From NCBI GenBank assembly GCA_000002435.2, contig CM018793.1: a stretch of 64,000 nucleotides of DNA. One strand, given 5' to 3'. Positions 1 to 64,000 of this stretch are shown here, in pieces. This stretch comes from Giardia intestinalis. Lineage: Eukaryota. Positions within the stretch are counted from its first letter, which is position 1. The number at the start of each line of letters is the position of its first letter. A program made the translations under genes and the position numbers. Below the pieces are notes generated by a model that saw only the letters and a list, made by a program, of their open reading frames with translations, had not been told where the DNA came from and did not search any database.

Positions 1-3000
1 NNNNNNNNNNNNNNNNNNNNNNNNNNNNNNNNNNNNNNNNNNNNNNNNNNNNNNNNNNNNNNNNNNNNNNNNNNNNNNNNNNNNNNNNNNNNNNNNNNNN
101 NNNNNNNNNNNNNNNNNNNNNNNNNNNNNNNNNNNNNNNNNNNNNNNNNNNNNNNNNNNNNNNNNNNNNNNNNNNNNNNNNNNNNNNNNNNNNNNNNNNN
201 NNNNNNNNNNNNNNNNNNNNNNNNNNNNNNNNNNNNNNNNNNNNNNNNNNNNNNNNNNNNNNNNNNNNNNNNNNNNNNNNNNNNNNNNNNNNNNNNNNNN
301 NNNNNNNNNNNNNNNNNNNNNNNNNNNNNNNNNNNNNNNNNNNNNNNNNNNNNNNNNNNNNNNNNNNNNNNNNNNNNNNNNNNNNNNNNNNNNNNNNNNN
401 NNNNNNNNNNNNNNNNNNNNNNNNNNNNNNNNNNNNNNNNNNNNNNNNNNNNNNNNNNNNNNNNNNNNNNNNNNNNNNNNNNNNNNNNNNNNNNNNNNNN
501 NNNNNNNNNNNNNNNNNNNNNNNNNNNNNNNNNNNNNNNNNNNNNNNNNNNNNNNNNNNNNNNNNNNNNNNNNNNNNNNNNNNNNNNNNNNNNNNNNNNN
601 NNNNNNNNNNNNNNNNNNNNNNNNNNNNNNNNNNNNNNNNNNNNNNNNNNNNNNNNNNNNNNNNNNNNNNNNNNNNNNNNNNNNNNNNNNNNNNNNNNNN
701 NNNNNNNNNNNNNNNNNNNNNNNNNNNNNNNNNNNNNNNNNNNNNNNNNNNNNNNNNNNNNNNNNNNNNNNNNNNNNNNNNNNNNNNNNNNNNNNNNNNN
801 NNNNNNNNNNNNNNNNNNNNNNNNNNNNNNNNNNNNNNNNNNNNNNNNNNNNNNNNNNNNNNNNNNNNNNNNNNNNNNNNNNNNNNNNNNNNNNNNNNNN
901 NNNNNNNNNNNNNNNNNNNNNNNNNNNNNNNNNNNNNNNNNNNNNNNNNNNNNNNNNNNNNNNNNNNNNNNNNNNNNNNNNNNNNNNNNNNNNNNNNNNN
1001 NNNNNNNNNNNNNNNNNNNNNNNNNNNNNNNNNNNNNNNNNNNNNNNNNNNNNNNNNNNNNNNNNNNNNNNNNNNNNNNNNNNNNNNNNNNNNNNNNNNN
1101 NNNNNNNNNNNNNNNNNNNNNNNNNNNNNNNNNNNNNNNNNNNNNNNNNNNNNNNNNNNNNNNNNNNNNNNNNNNNNNNNNNNNNNNNNNNNNNNNNNNN
1201 NNNNNNNNNNNNNNNNNNNNNNNNNNNNNNNNNNNNNNNNNNNNNNNNNNNNNNNNNNNNNNNNNNNNNNNNNNNNNNNNNNNNNNNNNNNNNNNNNNNN
1301 NNNNNNNNNNNNNNNNNNNNNNNNNNNNNNNNNNNNNNNNNNNNNNNNNNNNNNNNNNNNNNNNNNNNNNNNNNNNNNNNNNNNNNNNNNNNNNNNNNNN
1401 NNNNNNNNNNNNNNNNNNNNNNNNNNNNNNNNNNNNNNNNNNNNNNNNNNNNNNNNNNNNNNNNNNNNNNNNNNNNNNNNNNNNNNNNNNNNNNNNNNNN
1501 NNNNNNNNNNNNNNNNNNNNNNNNNNNNNNNNNNNNNNNNNNNNNNNNNNNNNNNNNNNNNNNNNNNNNNNNNNNNNNNNNNNNNNNNNNNNNNNNNNNN
1601 NNNNNNNNNNNNNNNNNNNNNNNNNNNNNNNNNNNNNNNNNNNNNNNNNNNNNNNNNNNNNNNNNNNNNNNNNNNNNNNNNNNNNNNNNNNNNNNNNNNN
1701 NNNNNNNNNNNNNNNNNNNNNNNNNNNNNNNNNNNNNNNNNNNNNNNNNNNNNNNNNNNNNNNNNNNNNNNNNNNNNNNNNNNNNNNNNNNNNNNNNNNN
1801 NNNNNNNNNNNNNNNNNNNNNNNNNNNNNNNNNNNNNNNNNNNNNNNNNNNNNNNNNNNNNNNNNNNNNNNNNNNNNNNNNNNNNNNNNNNNNNNNNNNN
1901 NNNNNNNNNNNNNNNNNNNNNNNNNNNNNNNNNNNNNNNNNNNNNNNNNNNNNNNNNNNNNNNNNNNNNNNNNNNNNNNNNNNNNNNNNNNNNNNNNNNN
2001 NNNNNNNNNNNNNNNNNNNNNNNNNNNNNNNNNNNNNNNNNNNNNNNNNNNNNNNNNNNNNNNNNNNNNNNNNNNNNNNNNNNNNNNNNNNNNNNNNNNN
2101 NNNNNNNNNNNNNNNNNNNNNNNNNNNNNNNNNNNNNNNNNNNNNNNNNNNNNNNNNNNNNNNNNNNNNNNNNNNNNNNNNNNNNNNNNNNNNNNNNNNN
2201 NNNNNNNNNNNNNNNNNNNNNNNNNNNNNNNNNNNNNNNNNNNNNNNNNNNNNNNNNNNNNNNNNNNNNNNNNNNNNNNNNNNNNNNNNNNNNNNNNNNN
2301 NNNNNNNNNNNNNNNNNNNNNNNNNNNNNNNNNNNNNNNNNNNNNNNNNNNNNNNNNNNNNNNNNNNNNNNNNNNNNNNNNNNNNNNNNNNNNNNNNNNN
2401 NNNNNNNNNNNNNNNNNNNNNNNNNNNNNNNNNNNNNNNNNNNNNNNNNNNNNNNNNNNNNNNNNNNNNNNNNNNNNNNNNNNNNNNNNNNNNNNNNNNN
2501 NNNNNNNNNNNNNNNNNNNNNNNNNNNNNNNNNNNNNNNNNNNNNNNNNNNNNNNNNNNNNNNNNNNNNNNNNNNNNNNNNNNNNNNNNNNNNNNNNNNN
2601 NNNNNNNNNNNNNNNNNNNNNNNNNNNNNNNNNNNNNNNNNNNNNNNNNNNNNNNNNNNNNNNNNNNNNNNNNNNNNNNNNNNNNNNNNNNNNNNNNNNN
2701 NNNNNNNNNNNNNNNNNNNNNNNNNNNNNNNNNNNNNNNNNNNNNNNNNNNNNNNNNNNNNNNNNNNNNNNNNNNNNNNNNNNNNNNNNNNNNNNNNNNN
2801 NNNNNNNNNNNNNNNNNNNNNNNNNNNNNNNNNNNNNNNNNNNNNNNNNNNNNNNNNNNNNNNNNNNNNNNNNNNNNNNNNNNNNNNNNNNNNNNNNNNN
2901 NNNNNNNNNNNNNNNNNNNNNNNNNNNNNNNNNNNNNNNNNNNNNNNNNNNNNNNNNNNNNNNNNNNNNNNNNNNNNNNNNNNNNNNNNNNNNNNNNNNN

Positions 3001-6000
3001 NNNNNNNNNNNNNNNNNNNNNNNNNNNNNNNNNNNNNNNNNNNNNNNNNNNNNNNNNNNNNNNNNNNNNNNNNNNNNNNNNNNNNNNNNNNNNNNNNNNN
3101 NNNNNNNNNNNNNNNNNNNNNNNNNNNNNNNNNNNNNNNNNNNNNNNNNNNNNNNNNNNNNNNNNNNNNNNNNNNNNNNNNNNNNNNNNNNNNNNNNNNN
3201 NNNNNNNNNNNNNNNNNNNNNNNNNNNNNNNNNNNNNNNNNNNNNNNNNNNNNNNNNNNNNNNNNNNNNNNNNNNNNNNNNNNNNNNNNNNNNNNNNNNN
3301 NNNNNNNNNNNNNNNNNNNNNNNNNNNNNNNNNNNNNNNNNNNNNNNNNNNNNNNNNNNNNNNNNNNNNNNNNNNNNNNNNNNNNNNNNNNNNNNNNNNN
3401 NNNNNNNNNNNNNNNNNNNNNNNNNNNNNNNNNNNNNNNNNNNNNNNNNNNNNNNNNNNNNNNNNNNNNNNNNNNNNNNNNNNNNNNNNNNNNNNNNNNN
3501 NNNNNNNNNNNNNNNNNNNNNNNNNNNNNNNNNNNNNNNNNNNNNNNNNNNNNNNNNNNNNNNNNNNNNNNNNNNNNNNNNNNNNNNNNNNNNNNNNNNN
3601 NNNNNNNNNNNNNNNNNNNNNNNNNNNNNNNNNNNNNNNNNNNNNNNNNNNNNNNNNNNNNNNNNNNNNNNNNNNNNNNNNNNNNNNNNNNNNNNNNNNN
3701 NNNNNNNNNNNNNNNNNNNNNNNNNNNNNNNNNNNNNNNNNNNNNNNNNNNNNNNNNNNNNNNNNNNNNNNNNNNNNNNNNNNNNNNNNNNNNNNNNNNN
3801 NNNNNNNNNNNNNNNNNNNNNNNNNNNNNNNNNNNNNNNNNNNNNNNNNNNNNNNNNNNNNNNNNNNNNNNNNNNNNNNNNNNNNNNNNNNNNNNNNNNN
3901 NNNNNNNNNNNNNNNNNNNNNNNNNNNNNNNNNNNNNNNNNNNNNNNNNNNNNNNNNNNNNNNNNNNNNNNNNNNNNNNNNNNNNNNNNNNNNNNNNNNN
4001 NNNNNNNNNNNNNNNNNNNNNNNNNNNNNNNNNNNNNNNNNNNNNNNNNNNNNNNNNNNNNNNNNNNNNNNNNNNNNNNNNNNNNNNNNNNNNNNNNNNN
4101 NNNNNNNNNNNNNNNNNNNNNNNNNNNNNNNNNNNNNNNNNNNNNNNNNNNNNNNNNNNNNNNNNNNNNNNNNNNNNNNNNNNNNNNNNNNNNNNNNNNN
4201 NNNNNNNNNNNNNNNNNNNNNNNNNNNNNNNNNNNNNNNNNNNNNNNNNNNNNNNNNNNNNNNNNNNNNNNNNNNNNNNNNNNNNNNNNNNNNNNNNNNN
4301 NNNNNNNNNNNNNNNNNNNNNNNNNNNNNNNNNNNNNNNNNNNNNNNNNNNNNNNNNNNNNNNNNNNNNNNNNNNNNNNNNNNNNNNNNNNNNNNNNNNN
4401 NNNNNNNNNNNNNNNNNNNNNNNNNNNNNNNNNNNNNNNNNNNNNNNNNNNNNNNNNNNNNNNNNNNNNNNNNNNNNNNNNNNNNNNNNNNNNNNNNNNN
4501 NNNNNNNNNNNNNNNNNNNNNNNNNNNNNNNNNNNNNNNNNNNNNNNNNNNNNNNNNNNNNNNNNNNNNNNNNNNNNNNNNNNNNNNNNNNNNNNNNNNN
4601 NNNNNNNNNNNNNNNNNNNNNNNNNNNNNNNNNNNNNNNNNNNNNNNNNNNNNNNNNNNNNNNNNNNNNNNNNNNNNNNNNNNNNNNNNNNNNNNNNNNN
4701 NNNNNNNNNNNNNNNNNNNNNNNNNNNNNNNNNNNNNNNNNNNNNNNNNNNNNNNNNNNNNNNNNNNNNNNNNNNNNNNNNNNNNNNNNNNNNNNNNNNN
4801 NNNNNNNNNNNNNNNNNNNNNNNNNNNNNNNNNNNNNNNNNNNNNNNNNNNNNNNNNNNNNNNNNNNNNNNNNNNNNNNNNNNNNNNNNNNNNNNNNNNN
4901 NNNNNNNNNNNNNNNNNNNNNNNNNNNNNNNNNNNNNNNNNNNNNNNNNNNNNNNNNNNNNNNNNNNNNNNNNNNNNNNNNNNNNNNNNNNNNNNNNNNN
5001 NNNNNNNNNNNNNNNNNNNNNNNNNNNNNNNNNNNNNNNNNNNNNNNNNNNNNNNNNNNNNNNNNNNNNNNNNNNNNNNNNNNNNNNNNNNNNNNNNNNN
5101 NNNNNNNNNNNNNNNNNNNNNNNNNNNNNNNNNNNNNNNNNNNNNNNNNNNNNNNNNNNNNNNNNNNNNNNNNNNNNNNNNNNNNNNNNNNNNNNNNNNN
5201 NNNNNNNNNNNNNNNNNNNNNNNNNNNNNNNNNNNNNNNNNNNNNNNNNNNNNNNNNNNNNNNNNNNNNNNNNNNNNNNNNNNNNNNNNNNNNNNNNNNN
5301 NNNNNNNNNNNNNNNNNNNNNNNNNNNNNNNNNNNNNNNNNNNNNNNNNNNNNNNNNNNNNNNNNNNNNNNNNNNNNNNNNNNNNNNNNNNNNNNNNNNN
5401 NNNNNNNNNNNNNNNNNNNNNNNNNNNNNNNNNNNNNNNNNNNNNNNNNNNNNNNNNNNNNNNNNNNNNNNNNNNNNNNNNNNNNNNNNNNNNNNNNNNN
5501 NNNNNNNNNNNNNNNNNNNNNNNNNNNNNNNNNNNNNNNNNNNNNNNNNNNNNNNNNNNNNNNNNNNNNNNNNNNNNNNNNNNNNNNNNNNNNNNNNNNN
5601 NNNNNNNNNNNNNNNNNNNNNNNNNNNNNNNNNNNNNNNNNNNNNNNNNNNNNNNNNNNNNNNNNNNNNNNNNNNNNNNNNNNNNNNNNNNNNNNNNNNN
5701 NNNNNNNNNNNNNNNNNNNNNNNNNNNNNNNNNNNNNNNNNNNNNNNNNNNNNNNNNNNNNNNNNNNNNNNNNNNNNNNNNNNNNNNNNNNNNNNNNNNN
5801 NNNNNNNNNNNNNNNNNNNNNNNNNNNNNNNNNNNNNNNNNNNNNNNNNNNNNNNNNNNNNNNNNNNNNNNNNNNNNNNNNNNNNNNNNNNNNNNNNNNN
5901 NNNNNNNNNNNNNNNNNNNNNNNNNNNNNNNNNNNNNNNNNNNNNNNNNNNNNNNNNNNNNNNNNNNNNNNNNNNNNNNNNNNNNNNNNNNNNNNNNNNN

Positions 6001-9000
6001 NNNNNNNNNNNNNNNNNNNNNNNNNNNNNNNNNNNNNNNNNNNNNNNNNNNNNNNNNNNNNNNNNNNNNNNNNNNNNNNNNNNNNNNNNNNNNNNNNNNN
6101 NNNNNNNNNNNNNNNNNNNNNNNNNNNNNNNNNNNNNNNNNNNNNNNNNNNNNNNNNNNNNNNNNNNNNNNNNNNNNNNNNNNNNNNNNNNNNNNNNNNN
6201 NNNNNNNNNNNNNNNNNNNNNNNNNNNNNNNNNNNNNNNNNNNNNNNNNNNNNNNNNNNNNNNNNNNNNNNNNNNNNNNNNNNNNNNNNNNNNNNNNNNN
6301 NNNNNNNNNNNNNNNNNNNNNNNNNNNNNNNNNNNNNNNNNNNNNNNNNNNNNNNNNNNNNNNNNNNNNNNNNNNNNNNNNNNNNNNNNNNNNNNNNNNN
6401 NNNNNNNNNNNNNNNNNNNNNNNNNNNNNNNNNNNNNNNNNNNNNNNNNNNNNNNNNNNNNNNNNNNNNNNNNNNNNNNNNNNNNNNNNNNNNNNNNNNN
6501 NNNNNNNNNNNNNNNNNNNNNNNNNNNNNNNNNNNNNNNNNNNNNNNNNNNNNNNNNNNNNNNNNNNNNNNNNNNNNNNNNNNNNNNNNNNNNNNNNNNN
6601 NNNNNNNNNNNNNNNNNNNNNNNNNNNNNNNNNNNNNNNNNNNNNNNNNNNNNNNNNNNNNNNNNNNNNNNNNNNNNNNNNNNNNNNNNNNNNNNNNNNN
6701 NNNNNNNNNNNNNNNNNNNNNNNNNNNNNNNNNNNNNNNNNNNNNNNNNNNNNNNNNNNNNNNNNNNNNNNNNNNNNNNNNNNNNNNNNNNNNNNNNNNN
6801 NNNNNNNNNNNNNNNNNNNNNNNNNNNNNNNNNNNNNNNNNNNNNNNNNNNNNNNNNNNNNNNNNNNNNNNNNNNNNNNNNNNNNNNNNNNNNNNNNNNN
6901 NNNNNNNNNNNNNNNNNNNNNNNNNNNNNNNNNNNNNNNNNNNNNNNNNNNNNNNNNNNNNNNNNNNNNNNNNNNNNNNNNNNNNNNNNNNNNNNNNNNN
7001 NNNNNNNNNNNNNNNNNNNNNNNNNNNNNNNNNNNNNNNNNNNNNNNNNNNNNNNNNNNNNNNNNNNNNNNNNNNNNNNNNNNNNNNNNNNNNNNNNNNN
7101 NNNNNNNNNNNNNNNNNNNNNNNNNNNNNNNNNNNNNNNNNNNNNNNNNNNNNNNNNNNNNNNNNNNNNNNNNNNNNNNNNNNNNNNNNNNNNNNNNNNN
7201 NNNNNNNNNNNNNNNNNNNNNNNNNNNNNNNNNNNNNNNNNNNNNNNNNNNNNNNNNNNNNNNNNNNNNNNNNNNNNNNNNNNNNNNNNNNNNNNNNNNN
7301 NNNNNNNNNNNNNNNNNNNNNNNNNNNNNNNNNNNNNNNNNNNNNNNNNNNNNNNNNNNNNNNNNNNNNNNNNNNNNNNNNNNNNNNNNNNNNNNNNNNN
7401 NNNNNNNNNNNNNNNNNNNNNNNNNNNNNNNNNNNNNNNNNNNNNNNNNNNNNNNNNNNNNNNNNNNNNNNNNNNNNNNNNNNNNNNNNNNNNNNNNNNN
7501 NNNNNNNNNNNNNNNNNNNNNNNNNNNNNNNNNNNNNNNNNNNNNNNNNNNNNNNNNNNNNNNNNNNNNNNNNNNNNNNNNNNNNNNNNNNNNNNNNNNN
7601 NNNNNNNNNNNNNNNNNNNNNNNNNNNNNNNNNNNNNNNNNNNNNNNNNNNNNNNNNNNNNNNNNNNNNNNNNNNNNNNNNNNNNNNNNNNNNNNNNNNN
7701 NNNNNNNNNNNNNNNNNNNNNNNNNNNNNNNNNNNNNNNNNNNNNNNNNNNNNNNNNNNNNNNNNNNNNNNNNNNNNNNNNNNNNNNNNNNNNNNNNNNN
7801 NNNNNNNNNNNNNNNNNNNNNNNNNNNNNNNNNNNNNNNNNNNNNNNNNNNNNNNNNNNNNNNNNNNNNNNNNNNNNNNNNNNNNNNNNNNNNNNNNNNN
7901 NNNNNNNNNNNNNNNNNNNNNNNNNNNNNNNNNNNNNNNNNNNNNNNNNNNNNNNNNNNNNNNNNNNNNNNNNNNNNNNNNNNNNNNNNNNNNNNNNNNN
8001 NNNNNNNNNNNNNNNNNNNNNNNNNNNNNNNNNNNNNNNNNNNNNNNNNNNNNNNNNNNNNNNNNNNNNNNNNNNNNNNNNNNNNNNNNNNNNNNNNNNN
8101 NNNNNNNNNNNNNNNNNNNNNNNNNNNNNNNNNNNNNNNNNNNNNNNNNNNNNNNNNNNNNNNNNNNNNNNNNNNNNNNNNNNNNNNNNNNNNNNNNNNN
8201 NNNNNNNNNNNNNNNNNNNNNNNNNNNNNNNNNNNNNNNNNNNNNNNNNNNNNNNNNNNNNNNNNNNNNNNNNNNNNNNNNNNNNNNNNNNNNNNNNNNN
8301 NNNNNNNNNNNNNNNNNNNNNNNNNNNNNNNNNNNNNNNNNNNNNNNNNNNNNNNNNNNNNNNNNNNNNNNNNNNNNNNNNNNNNNNNNNNNNNNNNNNN
8401 NNNNNNNNNNNNNNNNNNNNNNNNNNNNNNNNNNNNNNNNNNNNNNNNNNNNNNNNNNNNNNNNNNNNNNNNNNNNNNNNNNNNNNNNNNNNNNNNNNNN
8501 NNNNNNNNNNNNNNNNNNNNNNNNNNNNNNNNNNNNNNNNNNNNNNNNNNNNNNNNNNNNNNNNNNNNNNNNNNNNNNNNNNNNNNNNNNNNNNNNNNNN
8601 NNNNNNNNNNNNNNNNNNNNNNNNNNNNNNNNNNNNNNNNNNNNNNNNNNNNNNNNNNNNNNNNNNNNNNNNNNNNNNNNNNNNNNNNNNNNNNNNNNNN
8701 NNNNNNNNNNNNNNNNNNNNNNNNNNNNNNNNNNNNNNNNNNNNNNNNNNNNNNNNNNNNNNNNNNNNNNNNNNNNNNNNNNNNNNNNNNNNNNNNNNNN
8801 NNNNNNNNNNNNNNNNNNNNNNNNNNNNNNNNNNNNNNNNNNNNNNNNNNNNNNNNNNNNNNNNNNNNNNNNNNNNNNNNNNNNNNNNNNNNNNNNNNNN
8901 NNNNNNNNNNNNNNNNNNNNNNNNNNNNNNNNNNNNNNNNNNNNNNNNNNNNNNNNNNNNNNNNNNNNNNNNNNNNNNNNNNNNNNNNNNNNNNNNNNNN

Positions 9001-12000
9001 NNNNNNNNNNNNNNNNNNNNNNNNNNNNNNNNNNNNNNNNNNNNNNNNNNNNNNNNNNNNNNNNNNNNNNNNNNNNNNNNNNNNNNNNNNNNNNNNNNNN
9101 NNNNNNNNNNNNNNNNNNNNNNNNNNNNNNNNNNNNNNNNNNNNNNNNNNNNNNNNNNNNNNNNNNNNNNNNNNNNNNNNNNNNNNNNNNNNNNNNNNNN
9201 NNNNNNNNNNNNNNNNNNNNNNNNNNNNNNNNNNNNNNNNNNNNNNNNNNNNNNNNNNNNNNNNNNNNNNNNNNNNNNNNNNNNNNNNNNNNNNNNNNNN
9301 NNNNNNNNNNNNNNNNNNNNNNNNNNNNNNNNNNNNNNNNNNNNNNNNNNNNNNNNNNNNNNNNNNNNNNNNNNNNNNNNNNNNNNNNNNNNNNNNNNNN
9401 NNNNNNNNNNNNNNNNNNNNNNNNNNNNNNNNNNNNNNNNNNNNNNNNNNNNNNNNNNNNNNNNNNNNNNNNNNNNNNNNNNNNNNNNNNNNNNNNNNNN
9501 NNNNNNNNNNNNNNNNNNNNNNNNNNNNNNNNNNNNNNNNNNNNNNNNNNNNNNNNNNNNNNNNNNNNNNNNNNNNNNNNNNNNNNNNNNNNNNNNNNNN
9601 NNNNNNNNNNNNNNNNNNNNNNNNNNNNNNNNNNNNNNNNNNNNNNNNNNNNNNNNNNNNNNNNNNNNNNNNNNNNNNNNNNNNNNNNNNNNNNNNNNNN
9701 NNNNNNNNNNNNNNNNNNNNNNNNNNNNNNNNNNNNNNNNNNNNNNNNNNNNNNNNNNNNNNNNNNNNNNNNNNNNNNNNNNNNNNNNNNNNNNNNNNNN
9801 NNNNNNNNNNNNNNNNNNNNNNNNNNNNNNNNNNNNNNNNNNNNNNNNNNNNNNNNNNNNNNNNNNNNNNNNNNNNNNNNNNNNNNNNNNNNNNNNNNNN
9901 NNNNNNNNNNNNNNNNNNNNNNNNNNNNNNNNNNNNNNNNNNNNNNNNNNNNNNNNNNNNNNNNNNNNNNNNNNNNNNNNNNNNNNNNNNNNNNNNNNNN
10001 NNNNNNNNNNNNNNNNNNNNNNNNNNNNNNNNNNNNNNNNNNNNNNNNNNNNNNNNNNNNNNNNNNNNNNNNNNNNNNNNNNNNNNNNNNNNNNNNNNNN
10101 NNNNNNNNNNNNNNNNNNNNNNNNNNNNNNNNNNNNNNNNNNNNNNNNNNNNNNNNNNNNNNNNNNNNNNNNNNNNNNNNNNNNNNNNNNNNNNNNNNNN
10201 NNNNNNNNNNNNNNNNNNNNNNNNNNNNNNNNNNNNNNNNNNNNNNNNNNNNNNNNNNNNNNNNNNNNNNNNNNNNNNNNNNNNNNNNNNNNNNNNNNNN
10301 NNNNNNNNNNNNNNNNNNNNNNNNNNNNNNNNNNNNNNNNNNNNNNNNNNNNNNNNNNNNNNNNNNNNNNNNNNNNNNNNNNNNNNNNNNNNNNNNNNNN
10401 NNNNNNNNNNNNNNNNNNNNNNNNNNNNNNNNNNNNNNNNNNNNNNNNNNNNNNNNNNNNNNNNNNNNNNNNNNNNNNNNNNNNNNNNNNNNNNNNNNNN
10501 NNNNNNNNNNNNNNNNNNNNNNNNNNNNNNNNNNNNNNNNNNNNNNNNNNNNNNNNNNNNNNNNNNNNNNNNNNNNNNNNNNNNNNNNNNNNNNNNNNNN
10601 NNNNNNNNNNNNNNNNNNNNNNNNNNNNNNNNNNNNNNNNNNNNNNNNNNNNNNNNNNNNNNNNNNNNNNNNNNNNNNNNNNNNNNNNNNNNNNNNNNNN
10701 NNNNNNNNNNNNNNNNNNNNNNNNNNNNNNNNNNNNNNNNNNNNNNNNNNNNNNNNNNNNNNNNNNNNNNNNNNNNNNNNNNNNNNNNNNNNNNNNNNNN
10801 NNNNNNNNNNNNNNNNNNNNNNNNNNNNNNNNNNNNNNNNNNNNNNNNNNNNNNNNNNNNNNNNNNNNNNNNNNNNNNNNNNNNNNNNNNNNNNNNNNNN
10901 NNNNNNNNNNNNNNNNNNNNNNNNNNNNNNNNNNNNNNNNNNNNNNNNNNNNNNNNNNNNNNNNNNNNNNNNNNNNNNNNNNNNNNNNNNNNNNNNNNNN
11001 NNNNNNNNNNNNNNNNNNNNNNNNNNNNNNNNNNNNNNNNNNNNNNNNNNNNNNNNNNNNNNNNNNNNNNNNNNNNNNNNNNNNNNNNNNNNNNNNNNNN
11101 NNNNNNNNNNNNNNNNNNNNNNNNNNNNNNNNNNNNNNNNNNNNNNNNNNNNNNNNNNNNNNNNNNNNNNNNNNNNNNNNNNNNNNNNNNNNNNNNNNNN
11201 NNNNNNNNNNNNNNNNNNNNNNNNNNNNNNNNNNNNNNNNNNNNNNNNNNNNNNNNNNNNNNNNNNNNNNNNNNNNNNNNNNNNNNNNNNNNNNNNNNNN
11301 NNNNNNNNNNNNNNNNNNNNNNNNNNNNNNNNNNNNNNNNNNNNNNNNNNNNNNNNNNNNNNNNNNNNNNNNNNNNNNNNNNNNNNNNNNNNNNNNNNNN
11401 NNNNNNNNNNNNNNNNNNNNNNNNNNNNNNNNNNNNNNNNNNNNNNNNNNNNNNNNNNNNNNNNNNNNNNNNNNNNNNNNNNNNNNNNNNNNNNNNNNNN
11501 NNNNNNNNNNNNNNNNNNNNNNNNNNNNNNNNNNNNNNNNNNNNNNNNNNNNNNNNNNNNNNNNNNNNNNNNNNNNNNNNNNNNNNNNNNNNNNNNNNNN
11601 NNNNNNNNNNNNNNNNNNNNNNNNNNNNNNNNNNNNNNNNNNNNNNNNNNNNNNNNNNNNNNNNNNNNNNNNNNNNNNNNNNNNNNNNNNNNNNNNNNNN
11701 NNNNNNNNNNNNNNNNNNNNNNNNNNNNNNNNNNNNNNNNNNNNNNNNNNNNNNNNNNNNNNNNNNNNNNNNNNNNNNNNNNNNNNNNNNNNNNNNNNNN
11801 NNNNNNNNNNNNNNNNNNNNNNNNNNNNNNNNNNNNNNNNNNNNNNNNNNNNNNNNNNNNNNNNNNNNNNNNNNNNNNNNNNNNNNNNNNNNNNNNNNNN
11901 NNNNNNNNNNNNNNNNNNNNNNNNNNNNNNNNNNNNNNNNNNNNNNNNNNNNNNNNNNNNNNNNNNNNNNNNNNNNNNNNNNNNNNNNNNNNNNNNNNNN

Positions 12001-15000
12001 NNNNNNNNNNNNNNNNNNNNNNNNNNNNNNNNNNNNNNNNNNNNNNNNNNNNNNNNNNNNNNNNNNNNNNNNNNNNNNNNNNNNNNNNNNNNNNNNNNNN
12101 NNNNNNNNNNNNNNNNNNNNNNNNNNNNNNNNNNNNNNNNNNNNNNNNNNNNNNNNNNNNNNNNNNNNNNNNNNNNNNNNNNNNNNNNNNNNNNNNNNNN
12201 NNNNNNNNNNNNNNNNNNNNNNNNNNNNNNNNNNNNNNNNNNNNNNNNNNNNNNNNNNNNNNNNNNNNNNNNNNNNNNNNNNNNNNNNNNNNNNNNNNNN
12301 NNNNNNNNNNNNNNNNNNNNNNNNNNNNNNNNNNNNNNNNNNNNNNNNNNNNNNNNNNNNNNNNNNNNNNNNNNNNNNNNNNNNNNNNNNNNNNNNNNNN
12401 NNNNNNNNNNNNNNNNNNNNNNNNNNNNNNNNNNNNNNNNNNNNNNNNNNNNNNNNNNNNNNNNNNNNNNNNNNNNNNNNNNNNNNNNNNNNNNNNNNNN
12501 NNNNNNNNNNNNNNNNNNNNNNNNNNNNNNNNNNNNNNNNNNNNNNNNNNNNNNNNNNNNNNNNNNNNNNNNNNNNNNNNNNNNNNNNNNNNNNNNNNNN
12601 NNNNNNNNNNNNNNNNNNNNNNNNNNNNNNNNNNNNNNNNNNNNNNNNNNNNNNNNNNNNNNNNNNNNNNNNNNNNNNNNNNNNNNNNNNNNNNNNNNNN
12701 NNNNNNNNNNNNNNNNNNNNNNNNNNNNNNNNNNNNNNNNNNNNNNNNNNNNNNNNNNNNNNNNNNNNNNNNNNNNNNNNNNNNNNNNNNNNNNNNNNNN
12801 NNNNNNNNNNNNNNNNNNNNNNNNNNNNNNNNNNNNNNNNNNNNNNNNNNNNNNNNNNNNNNNNNNNNNNNNNNNNNNNNNNNNNNNNNNNNNNNNNNNN
12901 NNNNNNNNNNNNNNNNNNNNNNNNNNNNNNNNNNNNNNNNNNNNNNNNNNNNNNNNNNNNNNNNNNNNNNNNNNNNNNNNNNNNNNNNNNNNNNNNNNNN
13001 NNNNNNNNNNNNNNNNNNNNNNNNNNNNNNNNNNNNNNNNNNNNNNNNNNNNNNNNNNNNNNNNNNNNNNNNNNNNNNNNNNNNNNNNNNNNNNNNNNNN
13101 NNNNNNNNNNNNNNNNNNNNNNNNNNNNNNNNNNNNNNNNNNNNNNNNNNNNNNNNNNNNNNNNNNNNNNNNNNNNNNNNNNNNNNNNNNNNNNNNNNNN
13201 NNNNNNNNNNNNNNNNNNNNNNNNNNNNNNNNNNNNNNNNNNNNNNNNNNNNNNNNNNNNNNNNNNNNNNNNNNNNNNNNNNNNNNNNNNNNNNNNNNNN
13301 NNNNNNNNNNNNNNNNNNNNNNNNNNNNNNNNNNNNNNNNNNNNNNNNNNNNNNNNNNNNNNNNNNNNNNNNNNNNNNNNNNNNNNNNNNNNNNNNNNNN
13401 NNNNNNNNNNNNNNNNNNNNNNNNNNNNNNNNNNNNNNNNNNNNNNNNNNNNNNNNNNNNNNNNNNNNNNNNNNNNNNNNNNNNNNNNNNNNNNNNNNNN
13501 NNNNNNNNNNNNNNNNNNNNNNNNNNNNNNNNNNNNNNNNNNNNNNNNNNNNNNNNNNNNNNNNNNNNNNNNNNNNNNNNNNNNNNNNNNNNNNNNNNNN
13601 NNNNNNNNNNNNNNNNNNNNNNNNNNNNNNNNNNNNNNNNNNNNNNNNNNNNNNNNNNNNNNNNNNNNNNNNNNNNNNNNNNNNNNNNNNNNNNNNNNNN
13701 NNNNNNNNNNNNNNNNNNNNNNNNNNNNNNNNNNNNNNNNNNNNNNNNNNNNNNNNNNNNNNNNNNNNNNNNNNNNNNNNNNNNNNNNNNNNNNNNNNNN
13801 NNNNNNNNNNNNNNNNNNNNNNNNNNNNNNNNNNNNNNNNNNNNNNNNNNNNNNNNNNNNNNNNNNNNNNNNNNNNNNNNNNNNNNNNNNNNNNNNNNNN
13901 NNNNNNNNNNNNNNNNNNNNNNNNNNNNNNNNNNNNNNNNNNNNNNNNNNNNNNNNNNNNNNNNNNNNNNNNNNNNNNNNNNNNNNNNNNNNNNNNNNNN
14001 NNNNNNNNNNNNNNNNNNNNNNNNNNNNNNNNNNNNNNNNNNNNNNNNNNNNNNNNNNNNNNNNNNNNNNNNNNNNNNNNNNNNNNNNNNNNNNNNNNNN
14101 NNNNNNNNNNNNNNNNNNNNNNNNNNNNNNNNNNNNNNNNNNNNNNNNNNNNNNNNNNNNNNNNNNNNNNNNNNNNNNNNNNNNNNNNNNNNNNNNNNNN
14201 NNNNNNNNNNNNNNNNNNNNNNNNNNNNNNNNNNNNNNNNNNNNNNNNNNNNNNNNNNNNNNNNNNNNNNNNNNNNNNNNNNNNNNNNNNNNNNNNNNNN
14301 NNNNNNNNNNNNNNNNNNNNNNNNNNNNNNNNNNNNNNNNNNNNNNNNNNNNNNNNNNNNNNNNNNNNNNNNNNNNNNNNNNNNNNNNNNNNNNNNNNNN
14401 NNNNNNNNNNNNNNNNNNNNNNNNNNNNNNNNNNNNNNNNNNNNNNNNNNNNNNNNNNNNNNNNNNNNNNNNNNNNNNNNNNNNNNNNNNNNNNNNNNNN
14501 NNNNNNNNNNNNNNNNNNNNNNNNNNNNNNNNNNNNNNNNNNNNNNNNNNNNNNNNNNNNNNNNNNNNNNNNNNNNNNNNNNNNNNNNNNNNNNNNNNNN
14601 NNNNNNNNNNNNNNNNNNNNNNNNNNNNNNNNNNNNNNNNNNNNNNNNNNNNNNNNNNNNNNNNNNNNNNNNNNNNNNNNNNNNNNNNNNNNNNNNNNNN
14701 NNNNNNNNNNNNNNNNNNNNNNNNNNNNNNNNNNNNNNNNNNNNNNNNNNNNNNNNNNNNNNNNNNNNNNNNNNNNNNNNNNNNNNNNNNNNNNNNNNNN
14801 NNNNNNNNNNNNNNNNNNNNNNNNNNNNNNNNNNNNNNNNNNNNNNNNNNNNNNNNNNNNNNNNNNNNNNNNNNNNNNNNNNNNNNNNNNNNNNNNNNNN
14901 NNNNNNNNNNNNNNNNNNNNNNNNNNNNNNNNNNNNNNNNNNNNNNNNNNNNNNNNNNNNNNNNNNNNNNNNNNNNNNNNNNNNNNNNNNNNNNNNNNNN

Positions 15001-18000
15001 NNNNNNNNNNNNNNNNNNNNNNNNNNNNNNNNNNNNNNNNNNNNNNNNNNNNNNNNNNNNNNNNNNNNNNNNNNNNNNNNNNNNNNNNNNNNNNNNNNNN
15101 NNNNNNNNNNNNNNNNNNNNNNNNNNNNNNNNNNNNNNNNNNNNNNNNNNNNNNNNNNNNNNNNNNNNNNNNNNNNNNNNNNNNNNNNNNNNNNNNNNNN
15201 NNNNNNNNNNNNNNNNNNNNNNNNNNNNNNNNNNNNNNNNNNNNNNNNNNNNNNNNNNNNNNNNNNNNNNNNNNNNNNNNNNNNNNNNNNNNNNNNNNNN
15301 NNNNNNNNNNNNNNNNNNNNNNNNNNNNNNNNNNNNNNNNNNNNNNNNNNNNNNNNNNNNNNNNNNNNNNNNNNNNNNNNNNNNNNNNNNNNNNNNNNNN
15401 NNNNNNNNNNNNNNNNNNNNNNNNNNNNNNNNNNNNNNNNNNNNNNNNNNNNNNNNNNNNNNNNNNNNNNNNNNNNNNNNNNNNNNNNNNNNNNNNNNNN
15501 NNNNNNNNNNNNNNNNNNNNNNNNNNNNNNNNNNNNNNNNNNNNNNNNNNNNNNNNNNNNNNNNNNNNNNNNNNNNNNNNNNNNNNNNNNNNNNNNNNNN
15601 NNNNNNNNNNNNNNNNNNNNNNNNNNNNNNNNNNNNNNNNNNNNNNNNNNNNNNNNNNNNNNNNNNNNNNNNNNNNNNNNNNNNNNNNNNNNNNNNNNNN
15701 NNNNNNNNNNNNNNNNNNNNNNNNNNNNNNNNNNNNNNNNNNNNNNNNNNNNNNNNNNNNNNNNNNNNNNNNNNNNNNNNNNNNNNNNNNNNNNNNNNNN
15801 NNNNNNNNNNNNNNNNNNNNNNNNNNNNNNNNNNNNNNNNNNNNNNNNNNNNNNNNNNNNNNNNNNNNNNNNNNNNNNNNNNNNNNNNNNNNNNNNNNNN
15901 NNNNNNNNNNNNNNNNNNNNNNNNNNNNNNNNNNNNNNNNNNNNNNNNNNNNNNNNNNNNNNNNNNNNNNNNNNNNNNNNNNNNNNNNNNNNNNNNNNNN
16001 NNNNNNNNNNNNNNNNNNNNNNNNNNNNNNNNNNNNNNNNNNNNNNNNNNNNNNNNNNNNNNNNNNNNNNNNNNNNNNNNNNNNNNNNNNNNNNNNNNNN
16101 NNNNNNNNNNNNNNNNNNNNNNNNNNNNNNNNNNNNNNNNNNNNNNNNNNNNNNNNNNNNNNNNNNNNNNNNNNNNNNNNNNNNNNNNNNNNNNNNNNNN
16201 NNNNNNNNNNNNNNNNNNNNNNNNNNNNNNNNNNNNNNNNNNNNNNNNNNNNNNNNNNNNNNNNNNNNNNNNNNNNNNNNNNNNNNNNNNNNNNNNNNNN
16301 NNNNNNNNNNNNNNNNNNNNNNNNNNNNNNNNNNNNNNNNNNNNNNNNNNNNNNNNNNNNNNNNNNNNNNNNNNNNNNNNNNNNNNNNNNNNNNNNNNNN
16401 NNNNNNNNNNNNNNNNNNNNNNNNNNNNNNNNNNNNNNNNNNNNNNNNNNNNNNNNNNNNNNNNNNNNNNNNNNNNNNNNNNNNNNNNNNNNNNNNNNNN
16501 NNNNNNNNNNNNNNNNNNNNNNNNNNNNNNNNNNNNNNNNNNNNNNNNNNNNNNNNNNNNNNNNNNNNNNNNNNNNNNNNNNNNNNNNNNNNNNNNNNNN
16601 NNNNNNNNNNNNNNNNNNNNNNNNNNNNNNNNNNNNNNNNNNNNNNNNNNNNNNNNNNNNNNNNNNNNNNNNNNNNNNNNNNNNNNNNNNNNNNNNNNNN
16701 NNNNNNNNNNNNNNNNNNNNNNNNNNNNNNNNNNNNNNNNNNNNNNNNNNNNNNNNNNNNNNNNNNNNNNNNNNNNNNNNNNNNNNNNNNNNNNNNNNNN
16801 NNNNNNNNNNNNNNNNNNNNNNNNNNNNNNNNNNNNNNNNNNNNNNNNNNNNNNNNNNNNNNNNNNNNNNNNNNNNNNNNNNNNNNNNNNNNNNNNNNNN
16901 NNNNNNNNNNNNNNNNNNNNNNNNNNNNNNNNNNNNNNNNNNNNNNNNNNNNNNNNNNNNNNNNNNNNNNNNNNNNNNNNNNNNNNNNNNNNNNNNNNNN
17001 NNNNNNNNNNNNNNNNNNNNNNNNNNNNNNNNNNNNNNNNNNNNNNNNNNNNNNNNNNNNNNNNNNNNNNNNNNNNNNNNNNNNNNNNNNNNNNNNNNNN
17101 NNNNNNNNNNNNNNNNNNNNNNNNNNNNNNNNNNNNNNNNNNNNNNNNNNNNNNNNNNNNNNNNNNNNNNNNNNNNNNNNNNNNNNNNNNNNNNNNNNNN
17201 NNNNNNNNNNNNNNNNNNNNNNNNNNNNNNNNNNNNNNNNNNNNNNNNNNNNNNNNNNNNNNNNNNNNNNNNNNNNNNNNNNNNNNNNNNNNNNNNNNNN
17301 NNNNNNNNNNNNNNNNNNNNNNNNNNNNNNNNNNNNNNNNNNNNNNNNNNNNNNNNNNNNNNNNNNNNNNNNNNNNNNNNNNNNNNNNNNNNNNNNNNNN
17401 NNNNNNNNNNNNNNNNNNNNNNNNNNNNNNNNNNNNNNNNNNNNNNNNNNNNNNNNNNNNNNNNNNNNNNNNNNNNNNNNNNNNNNNNNNNNNNNNNNNN
17501 NNNNNNNNNNNNNNNNNNNNNNNNNNNNNNNNNNNNNNNNNNNNNNNNNNNNNNNNNNNNNNNNNNNNNNNNNNNNNNNNNNNNNNNNNNNNNNNNNNNN
17601 NNNNNNNNNNNNNNNNNNNNNNNNNNNNNNNNNNNNNNNNNNNNNNNNNNNNNNNNNNNNNNNNNNNNNNNNNNNNNNNNNNNNNNNNNNNNNNNNNNNN
17701 NNNNNNNNNNNNNNNNNNNNNNNNNNNNNNNNNNNNNNNNNNNNNNNNNNNNNNNNNNNNNNNNNNNNNNNNNNNNNNNNNNNNNNNNNNNNNNNNNNNN
17801 NNNNNNNNNNNNNNNNNNNNNNNNNNNNNNNNNNNNNNNNNNNNNNNNNNNNNNNNNNNNNNNNNNNNNNNNNNNNNNNNNNNNNNNNNNNNNNNNNNNN
17901 NNNNNNNNNNNNNNNNNNNNNNNNNNNNNNNNNNNNNNNNNNNNNNNNNNNNNNNNNNNNNNNNNNNNNNNNNNNNNNNNNNNNNNNNNNNNNNNNNNNN

Positions 18001-21000
18001 NNNNNNNNNNNNNNNNNNNNNNNNNNNNNNNNNNNNNNNNNNNNNNNNNNNNNNNNNNNNNNNNNNNNNNNNNNNNNNNNNNNNNNNNNNNNNNNNNNNN
18101 NNNNNNNNNNNNNNNNNNNNNNNNNNNNNNNNNNNNNNNNNNNNNNNNNNNNNNNNNNNNNNNNNNNNNNNNNNNNNNNNNNNNNNNNNNNNNNNNNNNN
18201 NNNNNNNNNNNNNNNNNNNNNNNNNNNNNNNNNNNNNNNNNNNNNNNNNNNNNNNNNNNNNNNNNNNNNNNNNNNNNNNNNNNNNNNNNNNNNNNNNNNN
18301 NNNNNNNNNNNNNNNNNNNNNNNNNNNNNNNNNNNNNNNNNNNNNNNNNNNNNNNNNNNNNNNNNNNNNNNNNNNNNNNNNNNNNNNNNNNNNNNNNNNN
18401 NNNNNNNNNNNNNNNNNNNNNNNNNNNNNNNNNNNNNNNNNNNNNNNNNNNNNNNNNNNNNNNNNNNNNNNNNNNNNNNNNNNNNNNNNNNNNNNNNNNN
18501 NNNNNNNNNNNNNNNNNNNNNNNNNNNNNNNNNNNNNNNNNNNNNNNNNNNNNNNNNNNNNNNNNNNNNNNNNNNNNNNNNNNNNNNNNNNNNNNNNNNN
18601 NNNNNNNNNNNNNNNNNNNNNNNNNNNNNNNNNNNNNNNNNNNNNNNNNNNNNNNNNNNNNNNNNNNNNNNNNNNNNNNNNNNNNNNNNNNNNNNNNNNN
18701 NNNNNNNNNNNNNNNNNNNNNNNNNNNNNNNNNNNNNNNNNNNNNNNNNNNNNNNNNNNNNNNNNNNNNNNNNNNNNNNNNNNNNNNNNNNNNNNNNNNN
18801 NNNNNNNNNNNNNNNNNNNNNNNNNNNNNNNNNNNNNNNNNNNNNNNNNNNNNNNNNNNNNNNNNNNNNNNNNNNNNNNNNNNNNNNNNNNNNNNNNNNN
18901 NNNNNNNNNNNNNNNNNNNNNNNNNNNNNNNNNNNNNNNNNNNNNNNNNNNNNNNNNNNNNNNNNNNNNNNNNNNNNNNNNNNNNNNNNNNNNNNNNNNN
19001 NNNNNNNNNNNNNNNNNNNNNNNNNNNNNNNNNNNNNNNNNNNNNNNNNNNNNNNNNNNNNNNNNNNNNNNNNNNNNNNNNNNNNNNNNNNNNNNNNNNN
19101 NNNNNNNNNNNNNNNNNNNNNNNNNNNNNNNNNNNNNNNNNNNNNNNNNNNNNNNNNNNNNNNNNNNNNNNNNNNNNNNNNNNNNNNNNNNNNNNNNNNN
19201 NNNNNNNNNNNNNNNNNNNNNNNNNNNNNNNNNNNNNNNNNNNNNNNNNNNNNNNNNNNNNNNNNNNNNNNNNNNNNNNNNNNNNNNNNNNNNNNNNNNN
19301 NNNNNNNNNNNNNNNNNNNNNNNNNNNNNNNNNNNNNNNNNNNNNNNNNNNNNNNNNNNNNNNNNNNNNNNNNNNNNNNNNNNNNNNNNNNNNNNNNNNN
19401 NNNNNNNNNNNNNNNNNNNNNNNNNNNNNNNNNNNNNNNNNNNNNNNNNNNNNNNNNNNNNNNNNNNNNNNNNNNNNNNNNNNNNNNNNNNNNNNNNNNN
19501 NNNNNNNNNNNNNNNNNNNNNNNNNNNNNNNNNNNNNNNNNNNNNNNNNNNNNNNNNNNNNNNNNNNNNNNNNNNNNNNNNNNNNNNNNNNNNNNNNNNN
19601 NNNNNNNNNNNNNNNNNNNNNNNNNNNNNNNNNNNNNNNNNNNNNNNNNNNNNNNNNNNNNNNNNNNNNNNNNNNNNNNNNNNNNNNNNNNNNNNNNNNN
19701 NNNNNNNNNNNNNNNNNNNNNNNNNNNNNNNNNNNNNNNNNNNNNNNNNNNNNNNNNNNNNNNNNNNNNNNNNNNNNNNNNNNNNNNNNNNNNNNNNNNN
19801 NNNNNNNNNNNNNNNNNNNNNNNNNNNNNNNNNNNNNNNNNNNNNNNNNNNNNNNNNNNNNNNNNNNNNNNNNNNNNNNNNNNNNNNNNNNNNNNNNNNN
19901 NNNNNNNNNNNNNNNNNNNNNNNNNNNNNNNNNNNNNNNNNNNNNNNNNNNNNNNNNNNNNNNNNNNNNNNNNNNNNNNNNNNNNNNNNNNNNNNNNNNN
20001 NNNNNNNNNNNNNNNNNNNNNNNNNNNNNNNNNNNNNNNNNNNNNNNNNNNNNNNNNNNNNNNNNNNNNNNNNNNNNNNNNNNNNNNNNNNNNNNNNNNN
20101 NNNNNNNNNNNNNNNNNNNNNNNNNNNNNNNNNNNNNNNNNNNNNNNNNNNNNNNNNNNNNNNNNNNNNNNNNNNNNNNNNNNNNNNNNNNNNNNNNNNN
20201 NNNNNNNNNNNNNNNNNNNNNNNNNNNNNNNNNNNNNNNNNNNNNNNNNNNNNNNNNNNNNNNNNNNNNNNNNNNNNNNNNNNNNNNNNNNNNNNNNNNN
20301 NNNNNNNNNNNNNNNNNNNNNNNNNNNNNNNNNNNNNNNNNNNNNNNNNNNNNNNNNNNNNNNNNNNNNNNNNNNNNNNNNNNNNNNNNNNNNNNNNNNN
20401 NNNNNNNNNNNNNNNNNNNNNNNNNNNNNNNNNNNNNNNNNNNNNNNNNNNNNNNNNNNNNNNNNNNNNNNNNNNNNNNNNNNNNNNNNNNNNNNNNNNN
20501 NNNNNNNNNNNNNNNNNNNNNNNNNNNNNNNNNNNNNNNNNNNNNNNNNNNNNNNNNNNNNNNNNNNNNNNNNNNNNNNNNNNNNNNNNNNNNNNNNNNN
20601 NNNNNNNNNNNNNNNNNNNNNNNNNNNNNNNNNNNNNNNNNNNNNNNNNNNNNNNNNNNNNNNNNNNNNNNNNNNNNNNNNNNNNNNNNNNNNNNNNNNN
20701 NNNNNNNNNNNNNNNNNNNNNNNNNNNNNNNNNNNNNNNNNNNNNNNNNNNNNNNNNNNNNNNNNNNNNNNNNNNNNNNNNNNNNNNNNNNNNNNNNNNN
20801 NNNNNNNNNNNNNNNNNNNNNNNNNNNNNNNNNNNNNNNNNNNNNNNNNNNNNNNNNNNNNNNNNNNNNNNNNNNNNNNNNNNNNNNNNNNNNNNNNNNN
20901 NNNNNNNNNNNNNNNNNNNNNNNNNNNNNNNNNNNNNNNNNNNNNNNNNNNNNNNNNNNNNNNNNNNNNNNNNNNNNNNNNNNNNNNNNNNNNNNNNNNN

Positions 21001-24000
21001 NNNNNNNNNNNNNNNNNNNNNNNNNNNNNNNNNNNNNNNNNNNNNNNNNNNNNNNNNNNNNNNNNNNNNNNNNNNNNNNNNNNNNNNNNNNNNNNNNNNN
21101 NNNNNNNNNNNNNNNNNNNNNNNNNNNNNNNNNNNNNNNNNNNNNNNNNNNNNNNNNNNNNNNNNNNNNNNNNNNNNNNNNNNNNNNNNNNNNNNNNNNN
21201 NNNNNNNNNNNNNNNNNNNNNNNNNNNNNNNNNNNNNNNNNNNNNNNNNNNNNNNNNNNNNNNNNNNNNNNNNNNNNNNNNNNNNNNNNNNNNNNNNNNN
21301 NNNNNNNNNNNNNNNNNNNNNNNNNNNNNNNNNNNNNNNNNNNNNNNNNNNNNNNNNNNNNNNNNNNNNNNNNNNNNNNNNNNNNNNNNNNNNNNNNNNN
21401 NNNNNNNNNNNNNNNNNNNNNNNNNNNNNNNNNNNNNNNNNNNNNNNNNNNNNNNNNNNNNNNNNNNNNNNNNNNNNNNNNNNNNNNNNNNNNNNNNNNN
21501 NNNNNNNNNNNNNNNNNNNNNNNNNNNNNNNNNNNNNNNNNNNNNNNNNNNNNNNNNNNNNNNNNNNNNNNNNNNNNNNNNNNNNNNNNNNNNNNNNNNN
21601 NNNNNNNNNNNNNNNNNNNNNNNNNNNNNNNNNNNNNNNNNNNNNNNNNNNNNNNNNNNNNNNNNNNNNNNNNNNNNNNNNNNNNNNNNNNNNNNNNNNN
21701 NNNNNNNNNNNNNNNNNNNNNNNNNNNNNNNNNNNNNNNNNNNNNNNNNNNNNNNNNNNNNNNNNNNNNNNNNNNNNNNNNNNNNNNNNNNNNNNNNNNN
21801 NNNNNNNNNNNNNNNNNNNNNNNNNNNNNNNNNNNNNNNNNNNNNNNNNNNNNNNNNNNNNNNNNNNNNNNNNNNNNNNNNNNNNNNNNNNNNNNNNNNN
21901 NNNNNNNNNNNNNNNNNNNNNNNNNNNNNNNNNNNNNNNNNNNNNNNNNNNNNNNNNNNNNNNNNNNNNNNNNNNNNNNNNNNNNNNNNNNNNNNNNNNN
22001 NNNNNNNNNNNNNNNNNNNNNNNNNNNNNNNNNNNNNNNNNNNNNNNNNNNNNNNNNNNNNNNNNNNNNNNNNNNNNNNNNNNNNNNNNNNNNNNNNNNN
22101 NNNNNNNNNNNNNNNNNNNNNNNNNNNNNNNNNNNNNNNNNNNNNNNNNNNNNNNNNNNNNNNNNNNNNNNNNNNNNNNNNNNNNNNNNNNNNNNNNNNN
22201 NNNNNNNNNNNNNNNNNNNNNNNNNNNNNNNNNNNNNNNNNNNNNNNNNNNNNNNNNNNNNNNNNNNNNNNNNNNNNNNNNNNNNNNNNNNNNNNNNNNN
22301 NNNNNNNNNNNNNNNNNNNNNNNNNNNNNNNNNNNNNNNNNNNNNNNNNNNNNNNNNNNNNNNNNNNNNNNNNNNNNNNNNNNNNNNNNNNNNNNNNNNN
22401 NNNNNNNNNNNNNNNNNNNNNNNNNNNNNNNNNNNNNNNNNNNNNNNNNNNNNNNNNNNNNNNNNNNNNNNNNNNNNNNNNNNNNNNNNNNNNNNNNNNN
22501 NNNNNNNNNNNNNNNNNNNNNNNNNNNNNNNNNNNNNNNNNNNNNNNNNNNNNNNNNNNNNNNNNNNNNNNNNNNNNNNNNNNNNNNNNNNNNNNNNNNN
22601 NNNNNNNNNNNNNNNNNNNNNNNNNNNNNNNNNNNNNNNNNNNNNNNNNNNNNNNNNNNNNNNNNNNNNNNNNNNNNNNNNNNNNNNNNNNNNNNNNNNN
22701 NNNNNNNNNNNNNNNNNNNNNNNNNNNNNNNNNNNNNNNNNNNNNNNNNNNNNNNNNNNNNNNNNNNNNNNNNNNNNNNNNNNNNNNNNNNNNNNNNNNN
22801 NNNNNNNNNNNNNNNNNNNNNNNNNNNNNNNNNNNNNNNNNNNNNNNNNNNNNNNNNNNNNNNNNNNNNNNNNNNNNNNNNNNNNNNNNNNNNNNNNNNN
22901 NNNNNNNNNNNNNNNNNNNNNNNNNNNNNNNNNNNNNNNNNNNNNNNNNNNNNNNNNNNNNNNNNNNNNNNNNNNNNNNNNNNNNNNNNNNNNNNNNNNN
23001 NNNNNNNNNNNNNNNNNNNNNNNNNNNNNNNNNNNNNNNNNNNNNNNNNNNNNNNNNNNNNNNNNNNNNNNNNNNNNNNNNNNNNNNNNNNNNNNNNNNN
23101 NNNNNNNNNNNNNNNNNNNNNNNNNNNNNNNNNNNNNNNNNNNNNNNNNNNNNNNNNNNNNNNNNNNNNNNNNNNNNNNNNNNNNNNNNNNNNNNNNNNN
23201 NNNNNNNNNNNNNNNNNNNNNNNNNNNNNNNNNNNNNNNNNNNNNNNNNNNNNNNNNNNNNNNNNNNNNNNNNNNNNNNNNNNNNNNNNNNNNNNNNNNN
23301 NNNNNNNNNNNNNNNNNNNNNNNNNNNNNNNNNNNNNNNNNNNNNNNNNNNNNNNNNNNNNNNNNNNNNNNNNNNNNNNNNNNNNNNNNNNNNNNNNNNN
23401 NNNNNNNNNNNNNNNNNNNNNNNNNNNNNNNNNNNNNNNNNNNNNNNNNNNNNNNNNNNNNNNNNNNNNNNNNNNNNNNNNNNNNNNNNNNNNNNNNNNN
23501 NNNNNNNNNNNNNNNNNNNNNNNNNNNNNNNNNNNNNNNNNNNNNNNNNNNNNNNNNNNNNNNNNNNNNNNNNNNNNNNNNNNNNNNNNNNNNNNNNNNN
23601 NNNNNNNNNNNNNNNNNNNNNNNNNNNNNNNNNNNNNNNNNNNNNNNNNNNNNNNNNNNNNNNNNNNNNNNNNNNNNNNNNNNNNNNNNNNNNNNNNNNN
23701 NNNNNNNNNNNNNNNNNNNNNNNNNNNNNNNNNNNNNNNNNNNNNNNNNNNNNNNNNNNNNNNNNNNNNNNNNNNNNNNNNNNNNNNNNNNNNNNNNNNN
23801 NNNNNNNNNNNNNNNNNNNNNNNNNNNNNNNNNNNNNNNNNNNNNNNNNNNNNNNNNNNNNNNNNNNNNNNNNNNNNNNNNNNNNNNNNNNNNNNNNNNN
23901 NNNNNNNNNNNNNNNNNNNNNNNNNNNNNNNNNNNNNNNNNNNNNNNNNNNNNNNNNNNNNNNNNNNNNNNNNNNNNNNNNNNNNNNNNNNNNNNNNNNN

Positions 24001-27000
24001 NNNNNNNNNNNNNNNNNNNNNNNNNNNNNNNNNNNNNNNNNNNNNNNNNNNNNNNNNNNNNNNNNNNNNNNNNNNNNNNNNNNNNNNNNNNNNNNNNNNN
24101 NNNNNNNNNNNNNNNNNNNNNNNNNNNNNNNNNNNNNNNNNNNNNNNNNNNNNNNNNNNNNNNNNNNNNNNNNNNNNNNNNNNNNNNNNNNNNNNNNNNN
24201 NNNNNNNNNNNNNNNNNNNNNNNNNNNNNNNNNNNNNNNNNNNNNNNNNNNNNNNNNNNNNNNNNNNNNNNNNNNNNNNNNNNNNNNNNNNNNNNNNNNN
24301 NNNNNNNNNNNNNNNNNNNNNNNNNNNNNNNNNNNNNNNNNNNNNNNNNNNNNNNNNNNNNNNNNNNNNNNNNNNNNNNNNNNNNNNNNNNNNNNNNNNN
24401 NNNNNNNNNNNNNNNNNNNNNNNNNNNNNNNNNNNNNNNNNNNNNNNNNNNNNNNNNNNNNNNNNNNNNNNNNNNNNNNNNNNNNNNNNNNNNNNNNNNN
24501 NNNNNNNNNNNNNNNNNNNNNNNNNNNNNNNNNNNNNNNNNNNNNNNNNNNNNNNNNNNNNNNNNNNNNNNNNNNNNNNNNNNNNNNNNNNNNNNNNNNN
24601 NNNNNNNNNNNNNNNNNNNNNNNNNNNNNNNNNNNNNNNNNNNNNNNNNNNNNNNNNNNNNNNNNNNNNNNNNNNNNNNNNNNNNNNNNNNNNNNNNNNN
24701 NNNNNNNNNNNNNNNNNNNNNNNNNNNNNNNNNNNNNNNNNNNNNNNNNNNNNNNNNNNNNNNNNNNNNNNNNNNNNNNNNNNNNNNNNNNNNNNNNNNN
24801 NNNNNNNNNNNNNNNNNNNNNNNNNNNNNNNNNNNNNNNNNNNNNNNNNNNNNNNNNNNNNNNNNNNNNNNNNNNNNNNNNNNNNNNNNNNNNNNNNNNN
24901 NNNNNNNNNNNNNNNNNNNNNNNNNNNNNNNNNNNNNNNNNNNNNNNNNNNNNNNNNNNNNNNNNNNNNNNNNNNNNNNNNNNNNNNNNNNNNNNNNNNN
25001 NNNNNNNNNNNNNNNNNNNNNNNNNNNNNNNNNNNNNNNNNNNNNNNNNNNNNNNNNNNNNNNNNNNNNNNNNNNNNNNNNNNNNNNNNNNNNNNNNNNN
25101 NNNNNNNNNNNNNNNNNNNNNNNNNNNNNNNNNNNNNNNNNNNNNNNNNNNNNNNNNNNNNNNNNNNNNNNNNNNNNNNNNNNNNNNNNNNNNNNNNNNN
25201 NNNNNNNNNNNNNNNNNNNNNNNNNNNNNNNNNNNNNNNNNNNNNNNNNNNNNNNNNNNNNNNNNNNNNNNNNNNNNNNNNNNNNNNNNNNNNNNNNNNN
25301 NNNNNNNNNNNNNNNNNNNNNNNNNNNNNNNNNNNNNNNNNNNNNNNNNNNNNNNNNNNNNNNNNNNNNNNNNNNNNNNNNNNNNNNNNNNNNNNNNNNN
25401 NNNNNNNNNNNNNNNNNNNNNNNNNNNNNNNNNNNNNNNNNNNNNNNNNNNNNNNNNNNNNNNNNNNNNNNNNNNNNNNNNNNNNNNNNNNNNNNNNNNN
25501 NNNNNNNNNNNNNNNNNNNNNNNNNNNNNNNNNNNNNNNNNNNNNNNNNNNNNNNNNNNNNNNNNNNNNNNNNNNNNNNNNNNNNNNNNNNNNNNNNNNN
25601 NNNNNNNNNNNNNNNNNNNNNNNNNNNNNNNNNNNNNNNNNNNNNNNNNNNNNNNNNNNNNNNNNNNNNNNNNNNNNNNNNNNNNNNNNNNNNNNNNNNN
25701 NNNNNNNNNNNNNNNNNNNNNNNNNNNNNNNNNNNNNNNNNNNNNNNNNNNNNNNNNNNNNNNNNNNNNNNNNNNNNNNNNNNNNNNNNNNNNNNNNNNN
25801 NNNNNNNNNNNNNNNNNNNNNNNNNNNNNNNNNNNNNNNNNNNNNNNNNNNNNNNNNNNNNNNNNNNNNNNNNNNNNNNNNNNNNNNNNNNNNNNNNNNN
25901 NNNNNNNNNNNNNNNNNNNNNNNNNNNNNNNNNNNNNNNNNNNNNNNNNNNNNNNNNNNNNNNNNNNNNNNNNNNNNNNNNNNNNNNNNNNNNNNNNNNN
26001 NNNNNNNNNNNNNNNNNNNNNNNNNNNNNNNNNNNNNNNNNNNNNNNNNNNNNNNNNNNNNNNNNNNNNNNNNNNNNNNNNNNNNNNNNNNNNNNNNNNN
26101 NNNNNNNNNNNNNNNNNNNNNNNNNNNNNNNNNNNNNNNNNNNNNNNNNNNNNNNNNNNNNNNNNNNNNNNNNNNNNNNNNNNNNNNNNNNNNNNNNNNN
26201 NNNNNNNNNNNNNNNNNNNNNNNNNNNNNNNNNNNNNNNNNNNNNNNNNNNNNNNNNNNNNNNNNNNNNNNNNNNNNNNNNNNNNNNNNNNNNNNNNNNN
26301 NNNNNNNNNNNNNNNNNNNNNNNNNNNNNNNNNNNNNNNNNNNNNNNNNNNNNNNNNNNNNNNNNNNNNNNNNNNNNNNNNNNNNNNNNNNNNNNNNNNN
26401 NNNNNNNNNNNNNNNNNNNNNNNNNNNNNNNNNNNNNNNNNNNNNNNNNNNNNNNNNNNNNNNNNNNNNNNNNNNNNNNNNNNNNNNNNNNNNNNNNNNN
26501 NNNNNNNNNNNNNNNNNNNNNNNNNNNNNNNNNNNNNNNNNNNNNNNNNNNNNNNNNNNNNNNNNNNNNNNNNNNNNNNNNNNNNNNNNNNNNNNNNNNN
26601 NNNNNNNNNNNNNNNNNNNNNNNNNNNNNNNNNNNNNNNNNNNNNNNNNNNNNNNNNNNNNNNNNNNNNNNNNNNNNNNNNNNNNNNNNNNNNNNNNNNN
26701 NNNNNNNNNNNNNNNNNNNNNNNNNNNNNNNNNNNNNNNNNNNNNNNNNNNNNNNNNNNNNNNNNNNNNNNNNNNNNNNNNNNNNNNNNNNNNNNNNNNN
26801 NNNNNNNNNNNNNNNNNNNNNNNNNNNNNNNNNNNNNNNNNNNNNNNNNNNNNNNNNNNNNNNNNNNNNNNNNNNNNNNNNNNNNNNNNNNNNNNNNNNN
26901 NNNNNNNNNNNNNNNNNNNNNNNNNNNNNNNNNNNNNNNNNNNNNNNNNNNNNNNNNNNNNNNNNNNNNNNNNNNNNNNNNNNNNNNNNNNNNNNNNNNN

Positions 27001-30000
27001 NNNNNNNNNNNNNNNNNNNNNNNNNNNNNNNNNNNNNNNNNNNNNNNNNNNNNNNNNNNNNNNNNNNNNNNNNNNNNNNNNNNNNNNNNNNNNNNNNNNN
27101 NNNNNNNNNNNNNNNNNNNNNNNNNNNNNNNNNNNNNNNNNNNNNNNNNNNNNNNNNNNNNNNNNNNNNNNNNNNNNNNNNNNNNNNNNNNNNNNNNNNN
27201 NNNNNNNNNNNNNNNNNNNNNNNNNNNNNNNNNNNNNNNNNNNNNNNNNNNNNNNNNNNNNNNNNNNNNNNNNNNNNNNNNNNNNNNNNNNNNNNNNNNN
27301 NNNNNNNNNNNNNNNNNNNNNNNNNNNNNNNNNNNNNNNNNNNNNNNNNNNNNNNNNNNNNNNNNNNNNNNNNNNNNNNNNNNNNNNNNNNNNNNNNNNN
27401 NNNNNNNNNNNNNNNNNNNNNNNNNNNNNNNNNNNNNNNNNNNNNNNNNNNNNNNNNNNNNNNNNNNNNNNNNNNNNNNNNNNNNNNNNNNNNNNNNNNN
27501 NNNNNNNNNNNNNNNNNNNNNNNNNNNNNNNNNNNNNNNNNNNNNNNNNNNNNNNNNNNNNNNNNNNNNNNNNNNNNNNNNNNNNNNNNNNNNNNNNNNN
27601 NNNNNNNNNNNNNNNNNNNNNNNNNNNNNNNNNNNNNNNNNNNNNNNNNNNNNNNNNNNNNNNNNNNNNNNNNNNNNNNNNNNNNNNNNNNNNNNNNNNN
27701 NNNNNNNNNNNNNNNNNNNNNNNNNNNNNNNNNNNNNNNNNNNNNNNNNNNNNNNNNNNNNNNNNNNNNNNNNNNNNNNNNNNNNNNNNNNNNNNNNNNN
27801 NNNNNNNNNNNNNNNNNNNNNNNNNNNNNNNNNNNNNNNNNNNNNNNNNNNNNNNNNNNNNNNNNNNNNNNNNNNNNNNNNNNNNNNNNNNNNNNNNNNN
27901 NNNNNNNNNNNNNNNNNNNNNNNNNNNNNNNNNNNNNNNNNNNNNNNNNNNNNNNNNNNNNNNNNNNNNNNNNNNNNNNNNNNNNNNNNNNNNNNNNNNN
28001 NNNNNNNNNNNNNNNNNNNNNNNNNNNNNNNNNNNNNNNNNNNNNNNNNNNNNNNNNNNNNNNNNNNNNNNNNNNNNNNNNNNNNNNNNNNNNNNNNNNN
28101 NNNNNNNNNNNNNNNNNNNNNNNNNNNNNNNNNNNNNNNNNNNNNNNNNNNNNNNNNNNNNNNNNNNNNNNNNNNNNNNNNNNNNNNNNNNNNNNNNNNN
28201 NNNNNNNNNNNNNNNNNNNNNNNNNNNNNNNNNNNNNNNNNNNNNNNNNNNNNNNNNNNNNNNNNNNNNNNNNNNNNNNNNNNNNNNNNNNNNNNNNNNN
28301 NNNNNNNNNNNNNNNNNNNNNNNNNNNNNNNNNNNNNNNNNNNNNNNNNNNNNNNNNNNNNNNNNNNNNNNNNNNNNNNNNNNNNNNNNNNNNNNNNNNN
28401 NNNNNNNNNNNNNNNNNNNNNNNNNNNNNNNNNNNNNNNNNNNNNNNNNNNNNNNNNNNNNNNNNNNNNNNNNNNNNNNNNNNNNNNNNNNNNNNNNNNN
28501 NNNNNNNNNNNNNNNNNNNNNNNNNNNNNNNNNNNNNNNNNNNNNNNNNNNNNNNNNNNNNNNNNNNNNNNNNNNNNNNNNNNNNNNNNNNNNNNNNNNN
28601 NNNNNNNNNNNNNNNNNNNNNNNNNNNNNNNNNNNNNNNNNNNNNNNNNNNNNNNNNNNNNNNNNNNNNNNNNNNNNNNNNNNNNNNNNNNNNNNNNNNN
28701 NNNNNNNNNNNNNNNNNNNNNNNNNNNNNNNNNNNNNNNNNNNNNNNNNNNNNNNNNNNNNNNNNNNNNNNNNNNNNNNNNNNNNNNNNNNNNNNNNNNN
28801 NNNNNNNNNNNNNNNNNNNNNNNNNNNNNNNNNNNNNNNNNNNNNNNNNNNNNNNNNNNNNNNNNNNNNNNNNNNNNNNNNNNNNNNNNNNNNNNNNNNN
28901 NNNNNNNNNNNNNNNNNNNNNNNNNNNNNNNNNNNNNNNNNNNNNNNNNNNNNNNNNNNNNNNNNNNNNNNNNNNNNNNNNNNNNNNNNNNNNNNNNNNN
29001 NNNNNNNNNNNNNNNNNNNNNNNNNNNNNNNNNNNNNNNNNNNNNNNNNNNNNNNNNNNNNNNNNNNNNNNNNNNNNNNNNNNNNNNNNNNNNNNNNNNN
29101 NNNNNNNNNNNNNNNNNNNNNNNNNNNNNNNNNNNNNNNNNNNNNNNNNNNNNNNNNNNNNNNNNNNNNNNNNNNNNNNNNNNNNNNNNNNNNNNNNNNN
29201 NNNNNNNNNNNNNNNNNNNNNNNNNNNNNNNNNNNNNNNNNNNNNNNNNNNNNNNNNNNNNNNNNNNNNNNNNNNNNNNNNNNNNNNNNNNNNNNNNNNN
29301 NNNNNNNNNNNNNNNNNNNNNNNNNNNNNNNNNNNNNNNNNNNNNNNNNNNNNNNNNNNNNNNNNNNNNNNNNNNNNNNNNNNNNNNNNNNNNNNNNNNN
29401 NNNNNNNNNNNNNNNNNNNNNNNNNNNNNNNNNNNNNNNNNNNNNNNNNNNNNNNNNNNNNNNNNNNNNNNNNNNNNNNNNNNNNNNNNNNNNNNNNNNN
29501 NNNNNNNNNNNNNNNNNNNNNNNNNNNNNNNNNNNNNNNNNNNNNNNNNNNNNNNNNNNNNNNNNNNNNNNNNNNNNNNNNNNNNNNNNNNNNNNNNNNN
29601 NNNNNNNNNNNNNNNNNNNNNNNNNNNNNNNNNNNNNNNNNNNNNNNNNNNNNNNNNNNNNNNNNNNNNNNNNNNNNNNNNNNNNNNNNNNNNNNNNNNN
29701 NNNNNNNNNNNNNNNNNNNNNNNNNNNNNNNNNNNNNNNNNNNNNNNNNNNNNNNNNNNNNNNNNNNNNNNNNNNNNNNNNNNNNNNNNNNNNNNNNNNN
29801 NNNNNNNNNNNNNNNNNNNNNNNNNNNNNNNNNNNNNNNNNNNNNNNNNNNNNNNNNNNNNNNNNNNNNNNNNNNNNNNNNNNNNNNNNNNNNNNNNNNN
29901 NNNNNNNNNNNNNNNNNNNNNNNNNNNNNNNNNNNNNNNNNNNNNNNNNNNNNNNNNNNNNNNNNNNNNNNNNNNNNNNNNNNNNNNNNNNNNNNNNNNN

Positions 30001-33000
30001 NNNNNNNNNNNNNNNNNNNNNNNNNNNNNNNNNNNNNNNNNNNNNNNNNNNNNNNNNNNNNNNNNNNNNNNNNNNNNNNNNNNNNNNNNNNNNNNNNNNN
30101 NNNNNNNNNNNNNNNNNNNNNNNNNNNNNNNNNNNNNNNNNNNNNNNNNNNNNNNNNNNNNNNNNNNNNNNNNNNNNNNNNNNNNNNNNNNNNNNNNNNN
30201 NNNNNNNNNNNNNNNNNNNNNNNNNNNNNNNNNNNNNNNNNNNNNNNNNNNNNNNNNNNNNNNNNNNNNNNNNNNNNNNNNNNNNNNNNNNNNNNNNNNN
30301 NNNNNNNNNNNNNNNNNNNNNNNNNNNNNNNNNNNNNNNNNNNNNNNNNNNNNNNNNNNNNNNNNNNNNNNNNNNNNNNNNNNNNNNNNNNNNNNNNNNN
30401 NNNNNNNNNNNNNNNNNNNNNNNNNNNNNNNNNNNNNNNNNNNNNNNNNNNNNNNNNNNNNNNNNNNNNNNNNNNNNNNNNNNNNNNNNNNNNNNNNNNN
30501 NNNNNNNNNNNNNNNNNNNNNNNNNNNNNNNNNNNNNNNNNNNNNNNNNNNNNNNNNNNNNNNNNNNNNNNNNNNNNNNNNNNNNNNNNNNNNNNNNNNN
30601 NNNNNNNNNNNNNNNNNNNNNNNNNNNNNNNNNNNNNNNNNNNNNNNNNNNNNNNNNNNNNNNNNNNNNNNNNNNNNNNNNNNNNNNNNNNNNNNNNNNN
30701 NNNNNNNNNNNNNNNNNNNNNNNNNNNNNNNNNNNNNNNNNNNNNNNNNNNNNNNNNNNNNNNNNNNNNNNNNNNNNNNNNNNNNNNNNNNNNNNNNNNN
30801 NNNNNNNNNNNNNNNNNNNNNNNNNNNNNNNNNNNNNNNNNNNNNNNNNNNNNNNNNNNNNNNNNNNNNNNNNNNNNNNNNNNNNNNNNNNNNNNNNNNN
30901 NNNNNNNNNNNNNNNNNNNNNNNNNNNNNNNNNNNNNNNNNNNNNNNNNNNNNNNNNNNNNNNNNNNNNNNNNNNNNNNNNNNNNNNNNNNNNNNNNNNN
31001 NNNNNNNNNNNNNNNNNNNNNNNNNNNNNNNNNNNNNNNNNNNNNNNNNNNNNNNNNNNNNNNNNNNNNNNNNNNNNNNNNNNNNNNNNNNNNNNNNNNN
31101 NNNNNNNNNNNNNNNNNNNNNNNNNNNNNNNNNNNNNNNNNNNNNNNNNNNNNNNNNNNNNNNNNNNNNNNNNNNNNNNNNNNNNNNNNNNNNNNNNNNN
31201 NNNNNNNNNNNNNNNNNNNNNNNNNNNNNNNNNNNNNNNNNNNNNNNNNNNNNNNNNNNNNNNNNNNNNNNNNNNNNNNNNNNNNNNNNNNNNNNNNNNN
31301 NNNNNNNNNNNNNNNNNNNNNNNNNNNNNNNNNNNNNNNNNNNNNNNNNNNNNNNNNNNNNNNNNNNNNNNNNNNNNNNNNNNNNNNNNNNNNNNNNNNN
31401 NNNNNNNNNNNNNNNNNNNNNNNNNNNNNNNNNNNNNNNNNNNNNNNNNNNNNNNNNNNNNNNNNNNNNNNNNNNNNNNNNNNNNNNNNNNNNNNNNNNN
31501 NNNNNNNNNNNNNNNNNNNNNNNNNNNNNNNNNNNNNNNNNNNNNNNNNNNNNNNNNNNNNNNNNNNNNNNNNNNNNNNNNNNNNNNNNNNNNNNNNNNN
31601 NNNNNNNNNNNNNNNNNNNNNNNNNNNNNNNNNNNNNNNNNNNNNNNNNNNNNNNNNNNNNNNNNNNNNNNNNNNNNNNNNNNNNNNNNNNNNNNNNNNN
31701 NNNNNNNNNNNNNNNNNNNNNNNNNNNNNNNNNNNNNNNNNNNNNNNNNNNNNNNNNNNNNNNNNNNNNNNNNNNNNNNNNNNNNNNNNNNNNNNNNNNN
31801 NNNNNNNNNNNNNNNNNNNNNNNNNNNNNNNNNNNNNNNNNNNNNNNNNNNNNNNNNNNNNNNNNNNNNNNNNNNNNNNNNNNNNNNNNNNNNNNNNNNN
31901 NNNNNNNNNNNNNNNNNNNNNNNNNNNNNNNNNNNNNNNNNNNNNNNNNNNNNNNNNNNNNNNNNNNNNNNNNNNNNNNNNNNNNNNNNNNNNNNNNNNN
32001 NNNNNNNNNNNNNNNNNNNNNNNNNNNNNNNNNNNNNNNNNNNNNNNNNNNNNNNNNNNNNNNNNNNNNNNNNNNNNNNNNNNNNNNNNNNNNNNNNNNN
32101 NNNNNNNNNNNNNNNNNNNNNNNNNNNNNNNNNNNNNNNNNNNNNNNNNNNNNNNNNNNNNNNNNNNNNNNNNNNNNNNNNNNNNNNNNNNNNNNNNNNN
32201 NNNNNNNNNNNNNNNNNNNNNNNNNNNNNNNNNNNNNNNNNNNNNNNNNNNNNNNNNNNNNNNNNNNNNNNNNNNNNNNNNNNNNNNNNNNNNNNNNNNN
32301 NNNNNNNNNNNNNNNNNNNNNNNNNNNNNNNNNNNNNNNNNNNNNNNNNNNNNNNNNNNNNNNNNNNNNNNNNNNNNNNNNNNNNNNNNNNNNNNNNNNN
32401 NNNNNNNNNNNNNNNNNNNNNNNNNNNNNNNNNNNNNNNNNNNNNNNNNNNNNNNNNNNNNNNNNNNNNNNNNNNNNNNNNNNNNNNNNNNNNNNNNNNN
32501 NNNNNNNNNNNNNNNNNNNNNNNNNNNNNNNNNNNNNNNNNNNNNNNNNNNNNNNNNNNNNNNNNNNNNNNNNNNNNNNNNNNNNNNNNNNNNNNNNNNN
32601 NNNNNNNNNNNNNNNNNNNNNNNNNNNNNNNNNNNNNNNNNNNNNNNNNNNNNNNNNNNNNNNNNNNNNNNNNNNNNNNNNNNNNNNNNNNNNNNNNNNN
32701 NNNNNNNNNNNNNNNNNNNNNNNNNNNNNNNNNNNNNNNNNNNNNNNNNNNNNNNNNNNNNNNNNNNNNNNNNNNNNNNNNNNNNNNNNNNNNNNNNNNN
32801 NNNNNNNNNNNNNNNNNNNNNNNNNNNNNNNNNNNNNNNNNNNNNNNNNNNNNNNNNNNNNNNNNNNNNNNNNNNNNNNNNNNNNNNNNNNNNNNNNNNN
32901 NNNNNNNNNNNNNNNNNNNNNNNNNNNNNNNNNNNNNNNNNNNNNNNNNNNNNNNNNNNNNNNNNNNNNNNNNNNNNNNNNNNNNNNNNNNNNNNNNNNN

Positions 33001-36000
33001 NNNNNNNNNNNNNNNNNNNNNNNNNNNNNNNNNNNNNNNNNNNNNNNNNNNNNNNNNNNNNNNNNNNNNNNNNNNNNNNNNNNNNNNNNNNNNNNNNNNN
33101 NNNNNNNNNNNNNNNNNNNNNNNNNNNNNNNNNNNNNNNNNNNNNNNNNNNNNNNNNNNNNNNNNNNNNNNNNNNNNNNNNNNNNNNNNNNNNNNNNNNN
33201 NNNNNNNNNNNNNNNNNNNNNNNNNNNNNNNNNNNNNNNNNNNNNNNNNNNNNNNNNNNNNNNNNNNNNNNNNNNNNNNNNNNNNNNNNNNNNNNNNNNN
33301 NNNNNNNNNNNNNNNNNNNNNNNNNNNNNNNNNNNNNNNNNNNNNNNNNNNNNNNNNNNNNNNNNNNNNNNNNNNNNNNNNNNNNNNNNNNNNNNNNNNN
33401 NNNNNNNNNNNNNNNNNNNNNNNNNNNNNNNNNNNNNNNNNNNNNNNNNNNNNNNNNNNNNNNNNNNNNNNNNNNNNNNNNNNNNNNNNNNNNNNNNNNN
33501 NNNNNNNNNNNNNNNNNNNNNNNNNNNNNNNNNNNNNNNNNNNNNNNNNNNNNNNNNNNNNNNNNNNNNNNNNNNNNNNNNNNNNNNNNNNNNNNNNNNN
33601 NNNNNNNNNNNNNNNNNNNNNNNNNNNNNNNNNNNNNNNNNNNNNNNNNNNNNNNNNNNNNNNNNNNNNNNNNNNNNNNNNNNNNNNNNNNNNNNNNNNN
33701 NNNNNNNNNNNNNNNNNNNNNNNNNNNNNNNNNNNNNNNNNNNNNNNNNNNNNNNNNNNNNNNNNNNNNNNNNNNNNNNNNNNNNNNNNNNNNNNNNNNN
33801 NNNNNNNNNNNNNNNNNNNNNNNNNNNNNNNNNNNNNNNNNNNNNNNNNNNNNNNNNNNNNNNNNNNNNNNNNNNNNNNNNNNNNNNNNNNNNNNNNNNN
33901 NNNNNNNNNNNNNNNNNNNNNNNNNNNNNNNNNNNNNNNNNNNNNNNNNNNNNNNNNNNNNNNNNNNNNNNNNNNNNNNNNNNNNNNNNNNNNNNNNNNN
34001 NNNNNNNNNNNNNNNNNNNNNNNNNNNNNNNNNNNNNNNNNNNNNNNNNNNNNNNNNNNNNNNNNNNNNNNNNNNNNNNNNNNNNNNNNNNNNNNNNNNN
34101 NNNNNNNNNNNNNNNNNNNNNNNNNNNNNNNNNNNNNNNNNNNNNNNNNNNNNNNNNNNNNNNNNNNNNNNNNNNNNNNNNNNNNNNNNNNNNNNNNNNN
34201 NNNNNNNNNNNNNNNNNNNNNNNNNNNNNNNNNNNNNNNNNNNNNNNNNNNNNNNNNNNNNNNNNNNNNNNNNNNNNNNNNNNNNNNNNNNNNNNNNNNN
34301 NNNNNNNNNNNNNNNNNNNNNNNNNNNNNNNNNNNNNNNNNNNNNNNNNNNNNNNNNNNNNNNNNNNNNNNNNNNNNNNNNNNNNNNNNNNNNNNNNNNN
34401 NNNNNNNNNNNNNNNNNNNNNNNNNNNNNNNNNNNNNNNNNNNNNNNNNNNNNNNNNNNNNNNNNNNNNNNNNNNNNNNNNNNNNNNNNNNNNNNNNNNN
34501 NNNNNNNNNNNNNNNNNNNNNNNNNNNNNNNNNNNNNNNNNNNNNNNNNNNNNNNNNNNNNNNNNNNNNNNNNNNNNNNNNNNNNNNNNNNNNNNNNNNN
34601 NNNNNNNNNNNNNNNNNNNNNNNNNNNNNNNNNNNNNNNNNNNNNNNNNNNNNNNNNNNNNNNNNNNNNNNNNNNNNNNNNNNNNNNNNNNNNNNNNNNN
34701 NNNNNNNNNNNNNNNNNNNNNNNNNNNNNNNNNNNNNNNNNNNNNNNNNNNNNNNNNNNNNNNNNNNNNNNNNNNNNNNNNNNNNNNNNNNNNNNNNNNN
34801 NNNNNNNNNNNNNNNNNNNNNNNNNNNNNNNNNNNNNNNNNNNNNNNNNNNNNNNNNNNNNNNNNNNNNNNNNNNNNNNNNNNNNNNNNNNNNNNNNNNN
34901 NNNNNNNNNNNNNNNNNNNNNNNNNNNNNNNNNNNNNNNNNNNNNNNNNNNNNNNNNNNNNNNNNNNNNNNNNNNNNNNNNNNNNNNNNNNNNNNNNNNN
35001 NNNNNNNNNNNNNNNNNNNNNNNNNNNNNNNNNNNNNNNNNNNNNNNNNNNNNNNNNNNNNNNNNNNNNNNNNNNNNNNNNNNNNNNNNNNNNNNNNNNN
35101 NNNNNNNNNNNNNNNNNNNNNNNNNNNNNNNNNNNNNNNNNNNNNNNNNNNNNNNNNNNNNNNNNNNNNNNNNNNNNNNNNNNNNNNNNNNNNNNNNNNN
35201 NNNNNNNNNNNNNNNNNNNNNNNNNNNNNNNNNNNNNNNNNNNNNNNNNNNNNNNNNNNNNNNNNNNNNNNNNNNNNNNNNNNNNNNNNNNNNNNNNNNN
35301 NNNNNNNNNNNNNNNNNNNNNNNNNNNNNNNNNNNNNNNNNNNNNNNNNNNNNNNNNNNNNNNNNNNNNNNNNNNNNNNNNNNNNNNNNNNNNNNNNNNN
35401 NNNNNNNNNNNNNNNNNNNNNNNNNNNNNNNNNNNNNNNNNNNNNNNNNNNNNNNNNNNNNNNNNNNNNNNNNNNNNNNNNNNNNNNNNNNNNNNNNNNN
35501 NNNNNNNNNNNNNNNNNNNNNNNNNNNNNNNNNNNNNNNNNNNNNNNNNNNNNNNNNNNNNNNNNNNNNNNNNNNNNNNNNNNNNNNNNNNNNNNNNNNN
35601 NNNNNNNNNNNNNNNNNNNNNNNNNNNNNNNNNNNNNNNNNNNNNNNNNNNNNNNNNNNNNNNNNNNNNNNNNNNNNNNNNNNNNNNNNNNNNNNNNNNN
35701 NNNNNNNNNNNNNNNNNNNNNNNNNNNNNNNNNNNNNNNNNNNNNNNNNNNNNNNNNNNNNNNNNNNNNNNNNNNNNNNNNNNNNNNNNNNNNNNNNNNN
35801 NNNNNNNNNNNNNNNNNNNNNNNNNNNNNNNNNNNNNNNNNNNNNNNNNNNNNNNNNNNNNNNNNNNNNNNNNNNNNNNNNNNNNNNNNNNNNNNNNNNN
35901 NNNNNNNNNNNNNNNNNNNNNNNNNNNNNNNNNNNNNNNNNNNNNNNNNNNNNNNNNNNNNNNNNNNNNNNNNNNNNNNNNNNNNNNNNNNNNNNNNNNN

Positions 36001-39000
36001 NNNNNNNNNNNNNNNNNNNNNNNNNNNNNNNNNNNNNNNNNNNNNNNNNNNNNNNNNNNNNNNNNNNNNNNNNNNNNNNNNNNNNNNNNNNNNNNNNNNN
36101 NNNNNNNNNNNNNNNNNNNNNNNNNNNNNNNNNNNNNNNNNNNNNNNNNNNNNNNNNNNNNNNNNNNNNNNNNNNNNNNNNNNNNNNNNNNNNNNNNNNN
36201 NNNNNNNNNNNNNNNNNNNNNNNNNNNNNNNNNNNNNNNNNNNNNNNNNNNNNNNNNNNNNNNNNNNNNNNNNNNNNNNNNNNNNNNNNNNNNNNNNNNN
36301 NNNNNNNNNNNNNNNNNNNNNNNNNNNNNNNNNNNNNNNNNNNNNNNNNNNNNNNNNNNNNNNNNNNNNNNNNNNNNNNNNNNNNNNNNNNNNNNNNNNN
36401 NNNNNNNNNNNNNNNNNNNNNNNNNNNNNNNNNNNNNNNNNNNNNNNNNNNNNNNNNNNNNNNNNNNNNNNNNNNNNNNNNNNNNNNNNNNNNNNNNNNN
36501 NNNNNNNNNNNNNNNNNNNNNNNNNNNNNNNNNNNNNNNNNNNNNNNNNNNNNNNNNNNNNNNNNNNNNNNNNNNNNNNNNNNNNNNNNNNNNNNNNNNN
36601 NNNNNNNNNNNNNNNNNNNNNNNNNNNNNNNNNNNNNNNNNNNNNNNNNNNNNNNNNNNNNNNNNNNNNNNNNNNNNNNNNNNNNNNNNNNNNNNNNNNN
36701 NNNNNNNNNNNNNNNNNNNNNNNNNNNNNNNNNNNNNNNNNNNNNNNNNNNNNNNNNNNNNNNNNNNNNNNNNNNNNNNNNNNNNNNNNNNNNNNNNNNN
36801 NNNNNNNNNNNNNNNNNNNNNNNNNNNNNNNNNNNNNNNNNNNNNNNNNNNNNNNNNNNNNNNNNNNNNNNNNNNNNNNNNNNNNNNNNNNNNNNNNNNN
36901 NNNNNNNNNNNNNNNNNNNNNNNNNNNNNNNNNNNNNNNNNNNNNNNNNNNNNNNNNNNNNNNNNNNNNNNNNNNNNNNNNNNNNNNNNNNNNNNNNNNN
37001 NNNNNNNNNNNNNNNNNNNNNNNNNNNNNNNNNNNNNNNNNNNNNNNNNNNNNNNNNNNNNNNNNNNNNNNNNNNNNNNNNNNNNNNNNNNNNNNNNNNN
37101 NNNNNNNNNNNNNNNNNNNNNNNNNNNNNNNNNNNNNNNNNNNNNNNNNNNNNNNNNNNNNNNNNNNNNNNNNNNNNNNNNNNNNNNNNNNNNNNNNNNN
37201 NNNNNNNNNNNNNNNNNNNNNNNNNNNNNNNNNNNNNNNNNNNNNNNNNNNNNNNNNNNNNNNNNNNNNNNNNNNNNNNNNNNNNNNNNNNNNNNNNNNN
37301 NNNNNNNNNNNNNNNNNNNNNNNNNNNNNNNNNNNNNNNNNNNNNNNNNNNNNNNNNNNNNNNNNNNNNNNNNNNNNNNNNNNNNNNNNNNNNNNNNNNN
37401 NNNNNNNNNNNNNNNNNNNNNNNNNNNNNNNNNNNNNNNNNNNNNNNNNNNNNNNNNNNNNNNNNNNNNNNNNNNNNNNNNNNNNNNNNNNNNNNNNNNN
37501 NNNNNNNNNNNNNNNNNNNNNNNNNNNNNNNNNNNNNNNNNNNNNNNNNNNNNNNNNNNNNNNNNNNNNNNNNNNNNNNNNNNNNNNNNNNNNNNNNNNN
37601 NNNNNNNNNNNNNNNNNNNNNNNNNNNNNNNNNNNNNNNNNNNNNNNNNNNNNNNNNNNNNNNNNNNNNNNNNNNNNNNNNNNNNNNNNNNNNNNNNNNN
37701 NNNNNNNNNNNNNNNNNNNNNNNNNNNNNNNNNNNNNNNNNNNNNNNNNNNNNNNNNNNNNNNNNNNNNNNNNNNNNNNNNNNNNNNNNNNNNNNNNNNN
37801 NNNNNNNNNNNNNNNNNNNNNNNNNNNNNNNNNNNNNNNNNNNNNNNNNNNNNNNNNNNNNNNNNNNNNNNNNNNNNNNNNNNNNNNNNNNNNNNNNNNN
37901 NNNNNNNNNNNNNNNNNNNNNNNNNNNNNNNNNNNNNNNNNNNNNNNNNNNNNNNNNNNNNNNNNNNNNNNNNNNNNNNNNNNNNNNNNNNNNNNNNNNN
38001 NNNNNNNNNNNNNNNNNNNNNNNNNNNNNNNNNNNNNNNNNNNNNNNNNNNNNNNNNNNNNNNNNNNNNNNNNNNNNNNNNNNNNNNNNNNNNNNNNNNN
38101 NNNNNNNNNNNNNNNNNNNNNNNNNNNNNNNNNNNNNNNNNNNNNNNNNNNNNNNNNNNNNNNNNNNNNNNNNNNNNNNNNNNNNNNNNNNNNNNNNNNN
38201 NNNNNNNNNNNNNNNNNNNNNNNNNNNNNNNNNNNNNNNNNNNNNNNNNNNNNNNNNNNNNNNNNNNNNNNNNNNNNNNNNNNNNNNNNNNNNNNNNNNN
38301 NNNNNNNNNNNNNNNNNNNNNNNNNNNNNNNNNNNNNNNNNNNNNNNNNNNNNNNNNNNNNNNNNNNNNNNNNNNNNNNNNNNNNNNNNNNNNNNNNNNN
38401 NNNNNNNNNNNNNNNNNNNNNNNNNNNNNNNNNNNNNNNNNNNNNNNNNNNNNNNNNNNNNNNNNNNNNNNNNNNNNNNNNNNNNNNNNNNNNNNNNNNN
38501 NNNNNNNNNNNNNNNNNNNNNNNNNNNNNNNNNNNNNNNNNNNNNNNNNNNNNNNNNNNNNNNNNNNNNNNNNNNNNNNNNNNNNNNNNNNNNNNNNNNN
38601 NNNNNNNNNNNNNNNNNNNNNNNNNNNNNNNNNNNNNNNNNNNNNNNNNNNNNNNNNNNNNNNNNNNNNNNNNNNNNNNNNNNNNNNNNNNNNNNNNNNN
38701 NNNNNNNNNNNNNNNNNNNNNNNNNNNNNNNNNNNNNNNNNNNNNNNNNNNNNNNNNNNNNNNNNNNNNNNNNNNNNNNNNNNNNNNNNNNNNNNNNNNN
38801 NNNNNNNNNNNNNNNNNNNNNNNNNNNNNNNNNNNNNNNNNNNNNNNNNNNNNNNNNNNNNNNNNNNNNNNNNNNNNNNNNNNNNNNNNNNNNNNNNNNN
38901 NNNNNNNNNNNNNNNNNNNNNNNNNNNNNNNNNNNNNNNNNNNNNNNNNNNNNNNNNNNNNNNNNNNNNNNNNNNNNNNNNNNNNNNNNNNNNNNNNNNN

Positions 39001-42000
39001 NNNNNNNNNNNNNNNNNNNNNNNNNNNNNNNNNNNNNNNNNNNNNNNNNNNNNNNNNNNNNNNNNNNNNNNNNNNNNNNNNNNNNNNNNNNNNNNNNNNN
39101 NNNNNNNNNNNNNNNNNNNNNNNNNNNNNNNNNNNNNNNNNNNNNNNNNNNNNNNNNNNNNNNNNNNNNNNNNNNNNNNNNNNNNNNNNNNNNNNNNNNN
39201 NNNNNNNNNNNNNNNNNNNNNNNNNNNNNNNNNNNNNNNNNNNNNNNNNNNNNNNNNNNNNNNNNNNNNNNNNNNNNNNNNNNNNNNNNNNNNNNNNNNN
39301 NNNNNNNNNNNNNNNNNNNNNNNNNNNNNNNNNNNNNNNNNNNNNNNNNNNNNNNNNNNNNNNNNNNNNNNNNNNNNNNNNNNNNNNNNNNNNNNNNNNN
39401 NNNNNNNNNNNNNNNNNNNNNNNNNNNNNNNNNNNNNNNNNNNNNNNNNNNNNNNNNNNNNNNNNNNNNNNNNNNNNNNNNNNNNNNNNNNNNNNNNNNN
39501 NNNNNNNNNNNNNNNNNNNNNNNNNNNNNNNNNNNNNNNNNNNNNNNNNNNNNNNNNNNNNNNNNNNNNNNNNNNNNNNNNNNNNNNNNNNNNNNNNNNN
39601 NNNNNNNNNNNNNNNNNNNNNNNNNNNNNNNNNNNNNNNNNNNNNNNNNNNNNNNNNNNNNNNNNNNNNNNNNNNNNNNNNNNNNNNNNNNNNNNNNNNN
39701 NNNNNNNNNNNNNNNNNNNNNNNNNNNNNNNNNNNNNNNNNNNNNNNNNNNNNNNNNNNNNNNNNNNNNNNNNNNNNNNNNNNNNNNNNNNNNNNNNNNN
39801 NNNNNNNNNNNNNNNNNNNNNNNNNNNNNNNNNNNNNNNNNNNNNNNNNNNNNNNNNNNNNNNNNNNNNNNNNNNNNNNNNNNNNNNNNNNNNNNNNNNN
39901 NNNNNNNNNNNNNNNNNNNNNNNNNNNNNNNNNNNNNNNNNNNNNNNNNNNNNNNNNNNNNNNNNNNNNNNNNNNNNNNNNNNNNNNNNNNNNNNNNNNN
40001 NNNNNNNNNNNNNNNNNNNNNNNNNNNNNNNNNNNNNNNNNNNNNNNNNNNNNNNNNNNNNNNNNNNNNNNNNNNNNNNNNNNNNNNNNNNNNNNNNNNN
40101 NNNNNNNNNNNNNNNNNNNNNNNNNNNNNNNNNNNNNNNNNNNNNNNNNNNNNNNNNNNNNNNNNNNNNNNNNNNNNNNNNNNNNNNNNNNNNNNNNNNN
40201 NNNNNNNNNNNNNNNNNNNNNNNNNNNNNNNNNNNNNNNNNNNNNNNNNNNNNNNNNNNNNNNNNNNNNNNNNNNNNNNNNNNNNNNNNNNNNNNNNNNN
40301 NNNNNNNNNNNNNNNNNNNNNNNNNNNNNNNNNNNNNNNNNNNNNNNNNNNNNNNNNNNNNNNNNNNNNNNNNNNNNNNNNNNNNNNNNNNNNNNNNNNN
40401 NNNNNNNNNNNNNNNNNNNNNNNNNNNNNNNNNNNNNNNNNNNNNNNNNNNNNNNNNNNNNNNNNNNNNNNNNNNNNNNNNNNNNNNNNNNNNNNNNNNN
40501 NNNNNNNNNNNNNNNNNNNNNNNNNNNNNNNNNNNNNNNNNNNNNNNNNNNNNNNNNNNNNNNNNNNNNNNNNNNNNNNNNNNNNNNNNNNNNNNNNNNN
40601 NNNNNNNNNNNNNNNNNNNNNNNNNNNNNNNNNNNNNNNNNNNNNNNNNNNNNNNNNNNNNNNNNNNNNNNNNNNNNNNNNNNNNNNNNNNNNNNNNNNN
40701 NNNNNNNNNNNNNNNNNNNNNNNNNNNNNNNNNNNNNNNNNNNNNNNNNNNNNNNNNNNNNNNNNNNNNNNNNNNNNNNNNNNNNNNNNNNNNNNNNNNN
40801 NNNNNNNNNNNNNNNNNNNNNNNNNNNNNNNNNNNNNNNNNNNNNNNNNNNNNNNNNNNNNNNNNNNNNNNNNNNNNNNNNNNNNNNNNNNNNNNNNNNN
40901 NNNNNNNNNNNNNNNNNNNNNNNNNNNNNNNNNNNNNNNNNNNNNNNNNNNNNNNNNNNNNNNNNNNNNNNNNNNNNNNNNNNNNNNNNNNNNNNNNNNN
41001 NNNNNNNNNNNNNNNNNNNNNNNNNNNNNNNNNNNNNNNNNNNNNNNNNNNNNNNNNNNNNNNNNNNNNNNNNNNNNNNNNNNNNNNNNNNNNNNNNNNN
41101 NNNNNNNNNNNNNNNNNNNNNNNNNNNNNNNNNNNNNNNNNNNNNNNNNNNNNNNNNNNNNNNNNNNNNNNNNNNNNNNNNNNNNNNNNNNNNNNNNNNN
41201 NNNNNNNNNNNNNNNNNNNNNNNNNNNNNNNNNNNNNNNNNNNNNNNNNNNNNNNNNNNNNNNNNNNNNNNNNNNNNNNNNNNNNNNNNNNNNNNNNNNN
41301 NNNNNNNNNNNNNNNNNNNNNNNNNNNNNNNNNNNNNNNNNNNNNNNNNNNNNNNNNNNNNNNNNNNNNNNNNNNNNNNNNNNNNNNNNNNNNNNNNNNN
41401 NNNNNNNNNNNNNNNNNNNNNNNNNNNNNNNNNNNNNNNNNNNNNNNNNNNNNNNNNNNNNNNNNNNNNNNNNNNNNNNNNNNNNNNNNNNNNNNNNNNN
41501 NNNNNNNNNNNNNNNNNNNNNNNNNNNNNNNNNNNNNNNNNNNNNNNNNNNNNNNNNNNNNNNNNNNNNNNNNNNNNNNNNNNNNNNNNNNNNNNNNNNN
41601 NNNNNNNNNNNNNNNNNNNNNNNNNNNNNNNNNNNNNNNNNNNNNNNNNNNNNNNNNNNNNNNNNNNNNNNNNNNNNNNNNNNNNNNNNNNNNNNNNNNN
41701 NNNNNNNNNNNNNNNNNNNNNNNNNNNNNNNNNNNNNNNNNNNNNNNNNNNNNNNNNNNNNNNNNNNNNNNNNNNNNNNNNNNNNNNNNNNNNNNNNNNN
41801 NNNNNNNNNNNNNNNNNNNNNNNNNNNNNNNNNNNNNNNNNNNNNNNNNNNNNNNNNNNNNNNNNNNNNNNNNNNNNNNNNNNNNNNNNNNNNNNNNNNN
41901 NNNNNNNNNNNNNNNNNNNNNNNNNNNNNNNNNNNNNNNNNNNNNNNNNNNNNNNNNNNNNNNNNNNNNNNNNNNNNNNNNNNNNNNNNNNNNNNNNNNN

Positions 42001-45000
42001 NNNNNNNNNNNNNNNNNNNNNNNNNNNNNNNNNNNNNNNNNNNNNNNNNNNNNNNNNNNNNNNNNNNNNNNNNNNNNNNNNNNNNNNNNNNNNNNNNNNN
42101 NNNNNNNNNNNNNNNNNNNNNNNNNNNNNNNNNNNNNNNNNNNNNNNNNNNNNNNNNNNNNNNNNNNNNNNNNNNNNNNNNNNNNNNNNNNNNNNNNNNN
42201 NNNNNNNNNNNNNNNNNNNNNNNNNNNNNNNNNNNNNNNNNNNNNNNNNNNNNNNNNNNNNNNNNNNNNNNNNNNNNNNNNNNNNNNNNNNNNNNNNNNN
42301 NNNNNNNNNNNNNNNNNNNNNNNNNNNNNNNNNNNNNNNNNNNNNNNNNNNNNNNNNNNNNNNNNNNNNNNNNNNNNNNNNNNNNNNNNNNNNNNNNNNN
42401 NNNNNNNNNNNNNNNNNNNNNNNNNNNNNNNNNNNNNNNNNNNNNNNNNNNNNNNNNNNNNNNNNNNNNNNNNNNNNNNNNNNNNNNNNNNNNNNNNNNN
42501 NNNNNNNNNNNNNNNNNNNNNNNNNNNNNNNNNNNNNNNNNNNNNNNNNNNNNNNNNNNNNNNNNNNNNNNNNNNNNNNNNNNNNNNNNNNNNNNNNNNN
42601 NNNNNNNNNNNNNNNNNNNNNNNNNNNNNNNNNNNNNNNNNNNNNNNNNNNNNNNNNNNNNNNNNNNNNNNNNNNNNNNNNNNNNNNNNNNNNNNNNNNN
42701 NNNNNNNNNNNNNNNNNNNNNNNNNNNNNNNNNNNNNNNNNNNNNNNNNNNNNNNNNNNNNNNNNNNNNNNNNNNNNNNNNNNNNNNNNNNNNNNNNNNN
42801 NNNNNNNNNNNNNNNNNNNNNNNNNNNNNNNNNNNNNNNNNNNNNNNNNNNNNNNNNNNNNNNNNNNNNNNNNNNNNNNNNNNNNNNNNNNNNNNNNNNN
42901 NNNNNNNNNNNNNNNNNNNNNNNNNNNNNNNNNNNNNNNNNNNNNNNNNNNNNNNNNNNNNNNNNNNNNNNNNNNNNNNNNNNNNNNNNNNNNNNNNNNN
43001 NNNNNNNNNNNNNNNNNNNNNNNNNNNNNNNNNNNNNNNNNNNNNNNNNNNNNNNNNNNNNNNNNNNNNNNNNNNNNNNNNNNNNNNNNNNNNNNNNNNN
43101 NNNNNNNNNNNNNNNNNNNNNNNNNNNNNNNNNNNNNNNNNNNNNNNNNNNNNNNNNNNNNNNNNNNNNNNNNNNNNNNNNNNNNNNNNNNNNNNNNNNN
43201 NNNNNNNNNNNNNNNNNNNNNNNNNNNNNNNNNNNNNNNNNNNNNNNNNNNNNNNNNNNNNNNNNNNNNNNNNNNNNNNNNNNNNNNNNNNNNNNNNNNN
43301 NNNNNNNNNNNNNNNNNNNNNNNNNNNNNNNNNNNNNNNNNNNNNNNNNNNNNNNNNNNNNNNNNNNNNNNNNNNNNNNNNNNNNNNNNNNNNNNNNNNN
43401 NNNNNNNNNNNNNNNNNNNNNNNNNNNNNNNNNNNNNNNNNNNNNNNNNNNNNNNNNNNNNNNNNNNNNNNNNNNNNNNNNNNNNNNNNNNNNNNNNNNN
43501 NNNNNNNNNNNNNNNNNNNNNNNNNNNNNNNNNNNNNNNNNNNNNNNNNNNNNNNNNNNNNNNNNNNNNNNNNNNNNNNNNNNNNNNNNNNNNNNNNNNN
43601 NNNNNNNNNNNNNNNNNNNNNNNNNNNNNNNNNNNNNNNNNNNNNNNNNNNNNNNNNNNNNNNNNNNNNNNNNNNNNNNNNNNNNNNNNNNNNNNNNNNN
43701 NNNNNNNNNNNNNNNNNNNNNNNNNNNNNNNNNNNNNNNNNNNNNNNNNNNNNNNNNNNNNNNNNNNNNNNNNNNNNNNNNNNNNNNNNNNNNNNNNNNN
43801 NNNNNNNNNNNNNNNNNNNNNNNNNNNNNNNNNNNNNNNNNNNNNNNNNNNNNNNNNNNNNNNNNNNNNNNNNNNNNNNNNNNNNNNNNNNNNNNNNNNN
43901 NNNNNNNNNNNNNNNNNNNNNNNNNNNNNNNNNNNNNNNNNNNNNNNNNNNNNNNNNNNNNNNNNNNNNNNNNNNNNNNNNNNNNNNNNNNNNNNNNNNN
44001 NNNNNNNNNNNNNNNNNNNNNNNNNNNNNNNNNNNNNNNNNNNNNNNNNNNNNNNNNNNNNNNNNNNNNNNNNNNNNNNNNNNNNNNNNNNNNNNNNNNN
44101 NNNNNNNNNNNNNNNNNNNNNNNNNNNNNNNNNNNNNNNNNNNNNNNNNNNNNNNNNNNNNNNNNNNNNNNNNNNNNNNNNNNNNNNNNNNNNNNNNNNN
44201 NNNNNNNNNNNNNNNNNNNNNNNNNNNNNNNNNNNNNNNNNNNNNNNNNNNNNNNNNNNNNNNNNNNNNNNNNNNNNNNNNNNNNNNNNNNNNNNNNNNN
44301 NNNNNNNNNNNNNNNNNNNNNNNNNNNNNNNNNNNNNNNNNNNNNNNNNNNNNNNNNNNNNNNNNNNNNNNNNNNNNNNNNNNNNNNNNNNNNNNNNNNN
44401 NNNNNNNNNNNNNNNNNNNNNNNNNNNNNNNNNNNNNNNNNNNNNNNNNNNNNNNNNNNNNNNNNNNNNNNNNNNNNNNNNNNNNNNNNNNNNNNNNNNN
44501 NNNNNNNNNNNNNNNNNNNNNNNNNNNNNNNNNNNNNNNNNNNNNNNNNNNNNNNNNNNNNNNNNNNNNNNNNNNNNNNNNNNNNNNNNNNNNNNNNNNN
44601 NNNNNNNNNNNNNNNNNNNNNNNNNNNNNNNNNNNNNNNNNNNNNNNNNNNNNNNNNNNNNNNNNNNNNNNNNNNNNNNNNNNNNNNNNNNNNNNNNNNN
44701 NNNNNNNNNNNNNNNNNNNNNNNNNNNNNNNNNNNNNNNNNNNNNNNNNNNNNNNNNNNNNNNNNNNNNNNNNNNNNNNNNNNNNNNNNNNNNNNNNNNN
44801 NNNNNNNNNNNNNNNNNNNNNNNNNNNNNNNNNNNNNNNNNNNNNNNNNNNNNNNNNNNNNNNNNNNNNNNNNNNNNNNNNNNNNNNNNNNNNNNNNNNN
44901 NNNNNNNNNNNNNNNNNNNNNNNNNNNNNNNNNNNNNNNNNNNNNNNNNNNNNNNNNNNNNNNNNNNNNNNNNNNNNNNNNNNNNNNNNNNNNNNNNNNN

Positions 45001-48000
45001 NNNNNNNNNNNNNNNNNNNNNNNNNNNNNNNNNNNNNNNNNNNNNNNNNNNNNNNNNNNNNNNNNNNNNNNNNNNNNNNNNNNNNNNNNNNNNNNNNNNN
45101 NNNNNNNNNNNNNNNNNNNNNNNNNNNNNNNNNNNNNNNNNNNNNNNNNNNNNNNNNNNNNNNNNNNNNNNNNNNNNNNNNNNNNNNNNNNNNNNNNNNN
45201 NNNNNNNNNNNNNNNNNNNNNNNNNNNNNNNNNNNNNNNNNNNNNNNNNNNNNNNNNNNNNNNNNNNNNNNNNNNNNNNNNNNNNNNNNNNNNNNNNNNN
45301 NNNNNNNNNNNNNNNNNNNNNNNNNNNNNNNNNNNNNNNNNNNNNNNNNNNNNNNNNNNNNNNNNNNNNNNNNNNNNNNNNNNNNNNNNNNNNNNNNNNN
45401 NNNNNNNNNNNNNNNNNNNNNNNNNNNNNNNNNNNNNNNNNNNNNNNNNNNNNNNNNNNNNNNNNNNNNNNNNNNNNNNNNNNNNNNNNNNNNNNNNNNN
45501 NNNNNNNNNNNNNNNNNNNNNNNNNNNNNNNNNNNNNNNNNNNNNNNNNNNNNNNNNNNNNNNNNNNNNNNNNNNNNNNNNNNNNNNNNNNNNNNNNNNN
45601 NNNNNNNNNNNNNNNNNNNNNNNNNNNNNNNNNNNNNNNNNNNNNNNNNNNNNNNNNNNNNNNNNNNNNNNNNNNNNNNNNNNNNNNNNNNNNNNNNNNN
45701 NNNNNNNNNNNNNNNNNNNNNNNNNNNNNNNNNNNNNNNNNNNNNNNNNNNNNNNNNNNNNNNNNNNNNNNNNNNNNNNNNNNNNNNNNNNNNNNNNNNN
45801 NNNNNNNNNNNNNNNNNNNNNNNNNNNNNNNNNNNNNNNNNNNNNNNNNNNNNNNNNNNNNNNNNNNNNNNNNNNNNNNNNNNNNNNNNNNNNNNNNNNN
45901 NNNNNNNNNNNNNNNNNNNNNNNNNNNNNNNNNNNNNNNNNNNNNNNNNNNNNNNNNNNNNNNNNNNNNNNNNNNNNNNNNNNNNNNNNNNNNNNNNNNN
46001 NNNNNNNNNNNNNNNNNNNNNNNNNNNNNNNNNNNNNNNNNNNNNNNNNNNNNNNNNNNNNNNNNNNNNNNNNNNNNNNNNNNNNNNNNNNNNNNNNNNN
46101 NNNNNNNNNNNNNNNNNNNNNNNNNNNNNNNNNNNNNNNNNNNNNNNNNNNNNNNNNNNNNNNNNNNNNNNNNNNNNNNNNNNNNNNNNNNNNNNNNNNN
46201 NNNNNNNNNNNNNNNNNNNNNNNNNNNNNNNNNNNNNNNNNNNNNNNNNNNNNNNNNNNNNNNNNNNNNNNNNNNNNNNNNNNNNNNNNNNNNNNNNNNN
46301 NNNNNNNNNNNNNNNNNNNNNNNNNNNNNNNNNNNNNNNNNNNNNNNNNNNNNNNNNNNNNNNNNNNNNNNNNNNNNNNNNNNNNNNNNNNNNNNNNNNN
46401 NNNNNNNNNNNNNNNNNNNNNNNNNNNNNNNNNNNNNNNNNNNNNNNNNNNNNNNNNNNNNNNNNNNNNNNNNNNNNNNNNNNNNNNNNNNNNNNNNNNN
46501 NNNNNNNNNNNNNNNNNNNNNNNNNNNNNNNNNNNNNNNNNNNNNNNNNNNNNNNNNNNNNNNNNNNNNNNNNNNNNNNNNNNNNNNNNNNNNNNNNNNN
46601 NNNNNNNNNNNNNNNNNNNNNNNNNNNNNNNNNNNNNNNNNNNNNNNNNNNNNNNNNNNNNNNNNNNNNNNNNNNNNNNNNNNNNNNNNNNNNNNNNNNN
46701 NNNNNNNNNNNNNNNNNNNNNNNNNNNNNNNNNNNNNNNNNNNNNNNNNNNNNNNNNNNNNNNNNNNNNNNNNNNNNNNNNNNNNNNNNNNNNNNNNNNN
46801 NNNNNNNNNNNNNNNNNNNNNNNNNNNNNNNNNNNNNNNNNNNNNNNNNNNNNNNNNNNNNNNNNNNNNNNNNNNNNNNNNNNNNNNNNNNNNNNNNNNN
46901 NNNNNNNNNNNNNNNNNNNNNNNNNNNNNNNNNNNNNNNNNNNNNNNNNNNNNNNNNNNNNNNNNNNNNNNNNNNNNNNNNNNNNNNNNNNNNNNNNNNN
47001 NNNNNNNNNNNNNNNNNNNNNNNNNNNNNNNNNNNNNNNNNNNNNNNNNNNNNNNNNNNNNNNNNNNNNNNNNNNNNNNNNNNNNNNNNNNNNNNNNNNN
47101 NNNNNNNNNNNNNNNNNNNNNNNNNNNNNNNNNNNNNNNNNNNNNNNNNNNNNNNNNNNNNNNNNNNNNNNNNNNNNNNNNNNNNNNNNNNNNNNNNNNN
47201 NNNNNNNNNNNNNNNNNNNNNNNNNNNNNNNNNNNNNNNNNNNNNNNNNNNNNNNNNNNNNNNNNNNNNNNNNNNNNNNNNNNNNNNNNNNNNNNNNNNN
47301 NNNNNNNNNNNNNNNNNNNNNNNNNNNNNNNNNNNNNNNNNNNNNNNNNNNNNNNNNNNNNNNNNNNNNNNNNNNNNNNNNNNNNNNNNNNNNNNNNNNN
47401 NNNNNNNNNNNNNNNNNNNNNNNNNNNNNNNNNNNNNNNNNNNNNNNNNNNNNNNNNNNNNNNNNNNNNNNNNNNNNNNNNNNNNNNNNNNNNNNNNNNN
47501 NNNNNNNNNNNNNNNNNNNNNNNNNNNNNNNNNNNNNNNNNNNNNNNNNNNNNNNNNNNNNNNNNNNNNNNNNNNNNNNNNNNNNNNNNNNNNNNNNNNN
47601 NNNNNNNNNNNNNNNNNNNNNNNNNNNNNNNNNNNNNNNNNNNNNNNNNNNNNNNNNNNNNNNNNNNNNNNNNNNNNNNNNNNNNNNNNNNNNNNNNNNN
47701 NNNNNNNNNNNNNNNNNNNNNNNNNNNNNNNNNNNNNNNNNNNNNNNNNNNNNNNNNNNNNNNNNNNNNNNNNNNNNNNNNNNNNNNNNNNNNNNNNNNN
47801 NNNNNNNNNNNNNNNNNNNNNNNNNNNNNNNNNNNNNNNNNNNNNNNNNNNNNNNNNNNNNNNNNNNNNNNNNNNNNNNNNNNNNNNNNNNNNNNNNNNN
47901 NNNNNNNNNNNNNNNNNNNNNNNNNNNNNNNNNNNNNNNNNNNNNNNNNNNNNNNNNNNNNNNNNNNNNNNNNNNNNNNNNNNNNNNNNNNNNNNNNNNN

Positions 48001-55438: not shown

Positions 55439-57772
55439 CTACTCTGAGAGGATGGCTAGTATCTCGCTATTGCCCTCGGCTATGTCCAAGAGCTTCCTCC
55501 TGTTTATGTTCTTCTCCTTCTCTGCGAGGAGTCTCACACACTCTATCTGGCTGCAGGATACTGCCCACATGAGGGCGGTCCATCCGTCACTATCCTGCAT
55601 CCCACCCTCCTTCTCCAAGAGCAGCGCGACGTGGGCAGAGTGACCTTCCTTTGCTGCAGCCATAAGAGCTGTCTGTCCATTGTTACTTCTCATACTTCCT
55701 TCCTTTTCTAGTAGGAGCTTAAAACAGTCTGTGCTACCATACCTTGCTGCAAGCATAAGGGCTGTTTCGCCATCCTCATTCCGCATCCCGCCCTCCTTCT
55801 CTAGCAATATTCTAGTGCAGCCTGCGTGGCCACTCTCTGCTGCCCTTATGAGGGCTGTCCATCCAAAAATATCCTGCATGCCTGCCTCTTCCTCTAGGAG
55901 CAGCTCCACTATCTCTGCGTGGCCACGTGCTGCTGCCAGCGTGAGGGCTGTCTCGCTACTATCACTCTTCATCCCGCCCTCCTTCTCTAGTAGGAGCCTG
56001 ACGCACTCTGGGTGGCCACTCTCTGCCGCCCCCATGAGGGCGGTCCGTCCAAACCCATCCTGTACCCCGCCCTCCCTCTTTAGCAATAGTCTAACACAGT
56101 CTCCGTGACCTCCCTCTGCTGCAAACACAAGGGCGGTCCGTCCATAGCTGTCTTGTACCCCGCCCTCCTTCTCCAAGAGTATGTCCACTATCTCTCCATG
56201 GCCCTCCTCTGCTGCCCGCATGAGGGCGGTATCGCCAGCAGCAAGTAAATACGTCATCACCCTCCGTTCCTCCAGCATACTCCGTTCCACGAGCCCTTTC
56301 GTGATCGCCATGTCCACTTTCATGCCCCCCTCTTTCTCCAGTAATAGCTTGACGCACTCTGGGTGGCCCCTCTCTGCCGCCCGCATGAGGGCGGTCCATC
56401 CGTCACGATCCTTCATCCCCGCCTCCTGAAGGCTACTCCTCACTGCATCAGCATCTCCAATGTAAGCAGCATACATAAGGCTCGTCCAGCCCGAGGCAGC
56501 ACGCTCACGGTCGTTTCCCACCAGTAGCTTAACACAGTCTTGCTTGTCATTCTGCTCTGCTGTCACGAGGGCTGTCACCCCATCACTAGTCTGCATCCCG
56601 CCCTCCCTCTCCAGGAGCAGCGCGACACATTCTCTGTGGCCTTCTTTTGCTGCAAGCACGAGGGCAGTCTGGCCGTCACTATCCTTCATGCCCGCCTCCT
56701 TCTCCACGAGCAGCTCCACTATCTCTGCGTGGCCTTCCTCTGCCGTCCTTATGAGAGCGGTCTCGCCATACCTATCCCGCATCCCGCCCTCCTTCTTTAC
56801 TAGTAGTCTAACACAATCTGAATGGTTTCTCTCTGCTGCCAGCATGAGGGCGGTTTCGCCATCCTCATTCTGCACGCCTCCCTCCTTCTCCAGGAGCAGC
56901 TCCACTATCTCTGCGTGGCCACGGACTGCTGCCCTCATAAGGGCTGTTCCCTCGCTGATGGCCCAGCAGCCCATCGCGACATCCCCCGTCGCCTTCTGTC
57001 CCCCCTGGAGAGGAAGGAGGGCCTTCACAGTATCTACATCATTTCTGTCAACAGCTCGCATGAGGGCAGTGACGCCATTCTCATCTGTGGGATCGAGGAG
57101 CTCCACGACGTCCTTGTGCCTCGCTCTGGCAGCAATCATCAGTGCGGTATTGCCGTCATTGTTCCTCTTGTCCTTGTCTGAGAGGTGTTCCTTGACTGTT
57201 GTGACGTCCCCCGTGAAGGACGCGCACATGAGAGGGGTCCACGAGGGGGCCTCATGCTCGCGAAGAAGCAGAGCTATGTCTGTGTGCTTGTTCCTGAGGG
57301 CGTGCACGAAGGCCGTGTTACCGTCCTTGTCCTTCAGCCCCTTCTCATGGTCAAGAAGGAGCTTTACTACTTCAAGGCTCCCCTGCTGTGCGGCGATCAT
57401 CAGGGCGGTGCGACCGTTATTGTCTTCTTTTCTATGCTCATGAGGGACGAGGATCCTAGCTGCCTCGGGATGGTTCCTATGTGCGGCGTGCATGAGCGCG
57501 GTCCAGCCGTTCTTGTCCCTGAGACCCTTCTCCTTCTCAACAAGCAGCTCAACGGGGCCAGTGTGCCCCTGCTGGGCTGCATGCATGAGGGCTGTCATTC
57601 CCTGCTTATCACGCTGGCCGGTGACTCCCTCTTCAAGTAGCACCCGGACGGTCTCTGTGTCATTCGTGTGTGCAGCACGGACCAGCTTGGGTAGCAGGTG
57701 AGCCTCAGGTTGAAGGGTAATCGTAGCTGCTGCGCCACTGAGTTGCATAACCTGACCTTCTCGTGCCTGCAT
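55439..57772 (-). CDS. Ankyrin-repeat protein, 777 aa with ~22 ANK repeats (Giardia 'protein 21.1'-like family)
   Basis: A single 2.3-kb ORF with no internal stop. It carries ~22 tandem 33-aa modules of the form (D/N)G.TALM.AA..GH.E.V.LLLEKEGGM. An in-frame TGA lies 10 codons upstream of the ATG, so the ORF cannot extend 5'. An A/T-rich patch (caaaaaatacttatccaca) sits directly before the ATG. A poly(A) signal lies 4 nt after the stop. Confidence 0.85.
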   Translation of the reverse strand: MQAREGQVMQLSGAAATITLQPEAHLLPKLVRAAHTNDTETVRVLLEEGVTGQRDKQGMTALMHAAQQGHTGPVELLVEKEKGLRDKNGWTALMHAAHRNHPEAARILVPHEHRKEDNNGRTALMIAAQQGSLEVVKLLLDHEKGLKDKDGNTAFVHALRNKHTDIALLLREHEAPSWTPLMCASFTGDVTTVKEHLSDKDKRNNDGNTALMIAARARHKDVVELLDPTDENGVTALMRAVDRNDVDTVKALLPLQGGQKATGDVAMGCWAISEGTALMRAAVRGHAEIVELLLEKEGGVQNEDGETALMLAAERNHSDCVRLLVKKEGGMRDRYGETALIRTAEEGHAEIVELLVEKEAGMKDSDGQTALVLAAKEGHRECVALLLEREGGMQTSDGVTALVTAEQNDKQDCVKLLVGNDRERAASGWTSLMYAAYIGDADAVRSSLQEAGMKDRDGWTALMRAAERGHPECVKLLLEKEGGMKVDMAITKGLVERSMLEERRVMTYLLAAGDTALMRAAEEGHGEIVDILLEKEGGVQDSYGRTALVFAAEGGHGDCVRLLLKREGGVQDGFGRTALMGAAESGHPECVRLLLEKEGGMKSDSSETALTLAAARGHAEIVELLLEEEAGMQDIFGWTALIRAAESGHAGCTRILLEKEGGMRNEDGETALMLAARYGSTDCFKLLLEKEGSMRSNNGQTALMAAAKEGHSAHVALLLEKEGGMQDSDGWTALMWAVSCSQIECVRLLAEKEKNINRRKLLDIAEGNSEILAILSE
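55500..57100. repeat. Intragenic tandem DNA repeats (~99-bp ankyrin-repeat modules, several nearly identical at the DNA level)
   Basis: The motif cat(c/g)ccgccctcc(t/c)tctc(c/t)a(g/a)gag(c/t)agc recurs at ~55597, 55787, 55970, 56080, 56157, 56590, 56691, 56788 and 56875. The longer block gcagctccactatctctgcgtggcc recurs at ~55900, ~56711 and ~56892. Confidence 0.6.
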
Positions 57773-58887
57773 TGTGGATAAGTATTTTTTGTCCGGCCTT
57801 CAAGAGCGTCAATCCCAGGGGTCTTGAGTCGAGGCTCCTGTCCTAGGGAGCTGGTCTTGCTTGGCCTGTTCTCGAGGGCTGCCTCAAGAGCAGTGACCTT
57901 ATCCGACTCGACCTTGAGCTCGTCCTTCAGAAGCACGATATTAGCATTAGCGCCATTCAGCGCAGCCTCCAAAACGCTGCACTTGTCCTCTAGTGCCACA
58001 CACCGATGTCCCAGCTCACTAACTGGGATGTCGAATGTGGCGAGCGTCTCGTGCAGCTCCCTGGCTGTCGGCCTCCTCTCTGGCTCCAGCACGAATATCC
58101 GCTCCAGAACACTCTTTATGAAGCCGTCGGTGACACCGCTCAGGTCCGGCCTCCACCCGTCGACGAAGACGTCTTTTGGGTCTTTACCTTCTAGGAAGTC
58201 CGGTCTCCTCAGAGTTACTAATTCATAAATGATGACCCCGAGGCTCCATACGTCGGAGGCGGGGCTGGCCTCGTTGTGGAGGAGCACCTCGGGGGCCACG
58301 TATACTGCCGTGCTTACAATGGTGCTCCCGCATCTCAGGGCGTCCTTGCAGAGGCCGAGGCCAGCGATGACGAAGTACTCACCATCTGCGCTGATGAGGA
58401 CGTTGGCAGGCCTGAGGTCGCGGTGGACAAATCCATTAACACTTACCCCATTGACGCCGTGGAGGTAGGCGAGGGCGGCAGCGATCTGCCTCAGGACGGA
58501 GAGGACCACGCCGGCAGACATGGGGATCTTCCTTCGCTTGTGCTCAGTGAGGAGGCGCTCGAGGGTCTTGTCGTGGCGATTCATGACGACGTAGATGAGG
58601 CCCTCGCCTTCGACTACTTGATGGTGCTTGAGAACCCCCGGGTTGGAGAGGTCAAGAAGAGCGGCCAGCTCGAGCCTGATGGCGCCTAAATCCCTCTTAT
58701 CCGGGCCATCGAGGAGGATCTCCTTCACAGCGAGGCTCGGATGGCCCCTAAGGGAGTAGACTGTCCCCATGGTGCTTTCATTAAGCACACTGCCCAACCG
58801 CCTGTGGAGCTTCTTACGAGTGAATTGTGGGATGGCGGGGGCTGCTGCAGGGGGGCTGGCTGCCGTCGGCCATGAAGTTTGTTTCAA
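57595..58887 (-). CDS. NEK-like Ser/Thr protein kinase with C-terminal coiled coil. It is a probable pseudokinase, and its start and stop are both questionable. It may be a pseudogene or the 5' part of a fused NEK-ankyrin gene.
   Basis: Kinase subdomains present: LAVKEI (beta3 Lys), RLELAALLDL (alphaC Glu), HRDLRPANVL (catalytic loop), YVAPEVL (APE), DVWSLGVIIYEL. The DFG motif is replaced by AGLGL and the glycine loop is degenerate (RLGSVLNESTMGTVY). The C-terminal ~100 aa form a heptad-like coiled coil (ALEDKCSVLEAALNGANANIVLLKDELKVESDKVTALEAALEN). The track's 'M' at 58887 is actually TTG. The first ATG (58768-58770) lies after the glycine-loop region. The ORF runs 178 nt into the ankyrin ORF, and no AGTRAAY follows its stop. 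Confidence 0.7.
   Translation of the reverse strand: MKQTSWPTAASPPAAAPAIPQFTRKKLHRRLGSVLNESTMGTVYSLRGHPSLAVKEILLDGPDKRDLGAIRLELAALLDLSNPGVLKHHQVVEGEGLIYVVMNRHDKTLERLLTEHKRRKIPMSAGVVLSVLRQIAAALAYLHGVNGVSVNGFVHRDLRPANVLISADGEYFVIAGLGLCKDALRCGSTIVSTAVYVAPEVLLHNEASPASDVWSLGVIIYELVTLRRPDFLEGKDPKDVFVDGWRPDLSGVTDGFIKSVLERIFVLEPERRPTARELHETLATFDIPVSELGHRCVALEDKCSVLEAALNGANANIVLLKDELKVESDKVTALEAALENRPSKTSSLGQEPRLKTPGIDALEGRTKNTYPQCRHEKVRLCNSVAQQLRLPFNLRLTCYPSWSVLHTRMTQRPSGCYLKRESPASVISRE
57773..57800 (-). promoter_or_regulatory. A/T-rich initiator-like element immediately 5' of the ankyrin ATG (plus-strand T6 at 57784-57789)
   Basis: The minus strand reads ggacAAAAAATACTTATCCACA-ATG. Giardia promoters are short A/T-rich elements within ~20-60 bp of the start codon, with 5'UTRs of only a few nt. 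The same A6 tract is the candidate frameshift site discussed in the findings. Confidence 0.4.
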
Positions 58888-59548
58888 AAATCGTTCACTC
58901 TGCCCACTAGTACTTGCAAGGCTATGTTATAGGGCCCTCTGCGGGTGTAGTCGAGGCGCACACAAGCATGGCTGCCTCTTCAGAGACAGGGGTGTCGCCC
59001 TTCAAGGCCGGGGTTCTTCATCAATGCTCCACACTGGCGTCAGCATGCTGCTGGAATCTCTGGGCTGTTCCTGTCCAGTCGATGCGTGCGTGCCAGAACG
59101 CTTGGTTTCCATCCTTTCCGCCGCGCTAGAGTCACGCTGGCCTTGATCGGCCGCTCTCTCCTCAATTGGTCTCATCTGCTTGGCAAGGACCACAGAGGTT
59201 GGCTGGAAGCGTCGCTTGGAAGGAATCGAGTGGCCGGCTCTCGAGCGTCACCCGACGAGCTTCGTTGGGCATTCGTTTCCGAGCCGGCAACATTGACGGC
59301 CGCAGAGCTCCTGGGCGTTCCTCGATCAGGGATGGGCCGAGCTGCTCGGTTCGTGGCCTCTTGTCCATTCCTCGTTATCGGGCACAGTTAGCCACCAAGC
59401 GGTCTACATATGCTGTTCGAGCCACACCTACAACAAGCCAGCGGCACAGCGCTAGAGCAGCCGTTAAGTCGAGCGAATCACCCCAAGCAGATGCTCAGAT
59501 CTGTCCCGCGCTCAGAGGTCAGTGTCCCTCCACCTCTTGCCCATTATT

Positions 59549-62500
59549 TCATTGGGGTCCTGCACTCCGTCCAAGGGGCTGCTGCGCCGCGCGAAGCTTC
59601 ATGGCCCGAACCGTCCACGAGTCCCCCTTCCGCTCAAGCAGGCGACCCGTGAGGCCTGTGGCTTTGAGGAGGGTTCCAGGATCGCCCTGGGACGTAGGCG
59701 CAATGACTGGCCGCCGCGATGCCAGAAGCTGGCGGGTCACACCGAGCAGGTCCGCCTCTTCCACACTGTTACCCAGCGTCCCTGTCTGCTGCATGCTTTG
59801 AAGAATGACTGTGTCTACGCGATCCCCTGCAGAGCTCTCCGGCGCATATGTCCACGGGTATGCGCACGCAGGCGGGGCCTCAAGACGCATAGGTGGAGGG
59901 GGGTCCTGGAAGACTTGACTGGGCACTTCTTCGAGGTCTTCGATGGACAGCCTGGCTGTGTCTGCCAGTCCACTCTCTGAGGACTTTTGCCCGGAGCGTG
60001 CGGTAAGAGGCACGCCGAAAAGAGAGTCCCATCCCTTCGGAGGCGGGTCAAGATTGACTCTCTGAACAATGCCGAGGAGCTGGGCCCCGTCCAAGCCCCA
60101 CAGAGCTACTCGTTTGTCCCCGCCTATCGAAATGTATGCCTGGCTGTTGGAAGCAGCCGGAGAAAGCAGGCTAATGGGGGCGGCGTGAGCACGGTGGACG
60201 TACCGTACCCGGAGATACGAAGACGGAACGATTGGCGACGTCTTCCCAGAGCTCGGGGTATGAAGAAGACCCTTAGGGAGCTGCTGCGTGTCGAGACTGC
60301 GTGTGATCCCCAGAGCAGCTATCAGATTCTGAATCTTGTAGAGGGTCACAAAGCCTGCGTCGTCCCCGACCAGGATAGAGTGGGCGCCGTCCACAAAGCA
60401 GACAGCTGTCGGCATGGTGCGAGCAGAGAGAGCAAGAACGGACTCCTTCCGGACTGGCACTCTCACCTTGGTTCTGTCCCTGAAGACGTATTGATAGAGA
60501 ATGCCGTTTTCCTCTGCTTCCACGTCCTCCATCCCGGGCCGCGTCACAGCGGACCCCATCATGGTGCCATAAAGAGACGCATGGGCGTCTGCGTATTGCG
60601 CAGCCGCCGGACTCTCCACGTCAACGCCGGACGTCTTAAAGCGCGACTTAGAAAAGTCCTCGATCACCTTGCTGGACTTGTCGGAGAGCTTCACCGCTCC
60701 CTGAGGCACTTTGCGGCGAGAGGCGGCCTGCCTTGGCTGACTGGTGCCCAGCGGAACAGGAAGGAAGTCAACGTAGACCCTCCGAGGAGCAGCTAAGAAG
60801 CGCGTGAAGTAGAAAGAAACAAGCATTATCACCTGAGCAGCAGCCCGAATCTTCATAAGCGTTCTGCGCCGACGGGCTTGAAGGCCTCGGAAGTTCTGGG
60901 AAATGGGGACGTATCGGCGAAGGAGTGCCATTGTTGCAGAGACAATCTCTTGGTAAGACGGACCCGGCATTCTGGTGTGCGCACGCTCTGACCTTTCTTC
61001 CAAGTCGTCCTGTACACCGACGGTCTCCTGCTGGAGATGGCACAGAGATTGGCCTTCTTCAGTAGCCGCTGTGGATTCTTGGACCGTGATGTACGCATAG
61101 CGGTTGGAAACAGTATGCCTCTCAAACATCGATGGAGGCTGGACTGTTCCGGAAGCGGCCTCTCCCTCCCTATCGGTTGTCATCGAGGCGTCCATGGAGG
61201 GCGTTGCAGTCGACGCCTGGAGGTCTCCGACTCGCGCCCCGTAGGCCGTTTTCGTGGAAAGCAGACGATTGGCACGGAACTCCCCGTCAATCGACCGCAG
61301 AGCCTCGTCCCCGGGCACAGGGCCCTTACGTTCGGGGCAGTACTTTGTGTGGAGGAGATCTGGAGAAAAGTTTTCTATCAGGTAGCGAACCACGTCCTCG
61401 TATCTACTCCCATACAACTGGACGTCTGAATTGAAATCAGAGAGGGGCAGAAGGGCGTGCTTCAAGAATCCAGCTGTCTGGACCCAGCCGGCCTGAAAGT
61501 CTGCATTCAGTGGATAGCCCAGGGGATGGTAGCTTCCGTGGTAAAAGGCGCAGACGAGCGAAAAGTTCGGGTACAGCGGGCGGACCGCGTGGATGTAGCA
61601 GATGCCAGAGGCCGACGCCGAAAACAGAAGGGGCCACTGTCCCAGGAAGCAGAGGGCCGTTATGGGGGAGCCAACAGACGGGATTGTCGGGGGCTGGATC
61701 ACCCCCTGCTGCAGCAGCTTGACAGACATCGTGTCGTGGACGAGAATCCGGCCGTCAGAGGTGCCTATGGCCAGCAGAGACAGCTCCTCCGAGGCGTCAA
61801 TGCACGTCACGTACGAGTCACTTCGAGCCTTCTTTGCATGCCCGGTGTAGAGAACGTCGCAGAGCAGTTTCTGGATCGGAGACGGCGCCTGATTCGGCTG
61901 TCCTGCTGAAGAGACATCTCGGGCCCACAGGAACTCGGGGCAAAAGCGTCTTACAACCTCCGGCTTTGAAGAGAGGTCGTCTGCGCCTACAAACACGGGC
62001 TTCGACGAAAAGAACGCCGTGAGCTGCTGCCGTGCCCTTGCAAAGTGGTCTGCTCCTCCTGCAAAAAAGATGTCGAAGGTCGTCAGCTGCCTCGACAGCC
62101 CTATCTTGTTCACGTACTCGTGGCTCGGCTTCATGTCTATGGCGCGCACAATTTGCGGGTTGAGGTTGTCGCAGAGGAAGAGAAGGCCGCGCGCTCTGTC
62201 GGTGGCCAAGATTTGTGCGCGCATTATCGACTTGTCGGAAAGCAGCTGTCTCACAAAGGCTGCGTTGTTGGCCTTGACGATGATCTGAGACAGATTGAGC
62301 CCCAGGCTGTACGAGGAAGCTCCGGACGACATGTGCGAGTCGGCCCCTGCAGAAGGCTCCCTCTGTGCGTCGCCCAGTCTTTGGCCATCAAACGGGTTGT
62401 CGACGATGTCAATGTCGTCTTCGCATGTCCTCCGGCCGGTAATCCCAACGTTGGATATGTCGAAGAGAGAGCCGGTCTTCCAGTAAAGTGTCACTGCACC

Positions 62501-63997
62501 GTGAGTTCCTATGACGTAAAGAACGCGTCCCTTGCTGTCGACGGCGAGGGACAGAATCCGCCGCCCGAGGGCGTCGAGCAGAGACTGGGGGGCGTCGGGG
62601 GCGCTGGGGATCTGGCTGAGGATCTGCGGTGGCTTGTGGAGCGTCCTATATCGGGCTTCGTCGTCTGGAGTGGAAAAGTGGAGATCGGCCTCCGTCACCT
62701 CGCTCTGGCCCTCTGCGTAGAATTTCGAGAGGTCGCACGTCTCGATGCTTGCATACTCCGAACCCAGTACGGCATCCTGTGCGTCATCGCCACCGCTGCC
62801 TGTGCCGTCTCGGCCCTCCAGAAGCGTCTTGGAGATCCTTGCAATGTCGTAGATCCTGGACGGCCGGCCGGTAAGAAGCGAGAAGATCGTCACTTCCCCA
62901 GGGCCTGTGACGGCGCCAAGCTCGTTCATGCGCTGGTTGACGACAACGCCGGCGCACTCCTTGCTGATAGACCCCAGGGGAAGATGCTCGGGCGCGTGCT
63001 TGATCAGCTCCTTCGGCCTGCGCTTGCCCAGTGCCCGCTGCTCCTCCTCGCGCTTCGCGTCCTCAAAGTCCCAGACCACCTGCTCCTTGGCCAGCTCCTC
63101 GTTGGCAACCACCTTGAGGACGAACAGCCGGCGCCCGAAGGGGATGTAGCCGAAGTCGTGCTTGCGGCTATAGACCCCGGTGCCGACCTTGACTCCGTGC
63201 AGGTTGATGGCGATGTCGATCCGCGTGATGTGCGCACCCGTCAGTGCATGGATGAGGGTCACCACGTTGTCGTGGTCAATAACGCCAACAACGTTCCCGA
63301 AAGCGAACGACGCCAGAATAGGCTTGCCCGGCCTGGGCGGCTGGACAAGGGTGATCAGGTGCGCGGACTTCACGAGGTTGGCCTTCACGAGCCTCTTGTC
63401 AGAAACCTGCACGGCCTCGCGCCTCCTCTTCCCGCGCCTATCGTCCTCGCCGTCCACCCGGGCGGGGTCGTCCTCGAGCTCCTCCTTTGTCACGGCCATC
63501 CCCAAGTGGCAGGAGCGGACCGCCTCCGGGCCAATCTGGTAGACGTTGCTGAAGCCAATGGTTGTGATGTGATCGCTGACGACGTAGCACCGCATGATCC
63601 CCTCCGGGTGCAAGTCCGAGAACGTGCAGACGACCCCCAGGTCCTCGTCCAGAATGACGAGCGCGGCATCGGAGCCCACGACGGCTAGCCGGAACAGGCC
63701 GTCTGCCATGGCCTCCTCCCACTGGCCGCGCCCGGCGTCCATGCACCTGACGCTCCCCGCGACCACATACTTGGTGGTGACAAACTCGGCCCGGATCGTC
63801 AGATGCACGCCCCCGTGGCGCTTCTCGTGCGTTGCCGCGGCGACGGGGTCTGGGGCCACGGTCGCCTTGACAAAGGCCAGGGGGTCGTCGGCGATGAGCT
63901 GCGTCTCCTTGATTCCGTGGCTGAGAAGTGTGCTCTGCCCGGCGTCAAAGATCTGCGATGTGATGAGGCTCACGACCTCAAGGTCTTCGGAGGCCAT
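59549..63997 (-). CDS. Large hypothetical protein (>=1482 aa) with WD40/beta-propeller-like repeats. Its N-terminus may lie beyond the window edge.
   Basis: An uninterrupted 4.4-kb ORF. WD40-like strand motifs: LAIGTSDGRILVHD, AVCFVDGAHSILVGDDAGFVTLYKI, ISIGGDKRVALWGL, LAVDSKGRVLYVIGTHGAVTLYW. The reading frame is still open at 63998-64000 (gcc upstream of the ATG at 63995-63997). A long antisense ORF (62045-63688 +) sits inside it, as is typical of GC-rich Giardia genes. Confidence 0.72.
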   Translation of the reverse strand: MASEDLEVVSLITSQIFDAGQSTLLSHGIKETQLIADDPLAFVKATVAPDPVAAATHEKRHGGVHLTIRAEFVTTKYVVAGSVRCMDAGRGQWEEAMADGLFRLAVVGSDAALVILDEDLGVVCTFSDLHPEGIMRCYVVSDHITTIGFSNVYQIGPEAVRSCHLGMAVTKEELEDDPARVDGEDDRRGKRRREAVQVSDKRLVKANLVKSAHLITLVQPPRPGKPILASFAFGNVVGVIDHDNVVTLIHALTGAHITRIDIAINLHGVKVGTGVYSRKHDFGYIPFGRRLFVLKVVANEELAKEQVVWDFEDAKREEEQRALGKRRPKELIKHAPEHLPLGSISKECAGVVVNQRMNELGAVTGPGEVTIFSLLTGRPSRIYDIARISKTLLEGRDGTGSGGDDAQDAVLGSEYASIETCDLSKFYAEGQSEVTEADLHFSTPDDEARYRTLHKPPQILSQIPSAPDAPQSLLDALGRRILSLAVDSKGRVLYVIGTHGAVTLYWKTGSLFDISNVGITGRRTCEDDIDIVDNPFDGQRLGDAQREPSAGADSHMSSGASSYSLGLNLSQIIVKANNAAFVRQLLSDKSIMRAQILATDRARGLLFLCDNLNPQIVRAIDMKPSHEYVNKIGLSRQLTTFDIFFAGGADHFARARQQLTAFFSSKPVFVGADDLSSKPEVVRRFCPEFLWARDVSSAGQPNQAPSPIQKLLCDVLYTGHAKKARSDSYVTCIDASEELSLLAIGTSDGRILVHDTMSVKLLQQGVIQPPTIPSVGSPITALCFLGQWPLLFSASASGICYIHAVRPLYPNFSLVCAFYHGSYHPLGYPLNADFQAGWVQTAGFLKHALLPLSDFNSDVQLYGSRYEDVVRYLIENFSPDLLHTKYCPERKGPVPGDEALRSIDGEFRANRLLSTKTAYGARVGDLQASTATPSMDASMTTDREGEAASGTVQPPSMFERHTVSNRYAYITVQESTAATEEGQSLCHLQQETVGVQDDLEERSERAHTRMPGPSYQEIVSATMALLRRYVPISQNFRGLQARRRRTLMKIRAAAQVIMLVSFYFTRFLAAPRRVYVDFLPVPLGTSQPRQAASRRKVPQGAVKLSDKSSKVIEDFSKSRFKTSGVDVESPAAAQYADAHASLYGTMMGSAVTRPGMEDVEAEENGILYQYVFRDRTKVRVPVRKESVLALSARTMPTAVCFVDGAHSILVGDDAGFVTLYKIQNLIAALGITRSLDTQQLPKGLLHTPSSGKTSPIVPSSYLRVRYVHRAHAAPISLLSPAASNSQAYISIGGDKRVALWGLDGAQLLGIVQRVNLDPPPKGWDSLFGVPLTARSGQKSSESGLADTARLSIEDLEEVPSQVFQDPPPPMRLEAPPACAYPWTYAPESSAGDRVDTVILQSMQQTGTLGNSVEEADLLGVTRQLLASRRPVIAPTSQGDPGTLLKATGLTGRLLERKGDSWTVRAMKLRAAQQPLGRSAGPQ

Positions 63998-64000
63998 GGC

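Follow-up and report, generated by a model that had tools for sequence, protein, structure and literature searches.

A NEK/coiled-coil/ankyrin gene of the Nek-GL4 type in Giardia intestinalis WB has probably been disabled in the recent past, split by two genuine mutations. The gene lies in a 64,000-nucleotide stretch of DNA (the window) that belongs to chromosome 5 and borders an rDNA assembly gap, the locus being 5.7-7 kb from the gap edge. All features of the locus are on the minus strand, and its neighbours are a WD40/VPS11-like gene on one side and a truncated rDNA unit on the other. The preliminary description of this DNA had recognized Giardia, a NEK kinase, TALM-type ankyrin repeats and a 178-nt overlap of the kinase and ankyrin ORFs, and all of these were confirmed (ORFs at 57595-58887 and 55439-57772).

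Translation of the kinase-frame ORF (57595-58887) revealed a protein-kinase domain at 58054..58767 (Pfam PF00069, E = 1.7e-31, residues 2-239). The lysine (LAVKEI) and the HRD motif are retained, and GLG stands in place of DFG, a replacement from which the NEK kinase domain is predicted to be a catalytically dead pseudokinase. The domain is followed in the same frame by a heptad-like region, a probable coiled coil, and a linker (SELGHR...ALENRP...GQEPRLKTPGIDALEGRTK, 57787..58020) that are colinear with paralogs; the coiled-coil call rests on colinearity with the matching paralog region. The NCBI annotation at the locus consists of a 391-aa kinase only (KAE8304594.1 / XP_037902123.1, 'Kinase, NEK', 57595..58770), which we assigned by sequence match to the window ORF. 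This protein, from the 4.02-Mb chromosome of G. intestinalis WB (P0022 in our collection), is identical to the kinase ORF from MGTVYSL to the stop, beginning at an internal Met and finishing with a 63-aa out-of-frame tail. Unrelated, out-of-frame-looking C-terminal tails were also observed in two other annotated NEKs, P0057 and P0047. The kinase sequence of the locus is itself entry G084/GK135 in Table S1 of Manning et al. (2011, Genome Biol 12:R66), where it is classified as Nek-GL4, 'Dead Nek - missing D184', with a low SAGE signal.

In the ankyrin frame (55439..57784, by ORF translation), the linker codons YLST are followed by a 777-aa ORF that starts at the ATG at 57772, carries 19 TAL[MIVT] motifs and reaches the natural C-terminus of the family (..NINRRKLLDIAEGNSEILAILSE, then the stop). 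No exact copy of this ORF, and no match above 57% identity, was found in the protein collections searched, NCBI and UniRef WB entries included. Its ATG falls within linker coding sequence that is in frame in fused paralogs and does not appear to be a purpose-built start. At least two other loci possess ankyrin ORFs beginning at the same MQAREGQVMQLSGA, P0069 (417 aa, with the natural C-terminus), which the 2007 WB genome lists as Protein 21.1, and P0103 (342 aa); these repeated starts could mean that an ankyrin array without the kinase is tolerated or used. An A/T-rich element lies ~8-22 nt before the ankyrin ATG, a spacing similar to that of the A/T-rich element before the ancestral ATG. The Giardia poly(A) signal AGTAAAC occurs 5 nt past the ankyrin stop (55428..55434) and is the only such signal in the gene downstream of the ancestral start codon. 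A scan of 55300-59000 for AGTRAAY returned two copies, at 58899 and 55434, and, as had been stated before, none in the interval from the coiled coil to the ankyrin ATG and none close to where the kinase ORF stops. This distribution, with a signal behind the ankyrin stop and none near that of the kinase, counts for one transcription unit. A truncated LSU rRNA (54296..55347, Rfam model positions 1891-3399) starts 92 nt past the ankyrin stop.

The two frames part at an A6 tract followed by T (57784..57790, A_AAA_AAT in the kinase frame), the site of a 1-nt loss relative to paralogs, which read AAA-GAA/K-E. Near the junction, only one homopolymer is 6 bases or longer, at 57785-57790, where the plus strand reads T6 and the coding strand A6; the preliminary description had correctly singled out this tract as the lesion site, but its coordinates, 57784-57789, were off by one. 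Retranslation bore out its proposal that one base added at the A6 fuses the frames, giving ...LEGRTK(K)YLSTMQAREGQVMQLSG.... The linker measures 20 nt in the window vs. 21 nt in KEY/KEH-type paralogs, and the repaired reading KKYLSTMQAREGQVMQLSG is colinear, gap-free, with the in-frame linker KEHLATMRALEAKVMQLSD of the intact fused paralog P0199, as it is colinear with those of P0010 (KEYLAMIKALE) and P0001 (KEYSAMIKALE). Therefore, the joining of the frames at the A6 is more than chance. The rest of the kinase ORF (NTYPQCRHEK...SVISRE and stop, 57595..57786, by translation) had already looked like read-through, and we found that it is the linker and first ankyrin repeat translated in the wrong frame, with NTYPQC present in only 1 of 198 related proteins retrieved, namely P0022, the NCBI model of the same locus. 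In addition, sequence comparison identified a patch around the junction (57655..57811) that matches a non-syntenic paralog in isolate DH (AHGT01000155.1) at 95% identity, the same A6 included, and is flanked by regions of 63-80% identity. Because of this high identity to a non-syntenic gene, the patch is probably a gene-conversion tract, or else may have been inherited from a common frame-shifted ancestor. The DH paralog has several other breaks, including stop codons and a deletion of 2 nt directly before the heptamer.

A second lesion, overlooked in the preliminary description, lies at the 5' end, so that a single +1 change does not restore the ~1150-aa protein that had been proposed. DNA alignment with the locus of isolate P15 (L002) and an ENA paralog (L001) places the ancestral NEK start codon at 58871..58873; it reads MADG..., resembling the paralog N-termini MADGDD and MADGSN, and the P15 ortholog shares the conserved 5' flank of this codon (about 58874-58935). 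MAFFT alignments to the same two sequences reveal an 11-nt deletion at 58858..58864, directly following ATGGCCGACGGCAGC and ambiguous in its exact placement within GACGGCAGC. Past codon 4-5, the deletion puts the reading out of frame. The ancestral start codon now heads a 19-codon remnant ORF (MADGSQPPCSSPRHPTIHS and stop, 58814..58873, by translation) and encodes those 19 residues and nothing more, and the kinase frame is thus left without a proper start. Across the deletion junction the kinase frame reads ..TSWPTAASPP.., a reading that is also present in Sanger-era sequence.

The comparison with orthologous loci that had been suggested earlier led to an unsplit gene. The P15 contig ACVC01000123 (L002) follows the order of the window: the upstream gene, the NEK and the rDNA fragment (92%) are colinear, and the gene/rDNA junction of WB is also present in it (BLAST, L002 3897-5194, 92% identity). 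The upstream neighbours share 83-87% nucleotide identity and the C-terminus ..QQPLGRS[A/T]GPQ. The syntenic gene EFO63702.1 (P0003, 'Kinase, NEK') is one intact 860-aa NEK/coiled-coil/ankyrin ORF, and the closest paralogs of the split NEK are fused as well. Like the WB locus, EFO63702.1 has the WD40/VPS11-like gene upstream, truncated LSU rDNA downstream, and the same 5' flank, start codon and dead-kinase GLG motif. However, it is uninterrupted, lacks the 20/21-nt linker segment, has a shorter ankyrin region (a non-colinear stretch of about 1.0 kb vs. about 1.85 kb in WB) and is only 61% identical to the query in amino acids. The dS between WB and P15 was 0.63 for the neighbouring gene and 0.55 for the NEK, and this similarity supports orthology. 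The dN/dS against P15 was 0.36 over the kinase and coiled coil, that is, below 1, suggesting constraint over most of the history of the gene. Because the syntenic P15 gene is one intact ORF, the comparison indicates that the two WB ORFs descend from one fused ancestral gene, in agreement with the earlier suggestion of one gene split.

It is very improbable that the gene is intact and that the A6, the 11-nt gap or both are PacBio consensus errors beside an assembly gap. The proximity of the rDNA gap edge would suit such an artefact, as would the reported truncation of draft genes by PacBio homopolymer errors (Xu 2020); however, in the same work these indels were already corrected with 100x Illumina data, and errors of the homopolymer type do not delete 11 nt. 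Row G084/GK135 of Table S1 in Manning 2011, which was built from GiardiaDB 2.3, i.e. the Sanger assembly of 2007, contains both ..KQTSWPTAASPPAAAPAIPQF.. and ..EGRTKNTYPQCRHEKVRLCNSVAQ.., and the identical A6 junction occurs in the independently 454-sequenced DH paralog (contig L003). Because the independent Sanger WB assembly has the same frame-shifted reading across both at the protein level, the lesions are real and not errors, and the homopolymer sequencing error considered in the preliminary description is largely refuted. Removal of a short spliceosomal intron, e.g. the 20-nt segment AATACTTATCCACAATGCAG, would also join the frames, giving ..GRTK/AREGQVMQLSG.., colinear with ..DQVK/TLTDKFAQFSG.. 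of P15. This segment ends in CAG, but in fused paralogs it is in-frame coding sequence (21 nt, EYLAMIK/EHLATMR), and a scan of 57400-58100 returned neither a 5' splice site (GTATGT, CTATGT or GTAAGT) nor a CTRAC branch/3' motif. No Giardia intron is known to be as short as 20 nt, and splicing here seems extremely far-fetched.

Giardia ribosomes perform -1 frameshifting on the gag-pol of Giardia lamblia virus, which speaks for a programmed or productive event on A_AAA_AAU (57790-57784), yielding a kinase-ankyrin fusion and a short kinase-only product. As in canonical sites (X_XXY_YYZ plus structure), the heptamer is in exact zero-frame phase, and a -1 slip enters the downstream ankyrin ORF where the frames diverge; the product would read ...EGRTKN/YLSTMQAREGQ..., with GRTKNYLSTMQAR as a trans-frame peptide. 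However, the heptamer arises automatically when A-AAA-GAA-T loses its G. In contrast to canonical sites, the upstream ORF has no ancestral start codon owing to the 11-nt deletion, the arrangement is not conserved (the P15 ortholog and other paralogs are fused in frame, without such a site, and the heptamer of the otherwise broken DH paralog directly follows a 2-nt deletion and stop codons), and no stimulatory structure is supported. In a search for hairpins, the 119 nt downstream of the heptamer did not fold more stably than shuffled controls (z = -0.37, 72 of 200 shuffles at least as good). A programmed event, also raised in the preliminary description, is thus highly unlikely. Gene fission in progress is a doubtful though more tangible prospect: the kinase half would be dead or vestigial, and the 777-aa ankyrin ORF would be expressed alone as a Protein 21.1 / ARP-1-type protein. 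Transcription might then, with the same doubt, start from the A-rich tract ACAAAAAATACTTAT, strengthened by the deletion itself, and use the original poly(A) signal. The two tightly packed genes of the preliminary description, with the A-rich tract as the ankyrin promoter, are a slim chance for the ankyrin half, and we found no support for them. This would accord with the intact ankyrin ORF and its AGTAAAC, with the MQAREGQV start that also heads ankyrin-only ORFs at two other loci, with the spacing of the A/T-rich element upstream of the ATG, and with the view of NEKs and Protein 21.1 as one family gaining and losing kinase domains and repeats (Manning 2011). However, an open ORF needs no selection if the lesion is recent (without selection, the ankyrin ORF would still be stop-free with a probability of 0.46 at 1% and 0.21 at 2% divergence), the ATG lies inside linker coding sequence, the protein collections searched do not contain the ORF, and the DH copy with the same junction is full of other lesions.

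The reading as a recently disabled gene corresponds to a real frameshift or pseudogene, the best fit among the alternatives of the preliminary description. The ancestor was a single Nek-GL4-type gene with a dead kinase, a coiled coil and a TALM-ankyrin array (~1148 aa as restored). The 11-nt deletion right behind the conserved start left the original AUG with 19 residues, and in the linker the codon that separates K from Y lost 1 nt (AAA-GAA became AAAAA), which created the A6 run and moved the ankyrin array into another frame. Both the 178-nt overlap and the kinase tail of 63 aa are the ankyrin linker in the wrong frame. The locus probably yields no functional full-length product, and the inactivation appears recent because ~1130 codons are still stop-free (outside the two lesions, 356 of the kinase frame and all 777 of the ankyrin ORF). 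Several observations count against a pseudogene: both halves are fully open outside the lesions, the gene keeps its natural C-terminus and its poly(A) signal, dN/dS is 0.36, GK135 has a low SAGE signal, ankyrin-only ORFs exist elsewhere, and the A/T-rich tract before the ankyrin ATG is spaced much like the one before the ancestral ATG.

The order of kinase, ankyrin and truncated rDNA on one strand recalls the telomere gene unit (TGU) of Upcroft et al., which in the summary given in PMC10999387 comprises a cysteine-rich protein gene, a protein kinase gene (gPK), an ankyrin gene (ANK) and rDNA. Unlike that unit, our locus has no VSP/cysteine-rich gene upstream but a WD40/VPS11-like gene, and it adjoins an rDNA gap within chromosome 5 instead of a demonstrated telomere. 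The gPK protein of 1997 (AAB51601.1) is a paralog, 63% identical to the kinase in the window. Its sequence matches residues 1-429 of a fused 1114-aa WB NEK at 100% identity and diverges just before the same linker; therefore, the classical 'gPK + ANK' pair is also a split or fused NEK.

A kinase with a coiled coil and a TALM-ankyrin array is the norm for the family (67% of Giardia NEKs), and 30 kinase pseudogenes are known in WB, 29 of them GL4, with rapid GL4 turnover (Manning et al. 2011). The GK135 entry has no ORF ID and no starting Met (it is a stop-to-stop translation), and its 'Pseudogene?' and ankyrin-repeat fields are empty. The class of disabled Nek-GL4 genes had thus been described, while the link to the 777-aa ankyrin ORF and the two specific lesions are not in that table. 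Decay of this kind is already known for the fast-evolving NEK family, and a split gene is therefore an ordinary member of it.

The preliminary description of this region centred on two overlapping reading frames, and our analysis confirmed that observation: a kinase-frame ORF (57595-58887) and a 777-aa ankyrin ORF (55439-57772) share 178 nt on the minus strand, in different frames. The A6 tract reported at the junction is also present, but it occupies 57785-57790, one base away from the position first given. Here the kinase frame reads ACA AAA AAT ACT TAT CCA CAA TGC and the ankyrin frame reads TAC TTA TCC ACA ATG, and, as had been proposed, one added base in the A-run fuses them to give ...EGRTKKYLSTMQAREGQVMQLSG.... 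The AGTRAAY signal is indeed lacking near the kinase stop; a canonical AGTAAAC lies 5 nt past the ankyrin stop. The read-through tail of the kinase frame had been judged non-coding, and in agreement with this its start, NTYPQC, was found among the retrieved proteins only in the NCBI model of the same locus.

The best matches to the repaired query were fused kinase/coiled-coil/ankyrin NEKs spanning the whole junction, for example P0001 (985 aa, WB, 72% identity), P0002 (947 aa) and P0003 (860 aa, P15). Judged by synteny, P0003 is the positional ortholog of the window NEK. Three segments of its contig, ACVC01000123, are colinear with the window: the 3' end of an upstream WD40/VPS11-like gene (83-87% nucleotide identity, both proteins ending in ..MKLRAAQQPLGRS[A/T]GPQ and a stop), the intergenic spacer together with the NEK 5' flank, and the final 186 nt of the ankyrin ORF together with truncated LSU rRNA (92%). 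The comparison with another assemblage that the preliminary description had called for thus revealed one intact ORF at this locus in P15 (assemblage E). For the kinase/coiled-coil region, dS relative to P15 was 0.55, close to the 0.63 of the upstream gene, and dN/dS was 0.36 versus 0.087 over the last 277 codons of that neighbour, which is under strong purifying selection. The ankyrin region is longer in WB, with about 1.85 kb colinearly unmatched (window 55439-57480) against about 1.0 kb in P15 (contig positions 2888-3897), which indicates that the repeats have expanded or contracted since the assemblages split. The ENA paralog DNA encoding P0002 was also considered as an ortholog or outgroup and was dropped because its 5' flank fails to align with the window.

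Alignment with the syntenic P15 gene and the paralogs revealed two frame-disrupting lesions. At the junction, it is the kinase frame of the window that is homologous to the paralogs as far as AAA (K), and from TAC (Y) onwards it is the ankyrin frame; this places the missing base in the intervening codon. The most likely event is that AAA-GAA became AAA-AA, which would have given rise to the A6 run. Compared with P15 and P0002, the window carries 20 extra nt here (AATACTTATCCACAATGCAG), and KEY/KEH-type paralogs have 21 nt at that place. The nearest in-frame linker is that of the WB NEK P0199, IDALENQGKEHLATMRALEAKVMQLSD, the repaired window reading IDALEGRTKKYLSTMQAREGQVMQLSG. In the fused paralogs, the ATG that appears to start the ankyrin ORF falls within linker sequence that is translated in frame. 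A single JGI metagenome scan with the junction, A5-A8 being allowed, returned no match.

The other lesion lies at the 5' end. The WB and P15 5' flanks align up to a common ATG (58871-58873), and directly past ATGGCCGACGGCAGC P15 and the ENA paralog both have 11 nt that are missing from the window. Paralog N-termini read MADGDD.., MADGSN.. or MTNDDH.., while by translation the ancestral AUG of the window now encodes only MADGSQPPCSSPRHPTIHS followed by a stop; the peptide expected from this remnant ORF is MADGSQPPCSSPR. The kinase frame (..TSWPTAASPPAAAPAIPQFT..) is homologous to paralog residues 7-21, and its first in-frame ATG, that of MGTVYSL, is within the glycine-loop region and is the start of the NCBI model. 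From this internal Met the kinase ORF is identical to KAE8304594.1 / XP_037902123.1 ('Kinase, NEK', G. intestinalis WB), and KAE8304594.1 (391 aa) ends in a 63-residue out-of-frame tail. The preliminary description had overlooked this deletion, and its proposal that a single +1 change restores the fused protein does not hold: because the kinase frame has no ATG before MGTVYSL, one A added at the A-tract would not rebuild the protein of about 1148 aa.

A homopolymer-length sequencing error, which had also been suggested, is contradicted by three lines of data. The Manning et al. 2011 kinome was made from GiardiaDB 2.3, the Sanger assembly, and its GK135 entry is a stop-to-stop translation (HSLASTSGQSERFLKQTSWPTAASPPAAAPAIPQF...EGRTKNTYPQCRHEKVRLCNSVAQ...) that contains the deletion junction as well as the A6 reading. 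In the PacBio assembly, homopolymer indels were fixed with 100x Illumina data (Xu et al. 2020). In addition, a non-syntenic paralog on DH contig AHGT01000155.1 has a junction patch that is 95% identical to window 57811-57655 and contains an identical A6, within flanks that are only 63-80% identical to the window. The draft assembly from which this contig comes, GCA_000498715.1, is one we take to have been sequenced by 454. Close by, the DH copy also has stop codons and a deletion of 2 nt, and its annotation consists of a separate kinase (P0073) and ankyrin protein (P0103). The 2007 WB 'Protein 21.1' XP_001703980.1 (P0069) is a third ankyrin ORF that starts with MQAREGQVMQLSGA. The DH patch with its identical A6 and the start of P0069 indicate that the frame-shifted junction is heritable sequence common to a small paralog group, and the mosaic pattern of identity points to gene conversion at the junction. 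On the DH contig (2095-5272), we also noted that a single NEK pseudogene with several lesions has been annotated in fragments, the kinase ESU34771.1 (352 aa) and the ankyrin protein ESU34772.1 (342 aa), which bears the name 'Serine/threonine protein kinase'; the Ank+RING ORF after them (4475-5272) may be part of the same pseudogene.

The kinase domain matched Pfam PF00069 (E = 1.7e-31, 110 bits; cut-off 31.7), and the repaired protein also matched Ank_2, Ank and Ank_4; 19 TAL[MIVT] motifs are present in the ankyrin ORF. Among the motifs of the catalytic residues K72, D166 and D184, LAVKEI and HRDLRPAN are retained, and GLG stands in place of DFG, as it does in the P15 ortholog. The same kinase sequence appears in Table S1 of Manning et al. 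2011 as row G084/GK135, a member of the Nek-GL4 subfamily without an ORF ID, described as 'Dead Nek - missing D184'. By these motifs, the domain is a typical dead Giardia NEK. In a functional member, one uninterrupted ORF runs from the start codon to the ankyrin end, and at this locus it is broken by the 11-nt deletion and the 1-nt loss.

Two readings would leave the locus with a product. The A-run and the bases after it form A_AAA_AAU, a textbook slippery heptamer. In the window, A_AAA_AAT (57790-57784) is in zero-frame phase, and a -1 slip would read TAC TTA TCC ACA ATG, which is the ankyrin frame, so that programmed ribosomal frameshifting would yield a product containing GRTKNYLSTMQAR. However, the heptamer comes automatically from the 1-nt deletion, and the WB kinase frame upstream of it has lost its original start. 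The fold of the 119 nt downstream is not stronger than expected from shuffled sequence (MFE -33 kcal/mol, shuffle mean -31.7, z = -0.37; hairpins only), and the two-ORF arrangement is not conserved, the ortholog and most of the paralogs being in-frame fusions and the DH copy being broken upstream. We therefore consider programmed frameshifting improbable. An independent ankyrin gene, whose protein would begin MQAREGQVMQLSGAAATITLQPEAHLLPK, is likewise improbable, although the ORF reaches its natural C-terminus and poly(A) signal without interruption, and its ATG has an A/T-rich tract before it at about the spacing seen at the ancestral start. Against it, the ORF is absent from the protein collections searched, and the probability that a 777-codon frame stays open by chance is 0.46 when neutral divergence is 1% and 0.21 when it is 2%. 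Across both halves of the gene, the absence of stops over about 1130 codons fits neutrality only up to about 1-2% divergence.

That the heptamer created by the base loss supports a low level of kinase-ankyrin fusion or, in a milder form, that the A-run serves as the initiator of a newborn Protein 21.1 gene, seems to us very improbable. If the former were true, it would represent cellular -1 frameshifting in Giardia or a leaky pseudogene still supplying product; the milder form would capture a NEK-to-21.1 conversion in progress. A spliceosomal intron was also considered and rejected, since none of five splice patterns (GTATGT-type 5', CTRAC...AG 3') occurs on the coding strand of 57400-58100, and in the paralogs the 20-nt segment belongs to the coding sequence.

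The NEK locus lies beside rDNA. Positions 1-51888 of the window are N (an assembly gap), and the 12.1 kb of real sequence (51889-64000) has a G+C content of 63.5%. Rfam matches on the minus strand comprised the 3' part of LSU rRNA (54296-55347, model positions 1891-3399), starting 92 nt past the ankyrin stop, and further on an SSU rRNA that the N-run truncates (51889-53118). In the 2020 PacBio assembly of G. intestinalis WB, KAE8304594.1 is encoded on a chromosome of 4,018,654 bp, and the largest internal gap, on chromosome 5, has partial 18S genes on its flanks (Xu et al. 2020); the window appears to be the edge of this gap. The NEK/LSU junction was also observed at the end of P15 contig ACVC01000123, with 92% identity, and the boundary between gene and rDNA is thus older than the split of assemblages A and E. 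Long ORFs of 686 aa (52397-54457, plus strand), 282 aa (53635-54483, plus strand) and 172 aa (54572-55090, minus strand) in or overlapping the G+C-rich rDNA are almost certainly spurious; the last, inside the LSU match, had no Pfam match. On the other side, the upstream gene (59549-63997, minus strand) runs off the window with at least 1482 aa and showed only faint Pfam matches to WD40 and the PEP5-VPS11 N-terminus; its P15 ortholog has 1795 aa. The spacer between this gene and the NEK start (58874-59548) measures 675 nt, and the mean intergenic length in Giardia is 477 bp (Xu et al. 2020). It is weakly conserved, with 43-71% identity to P15, and conservation is high again in the last 60 nt or so before the ATG. 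An AGTGAAC motif occurs at 58899, with no obvious gene for it to serve.

The order kinase, ankyrin, truncated rDNA matches that in the telomere gene unit of Upcroft et al. (VSP/CRP - gPK - ANK - rDNA, as summarised in a 2024 review, PMC10999387). Unlike that unit, the window has no cysteine-rich (VSP/CRP) gene directly upstream, the WD40/VPS11-like ORF being found there instead. The 1997 GenBank gPK, AAB51601.1 (P0066), matches residues 1-429 of P0199 (KAE8301902.1), a fused WB NEK of 1114 aa, with 100% identity; shortly ahead of the kinase/ankyrin linker it departs from P0199 and ends in a short tail of unrelated sequence. Given this identity, the classical gPK + ANK pair would also reflect a split or fused NEK, apparently one gene divided by a frameshift that was either present in that isolate or due to sequencing error.

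Several other 'Kinase, NEK' models, P0057 (XP_001709905.1), P0054, P0047 (P15) and P0052, end shortly past the same linker, suggesting that Giardia annotations commonly contain truncated NEK models of this type; the tails of P0057 and P0047 are unrelated and look out-of-frame (e.g. ..VLVSATSRGASVPSSCLLGRRG..). Exact-sequence look-ups returned no match for the ankyrin ORF, the NCBI kinase model of the locus (P0022) or proteins P0001, P0004, P0010 and P0069, and the 2025 kinome re-annotation paper is silent on pseudogenes and frameshifts. The locus is best read as a Nek-GL4 gene that was disabled recently, its halves being mis-annotated or unannotated; KAE8304594.1 and its 777-aa ankyrin continuation should be joined and flagged as one disabled gene. 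It is ordinary in kind and leaves knowledge of Giardia NEK turnover unchanged. It also points to a split NEK behind the classical gPK + ANK telomere gene unit, and it provides a clean, datable case of NEK / Protein 21.1 interconversion and decay next to rDNA.

What the first reader, a model, noticed from the sequence alone, without database searches (positions are those of the whole stretch)
58760..59010. NEK kinase gene has TTG where its initiator ATG is expected
The kinase domain begins at ~IPQFTRKKLHRRLGSV (beta1/glycine-loop equivalent), about 20 codons into the track ORF. Those 20 codons are 58830-58887, well upstream of the first ATG at 58768-58770. The codon at the top of the ORF (58885-58887) is TTG in an A/T-rich context (gaacgattttTTGaaacaa) that resembles a Giardia start context. 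The nearest in-frame ATG (58768-58770, MGTVYSL…) lies after the glycine-loop region. An in-frame TAA sits at 58927-58929, and there is no ATG between it and the TTG. An AGTGAAC heptamer (58893-58899, minus) lies 6 nt upstream of the TTG. The possibilities are ATG to TTG start-codon loss (a pseudogene or sequencing error), initiation at Met40 giving an N-truncated pseudokinase, or non-AUG initiation, which is not known in Giardia.
Basis: seen in the sequence. Interest (0 to 1): 0.5.

Follow-up and report, generated by a model that had tools for sequence, protein, structure and literature searches.

The report
Frameshifted subtelomeric Giardia NEK kinase copy
The kinase gene still has its original ATG start codon, 14 bases downstream of the supposed "TTG start", but an 11-base loss just after that ATG puts it out of frame, so this is an ordinary decaying copy of a well-known, fast-evolving Giardia gene family and not a case of unusual translation initiation.

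Summary
The kinase-frame ORF (58887-57595, minus strand) opens with TTG, has an in-frame TAA upstream, and has no in-frame ATG before Met40 (58770-58768). That ATG and its A/T-rich context (TTTTTRAAACAAAYTTCATG) are conserved in relatives, where the "TTG" reads TTTTTA, so the TTG is promoter/leader sequence. Four relatives have exactly 21 codons from this ATG to the Phe of the PxF motif; the window has 52 nt. That is a net loss of 11 nt inside a 13-nt segment with no homopolymer, so a PacBio homopolymer error is unlikely. The ATG now opens a 19-codon dead-end ORF. The deposited annotation (KAE8304594.1, Giardia intestinalis WB chr5) starts at Met40, inside the degenerate Gly-loop. The locus is the kinase-ankyrin pair of a Giardia "telomere gene unit". 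It abuts truncated rRNA genes and the large rDNA assembly gap, and it is colinear with a true P15 chromosome end. A second frame break, at an A6 run (57790-57785), separates kinase from ankyrin repeats and is shared with another WB copy. DFG is replaced by GLG. NEK pseudogenes are documented as common in Giardia. Low interest.

The parts
58874..58890 (-). Conserved A/T-rich start context (TTTTTGAAACAAACTTC) directly upstream of the ancestral ATG. Homology to the P15 chromosome-end unit begins at 58890.
   Evidence: TTTTTRAAACAAAYTTCATG is conserved in P15 L001 and ENA L002, which have TTTTTA where the window has TTTTTG; blastn colinearity with L001 starts at 58890; 11/15 A+T upstream of the ATG. 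A-rich initiators next to Giardia start codons: PMC7641422, PMC7866390.
58871..58873 (-). Ancestral initiator ATG, intact but now in the +1 frame relative to the kinase.
   Evidence: position and frame. (aligned with the annotated ATG of P0003 and P0002). P0237/P0011 read ...LETNFMAGGS... and P0238 starts MADGDDYTASPPAAAP, versus the window's ...FETNFMADGS.
58814..58873 (-). Residual 19-codon ORF, MADGSQPPCSSPRHPTIHS, plus its TAA (58816-58814). This is what the ancestral ATG now encodes.
58858..58870 (-). 13-nt segment (GCCGACGGCAGCC) that holds the frame break, a net 11 nt shorter than the 24 nt found in relatives. The alignment places the gap between 58863 and 58862.
   Evidence: an 11-column gap against both P15 and ENA; four relatives have 21 codons from ATG to Phe, the window has 52 nt; no homopolymer of 3 or more in the segment; the downstream C6 and C5 runs have the same lengths as in P15.
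57595..58887 (-). Mechanical kinase-frame ORF (430 codons). Real kinase-homologous coding runs from about 58862 to 57787. The deposited CDS (KAE8304594.1, 391 aa) is 58770-57595. The last ~64 codons (57786-57598) are an out-of-frame tail.
   Evidence: ORF. (P0001 is 100% identical from Met40). (Pkinase profile 11-257 at residues 39-278). (tblastn: homology to P0004 ends at 57787).
58354..58362 (-). GLG in place of the DFG motif, so the Mg-binding Asp (D184 equivalent) is lost. By sequence this is a 'dead' kinase.
   Evidence: VIAGLGLCKD versus IIADFGLCKD in P0238. Criterion from PMC3218828 (loss of K72, D166 or D184).
57784..57790 (-). Second frame break: an A6 run (57790-57785) where an A7 would keep kinase and ankyrin repeats in one frame. 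It reads A_AAA_AAT in phase with the kinase frame.
   Evidence: P0004 residues 18-349 in frame -2 to 57787, residues 349-674 in frame -1 from 57790. (codon phase). (same out-of-frame tail, GRTKNTYPQC[R/K]HEKVRLCNSV, in P0238). (no downstream structure).
55439..57772 (-). Ankyrin-repeat ORF (777 aa from its first ATG; homology in this frame starts at 57790). It is the ANK component of the unit.
   Evidence: (13 Ank_2 stretches). (the frame-corrected 1146-aa product aligns to P0237 residues 73-1114). (no identical protein is deposited).
55428..55434 (-). AGTAAAC, a polyadenylation-type signal 5 nt after the ankyrin ORF's stop. It is the only minus-strand AGTRAAY downstream of the kinase.
54296..55347 (-). 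5'-truncated LSU rRNA (model positions 1891-3399) directly downstream of the ankyrin gene. The ANK-rDNA junction is the same as at the P15 chromosome end.
   Evidence: (81% identity over 1064 nt across the junction). (in L001 the rRNA fragment is followed by (TAGGG)n).
51946..53115 (-). Partial SSU rRNA (two fragments) at the edge of the assembly gap.
   Evidence: PMC7000408 (partial 18S rRNAs flank the largest gap, at the 5' end of chr5).
1..51888 (.). Run of N, the assembly gap.

Best explanation
This is the protein-kinase gene (gPK, a NEK-family kinase) of a Giardia intestinalis WB 'telomere gene unit'. It lies next to the rDNA at the 5' end of chromosome 5, and its 5' end has been disrupted by a small deletion. 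The ancestral promoter/initiator context and ATG (58873-58871) are intact. A net loss of 11 nt within the next 13 nt shifts the kinase into another frame, so the conserved ATG now encodes only a 19-residue peptide. The TTG is part of the A/T-rich leader and not a start codon. The longest-ORF view (TTG) and the deposited annotation (Met40) are both by-products of this lesion. The copy also has GLG instead of DFG. It carries the family-typical split between kinase and ankyrin repeats, a 1-nt loss in an A-run that it shares with another WB copy. The most likely status is a pseudogene, or at best a weakly expressed N-terminally truncated pseudokinase, in a family known for rapid duplication and decay. 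Shown: the conserved ATG, the 11-nt length difference, the frame relationships, the gene-unit context and the shared second break. Inferred: that the deletion is real rather than an assembly error, and that little or no kinase protein is made.
For: The window is G. intestinalis WB: P0001 = KAE8304594.1/XP_037902123.1 is 100% identical from Met40 and sits on a 4.02-Mb contig. The ATG and its context are conserved at DNA level in P15 and in an ENA Giardia contig, with an 11-nt gap in the window right after codon 4-5. Four relatives (P0003, P0002, P0237 from Met73, P0238) have exactly 21 codons from ATG to the PxF Phe; the window has 52 nt. The window's ATG frame reads FETNFMADGS, versus LETNFMAGGS in P0237 and MADG... 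in P0238. Its kinase frame matches relatives only from AASPPAAAPAIPQF onward. The break lies in a 13-nt stretch without homopolymers, and the adjacent C6 and C5 runs match P15. The assembly paper reports homopolymer frameshifts as the PacBio error type (PMC7000408). A frame-corrected 1146-aa product aligns from residue 1 to Met73 of the intact 1114-aa WB NEK P0237 and through to its C-terminus. Gene-unit context: kinase, ankyrin, truncated LSU rRNA, SSU rRNA, then gap. This is colinear with the P15 chromosome end, VSP-NEK-ANK-rRNA-(TAGGG)n, and matches the published telomere gene unit (PMC10999387). The second break is shared with P0238, a 72%-identical copy from the Sanger-era assembly. Literature: 26 pseudogenised NEKs in WB (PMC7641422) and 'rampant gene duplication and pseudogenization' of Nek-GL4 (PMC3218828).
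Against: No second assembly and no reads of this exact locus could be reached, so the 11-nt loss rests on one assembly, next to an unresolved repeat where paralogous copies could confuse consensus calling or short-read polishing. The nearest DNA relatives are paralogs or distant orthologs (about 75% nt, 66-72% aa), so the exact ancestral sequence and the number of events (one 11-nt event, or 3 + 8 nt) cannot be fixed. The kinase frame is otherwise open for 430 codons and the ankyrin frame for 777 codons with no internal stops, so the lesion is recent or some constraint remains. At least one Giardia NEK pseudogene is reported as transcribed (PMC3218828). Expression of this locus was not tested.
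Confidence: 0.8

Rival explanations
1. Assembly or consensus error. The real chromosome has an intact 5' end, and the 11-nt loss arose from mis-assembled or mis-polished reads of near-identical subtelomeric copies beside the rDNA gap.
For: The locus directly abuts the largest unresolved gap of the assembly (PMC7000408). [quoted passage not shown] No independent copy of the locus was available.
Against: The reported PacBio errors are homopolymer indels. The break lies in GCCGACGGCAGCC, which has no homopolymer of 3 or more, and the nearby C6 and C5 runs have the same lengths as in P15. Coverage was 200x with repeated Quiver polishing. Frame breaks in this family are real elsewhere: the A6 break is shared with a copy in the Sanger assembly.
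Confidence: 0.13
2. The gene is expressed as annotated: translation starts at Met40 (58770-58768) and gives a 391-aa N-terminally truncated pseudokinase that acts as a scaffold.
For: This is the deposited model. The ORF stays open. The 15 nt upstream of Met40 are moderately A/T-rich (9/15, with 6 A). Most Giardia NEKs are catalytically dead yet retained (PMC3218828), and this copy already has GLG for DFG.
Against: Met40 corresponds to Pkinase profile position ~12, inside the Gly-loop, so beta1 and most of the loop would be missing. None of the full-length family members examined starts there; those with an intact 5' end carry 35-39 more N-terminal residues. It is the third AUG downstream of the conserved initiator, after two short out-of-frame ORFs. 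To my knowledge (not from a tool or a paper read here), Giardia mRNAs have very short leaders and use the first AUG. The C-terminal ~64 residues of the model are an out-of-frame tail.
Confidence: 0.12
3. Non-AUG initiation at the TTG (58887-58885) produces the 430-aa protein.
For: It is the first bacterial-type start codon in the open frame and lies in an A/T-rich context.
Against: The TTG is TTA in both DNA relatives. It lies in the conserved leader, 14 nt upstream of the conserved ATG and probably at or upstream of the transcription start. The codons it would add (LKQTSWPT) have no homolog and are the out-of-frame reading of the conserved leader plus ATGGCCGACGG. The tool's 'TTG start' is purely mechanical.
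Confidence: 0.01
4. Recoding rescues the gene. A +1 shift near the end of the 19-codon ORF (TCG TAA G) enters the kinase frame, and/or a -1 slip on the in-phase A_AAA_AAT heptamer (57790-57784) fuses kinase to ankyrin repeats.
For: A +1 shift at TCG-TAA-G lands in the kinase frame. A_AAA_AAT fits the X_XXY_YYZ pattern in phase, a -1 slip enters the ankyrin frame, and the site is shared by two copies. From my own knowledge, Giardiavirus uses -1 frameshifting in Giardia.
Against: There is no stable structure downstream of the heptamer (z = -0.78 and +1.48, like the control segments). Losing one A from an ACA-AAA-AAA run creates this heptamer automatically, so the motif is not independent evidence. 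A +1 event at the 5' end would discard the conserved SPPAAAPAIPQF segment. Other copies break at different places, as expected for decay.
Confidence: 0.03

Closest known systems
Giardia telomere gene unit (TGU): VSP/CRP gene, protein kinase gene (gPK), ankyrin gene (ANK), followed by rDNA and telomere repeats (Upcroft et al. 1997/2010 and Prabhu et al. 2007, as summarised in PMC10999387)
   Same: The kinase ORF is followed on the same strand by an ankyrin ORF and then a truncated LSU rRNA gene. The ANK-rDNA junction is the same as at a true P15 chromosome end that finishes in (TAGGG)n. The 1997 GenBank 'protein kinase' entries AAB51601.1 and AAB51602.1 are among the closest relatives.
   Different: There is no VSP/CRP gene upstream. 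Instead there is a ~650-nt ORF-poor spacer and a 1482-aa unrelated gene. No telomere repeat lies in the window, where the rDNA runs into an assembly gap. The kinase's 5' end is frameshifted.
Giardia NEK kinases with coiled coil and ankyrin repeats, in particular the fast-evolving Nek-GL4 subfamily and its pseudogenes (Manning et al. 2011, PMC3218828)
   Same: All the strongest hits (58 proteins, E ≤ 3.2e-36) are Giardia-type NEK or ankyrin proteins; bacterial kinases follow only at E ≥ 1.4e-17. The ancestral kinase / coiled-coil / ankyrin architecture can be reconstructed. A catalytic residue is lost (DFG to GLG). There are frame disruptions like those of the ~26-30 documented NEK pseudogenes.
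   Different: Assignment to GL4 was not tested. This copy is deposited as a normal protein-coding gene starting at Met40, not as a pseudogene.
P0237 (KAE8301902.1 / XP_001708993.1), an intact 1114-aa WB NEK on another chromosome-size contig
   Same: It has the same start context at protein level (LETNFMAGGS...) and the same domain order, and is 57% identical to the frame-corrected window product from its Met73 to its C-terminus.
   Different: P0237 is in one frame throughout and keeps DFG and a GxGxxG loop. The window copy has two frame breaks, GLG and a degenerate Gly-loop.
P0238 (XP_001703982.1), a 376-aa WB gPK from the older assembly
   Same: It starts MADG... and shares the A-run frame break and the out-of-frame tail GRTKNTYPQC[K/R]HEKVRLCNSV.
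   Different: Its 5' end is in frame (21 codons to Phe) and it keeps GRGVTG and DFG. It is only 72% identical across the kinase domain.

Membership tests
Eukaryotic protein kinase domain (Pfam PF00069) | Significant match to the Pkinase profile above the curated cut-off | tested here: met
   111 bits (cut-off 31.7), profile 11-257 at ORF residues 39-278.
Catalytically competent kinase (criterion of PMC3218828) | K72, D166 and D184 equivalents all present | tested here: not met
   AVKE Lys and HRD Asp are present, but DFG is replaced by GLG (58362-58354). The Gly-loop is also degenerate (NESTMG versus GRGVTG in P0237/P0238).
Giardia NEK family | Closest relatives are Giardia NEKs; kinase domain followed by coiled coil and ankyrin repeats | tested here: met
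   (top 58 hits are Giardia-type NEK or ankyrin proteins; bacterial kinases only from E 1.4e-17). (kinase and ankyrin homology contiguous across the A6 frame break).
Nek-GL4 subfamily | Clustering with GL4 members in the kinome classification | not tested
   ORF identifiers of GL4 members were not mapped to the hits. The assignment is suggested only by the family's behaviour: strain-variable, many pseudogenes.
Telomere gene unit (TGU) | Protein kinase gene followed by ankyrin gene on the same strand | tested here: met
Telomere gene unit (TGU) | rRNA genes directly distal to the ankyrin gene | tested here: met
   (LSU fragment 55347-54296, SSU 53115-51946). (same junction as in P15 L001).
Telomere gene unit (TGU) | Cysteine-rich/VSP gene proximal to the kinase gene | tested here: not met
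   tblastn with the P15 unit's VSP finds nothing in the window; no family hits for the ORFs in 58769-59801.
Telomere gene unit (TGU) | Telomere repeats (TAGGG)n beyond the rDNA | tested here: inconclusive
   no run of 3 or more TAGGG in the window; the rDNA runs into 51,888 Ns, so the distal sequence is unknown.
Non-AUG (near-cognate) initiation | Near-cognate codon conserved in relatives, with conserved in-frame coding sequence between it and the first AUG | tested here: not met
   TTG is TTA in the relatives; the kinase-frame codons upstream of the break have no homolog. The conserved ATG is in another frame.
Programmed -1 ribosomal frameshift site | X_XXY_YYZ heptamer in phase with the upstream frame | tested here: met
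   A_AAA_AAT at 57790-57784, in phase. This is an automatic result of losing one A from ACA-AAA-AAA.
Programmed -1 ribosomal frameshift site | Stable stimulatory structure 5-9 nt downstream | tested here: not met
   z = -0.78 (85 nt) and +1.48 (55 nt), within the range of three control segments. Pseudoknots were not modelled.
Pseudogene (disrupted copy of a coding gene) | Reading frame disrupted relative to intact homologs | tested here: met
   two frame breaks relative to P0237, P0004 and P0003.
Pseudogene (disrupted copy of a coding gene) | No functional product made | not testable with these tools
   This needs reads, transcript 5' ends, ribosome profiling or proteomics.

The most novel reading that the evidence does not exclude
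The two-ORF kinase/ankyrin arrangement of Giardia telomere gene units might not be decay. It could be a recoding device: a -1 slip on the in-phase A_AAA_AAT heptamer, shared by at least two WB copies, would make a minor NEK-ankyrin fusion alongside a kinase-only product, as Giardiavirus does for gag-pol. In this copy, a +1 event at TCG-TAA-G could likewise reconnect the conserved ATG to the kinase.
Probability: 0.03. Interest if true: 0.6.

Novelty: new member of a known kind. Interest (0 to 1): 0.12.

Why it matters
The practical value is for annotation. The deposited model KAE8304594.1/XP_037902123.1 (391 aa from Met40) is almost certainly not a natural protein. Its N-terminus is set by a 5' frameshift, and its last ~64 residues are an out-of-frame tail. 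The adjacent 777-aa ankyrin ORF is not among the deposited proteins. Flagging the pair as a disrupted telomere-gene-unit NEK would improve counts of the Giardia kinome and its pseudogenes. It also gives a dated example of how subtelomeric NEK/ankyrin copies decay: a private 11-nt deletion on top of an inherited A-run frameshift, with signs of exchange between copies. It does not bear on translation-initiation biology, because there is no evidence for non-AUG initiation in Giardia here.

Tried and rejected
1. Independent copies of the same locus. Exact-product look-ups for P0001, the 430-aa ORF, the 777-aa ankyrin ORF, P0016 and P0237 all returned 'not on record'. A protein search with the ankyrin ORF found no hit above 58% identity, not even a self-hit. 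A metagenome scan across the deletion junction found nothing. A scan with the conserved start context gave 11 loci, none encoding a related kinase; these are chance matches in unrelated DNA.

2. Single-base homopolymer error in the C6/C5 runs. This was my first idea. I rejected it because the kinase frame is already homologous through both runs (SPPAAAP), the runs have the same lengths as in P15, and the length difference is 11 nt upstream of them.

3. A tiny intron. GTAAG...CACAG (16 nt, 58817-58802) would join the ATG frame to the kinase frame. I rejected it because, to my knowledge, 16 nt is well below the size of known Giardia introns, and splicing there would discard the conserved SPPAAAPAIPQFTRKKLH segment, which is homologous in the kinase frame.

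4. Programmed frameshifting at A_AAA_AAT. No downstream structure was found.

5. AGTGAAC as a meaningful signal for this gene. It lies upstream of the start, in bases absent from the relatives, so it is treated as chance or orphan.

6. A VSP remnant or any other gene in the 58900-59548 spacer or on the opposite strand. No tblastn or Pfam hits.

7. The two DH (assemblage AII) relatives, L003 and L004, belong to a sub-lineage with a different 5' region and did not help place the deletion.
Full report
**What is in the sequence.** On the minus strand, an open frame runs from 58887 to 57595 (430 codons). Its first bacterial-type start codon is TTG at 58887-58885. An in-frame TAA lies at 58929-58927, and the first in-frame ATG is at 58770-58768, which is codon 40. 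All coordinates in the finding are therefore correct. It opens a 19-codon ORF, MADGSQPPCSSPRHPTIHS, that ends at TAA 58816-58814.

**Identity of the locus.**
- The ORF from Met40 onward is 100% identical to a deposited 391-aa protein, 'Kinase, NEK' of Giardia intestinalis WB (KAE8304594.1 / XP_037902123.1). It sits on a 4,018,654-bp contig. So the public annotation starts this gene at Met40.
- The next-best relatives are only 66-72% identical, and all are Giardia-type NEK kinases.
- The first 51,888 bases of the window are Ns.
- Real sequence begins with partial SSU rRNA (51946-53115) and a 5'-truncated LSU rRNA (54296-55347), both on the minus strand.
- Next come a 777-aa ankyrin-repeat ORF (55439-57772) and then the kinase ORF.
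- This matches the description of the new WB assembly, whose largest gap, at the 5' end of chromosome 5, is flanked by partial 18S rRNAs (PMC7000408).
- A true chromosome end from isolate P15 (locus L001) has VSP, NEK, ANK, an LSU rRNA fragment and (TAGGG)n. It is colinear with the window from 58890 down to 54901, including the same ankyrin-rRNA junction at 81% identity over 1064 nt.
- The window's unit lacks the VSP.

**Where the gene really starts.** Full-length family members start about 35-39 residues before the Met40 equivalent. Examples are MTGSGDHTTSPPAAAPNIPQF (P15, P0003), MTDSGSHIPSPQAVAPSVPQF (ENA contig, P0002) and MADGDDYTASPPAAAPVIPQF (WB, P0238). The intact 1114-aa WB NEK P0237, and its 1997 GenBank relative AAB51601.1, read through ...LETNFMAGGSNHAASPPAVAPSVPHF. 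The window's +1 frame reads ...FETNFMADGS, and its kinase frame reads ...AASPPAAAPAIPQF.

At DNA level, the ATG at 58873-58871 and the 17 nt before it align with the annotated start codons of P0003 and P0002 (TTTTTRAAACAAAYTTCATG). Homology to the P15 unit begins at 58890, exactly at this element. An A-rich initiator directly upstream of the start codon is the general Giardia promoter feature (PMC7641422; PMC7866390). The TTG is therefore leader or promoter sequence, and the conserved ATG is the ancestral initiator.

**The lesion.** All four relatives have exactly 21 codons (63 nt) from the ATG to the Phe of the PxF motif. The window has 52 nt. The alignment shows a single 11-column gap right after ATGGCCGACGG. 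An alternative placement as 3 + 8 nt is equally possible. The difference is confined to the 13 nt between the ATG and AGCCCCCC (58870-58858, GCCGACGGCAGCC, against 24 nt in the relatives). This segment has no homopolymer of three or more. The C6 and C5 runs just downstream have the same lengths as in P15 and already read in the kinase frame as SPPAAAP.

The assembly paper reports that PacBio errors causing frameshifts were homopolymer errors, partly corrected with Illumina reads. An 11-nt loss in non-homopolymer sequence at 200x coverage does not fit that error type. I therefore consider the deletion most likely real (about 0.75-0.8), but I could not reach reads or a second assembly of this locus.

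**Consequences for the protein.**
- Pfam's Pkinase match begins at profile position 11, at ORF residue 39. Met40 thus lies inside the Gly-loop, which is already degenerate here (NESTMG, against GRGVTG in P0237 and P0238).
- A Met40 start would remove beta1 and most of the loop.
- On a transcript from the conserved initiator, Met40 is the third AUG, after the 19-codon ORF and an 18-codon ORF starting at 58781.
- The copy has GLG instead of DFG (58362-58354), so it would count as catalytically dead by the K72/D166/D184 criterion (PMC3218828).

**A second frame break.**
- tblastn with full-length NEKs shows homology in the kinase frame down to 57787, continuing at the same query residue in the ankyrin frame from 57790.
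- The switch is at an A6 run (57790-57785) where A7 would keep one frame. The last ~64 codons of the kinase ORF are therefore an out-of-frame tail.
- A conceptual product corrected at both sites (1146 aa) aligns from its first residue to Met73 of P0237 and on to P0237's C-terminus, at 57% identity.
- The same out-of-frame tail, GRTKNTYPQC[R/K]HEKVRLCNSV, ends P0238 (XP_001703982.1). P0238 is a different WB copy (72% identity in the kinase) from the Sanger-era annotation (Table 1 of PMC7000408). This break is therefore inherited or exchanged among copies and is not a PacBio artefact. It fits the literature's description of gPK and ANK as separate genes.
- The only minus-strand AGTRAAY polyadenylation-type motif downstream of the kinase lies 5 nt after the ankyrin stop, at 55434-55428. 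This suggests the pair still forms one ancestral transcription unit, although a consensus match is weak evidence.
- Other family members are truncated at various other positions, as expected for independent decay.

**Alternatives considered.**
- Non-AUG initiation at TTG is rejected. The codon is not conserved, it lies in the leader, and the residues it would add have no homologs.
- In the kinase frame the A6 site reads A_AAA_AAT, which is formally a -1 slippery heptamer whose slip would enter the ankyrin frame. The motif arises automatically from losing one A from ACA-AAA-AAA. The downstream RNA folds no better than shuffles or control segments (z = -0.78 and +1.48).
- A +1 event at TCG-TAA-G, or a 16-nt GT...AG 'intron', would each reconnect the ATG frame to the kinase frame. 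Both would discard the conserved SPPAAAPAIPQF segment, and there is no precedent for either here.
- Assembly error remains the main rival, at about 0.13.

**Comparison with what is known.** NEKs are Giardia's largest and most dynamic kinase family. 71% lack a catalytic residue, and the GL4 subfamily shows 'rampant gene duplication and pseudogenization', with 30 extra pseudogenes found in WB (PMC3218828). The newer annotation counts 26 pseudogenised NEKs (PMC7641422). A frameshifted, DFG-less NEK copy in a subtelomeric gene unit is therefore an expected kind of object. What is specific here is the exact lesion, and the fact that the deposited gene model (Met40 start, out-of-frame C-terminal tail) hides it.

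**Verdict.** This is a new member of a known kind, and interest is low (0.12).

Noticed in passing
window 1-51888: The first 51,888 bases are Ns. Only ~12.1 kb of the window is real sequence. This matches the largest assembly gap (putative rDNA array) at the 5' end of WB chromosome 5 described in PMC7000408.
   Followed up: yes
window 51946-55347 (-): There are rRNA gene fragments. The LSU is truncated at model position 1891 and starts ~80 nt after the ankyrin gene's polyA-type signal. The SSU is in two pieces at the gap edge. The LSU truncation junction is shared with the P15 chromosome end (L001), so the gene-unit/rDNA junction predates the split of assemblages A and E or has been homogenised.
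   Followed up: partly
window 55439-57772 (-): The 777-aa ankyrin ORF has no identical protein in the 5.8-billion-protein collection (best hits at most 58% identity), although the adjacent kinase ORF does. It is apparently unannotated, or marked as a pseudogene, in the deposited record.
   Followed up: partly
window 57598-57960 (-) versus P0238: Similarity is mosaic. The window kinase is 72% identical to P0238 overall, but 50 of the last 52 aligned residues, including the out-of-frame tail, are identical. Just before that lies a divergent coiled-coil stretch with a 14-residue gap. This suggests gene conversion or recombination between telomere-gene-unit copies.
   Followed up: no
window 58893-59548 (-): A ~650-nt ORF-poor spacer lies between the stop of the 1482-aa gene (59549) and the kinase start context. 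It has no family hits on either strand and no similarity to the P15 unit, which is long for Giardia. No AGTRAAY follows the 1482-aa ORF's stop. The next one on that strand is the AGTGAAC at 58899-58893, which lies in bases absent from the relatives. Its role, if any, is unexplained.
   Followed up: partly
window 59549-63997 (-): The 1482-aa ORF upstream of the kinase has only weak, sub-threshold beta-propeller/WD40-type Pfam matches around residues 721-807. Otherwise it is uncharacterised.
   Followed up: no
L001 4120-6170 (P15, ACVC01000194.1): The P15 unit is also split into NEK (422 aa) and ANK (610 aa) ORFs, but at a different place: after ...VRVMLEGG, beside a G-run. The ankyrin C-terminus (…IIAILSES*) seems to lie in yet another frame beyond the called stop. 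These may be real decay or sequencing errors in that draft assembly.
   Followed up: no
P0237 (KAE8301902.1) and P0011 (AAB51601.1): Both are annotated from upstream in-frame ATGs (72 and 84 residues before the conserved Met in ...LETNFMAGGS...). These N-terminal extensions are probably translated leader/promoter sequence, so the gene models are likely over-extended.
   Followed up: no
window 58802-58817 (-): A 16-nt GTAAG...CACAG stretch would, if removed, join the 19-codon ATG frame to the kinase frame at RLGSV. I judge this a coincidence: it is too short for an intron and would delete conserved residues.
   Followed up: yes
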